Assembly: GCA_037137755.1 (NCBI GenBank)
Contig: JBAXJR010000052.1
Location: 1-14,982 of the forward strand
DNA length: 14,982 nt
Direction: 5' to 3'
From: Methanomicrobiales archaeon
GTDB taxonomy: Archaea > Halobacteriota > Methanomicrobia > Methanomicrobiales > Methanospirillaceae
Position numbers and translations under genes: made by a program. Under the pieces are notes generated by a model. That model did not search any database, was not told the origin of the DNA, and saw only the letters and a list, made by a program, of their open reading frames with translations. Of the stretch, positions 1-14,982 are shown piece by piece (within the stretch, counting starts at the first letter, position 1; the number at the start of each line of letters is the position of its first letter).

Positions 1-2
1 GG

Positions 3-416
3 GTAGACACCTCTACGGGATTCGTGGTTGCATGCCTCATGTTGTTCGGCTTCGGGATGGGACTTATGCTCACACCGGTATCCAATATGATCATGAACTC
101 GGTAGCGAGGAACTACCAGGGAATGGTCTCCGGCCTCATCATTGTCGAACGGTTTGCACCGATGTCCATGGGAATCGCTTTATTCAACCTCGTTTTCATG
201 CAGGGGATCATTACGGTTGCCACTCACAACGAGATTACGCGGACAGCCCCTGTGAATATTCAGATTGAGACCCTCATGGCAGGTTTCGACCTGGCCTTTA
301 TCTTTGCGTTCCTGGTCGGGGTCATCATCCTGGTCCTTGCAATCGTCGCACGACAGGAGACGCATCCCGACTACCAGAAGGGTGCTGACGAGCCACTCAC
401 CCCGCCCACGTTATAG
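3..416 (+). CDS. MFS transporter, C-terminal part (DHA2/EmrB-QacA-like); 5'-partial
   Basis: The frame is open from the window edge. It has several hydrophobic helices and the MFS signature LFGFGMGLMLTPVSNMIMNSVARNYQGMVSG. A final helix (GFDLAFIFAFLVGVIILVLAIVA) follows a loop, as in 14-TMS DHA2 exporters. Confidence 0.85.
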   Translation, partial: VDTSTGFVVACLMLFGFGMGLMLTPVSNMIMNSVARNYQGMVSGLIIVERFAPMSMGIALFNLVFMQGIITVATHNEITRTAPVNIQIETLMAGFDLAFIFAFLVGVIILVLAIVARQETHPDYQKGADEPLTPPTL

Positions 417-492
417 GTGGGGAAATCGCCTGACATCACCTTTCAATCCCGGGATTACCGGGAGGACGTTTGGCGGAATTTGCCTGGACATC

Positions 493-1425
493 CTAAAATG
501 GCGTATCGCTCCCACTGTAGCATTCTATGGAATACTCAGAAAAGAGGTCTTCAATTTGCCTGAGATCGGTACTATCAGGGGGTTTTACTTCCCTGCAACC
601 ATACGCTCTCCCAAGAAGACCGTATTTTGATATCCCAAGGTGATGGAGGGGTAGCAGGTTTACTTCATGTTTACCCGTTTCTGCAATAAATTCCGCAGTT
701 GCCAGGATATTTTCCCTTGAATCATTATATCCGGGGATTACCGGTACCCGGAATATCAGCCGGCCCTCCCAGGATGTCGCCATTTTTTTTGCGTTTTCAA
801 GGATGAGCCGGTTGGAAATTCCGGTACCGGCCCTATGCCGATCATCGTTCATGCACTTGAGGTCGAAAAAAACCCAGTCAAGGTAACCGAGGAGTGCATC
901 GAAGTGCTCCCAGGGGGCGTGACCGGATGTCTCCATCGCCGTATGGATATACGAATCAAAGCACCGGGAAAGGAATTTTTTTACAAATGGATATTGTTCC
1001 ATCGGTTCTCCCCCGGATACGGTAACCCCTCCCCCGCTTCCCCAGTACGGGCGGTCCCTCTGTATCTTTTTCATAAGGTCCTCTACCGTTATGAAAAACC
1101 CGTTTACCTGGAGAGCACGGTAATTACAGGCACGGACACAAGTAAAATCGGTACACAGGCTGCAATACTCTCTATGGATTGTAACCGGCAATCCGTCCCC
1201 CGTGATCGTAAGAGCATGGTCCTGGCAGGAGGAAACACATGAATAATTTTTTTCGCACTGGTCCCGGTAATACATCAACTCCCGGTGCGGGTCCTGGCCC
1301 TCGGGATTTGCACACCACCGGCATCTCAACGGGCATCCTTTTACAAAGACAACGGTCCTGGAGCCGGGCCCGTCATGGAATGAAAAACCCTGGAGATCGA
1401 AAAGCAGGCCTGTTTCATCATTCAT
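493..1425 (-). CDS. hpdA: Glycyl-radical enzyme activating enzyme (radical SAM), 4-hydroxyphenylacetate decarboxylase activase
   Basis: N-terminal FSFHDGPGSRTVVFVKGCPLRCRWCANPE carries the CxxxCxxC motif. A ferredoxin-like Cys insert (CxxNxxCxxxC...CxxCx4CxxxC), GVTVSGGEP, HTAMETSG and RVPVIPGYND follow. It is the third gene of the operon. The likely start is ATG 1425, overlapping the hpdC 3' end; the ORF track extends to 1434. Confidence 0.92.
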   Translation of the reverse strand: MNDETGLLFDLQGFSFHDGPGSRTVVFVKGCPLRCRWCANPEGQDPHRELMYYRDQCEKNYSCVSSCQDHALTITGDGLPVTIHREYCSLCTDFTCVRACNYRALQVNGFFITVEDLMKKIQRDRPYWGSGGGVTVSGGEPMEQYPFVKKFLSRCFDSYIHTAMETSGHAPWEHFDALLGYLDWVFFDLKCMNDDRHRAGTGISNRLILENAKKMATSWEGRLIFRVPVIPGYNDSRENILATAEFIAETGKHEVNLLPLHHLGISKYGLLGRAYGCREVKPPDSTDLRQIEDLFSEYSIECYSGSDTPF

Positions 1426-1687
1426 CCGGTGCAACTTCCCATTCGAAATCCTCGCATGTTTTTGCTATCATATCAGGATACGCCAGATATTTCCCCCTGC
1501 AGGTCCCCGGTTCTCCATCGGACTCATGGTAGGAGGTACAGTACTTACATTTTTTTACCGGCAAGAACTGCTCGCACGCTTCTGCATCCGAAATTGTTTC
1601 ATCCTTTTTCACCCGGCACATCCCCCGGAATACGTCTATCTGGATATACTCCCGGCAGTCCTGGTGGCATGGGGCCTTCATCTTCAT
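1418..1687 (-). CDS. hpdC: 4-hydroxyphenylacetate decarboxylase small subunit (2x[4Fe-4S])
   Basis: 89 aa with a duplicated ligand pattern H8-x2-C11-x12-C24-x13-C38 / C47-x2-C50-x12-C63-x14-C78, typical of HpdC/CsdC. It has an ATGA overlap with the hpdB stop (1684-1687) and a GAGGAG RBS upstream. Confidence 0.9.
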   Translation of the reverse strand: MKMKAPCHQDCREYIQIDVFRGMCRVKKDETISDAEACEQFLPVKKCKYCTSYHESDGEPGTCRGKYLAYPDMIAKTCEDFEWEVAPDE

Positions 1688-4374
1688 GGGATCTCCTCGT
1701 ATTCCGTTCTGGCAATAATCTCGTCCTGGATCGGTTTCCCAAGTTCAACCCAGTACTGGGTAAATCCGGCGACCCGTACCATCAGTCCACGGTAGTGTTC
1801 CGGGTGAATTTGTGCTTCCCTGAGGACTTTGGAGTCAACTACGTTGAATTGTATATGGAACCCACCCCGTCTCATGTATGCCCTGATAAATTCGAGGAAC
1901 TTCCGTGCCCCTTCACGGCCTTTAATTACAGATGGGTGGATTTTTACATTCAGCTGGGAGTTCTGTGATTTGGCATGGTCCCAGCATGTTGCAGAATTAC
2001 ATAATGCATAGGGCCCGTTCCGGTCTGTTCCCGGGTATGCTGACAGGGAAGCGTCCGCGTAGGCCGTTCCTTCAAGGCGCCCGTCTGGACCTGCAAGGGT
2101 TACGGCACCCATGGGACCGTGGGTGGAGACCGAGATCTGGCACGCATAGAGTGGTTTCTCATAAAGGGACACAAATTCATGGCACACGGTACAGAACCAG
2201 TCTTCCCAGTCCGCAAGGATACTATCTACATACGGGTCATCATTCCCGTATTTCGGGGCATCGTGGCATAAGGTATGGACCCTGGCGTAGGTACTGGCAT
2301 CAGGTCTCTTTTTCTGGTCAGATAGTGAATAGGAACCGGTCTCTTCGGCGGTATGGTAACCAAAATTATTCAGGAGCACCGACCTTAAGTCGTCAAGCGT
2401 GAAGTTCTTCTCCTCGAAAATATTCTTTTTAATGGACGCCAGGGAGTTAACAAGATTAATACCCCCTGATACCTCGACGTTGAACGTCGTGTTGTACCGC
2501 GACCCCATTTCCCCGATATGCTTTCCTTTTGTAAGGCAATCCGGTTTCAGTACTGAATTGATGACCGGGGGCGTAATCTTTCTCCATGCATCGTGCTGGA
2601 TATTGTTACACCTGCAGAGAATATCGACGGTCTTTCTGAAGTGGTCCTGAAAGGTATCCATGAGATCGTCATACGTCTCTATCGGTTTTTTCCGGGGTGG
2701 GAAAATTCTCTGGCCCGTACGCATGTCCATTCCATCGAAGAGCATCACTTCCAGGAGCTTGGGGAGACCGATGAAATGCACACCGACGGATGTCGCTGCA
2801 CCCGCCCCCCCTGGCAGGTAGTACGTGTGGGCACCAAGCCGTAACGGCATCCAGTTACCTGCCGAGGTTTCAAGACATCCGCCAATTGCCCACGCCCGTG
2901 CTTCCTGCGGGGTCATTCCTTCAGGGCCATAGTTATTCTGGATAAACTCCATGGCTACGCGGTTGTTTACCCAGGCAGGATATCCGGTCCCGGTTTTTGT
3001 GCATTCGATGCCTTTTAACAGGAACTCTTCCGGCAACTTTTCATCGTAGAGCAGGGTCAGCGTTGGCTGGGGGGTGGAACAGGTCATGGCAGATTCAAGG
3101 ATCAGCATTTCCAGTTCGTTTTCCGCATTTGCTCCGTTTTTGTCAAGACCCCCAAGGCAGAGATTATTAAACGTGTTGCTGGAAAGGACACCCCCGATTA
3201 CCCCGGTTGACGCAAAACAATCCAGTTCGGTGAATTTTAACCGCATGCATTCAAGAAGTTCGATGGTGCTTTCCCGCGTGATTGTCCCGTTATCCATGTC
3301 CTGTTTCCACCATGGATACAATACCTGGCCTAGCCGGCCCGGTGAGAGACCGGATATGCAGTCTTCATTCAGCACGGCAATATGAAATGTCCAGCATAAC
3401 TGGAGGGCTTCCCGGAATGAACGGGGCGGGTGAGAGGATATCCAGGTAAGGGTCTCTGCGATTTCGGTATATTCCCGCCTCAATTCTTCATCGCGTTCCT
3501 TTTCTGCAAGTTCCCGGGCTTCCTGTGCATAATTCAGGATCCATTTCTTAATACCCTCAAGTGCGATACATGATGCCTGGTAGAAATAGAGGCGGTCCAT
3601 ACCCGGGTGCCCGGCAACTTCCGCAATTTTTCCTTTGCACCAGGTGATGATGCCATCGATCCCGTACCGGAGAGGATAGTAATAATTTATCACTTCCCGC
3701 CCCTGCGGTAGGGTGAAACCGGAATCGAACAGGCAGATAAGCGAACGCATTATCGATTCTTTTTGTGGATAATCCGGGACGAGCATCTCGTATTTATGCC
3801 CGATATCCTCAACCGACTGGTGCTCCCACTTCCTCACGAGTGCCATGAGAATGGGAAGTTCTTCTCTTCTCATGCCAAATTTGCCTGCAATAGAGACGAC
3901 ATTGCCACTGCTTTTTGTGACATTGCCCCCGCCGGTTCCCATTTTTGTTACCTGGTCATTACTGAACTGGCCGGCTTCCAGTGCTTCCCGGTACAACTCG
4001 TCTTCTTTGTCCAGGAGAAAGAGCTCGGATAACCATGGCATCGGGTAAGAACCCCGGAGATAGCAGGTCCTCCTCATGACCAGCAGTTCCCGGGGAAAGA
4101 TGACGGGGGTCAGGTGTGAAAATGCTGATTTCAGGGCCTCTGCCCTTCGTATTATCGGAATTTCTCCTTCCAGTTCCATCCACCGGCGGGTGTACCAGTA
4201 CGGAAACTCCATGGAAACTGAAGATTTTGATCCGAGGTAGAGGTCCCTGAGTGTCCCGGCCCGCATCGTTGGCTCCTTTGCTACCTCCCGGCCAACAGCA
4301 GGACCTGGTTTATGCTTATAATAATGGGCACTGTTTACGGGATTTTCCTGGTGTGAAGGTATACCGTCTGGCAT
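1684..4374 (-). CDS. hpdB: 4-hydroxyphenylacetate decarboxylase large (glycyl-radical) subunit
   Basis: 896 aa glycyl-radical enzyme with Gly loop RVAG870FTQYW and Cys loop GGC500LE502. S341-G342, F402, H533 and E634 lie at a constant -3 offset from S344/G345/F405/C503/E505/H536/E637/G873 of Clostridium scatologenes CsdB (numbering recalled, not aligned). It is followed by an HpdC-type small subunit and an activase. Confidence 0.92.
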   Translation of the reverse strand: MPDGIPSHQENPVNSAHYYKHKPGPAVGREVAKEPTMRAGTLRDLYLGSKSSVSMEFPYWYTRRWMELEGEIPIIRRAEALKSAFSHLTPVIFPRELLVMRRTCYLRGSYPMPWLSELFLLDKEDELYREALEAGQFSNDQVTKMGTGGGNVTKSSGNVVSIAGKFGMRREELPILMALVRKWEHQSVEDIGHKYEMLVPDYPQKESIMRSLICLFDSGFTLPQGREVINYYYPLRYGIDGIITWCKGKIAEVAGHPGMDRLYFYQASCIALEGIKKWILNYAQEARELAEKERDEELRREYTEIAETLTWISSHPPRSFREALQLCWTFHIAVLNEDCISGLSPGRLGQVLYPWWKQDMDNGTITRESTIELLECMRLKFTELDCFASTGVIGGVLSSNTFNNLCLGGLDKNGANAENELEMLILESAMTCSTPQPTLTLLYDEKLPEEFLLKGIECTKTGTGYPAWVNNRVAMEFIQNNYGPEGMTPQEARAWAIGGCLETSAGNWMPLRLGAHTYYLPGGAGAATSVGVHFIGLPKLLEVMLFDGMDMRTGQRIFPPRKKPIETYDDLMDTFQDHFRKTVDILCRCNNIQHDAWRKITPPVINSVLKPDCLTKGKHIGEMGSRYNTTFNVEVSGGINLVNSLASIKKNIFEEKNFTLDDLRSVLLNNFGYHTAEETGSYSLSDQKKRPDASTYARVHTLCHDAPKYGNDDPYVDSILADWEDWFCTVCHEFVSLYEKPLYACQISVSTHGPMGAVTLAGPDGRLEGTAYADASLSAYPGTDRNGPYALCNSATCWDHAKSQNSQLNVKIHPSVIKGREGARKFLEFIRAYMRRGGFHIQFNVVDSKVLREAQIHPEHYRGLMVRVAGFTQYWVELGKPIQDEIIARTEYEEIP

Positions 4375-4400
4375 GGGGAAAACCTAAAAAATTCTGCTCT

Positions 4401-4442
4401 TACTGGAGAATATATTCTGTCAGTATTAAAAAGTCACTTTAC
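4401..4442 (-). promoter_or_regulatory. Putative hpdBCA promoter with TATA-like box and palindromic operator(s)
   Basis: The minus strand has TTTTTAATA (4424-4432) about 50 nt upstream of the hpdB ATG. Immediately downstream is the palindrome TACTG-g-AGAATATATTCT-gt-CAGTA (4401-4425). An inverted repeat AAAAAG-tca-CTTT (4428-4440) overlaps the box. Confidence 0.5.
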
Positions 4443-4634
4443 CGGCCCTTTGACTAAAAACCCCGGTGCTTTCCGAATAGACCTCAAAATATTTTCCAGC
4501 CAGGTCGTTTTCCAGTTCTTTAAAGAAAGGGGACCGGTTTTCCAGTGAGAGGATACGAACGTGGAGGACTCCATTTCCTGCGGGATCCAGTAAACGGTTC
4601 AGGCAGTTATGAGACCGGCCGAAATTGCAGGGGA

Positions 4635-4727
4635 CATGCCACTTCAGAACCGGAAGATTTCCTTCGTCTTCGCGGAACGGGTGAATTCGTGGGCTTTAAT
4701 GGTTGCCCAGATAGGTGAAGGTCAGGA
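4635..4727 (+). repeat. Dispersed degenerate repeat, copy 1 (segments C+B)
   Basis: 4644-4706 aligns to 6354-6417 with 5 mismatches and 1 gap (TCAGAACCGGARGATTTCCTTCGTCTTCG...GGAACGGRTGAATTC.TGGGC.TTAATGGTTGC). Weaker similarity extends on both sides. Confidence 0.9.
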
Positions 4728-4818
4728 TAAATTATTGTTCAATTCCCGGTTCAAGCAGGATACAGGAGATGGTTTTGACGCAAAAAGGAATTAATGCACG
4801 AATACCGATCAGGTGCAT

Positions 4819-5043
4819 ATGAAATCGATCCATGTTCCCATCATTATTGAGACCGATGAGGATGGGATCTTCATCGTATCCTGCCCGCAGTTCAAGGGTT
4901 GCCATACCTATGTTAAAACCATCGATGAAGCGATTATCCGCATCAGGGAAGCTATCGAACTATGTATGGAAGATTCGCAATCCTCCGAAAATCTCAATAC
5001 TTTCGTTGGATTCCGCGAGGTTGAGATCACCAAGGACGCATAA
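4819..5043 (+). CDS. hicB: HicB-family antitoxin (short form, no DNA-binding domain)
   Basis: IIIETDEDGIFIVSCPQFKGCHTYVKTIDEAIIRIREAIEL matches the HicB partial RNase H fold. The usual Gly of TxGxT is Val (GTT, 4912-4914). It abuts a hicA-like frame. Alternative start is GTG 4813. Confidence 0.85.
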   Translation: MKSIHVPIIIETDEDGIFIVSCPQFKGCHTYVKTIDEAIIRIREAIELCMEDSQSSENLNTFVGFREVEITKDA

Positions 5044-5283
5044 ATGCTTCCTGTCATAAAGGGAAAAGATCTCGTTGCTTTTCTTGAAACGATTGGTTTT
5101 ATGGTCATTCGCCAGAAAGGGTCTCACGTACGGATGAAATCTGATGATGGCTGATATACCACCGTACCAGTTCAGAGTGGCGAAGAGGTCCCGGAGGGGC
5201 TGATGCGTAAAATTATCCGGGAAGATCTTGAAATGAATCTCGAAGATTTTACCGGAGCATATGGAACTTACAAGGGGCGTTAA
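5044..5283 (+). pseudogene. hicA: HicA-family mRNA interferase toxin, interrupted by an in-frame TGA
   Basis: Manual translation gives MLPVIKGKDLVAFLETIGFMVIRQKGSHVRMKSDDG*YTTVPVQSGEEVPEGLMRKIIREDLEM...KGR. The RQKGSH motif is intact. TGA at 5152-5154 sits where Arg (CGA) is expected, and VPxH is changed to VPVQ. Not in the ORF track. Confidence 0.88.
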
Positions 5284-5351
5284 ATATTCCAGGCGTAAGC
5301 CCACATTCCTGAAGTTCCCTTTCGGGGGAGATTTTTAGAAAGGTGAAACAA

Positions 5352-5565
5352 TTGCACAGATTCCTTATCGTTATCGAGAAAGCAGAGAACAATTATTCAG
5401 CATATTCCCCTGATCTTCCGGGATGTGTCGCAACAGTGCAACCCGGGAAGACGCAGAGGAGATGATGCATGAGGCGATTGAGCTCCCATGTCCGTGGACT
5501 CGTCGAAGACTGAAATGCCAGTTCCGGGATTTCATTCATCGGCCTCGTATGTAGCAGTACAGTAA
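5352..5565 (+). pseudogene. hicB: Second HicB-family antitoxin, frameshifted
   Basis: After an AGGTGA RBS (5341-5346) the reconstructed sequence is (M)HRFLIVIEKAENNYSAYSPDLPGCVAT[-1 at ~5436]ATREDAEEMMHEAIEL[+1 at ~5486]HVRGLVED[TGA/+1 at 5511]MPVP...SASYVAVQ*. The PDLPGCVATG-T-E-A HicB signature is recognisable across the shifts. Confidence 0.85.
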
Positions 5566-5656
5566 TAAAAGGTATTACGAGACGATTACGTCCTGGCAAT
5601 AACAATCACAGACCTATTTCTTTTTTCTCTAGGTAAAAAAAGCAGAAAAAATTTTA

Positions 5657-6118
5657 CTACTTCTGCCGGGTGAAGATCTGGATAAAGGCCCTTGCGGTAG
5701 GACCGTCTTCCCCGTACAGGAGATTCATACTATCAGGTCCGGTTAACCAGCCTGTGGAGTACCCCCTATCACTATCGGCCATAATCAATTCCCCGTTTGG
5801 CGAAATCGCCCCGGAGAAATTCTCGTAATACGTATTTCCATCCGGCTTGATGTACTCCTTGTGTCCGGCGAATGCATATCCCTGCTGCTCGGTAATGATG
5901 TATGTCCCGTTATGGTGGCTGAAGAACCCGGAGCCCTGGACATGCCCGGTAGTAAGGCCAGTCCATCGTCCGGTGAGATTCGGGATGCTTGCATTTGACG
6001 TCCCTCCGGATAAGCGGTCCTGCGGGGCTACGGATGGGGCGGCCGGCGGAGATGTGGACATACATCCCGAGACAAGGACCCCGATGATAATGAACAGGAT
6101 AATTACAGCGATCTTCAT
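5657..6118 (-). CDS. Putative lipoprotein of unknown function (beta-rich domain)
   Basis: MKIAVIILFIIIGVLVSG-C signal with a lipobox-like SGC, then a Pro/Ser/Ala linker, then IPNLTGRWTG and alternating beta-strand patterns. ATG 6118 is preferred over 6172. T-tracts follow the stop on the minus strand. Confidence 0.75.
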   Translation of the reverse strand: MKIAVIILFIIIGVLVSGCMSTSPPAAPSVAPQDRLSGGTSNASIPNLTGRWTGLTTGHVQGSGFFSHHNGTYIITEQQGYAFAGHKEYIKPDGNTYYENFSGAISPNGELIMADSDRGYSTGWLTGPDSMNLLYGEDGPTARAFIQIFTRQK

Positions 6119-6344
6119 GAATGGAGTCGTTATCACCCGAGAGCATAACGGTTGCGATCTGGTGTCAGGCATGGATAAGAGTAATTGGTTATCTTTTGTA
6201 TCAAGGCAATGAAGATTCGGTGCGCCGGCGTTTGGTGAACCAATGAGAATTTGCGGGATTATTGATTCACAAATTCAGTCATACAAAAAGATATAATTCC
6301 GGTCTCCAGATTTTTTTTAATACACGCTCAAACGCTTTCGGGTG

Positions 6345-6438
6345 CATGCAACATCAGAACCGGAGGATTTCCTTCGTCTTCGTGGGAACGGATGAATTCC
6401 TGGGCGTTAATGGTTGCGTTGACTGGTGAAGATAAGGA
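6345..6438 (+). repeat. Dispersed degenerate repeat, copy 2 (segments C+B)
   Basis: About 90% identical to copy 1 over 64 nt. Its 3' part (GGAACGGATGAATTCCTGGGCGTTAATGGTTGCGTTGACTGGTGAAG) also matches 8957-9003. Confidence 0.9.
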
Positions 6439-6691
6439 GATTCATCCTGGCGAAGAATCGGGGGGTCAATAGTCGGGGAATGTCAGATAGTAGGGTAAAA
6501 GGGGAATAAATGTAAGATAGAATACGGATGGAGTACATTGGTCTATATATCAGCTCTCGATGCAATGACCGATAATGTGTAGCCAGAATACGTGAATACC
6601 TATATATCATGCGGGGTTGCTATAACCAGTTCATATCATTTTTGGCAATACCGGTCATGGATGACGATTAAGAAAAGAGTCTGGTGAATTT

Positions 6692-6997
6692 TTGACAACT
6701 ACTGCATATTTAGTGAAAAAATTAGGTGTAATGAGTGTCGCAAATGTTGGATCAATTATTGGTATGATTTTCGGAATTATCCTTGGCCTGATAAATGCCA
6801 TTAATCTTGTTCCGGCCTCTTCAATACCCGGTGATTCAATTGTCCTGGGTTTGAGTTCCGGCATTATGACGTTTTTGATAAATGTTATCATGGGTATATT
6901 TTTCGGGTTCCTCGGAGGTGCGATCATTGCATTCATTTACAATTTCGCATTCAGTAAGAAGGGTGGCATCGAGGTAGACCTCGAGTTCAGGGAATAA
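6692..6997 (+). CDS. Small two-TM membrane protein, DUF3566-like
   Basis: TTG start preceded by GGTGA (6683-6687). The pattern VKKLGVMSV - TM - TM ending AFIYN...GGIEVDLE resembles the DUF3566 family. Confidence 0.65.
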   Translation: MTTTAYLVKKLGVMSVANVGSIIGMIFGIILGLINAINLVPASSIPGDSIVLGLSSGIMTFLINVIMGIFFGFLGGAIIAFIYNFAFSKKGGIEVDLEFRE

Positions 6998-7169
6998 TAA
7001 CATTGTTCACTCTTTTGGAATCTTTGCATTTTGTTAAAAAAGGGCGATCTCCATAGACAAGTGAGGGTTTCACCCCACTCTCTGCCCAACCCCTGAAAAT
7101 ATATTCTGTGGGCAGGTTAAACCTGATGTATATGAGATTCAGAAAACGTCTCTTTCCCAAACGTGGGGG

Positions 7170-7326
7170 CTATTGGAGGGGCTAGATCGAAGATTCCCCA
7201 TGAATACAATCCCGGGTGTATGATGAGGCACAACGGGCCTGGGACGCCGAACGGGTGATTCGAAAAGCGGGGACCGGGCGACGTATGGAACCGGAAGATT
7301 TCCAATCGCTGCATTGATTGGCAGGA
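7170..7326 (+). repeat. Dispersed degenerate repeat, copy 3 (segment A + start of C + end of B)
   Basis: 7175-7258 matches 8884-8967 at 76/84 nt. GAACCGGAAGATTTCC (7288-7303) matches 4647-4662. GCATTGATTGGCAGGA (7311-7326) resembles the 3' end of copies 2 and 4. Confidence 0.88.
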
Positions 7327-7359
7327 ATTTTTGGTATTACTCTGCCAATCCAACCTTCT

Positions 7360-7509
7360 TCAATACGGGATAGGCGAATTCATTGGAGCATGAAGTGCTA
7401 CCTGCCTTATCGGGATTTCCACACCAAAATGCCATGCAACCGCAATTATTGTTCCAGCCAGCGAGAGTATCAACGAAAAGATAAGAAGAGATTTCAAAGC
7501 ATCATCCAT
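7360..7509 (-). CDS. 49-aa single-pass membrane micro-protein with LHAPMN motif (paralog 2)
   Basis: MDDALKSLLIFSLILSLAGTIIAVAWHFGVEIPIRQVALHAPMNSPIPY*. GAGGT RBS upstream and a TATTTAAT box at ~7545-7552. It is a clear paralog of 8441-8620 and is below the ORF-track size cutoff. Confidence 0.8.
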   Translation of the reverse strand: MDDALKSLLIFSLILSLAGTIIAVAWHFGVEIPIRQVALHAPMNSPIPY

Positions 7510-7771
7510 TTTCAATACCTCTGATAAAGTATGTCAATCATATCATTAAATAGACTCTGTTTTGAAAAACAAGGGTATTATTTCCAGCTCATTCTGAAAA
7601 GGTCCACCAGACCCGGCCGGTTCCAGGACCCCGACGCCCGGTTCCGGGCGCAGGTAAGTACCTGCCTCCTTATTCTTTTTTACGATTGCCATGGTACTGC
7701 CTGAAACTGTGCAAAAGGTGAACCTCCCGCCCGGTGCGGTACTGATTCTTCCACCGAGAACGCCTTCTTGT

Positions 7772-8185
7772 CTATGGACTTAAAAATTTCATGACCGGCA
7801 CATTGAGATCTCCGAAATTCTGCGTATTGAGCATCTTCACGTGCGATCCTGTCACCCTCTCGTACGTGGTCGTATAAAGGTCCCGGAAGGTAATTCCGGG
7901 ATCTACCTGGACCGCGATCAGGACATCTTCGGTAAACGCATCTGACAGCCACTGTTTGATATCAGGATCGTAAACAGCCCCGAAGGACGGTTCAACGCTG
8001 TTGGCCTCGGTAAAATATAAAAGTCCCTTTGCGGTAATATTCTTCGCCAAACTCTCACCAAAGCAGGTATCCACGAAAAAAACTATCTGCCGGTATTTTC
8101 CTTCACTTGACATGGTGTTCGTGATGCGGGTGAATTCCCCGGCCTTGATGGATGAGTCCGGGAAGGGGAAAACGATATTCCCGGC
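7772..8185 (-). pseudogene. C13-family (legumain/asparaginyl endopeptidase-like) peptidase, 5'-truncated remnant
   Basis: The frame reads AGNIVFPFPDSSIKAGEFTRITNTMSSEGKYRQIVFFVDTCFGES...TEANSVEPSFGAVYDPDIKQWLSDAFT. This parallels legumain G.LVFP...KY.KMVFYIEAC.SGS...TAAN..ESSYA..YD....YL.D. The catalytic Cys (DTC) is kept, but the frame starts right after a TGA, just downstream of where the catalytic His (DHG) should be. Confidence 0.8.
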
Positions 8186-8440
8186 TCAGGGTCGTTGTGG
8201 ACTCATCCTTTAGGTTAGGCAGGGCCGGGTGTGGGGGTTAACGGTCAGCCGGGCCGATCAGGAGCATATATCCACTTCCGGTAGCGGATGCCGGTGCCGG
8301 TTTCTTGCCATGGGCGTTGCATCTGCGGCAATACATGGATTATCAAATGTGCCTGATTGAAAAAAGTCCGGATCTTTCCGGTCGTTTACTTTTAAAATAA
8401 GTTATACTGGTTTGCCCGGCGCATGGAGCGCCGTTCAGGT

Positions 8441-8620
8441 TTAATCGGCCCCTGCCCAGGGATTTGGTTTATTCATGGGCGCGTGAAGCACTGCTGCCTG
8501 AAGGGCAGGAAGATCCACGGCGAAATACCATGCGAGTGCGATGATGGTGCCGATTATTGCCAGTGCTATAACGAATATCACGAGGTTTTTCATTGCGTCG
8601 GATTGTTGAGTTTCGGACAT
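8441..8620 (-). CDS. 59-aa single-pass membrane micro-protein with LHAPMN motif (paralog 1)
   Basis: MSETQQSDAMKNLVIFVIALAIIGTIIALAWYFAVDLPALQAAVLHAPMNKPNPWAGAD*. AAGGT RBS-like sequence upstream. It shares DA.K.L.IF...L...GTIIA.AW.F.V..P......LHAPMN.P.P with 7360-7509. Confidence 0.82.
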   Translation of the reverse strand: MSETQQSDAMKNLVIFVIALAIIGTIIALAWYFAVDLPALQAAVLHAPMNKPNPWAGAD

Positions 8621-8879
8621 GGGATCATTACCTTACTGTCGTTTACTTTTGGAATAACTTATACATGTTTGAAGGTGCGTGGAACACTCCTCTGGAAGGA
8701 GTTCTTTGTCATTTTATTTTTTTAATTTATCTTAACCATGTTTATGGACAGGTGAAGCGCTACCTTGAGATCAGGAACAATGCGGTGTTTCTCTCCGGCA
8801 ATGGCCTGCTTGTGACCGGTCCTCCAACATGCCTTAAAAATTCGATTTTCGTGCAGGATGTCCATGGGTTCTTGAAAGT

Positions 8880-9005
8880 CTATGGAGGGGCGAGATCAAA
8901 GATTCCCCATGAACACAATCCCGGGTCTATGATGAGGCATAACGGGCCTGGGATGCGGAACGGATGAACTCCTCGGCATTAATGTTGCGTTTGATTGGCG
9001 AAGGA
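8880..9005 (+). repeat. Dispersed degenerate repeat, copy 4 (segment A fused directly to B)
   Basis: 8884-8967 matches copy 3 segment A at 90%. It continues as GAACTCCTCGGCATTAATGTTGCGTTTGATTGGCGAAGG, matching segment B of copies 1 and 2. Confidence 0.88.
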
Positions 9006-9210
9006 CTGGAATAAAACATAATAGCGAGCAGGATTTTTTCCTAACCATAGTAATTATCTGATTTATTTTATTTTCCTTGGGCAGGTCTGGGTTTTAACTT
9101 GTCTACGAGAACCGCGAGGGATTTCCGATAACAGGGAGTAGCGCTATGCCTGGGCCACCAACCGGATTAAATCCAAGGGCATATGAACTTGAATTGCTGA
9201 GTCAATTCAT

Positions 9211-9789
9211 ATGAGATCCATTATTCTGACATTAGCCATCCTGGCACTGGTCTTTGCAATGGCGGGGGCCGGGTGTACCACGACGAATCCCCCGGCCACC
9301 ACACCAACCGCACCATCCACTCAGTCTCCGACTGCCATCCCGACATCCACCGTGACGGTGAAGCCCACGGCAACCATGTCTGCCGATCAGCAGCGGGTGT
9401 TCGCGTTTGTCTCCGAGGGGGTCGTATACGGCCGTGAACACGGGAGGCAGGCGTCGCTCGCTGAATTCAATAACCCGAACGGCTCTTTCGTCCGGGGAGA
9501 CCTGTTTATATTCGCAGGTGATTACAACGGGACATCCCTCGCATCCATTGCCCTGCCCCAGCGGGTGAATACGTCTTTCAACAATGATGTCGATGTGACC
9601 GGCCAGTATTACATGCGCAACAAGGTCAACCTCTCACGGAGCGGCGGCGGGTTTATCATCATCTATTTCCCGAATCCAGCCCATAACTTCACACCAGAAC
9701 CGAAGCTCTGCTACGTGCACGATGTTGACGGGACCTATTGGATTGGGGCAGGCATGTATAACCAGTCAAATGTGACGGCCCGACTGTGA
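9211..9789 (+). CDS. Stand-alone single-Cache (sCache_2-like) domain lipoprotein
   Basis: Signal peptide ending AGAG-C, then a Thr/Pro-rich linker, then LAEFNNPNGSFVRGDLFIFAGDYNGT...DVTGQYY...GGGFIIIYFPNP...EPKLCYV...YWIGAGMY, a Cache-2-type fold. There is no cytoplasmic output domain. Confidence 0.85.
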   Translation: MRSIILTLAILALVFAMAGAGCTTTNPPATTPTAPSTQSPTAIPTSTVTVKPTATMSADQQRVFAFVSEGVVYGREHGRQASLAEFNNPNGSFVRGDLFIFAGDYNGTSLASIALPQRVNTSFNNDVDVTGQYYMRNKVNLSRSGGGFIIIYFPNPAHNFTPEPKLCYVHDVDGTYWIGAGMYNQSNVTARL

Positions 9790-9899
9790 GACCTCCCAGC
9801 TGATGCACCAAATGGACTCTGGAGACCTGGACGAATTGCCCGGGGGCAGGAAGACCGGCAGGTGTGGCCTTTGTGCCCGGCATGCCCCCTGCCTCATAA

Positions 9900-10130
9900 A
9901 TTCCATCAGCAGGACCGGCTATCCTGAACCTGATCGCCTGCGCCGGGCTCCTGTTGGTCACTAACCATTTCGAAACTCTGGCGACCATTTCAGTTATCGC
10001 CACGTTGATCCCGTACATTTTCCTCTGCCTCAGCTCGTGGGTATCCTTTACCGATACCAGGTCACGGATTGTCGCCGGCTTTGGCGCACTGTCTACAGCT
10101 GCTATTCTGGGCCTGTATTTTTTTGTATGA
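9900..10130 (+). pseudogene. C-terminal remnant of a polytopic membrane transporter, probably an APC-family amino-acid permease
   Basis: The startless frame AILNLIACAGLLLVTNHFETLATISVIATLIPYIFLCLSSWVSF...RIVAGFGALSTAAILGLYFFV* has three hydrophobic helices. F..LA.ISV...LIPY is typical of late APC TMs. An in-frame TAA lies at 9897-9899 immediately upstream. Confidence 0.6.
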
Positions 10131-10252
10131 TCTTGCTCATAAATTCTTTTTTGAAACAGCGTTCGGACTGGTAAACTATTTGAACAGGAGGATCGCTATA
10201 ACCCATAGCAAACAGGAAATTACGAACAGCAACATGGGGGACAGACACTATC

Positions 10253-12844
10253 ATGAATTTCAATAATTTTACCATCAAATCACAGGAAGCCGTAACGAAA
10301 GCAACGGAACTTGCAACGGCAAAAGAGAACCAGGCCATCGAGACTTCCCATATACTGAAGGGGATGCTGTTGGTAGATGAGAATGTCATACCATACCTGC
10401 TGAGAAAACTGAATGTAAATCTCGATGCTTTCACCGCAGAACTCGACAGCATCATCAGTTCATATCACCAGGTGAGCGGAGGGGAGCAGTACCTCTCAAA
10501 CGATGCCACAAAAGCCCTGCAGAGAGCCATCGCACTTTCCCAGGAATCAAAGGATGAATTTGTCTCCCTTGAGCATCTCCTCCTGGGAATTCTTTCGGTG
10601 AACGACCGTACCTCAAAACTGCTGAAGGAGAACGGGGTCACTGATAAAGACCTGAAAACTGCCATAAGCCAGTTGAGAAAAGGTGCTACAGTAAACAACC
10701 AGGACGCGGAAGAGACCTATAATGCCCTGAACAGGTTTGCCCGGAACCTGAATGATCTTGCCCGCACCGGAAAACTCGATCCGGTCATCGGTCGTAACGA
10801 AGAGATCCGCAGGGTGCTGCAGATCCTTTCACGAAGAACAAAAAACAACCCGATCCTCATCGGGGAGCCCGGCGTGGGAAAAACAGCCATTGCCGAAGGC
10901 CTCGCTCACCGGATCATCGACGGGGATGTACCGGAAAACCTGAAATCGAAACAGATCTATTCCCTCGATATGGGTGCCCTGATCGCCGGGGCAAAATTCA
11001 AGGGAGAATTTGAAGAACGGCTGAAAAGCGTGGTCAAGGAAGTGATCTCCGCCGAAGGGGAAATCATCCTTTTCATTGACGAGATTCACACCCTCGTCGG
11101 GGCCGGTGCCAGCGAGGGTGCAATGGACGCGGCCAATATTCTCAAACCTGCCCTTTCACGAGGGGAATTGCATGTTATCGGTGCAACGACCTTAAAAGAA
11201 TTCCAGAAATATTTTGAAAAGGACAAAGCGCTTGAGCGGCGTTTTCAGCCGGTGATGGTCAATGAACCCGATACCCTGGATGCCATCTCAATCCTTCGCG
11301 GAATCAAGGAGAAATACGAGACCCATCACCATGTACGAATCAAGGATGAGGCAATCATTGCCGCCGTTGAACTTTCGCAGCGATACATCTCCGACCGCTT
11401 CCTTCCCGACAAGGCAATTGACTTAATCGACGAGGCTGCATCAAAGCTCCGGCTCGAGATCAACTCGGTACCGGAAGAACTCGAAACGATAGAACGCAGG
11501 ATCCGCCAGCTGGAAATTGAACGGGAAGCCATTAAACGTGAAAAAGACCAGGGCAAATTGAAGGTCCTGAATGAAGAGATCGCGAACCTGACCGAGGAAC
11601 GAAACCGCCTGAAGGCAAAATGGCAGGCGGAGAAAGATATTGTTGAACAGATACAGTCACGTAACAACGAGATCGAGAAACTGAAATTCGACGCCGAAAG
11701 TGCCCTCCGTACCGGCGATCTGGGCAAGGTGGCAGAGATCCGGTATGGCCGTATCCCGGATATCGAGAAGGCCATGGAGGGATTGAAAGAAAACCTGACC
11801 ATGCTGCAAAAGGACTCCGCAATGGTGAACGAGGAGGTGGACGCAGAGGAGATCGCCGAAGTGGTCTCCCGCTGGACCGGCATTCCCGTGAGCCGGATGC
11901 TGCAAAGTGAAAAACAAAAACTGCTGGGGCTCGAAGCAGAACTACACAAGCGTGTCGTAGGCCAGGAGGAAGCCATCGGGGCAGTTTCCGATGCAATACG
12001 CCGGAGTCGTGCCGGGTTGCAGGACACGAAACGTCCGATCGGGTCGTTCATCTTCTTAGGGACGACCGGTGTGGGAAAGACTGAACTGGCAAAAGCCCTG
12101 GCTGAAATCCTTTTCAACAACGAGAACAGTATGGTGCGGATCGATATGTCGGAATACCAGGAACGGCATACCGTTTCGAGGCTGATCGGTGCGCCCCCGG
12201 GTTACGTGGGATACGAAGAAAGCGGGCAACTGACAGAAGCTGTACGGAGAAAGCCCTATTCCGTGGTATTACTGGATGAAATCGAAAAAGCCCACCCGGA
12301 TGTATTCAATATCCTGTTGCAGGTCCTTGACGATGGCCGTTTGACAGACAACAAAGGCCGTACTGTGGATTTCAAGAATACTATTATCATCATGACATCG
12401 AACATCGGGTCGCACATCATCCAGGAAAACCTGGAACATGTCACCGAAAAAAACCGGGAAGAGGTATTTGATAAAACCCGGGAACAGGTGTTTGACTTGC
12501 TTAAGAAGACCATCCGGCCCGAGTTCCTCAACCGGATTGATGAGATCGTCATGTTCAAACCGCTCACCAAAGATGAGATCCAAACGGTTGTCGAGCTTCA
12601 ACTGGGTATGGTCCAGAAAATGCTCGAGAAGAGTGATATCCGGCTAAGGGCAACAAAGAACGCCATCCAGTTAATTGCTAGCCTGGGCTTTGACCCGCAA
12701 TTCGGTGCAAGGCCGATCAAACGTGTGATCCAGAAAAACCTGCTGAATGAATTGTCAAAAATGATCCTGGAAGGAAACGTAAACAAAGACAAGGAAATCG
12801 TGGTTGACGAGAAAGAAGGAAAGCTGACATTCATGAATACCTGA
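10253..12844 (+). CDS. clpB: ATP-dependent disaggregase ClpB
   Basis: 863 aa with a Clp N-domain, NBD1 ([15 protein letters not shown]), a long coiled-coil middle domain, NBD2 ([12 protein letters not shown] pore loop, LLDEIEKAH) and GARPIKR. Confidence 0.97.
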
Positions 12845-12924
12845 TCCCGGACCTTAAGGATTTAATAGTACTCCACCCTCGCAAAAGGAAAAAGGTTTGC
12901 GATTAACCAAAAAAATTATAGAAA

Positions 12925-14139
12925 TTAAATTTTTGGGGCTATCATCGAAATGTACGATCGTGATACCTGAGCCTGGTTCGTACCCGATTTATTCTTTAAG
13001 AGATATTCAATCAGATCCTGGCCGTGTTTAAGGATAAATGACTGGATCTCATCTTCGTTTGCCGGAGCTTCTGTTGAAAGTGACTCCCCGCACACCCCGC
13101 AATAATCTGGAACCGGGGGCATAATCATGTGACAATTCGGGCAGATTTTTGGCTCTAAGACAGACTTACTTTCCTCATCATCGGCATCTTCAAGGCCATA
13201 GAAACGCCGCATTTCTATATCGATCTCTGTCCCGGTGAGGTGAGCATAGGTCCTGAGCATATTCGAATTAACAGAGCCCCACAAGATCAACTTGATGACA
13301 CTCTCTGACACCCCTTCGCCGACCATATGGGTAATTCGGGAATGAAGGAATAGGTGGGGGGTAATGTGCTTACTGATCCCTGCCCGGGTTGCTAGGCGTT
13401 GGATTTGCCGTATTGCCGCCGGATTTGTAAGACGTGTGCCCCGGTGTTTTACAAACACGGGTGAATCCCCTTCCGGGAAACCAGGATAATCCGCTCTCCA
13501 CTGAGTGATGTACTCTTTCAATGCGATGATGGGGATGTATCTCGGGATATTCGTCTTGAATTTTACGTTCACAACGAGACCCGTTTTGTTGAAGGTGATA
13601 TCGCCCCATTTCATCTGCCCGACTTCACCGATCCGCATCTCACCCTCATAGATCATGGTGATGATTGTTCGGTCGTAACTCCGGTTGCAGGTCGCGATAA
13701 GCAACTTCACCTCTTCCTGGGTGAGAAGGGAGGCCGCAGTCTTTGTCATCGGATTGGCATTGGGAATCTTGATCCGCCGGATTTTCTTTTCGGGCAACTG
13801 GGCATACTCATTTTCGATGAGCCAGTTGAGAAATTGTTTCAGGATAAGGATCCAGTCATGACGGGTGTTCTGCATGAACGGGGTCCCTTTGGAGTTCAGA
13901 CCATTGTTCCTCGCCTCGATGCCGGCATACACATCCCCGATGGTGAGCTCAGGATATGACGACATGAAACGACGCCACCCAATAAGGGTGTACGTGATCT
14001 TGTTTGTCCGTGACAGGCTGATACCTGCGGCAGCTCTTCTCTCATTTACGAACTCATTTATGAGAGAAATGTCTTTCTTCGTTGCAACTCCTTTAGAGAG
14101 CGCCTTTTCGACAGAGCGGCCCATATAGGCCGTTTTCAT
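12925..14139 (-). CDS. Tyrosine recombinase/integrase with C-terminal Zn ribbon; probably catalytically dead
   Basis: YEGEMRIGEV (first catalytic R), FKT (K), HITPHLFLHSR (HxxR Arg replaced by Leu, CTT at 13345-13347), LWG and RTYAHL (Tyr), followed by CPNC...CGVC. The true start is uncertain because the frame stays open ~110 nt further upstream without a start codon. Confidence 0.9.
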   Translation of the reverse strand: MKTAYMGRSVEKALSKGVATKKDISLINEFVNERRAAAGISLSRTNKITYTLIGWRRFMSSYPELTIGDVYAGIEARNNGLNSKGTPFMQNTRHDWILILKQFLNWLIENEYAQLPEKKIRRIKIPNANPMTKTAASLLTQEEVKLLIATCNRSYDRTIITMIYEGEMRIGEVGQMKWGDITFNKTGLVVNVKFKTNIPRYIPIIALKEYITQWRADYPGFPEGDSPVFVKHRGTRLTNPAAIRQIQRLATRAGISKHITPHLFLHSRITHMVGEGVSESVIKLILWGSVNSNMLRTYAHLTGTEIDIEMRRFYGLEDADDEESKSVLEPKICPNCHMIMPPVPDYCGVCGESLSTEAPANEDEIQSFILKHGQDLIEYLLKNKSGTNQAQVSRSYISMIAPKI

Positions 14140-14261
14140 ACAGGAAAACGGTACGTTTGCACTGACATTTGTGGAAGATGTAACAAGAAAAGGTCTGATA
14201 GGTACTACAAGAACTTTTTGTTGGGGCTTTGAACATGGTGTTCTTAAGCCTCAGCCGGGCT

Positions 14262-14280
14262 TTTACATACTGTGTGTAAA
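14262..14280. promoter_or_regulatory. Inverted repeat TTTACA-N7-TGTAAA between the divergent integrases (candidate binding/crossover site)
   Basis: TTTACA (14262-14267) tactgtg TGTAAA (14275-14280), loosely flanked by GGGC/GCCC. A TATA-like TTTATA (14292-14297) is adjacent. Confidence 0.4.
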
Positions 14281-14317
14281 TCAGCCCCCTATTTATAGAT
14301 CCACGCTGATTTAGTGC

Positions 14318-14982
14318 ATGGCTCCCCGAAAAACTGTATTAAAAACGTCCACTTCTGTTACAGGATTTCATTCCATTCGGTCTGATCGGAATAAAAGGGT
14401 GCTCGAGAAGGCGTTGGCTGATAACAGGATCACCGGGGAGGATGCCACCCTGATCAAGGCCTTCGTTTCAGAGCTTGAGTCGGTCCATAATATCGGCACC
14501 CTGCGTGCAATCAAGATTGTATCAACCCTTGTTGGTATCCGGCGATTTATCGGGCCATTCGCAGAACTTACCATCACGGATGTATATGCAGGAATAACCG
14601 AGTTAAAAACGGCGACCAATAAGCATGGGAAACCTTTCAAAAAGAACAGCATCTACGATTTTGTGCGAGTCCTTAAACCATTCTGTCTTTGGATGATTGA
14701 GAATAATCACTCTTCATTACCCGAGAAAAAGGTACTGAAACTTCAGGTCCCAAGCCGGGATCCCATGACCAAGGTTGCCTCAGATCTCCTTACGGTCGAT
14801 GAGATTAATACAATGATCAAGGCCTGCTGCAGAACGGTCGATCGGGCACTTATCATGACTTTGTACGAGGGAGGGTTTAGGATAGGTGAGATCGGGATGC
14901 TGAAATGGAGTGATCTCGTTTTCGATGTCCGTGGTGTGGTGGCGAATGTCCGTTTTAAAACGGAAAAGCCACGATATGTCCG
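14318..14982 (+). CDS. Second tyrosine recombinase/integrase, paralog of 12925-14139; 3'-partial
   Basis: Manual translation from ATG 14318 gives MAPRKTVLKTSTSVTGFHSIR...LEKAL...TLVGIRRF...ELTITDVYAGI...GKPF...LPEKK...PMTKVASDLLT.DEI...DRALIMTLYEGGFRIGEIGMLKWSDL...NVRFKTEKPRYV. It is open to the window end and collinear with the minus-strand integrase. Missing from the ORF track because no stop codon falls in the window. Confidence 0.92.
   Translation, partial: MAPRKTVLKTSTSVTGFHSIRSDRNKRVLEKALADNRITGEDATLIKAFVSELESVHNIGTLRAIKIVSTLVGIRRFIGPFAELTITDVYAGITELKTATNKHGKPFKKNSIYDFVRVLKPFCLWMIENNHSSLPEKKVLKLQVPSRDPMTKVASDLLTVDEINTMIKACCRTVDRALIMTLYEGGFRIGEIGMLKWSDLVFDVRGVVANVRFKTEKPRYV

Follow-up and report, generated by a model that had tools for sequence, protein, structure and literature searches.

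We found an hpdBCA operon, the three genes for a p-cresol-forming 4-hydroxyphenylacetate decarboxylase (HPAD), that is very probably a genuine and functional part of the chromosome of a freshwater Methanomicrobiales methanogen, its function being predicted. The window (the whole stretch of DNA analysed, 14,982 nt) is an entire 15-kb contig, C52, of G000, a Methanomicrobiales metagenome-assembled genome (MAG) that bears mcrA (979 bits). Read from its open reading frames, hpdBCA is an intact bacterial-type three-gene operon on the minus strand, and the window is laid out as follows.

3-416, plus strand: left flank, 3' end of a DHA2/EmrB-type MFS efflux gene (TIGR00711, 228-260 bits), native, continuing from contig C49
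443-4646, no strand: apparent 4.2-kb insertion/deletion unit carrying hpdBCA, from a join in run X7 and a G000/G006 homology break
493-1434, minus strand: hpdA, predicted radical-SAM activase, 313 aa from TTG 1434 or 310 aa from ATG 1425
1418-1687, minus strand: hpdC, predicted gamma (small) subunit of 89 aa; candidate [4Fe-4S] ligands in two groups of four
1684-4374, minus strand: hpdB, predicted large glycyl-radical subunit of 4-hydroxyphenylacetate decarboxylase, 896 aa
4375-4646, minus strand: context-specific region upstream of hpdB, with AT-rich TATA-like boxes at 4424-4432 and 4409-4416, picked by eye only
4780-14982: native right flank, with a small conserved ORF (4832-5059), lipoprotein and Cache genes, clpB (10253-12844) and recombinases (Pfam)
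12925-14139, minus strand: tyrosine recombinase (Pfam)
14318-14980, plus strand: tyrosine recombinase (Pfam)

Read directly from the letters, hpdC starts over the hpdB stop in a 4-nt overlap (ATGA), and hpdC and hpdA overlap by 8 nt (ATGAATGA). An intact, overlapping operon at these coordinates had been proposed from the sequence alone, and we recovered it in full. Wherever a copy does not run off the end of its contig, all three genes are likewise intact. For HpdA, ATG 1425 is the more likely start, since the three of four same-genus orthologues that lack an N-terminal extension begin there; the G006-type copy L024 aligns with the TTG-start form of the window.

By score and residues, HpdB is the predicted large subunit of HPAD. 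It scores 1423.6 bits against the HPAD equivalog NF033715 (1423.2 in the whole-genome scan), about 270 bits above the cut-off of 1150, and carries the PFL-like and Gly_radical domains of Pfam (PF01228, 89.5 bits). Its full-length alignment to the C. scatologenes enzyme (2Y8N_A, 1015.7 bits) places G870, within MVRVAGFTQYW, on the counterpart RVAGFTQYW. S341, G342, F402, C500, E502, H533, E634 and G870 are all kept at an offset of +3 to 2Y8N/2YAJ: C500 and E502 (GGCLETS) align with GGCLESA, that is, Cys503 and Glu505 in C. scatologenes numbering, and E634 and H533 with the phenol-site Glu637 and His536. These eight catalytic and first-shell positions are invariant among 81 HpdB homologues wherever the sequence covers them. 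The sequence-only reading had named the same residues and assigned HpdB to the HPAD family; the alignment and the HMM score agree with both. We take His536 to be the phenol-binding partner of Glu637 that sets HPAD apart from IAD and PAD. The roles of Cys503, Glu505 and Glu637 and the Kolbe-type mechanism are described in PMC13450708 (section 5.4), and an extract of PMC4979209 also supports the mechanism and the role of Glu637.

IAD, PAD/PhdB and AAD (7E7L) are likewise glycyl-radical arylacetate decarboxylases with a PFL-like fold. We rejected indoleacetate decarboxylase as an identity for HpdB (NF033718, 724 bits against a cut-off of 1100), and also an AAD of the PDB 7E7L type, which gave 249 bits compared with 1015.7 for 2Y8N; AAD has no small subunit and its active-site residues differ from those of HPAD (PMC13450708, section 5.4), whereas HpdC is present here.

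The other two subunits fit the same family. HpdC scores 66.1 bits against NF033716 (cut-off 50), and its H8/C11/C24/C38 and C47/C50/C63/C78 align with His and Cys positions of 2Y8N chain B that are presumably the ligands of two [4Fe-4S] clusters. The best family for HpdA is NF033717 at 347.5 bits, short of the cut-off of 420, and the general GRE-activase model TIGR02494 gives 303.3 bits against 174.35. Its CX3CX2C motif (C34/C38/C41) and seven Cys of a ferredoxin-like insert are invariant in eight aligned activases.

How does this operon compare with known systems? C. scatologenes CsdBC (2Y8N/2YAJ) and C. difficile HpdBCA have the same architecture of large subunit, small 2x[4Fe-4S] subunit and activase. 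The glycyl-radical site, the Cys/Glu pair, the Glu/His phenol site, the Ser-Gly and Phe positions and the small-subunit ligand positions are all kept. However, the operon here belongs to a methanogenic archaeon, shares about 57-60% identity with Firmicutes copies, has gene overlaps of 4 and 8 nt, and encodes an activase that falls under its equivalog cut-off. Moreover, HpdDEFG/J/K-type genes that form 4-hydroxyphenylacetate (4-HPA) from tyrosine are not adjacent here, unlike in C. scatologenes as described in an extract of PMC13285125. The same HPAD family, at 65-72% identity, occurs in freshwater Bacteroidales, Ignavibacteria, Lentisphaerota and the L026/L080 lineage. Uncultured freshwater HPAD operons are the nearest relatives outside Methanomicrobiales in the tree, and their record titles give the same habitat type. 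hpdB, hpdC and hpdA stand together in 64 of the 80 HPAD loci examined. Compared with these bacterial operons, the archaeal copies form a clade of their own on a long stem (0.33 substitutions per site), and their codons fit the methanogen.

It is unlikely that the archaeal enzyme is real but acts on a substrate other than, or in addition to, 4-HPA, for instance a further para-hydroxylated arylacetate like 3,4-dihydroxyphenylacetate, or a common lake-water analogue of plant or humic origin. C. difficile HPAD accepts 3,4-dihydroxyphenylacetate besides 4-HPA, and the long stem, the divergence of about 40% from the characterised clostridial enzymes and the unlinked tyrosine-to-4-HPA genes leave room for such a shift. 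The invariance of all eight catalytic and first-shell positions and the score far above a curated equivalog cut-off argue against it.

Searching archaeal genomes for hpd, as the sequence-only reading had suggested, turned up HpdB above the cut-off in four of 12 other species of the genus (5/13 with the source), in none of 388 other Methanomicrobiales genomes by profile search, and in none of 400 genomes sampled from the phylum. The five genomes with hpd are all fragmented MAGs (106-710 contigs); the operon is missing from the genus members with better assemblies (5-20 contigs). Two of the four sister species carry it in another native context, and at least two genomic contexts are represented overall: in G012 it lies between native genes on both sides of a 22.8-kb contig, and in G006 its context is that of G000.

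The five archaeal HpdB copies are 86-96% identical in amino acids to each other and at most 73% to anything else. They form one clade (SH-aLRT 100) inside a 21-row clade (97) that takes in the bacterial contig L080, with its ComEC and PurD neighbours. This tree came from a quick search (LG+G4) with no IAD or PAD outgroup, and it does not settle which lineage stands next to the archaeal clade. The operon was most likely gained by horizontal transfer, given that the five-copy clade is nested among uncultured-bacterial and other archaeal-binned sequences and that HpdB is above the cut-off in none of the 388 Methanomicrobiales and 400 phylum genomes. Relatives within the HPAD subclade are also binned in Thermoplasmata and 'UBA287' genomes, and the subclade may circulate among archaea.

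The operon has been kept under purifying selection. dN/dS is 0.10-0.13 for hpdB in 10 of 10 pairs (dS up to 0.84), 0.16-0.26 for hpdC and 0.14-0.28 for hpdA, with dS up to about 1.0 across the three genes, and hpd divergence among the five copies is on the scale of host genes. The codon fit of hpdB lies at the 88th percentile of 1180 long G000 ORFs, compared with the 6th-11th percentile for the fit of L080, L026 and L027 to the methanogen. In metatranscriptome X20, four of seven placed contigs lie on hpdB (1-7 differences each, 95-99% match), so hpdB is possibly expressed; these RNA contigs may instead be carried-over DNA or come from a sister strain.

These results make it very improbable that the operon is a silent, unused passenger of a variable genomic island, heading for loss. 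The region is indeed a mosaic, with gene fragments and two recombinases; just 5/13 species carry the operon, and run X7 may hold an hpd-less allele. However, every uncut copy is intact, selection persists at dS up to about 1.0, the codons are well fitted to the host and RNA-library contigs fall on hpdB.

The DNA on both sides of the operon is 72-91% identical in nucleotides to same-genus and same-family genomes, closed ones included. On the left, the last 55 nt of C49 are the first 55 nt of C52 and the MFS gene reads across; its orthologues in genus and family genomes, closed ones included, are 87-89% identical and its paralogues about 64-73%. The right flank has nucleotide matches in 12/12 same-genus genomes and in closed family genomes, for example for clpB in G016, a closed genome (89%), and for the Cache gene in G004:C3 (91%). 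The Methanomicrobiales-like flanks and methanogen host proposed in the sequence-only reading are thus borne out by mcrA and by nucleotide matches on both sides, and the four sister species and purifying selection extend this to a complete HPAD operon.

Immediately upstream of hpdB, the TATA-like boxes are a putative promoter, and homology to the G012 and G002 copies stops 10 nt before the ATG. A repeat of about 100 nt lies 256 nt upstream of the gene, and the region near 4630-4727 is rich in repeats. One X7 contig joins 442 to 4647, skipping 4204 nt (depth 2.78, 34-nt side), and G000/G006 homology also breaks at 446, which hints that 443-4646 is an insertion/deletion unit carrying hpdBCA. Continuity across the junctions, which the sequence-only reading had singled out for checking, holds on the left in a contig of run X8 (344-1257), from a different study code. 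Across the right junction (4374-4780) the sole bridge is an X2 contig, which covers 4171-4846 without a difference, and X2 is possibly the source sample; the X7 and X8 contigs end within 9-14 nt of the start codon. The archaeal context of the operon is real, and its linkage to G000 rests on assembled contigs.

The least probable reading is an artefact, in which the operon comes from a bacterium of the same community, such as a member of the Bacteroidales, and was mis-binned or chimerically joined near 4630-4727. The contig spans just 15 kb and is part of a fragmented MAG, assemblers mis-join at repeats such as the one upstream of hpdB, and compositional agreement with G000 is circular because binning itself uses composition; HPAD-bearing bacteria are also numerous in the genome collection, and Bacteroidales HpdB from the same kind of habitat is 66-68% identical. 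Against this, methanogen DNA lies on both flanks, unitigs cross both junctions, native genes enclose the operon in another species' independent 22.8-kb contig and again in G006, and the archaeal copies are mutually closest, with divergence on the scale of host genes.

What could a native operon do for a methanogen? We infer its activity, substrate, transfer from another lineage and role as follows. HpdA, with its CX3CX2C motif and ferredoxin-like insert, would draw on SAM and a low-potential reductant to generate the Gly870 radical of HpdB, which would then move to Cys500. The Cys500 thiyl would then oxidise the carboxylate of 4-HPA in a Kolbe-type reaction, with Glu634, together with His533, accepting the phenolic proton. 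CO2 would be released, and the benzylic radical would regain a hydrogen from Cys500, re-protonated by Glu502, to give p-cresol. HpdC, with two [4Fe-4S] clusters, would be the accessory subunit that marks a true HPAD. An HPAD lineage among microbes of anoxic fresh water would have passed the operon horizontally to the genus, where purifying selection would have acted on it as it diverged along with its host species, some of which would since have relocated or lost it.

The role might tentatively be disposal of 4-HPA, either taken up or self-made via the IOR route, with release of p-cresol. 4-HPA is a plausible metabolite here because the organism has indolepyruvate oxidoreductase, an enzyme of arylacetate assimilation; its ADP-forming acyl-CoA synthetase homologue scores 517 bits, under the cut-off. 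A broader proposal, doubtful but worth stating, is an arylacetate or tyrosine side-metabolism of methanogens, ending in p-cresol that acts against bacterial competitors, with an HPAD subclade that may pass between archaea. In one version, tyrosine would be converted to 4-HPA by an aminotransferase, indolepyruvate:ferredoxin oxidoreductase and the acyl-CoA synthetase homologue, and methanogenesis would be fed by the reduced ferredoxin and ATP so formed; in another, 4-HPA would be taken up from lake water. A count of ThiC-like genes gave no support to an earlier suggestion that p-cresol serves as a phenolyl-cobamide ligand. Coupling to a transporter likewise found no support. The operon has neither a dedicated 4-HPA transporter gene nor a gene for 4-HPA formation linked to it.

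According to a 2026 review, the characterised PFL-like GREs are all bacterial, and archaeal homologues exist, none with an assigned function. One such GRE, 2F3O ('pyruvate formate-lyase 2'), is likewise PFL-like and encoded by an archaeon, with its function unassigned; its score against HpdB is just 229 bits, it falls outside the decarboxylase class and it lacks an HpdC-type subunit. We found no report of HPAD in archaea in the literature, and the hpdBCA described here probably adds a new, archaeal member to a known type of enzyme. With it, the function of an archaeal GRE can be predicted at the level of single residues and put to the test with existing assays.

p-Cresol is a toxic, bacteriostatic phenol so far ascribed to fermenting bacteria, and some methanogens may make it as well. 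If the enzyme is active, p-cresol would also come from hydrogenotrophic methanogens in anoxic lake water, and a non-methanogenic carbon transformation would be added to methanogen physiology. Altogether, a bacterial-type radical-enzyme operon that is under selection in an archaeal genus, patchy (5/13 species) and found in at least two contexts provides a compact model for how methanogens gain, relocate and lose accessory metabolism.

The genes for 4-hydroxyphenylacetate decarboxylase (HPAD) lie on the minus strand of a 14,982-bp contig, C52, which the window covers completely and which belongs to a Methanomicrobiales metagenome-assembled genome (MAG; G000) comprising 106 contigs and 2.64 Mb (90.6% complete, 1.6% contaminated). 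The sequence-only reading proposed an intact hpdBCA operon at 493-4374, and the open reading frames (ORFs) bear this out, with three overlapping genes arranged head-to-tail:

1684-4374, minus strand: hpdB, large glycyl-radical subunit, 896 aa
1418-1687, minus strand: hpdC, small subunit, 89 aa
493-1434, minus strand: hpdA, radical-SAM activase, 313 aa counted from a TTG

The hpdB stop overlaps the hpdC start in an ATGA, which can be read directly in the sequence. The most likely start of hpdA is the ATG at 1425, giving an 8-nt overlap with the hpdC stop (ATGAATGA). This ATG is the start of three of the four same-genus hpdA orthologues, those without an N-terminal extension; the remaining orthologue, at locus L024, aligns with the TTG-start form of the window.

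With the NCBIfam HPAD large-subunit equivalog, HpdB reaches 1423.6 bits (cut-off 1150), and with the indoleacetate decarboxylase (IAD) model only 724 bits (cut-off 1100). Together with the conserved residues, these scores uphold the proposal that the enzyme is an HPAD rather than an IAD. HpdC passes the HPAD small-subunit model (66.1 bits, cut-off 50). HpdA fits the HPAD activase family best, but its 347.5 bits fall below the cut-off of 420; it comfortably passes TIGR02494, the glycyl radical enzyme (GRE) activase model (303.3, cut-off 174.35). HpdB contains PFL-like and Gly_radical Pfam domains and aligns end-to-end with the C. scatologenes HPAD structures 2Y8N/2YAJ at 1015.7 bits, whereas the next structure matched is a choline lyase (307 bits), and 7E7L, an arylacetate decarboxylase that has no small subunit, scores 249.

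All of the catalytic and substrate-binding residues that had been named (S341, G342, F402, C500, E502, H533, E634, and G870) are present, with an offset of three relative to 2Y8N/2YAJ. In a MAFFT alignment, these eight positions are invariant in the window copy and 80 homologues wherever they are not cut by a contig end. HpdC H8, C11, C24, and C38, as well as C47, C50, C63, and C78, match His and Cys residues of 2Y8N chain B and are candidate ligands of the two [4Fe-4S] clusters. In the HPAD active site, His536 acts with Glu637 at the phenolic group of the substrate. The CX3CX2C motif of HpdA and seven further cysteines of its ferredoxin-like insert are kept in all eight aligned activases. Roles for Cys503, Glu505, and Glu637 in a Kolbe-type mechanism are described in PMC13450708 (section 5.4) and in PMC4979209. 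Judging from these alignments, we predict with high confidence that the archaeal HpdBCA uses an HPAD-type enzymatic mechanism.

The proposed Methanomicrobiales host is supported by mcrA in the MAG (979 bits) and by nucleotide-level matches of both flanks to methanogen genomes. In tetranucleotide composition, C52 does not stand out from the rest of the MAG (rank 59 of 153 chunks), but this agreement is circular because binning uses composition, and the case for the host therefore rests on linkage. The right flank (4400-14982) has nucleotide matches in each of the 12 genus genomes besides G000 and in closed family genomes. Identity of clpB is 89% with the single-contig genome G016 and 82% with G017, and that of a Cache-domain lipoprotein gene is 91% with G004:C3. 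Many family genomes share, at 72-88% identity, a conserved stretch at about 4780-5283 that holds a small plus-strand ORF (4832-5059, 75 aa) directly upstream of the hpd unit. This ORF has no Pfam or NCBIfam match at E <= 1e-4; by eye, it may resemble HicB/UPF0150-type antitoxins. The left edge of the window falls within a DHA2/EmrB-type MFS gene; genomes across the genus and family have orthologues of it at 87-89% nucleotide identity and paralogues at about 64-73%. The final 55 nt of contig C49 (15406-15460) equal window positions 1-55 and the MFS efflux gene runs across both contigs, so that the two are probably parts of a single 30.4-kb stretch (approximate length).

We checked the operon junctions against contigs assembled run by run from public metagenomes of lake water and freshwater. 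A contig from run X8, which carries a different study code, covers 344-1257 without difference, from the MFS end into hpdA. A contig from run X2 covers 4171-4846 without difference, from hpdB into the native-like upstream region. On this right side, the contigs from X8 and from a further run, X7, end 9-14 nt short of the hpdB start codon or at it, so the junction is bridged by X2 alone. Because X2 may be the source sample, this bridge does not count as independent. X20, a metatranscriptomic run from the same sample as X8, gave seven window-matching contigs, four of them on hpdB with 1-7 differences each; window stretches without RNA contigs were not counted as silent. These contigs are compatible with transcription of hpdB from the window or a sister strain, and also with DNA carry-over.

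Is the operon found elsewhere in the archaea? Beyond G000, 12 species genomes of the genus were scanned, and four have HpdB above the cut-off; the same search found it in none of 48 genomes of other genera. Among 400 other genomes sampled from the order, only the same four were positive (0/388 outside the genus), and a 400-genome sample of the phylum held none over the cut-off, with two other GREs at about 355 bits. The four HpdB copies are 86-96% identical to the window protein. G006 shares the MFS-side context of G000, with an extra 2.2 kb between hpdA and the MFS gene that is 87-91% identical to other genus genomes. A 22.8-kb contig carries the operon in G012. Its MBL-fold gene, which ends 26 nt from hpdA, has counterparts at 78-82% identity in genus genomes of 10 and 20 contigs, and a TetR/ferredoxin pair upstream of the operon is 89% identical to G010 and 85% to the closed genome G014. 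The context in G002 is that of G012 (91% nucleotide identity). The G000 type and the G012/G002 type are homologous only over 475/479-4384, the three genes and almost nothing beyond. Although every hpd-positive genome is a fragmented MAG, the operon is surrounded by the methanogens' own DNA in at least two contexts and three assemblies, which makes mis-binning or a chimera very unlikely.

The three genes are under purifying selection. All ten pairwise comparisons gave low dN/dS for each gene:

Pairwise dN/dS and dS of the hpd genes
hpdB: dN/dS 0.10-0.13 in 10/10 pairs, dS 0.15-0.84
hpdC: dN/dS 0.16-0.26 in 10/10 pairs, dS 0.17-0.80
hpdA: dN/dS 0.14-0.28 in 10/10 pairs, dS 0.14-1.00

For comparison, clpB has a dS of 0.51 between G000 and G003. 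The dS of mcrA, which is heavily codon-biased, ranges over 0.06-0.31, and G012 and G002 are its closest pair, as they are for hpdB. The presence of the operon in these lineages is therefore roughly as old as the divergence of the species. Ranked among 1180 long ORFs of G000, the synonymous codon fit of hpdB is at the 88th percentile, and that of the nearest bacterial homologues is at the 6th-11th; one Bacteroidota copy reaches the 74th, so this evidence is supportive only.

The closest HpdB proteins outside the genus are 72-73% identical, and the next (66-70%) are MAG proteins of Bacteroidales, Ignavibacteria, Lentimicrobiaceae, and Cloacimonadales. A genome-collection scan agrees, with 80 of 93 loci kept and hpdB, hpdC, and hpdA together in 64 of the 80. 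In a quick maximum-likelihood tree of HpdB (46 rows, LG+G4, SH-aLRT only), the five Methanomicrobiales copies form one clade (SH-aLRT 100) on a long stem (0.33). This clade is nested within a 21-row clade (97) that also holds unnamed proteins, two copies binned as other archaea, and L080, an evidently bacterial contig with ComEC and PurD adjoining its operon. A Bacteroidota/Ignavibacteriota/Lentisphaerota clade is the sister group, and Firmicutes copies fall outside. The best reading of this topology is that hpdBCA was gained horizontally.

Relatives of HpdB at 68-72% identity occur on short contigs binned as Thermoplasmata or 'Euryarchaeota UBA287': L084 (G735), L129 (G793:C166), and L096 (G736). 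In L084, hpdB adjoins genes for an LctP-family permease and a PaaK-like arylacetate-CoA ligase, and of 40 relatives compared, 22 match the L084 flanks at 63-73% nucleotide identity; in L096, SMC and ScpA adjoin hpdB. No protein outside the genus is closer than P0007, to which the G793 copy is identical. Going by these bin assignments, HPAD may be present in more than one archaeal lineage.

One X7 contig fuses position 442 to 4647, omitting 4204 nt that comprise exactly hpdBCA and 272 nt upstream. Because its depth is low (2.78) and one side spans just 34 nt, this join hints only weakly that a natural population contains an hpd-less allele. The break in homology between G000 and G006 at 446 fits the left boundary of the skipped unit. 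No tRNA genes or inverted repeats were found around the cassette, no direct repeats bracket 443/4646, and Rfam had no match within the window. The hpd-less genomes G004, G005, and G010 showed no clean empty site, the region being a mosaic.

Several window segments have copies on C49 that are 84-93% identical. A repeat of about 100 nt occurs at 4630-4727, 6340-6438, and 8883-9010, also at 7174-7258 and 8115-8154, and at G000:C49 10062-10159. It is spaced at about 1.7 kb in the poorly coding mosaic region at 4.4-9.2 kb, precedes small plus-strand ORFs by 100-250 nt, is restricted in G000 to C52 and C49, and has no Rfam family match. A 113-aa fragment of a C13 peptidase (7772-8113, minus strand) has an intact 752-aa paralogue at G000:C49 7038-9296 (minus strand), with a periplasmic-binding domain and a C13 peptidase. 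Farther right, clpB (10253-12844, plus strand) adjoins two tyrosine recombinase genes (12925-14139, minus; 14318-14980, plus) and is nearer to G016, of another genus (89% nucleotide identity, dS 0.46), than to same-genus G008 (82%, dS 0.86). These features suggest lateral exchange of the clpB part of the island within the family.

What might the enzyme do for a methanogen? Methanogens assimilate arylacetates into aromatic amino acids via indolepyruvate:ferredoxin oxidoreductase (IOR), and G000 encodes an IOR over its cut-off (834.8 bits), so 4-hydroxyphenylacetate (4-HPA) may plausibly occur as a metabolite here, either intracellular or imported. PMC13285125 mentions this assimilation for Methanobacterium. 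G000 also has an ADP-forming acyl-CoA synthetase homologue with a strong but sub-threshold score (517, cut-off 567); no PaaK-type phenylacetate-CoA ligase was found in the genome, the best match being only 26 bits. No conserved transporter, regulator, or 4-HPA-forming gene is linked to the operon.

We considered whether decarboxylation might conserve energy via the neighboring MFS protein, a DHA2/EmrB-type efflux pump convergent to hpdA, and dropped this idea because the linkage is not conserved: the MFS gene is 2.2 kb from hpdA in G006 and on other contigs in G012 and G002. A use of p-cresol as a substitute cobamide lower ligand, raised in the sequence-only reading, is not borne out by the ThiC-like genes (PF01964). 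There are 2-4 in each of the 13 genus genomes, and an intact third copy, found in 1/5 hpd-positive and 3/8 hpd-negative genomes, shows no association with hpd. This third copy is intact in G002, G004, and G008, mostly intact in G005, and split or interrupted by in-frame stops in several genomes (among G001, G007, G010, G011, and G012), unrelated to hpd presence. Sporomusa is a genus known for p-cresolyl cobamide, and the complete Sporomusa rhizae genome (L078) carries an HPAD operon at 60% identity, with hpdA 1.4 kb downstream of hpdC. We tentatively propose, with low confidence, that the role of the operon is removal of 4-HPA with release of p-cresol. By analogy with C. difficile, where p-cresol reportedly gives a competitive benefit, this release might perhaps benefit the methanogen as well.

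Judged by titles, abstract openings, and passages, none of the papers found in full-text literature searches describes an archaeal HPAD, and a 2026 GRE review lists the PFL-like GREs of characterised function as all bacterial. Databases already hold automated HPAD annotation for some MAG proteins. By sequence, the hpdBCA operon is a new archaeal member of the already known HPAD enzyme family.
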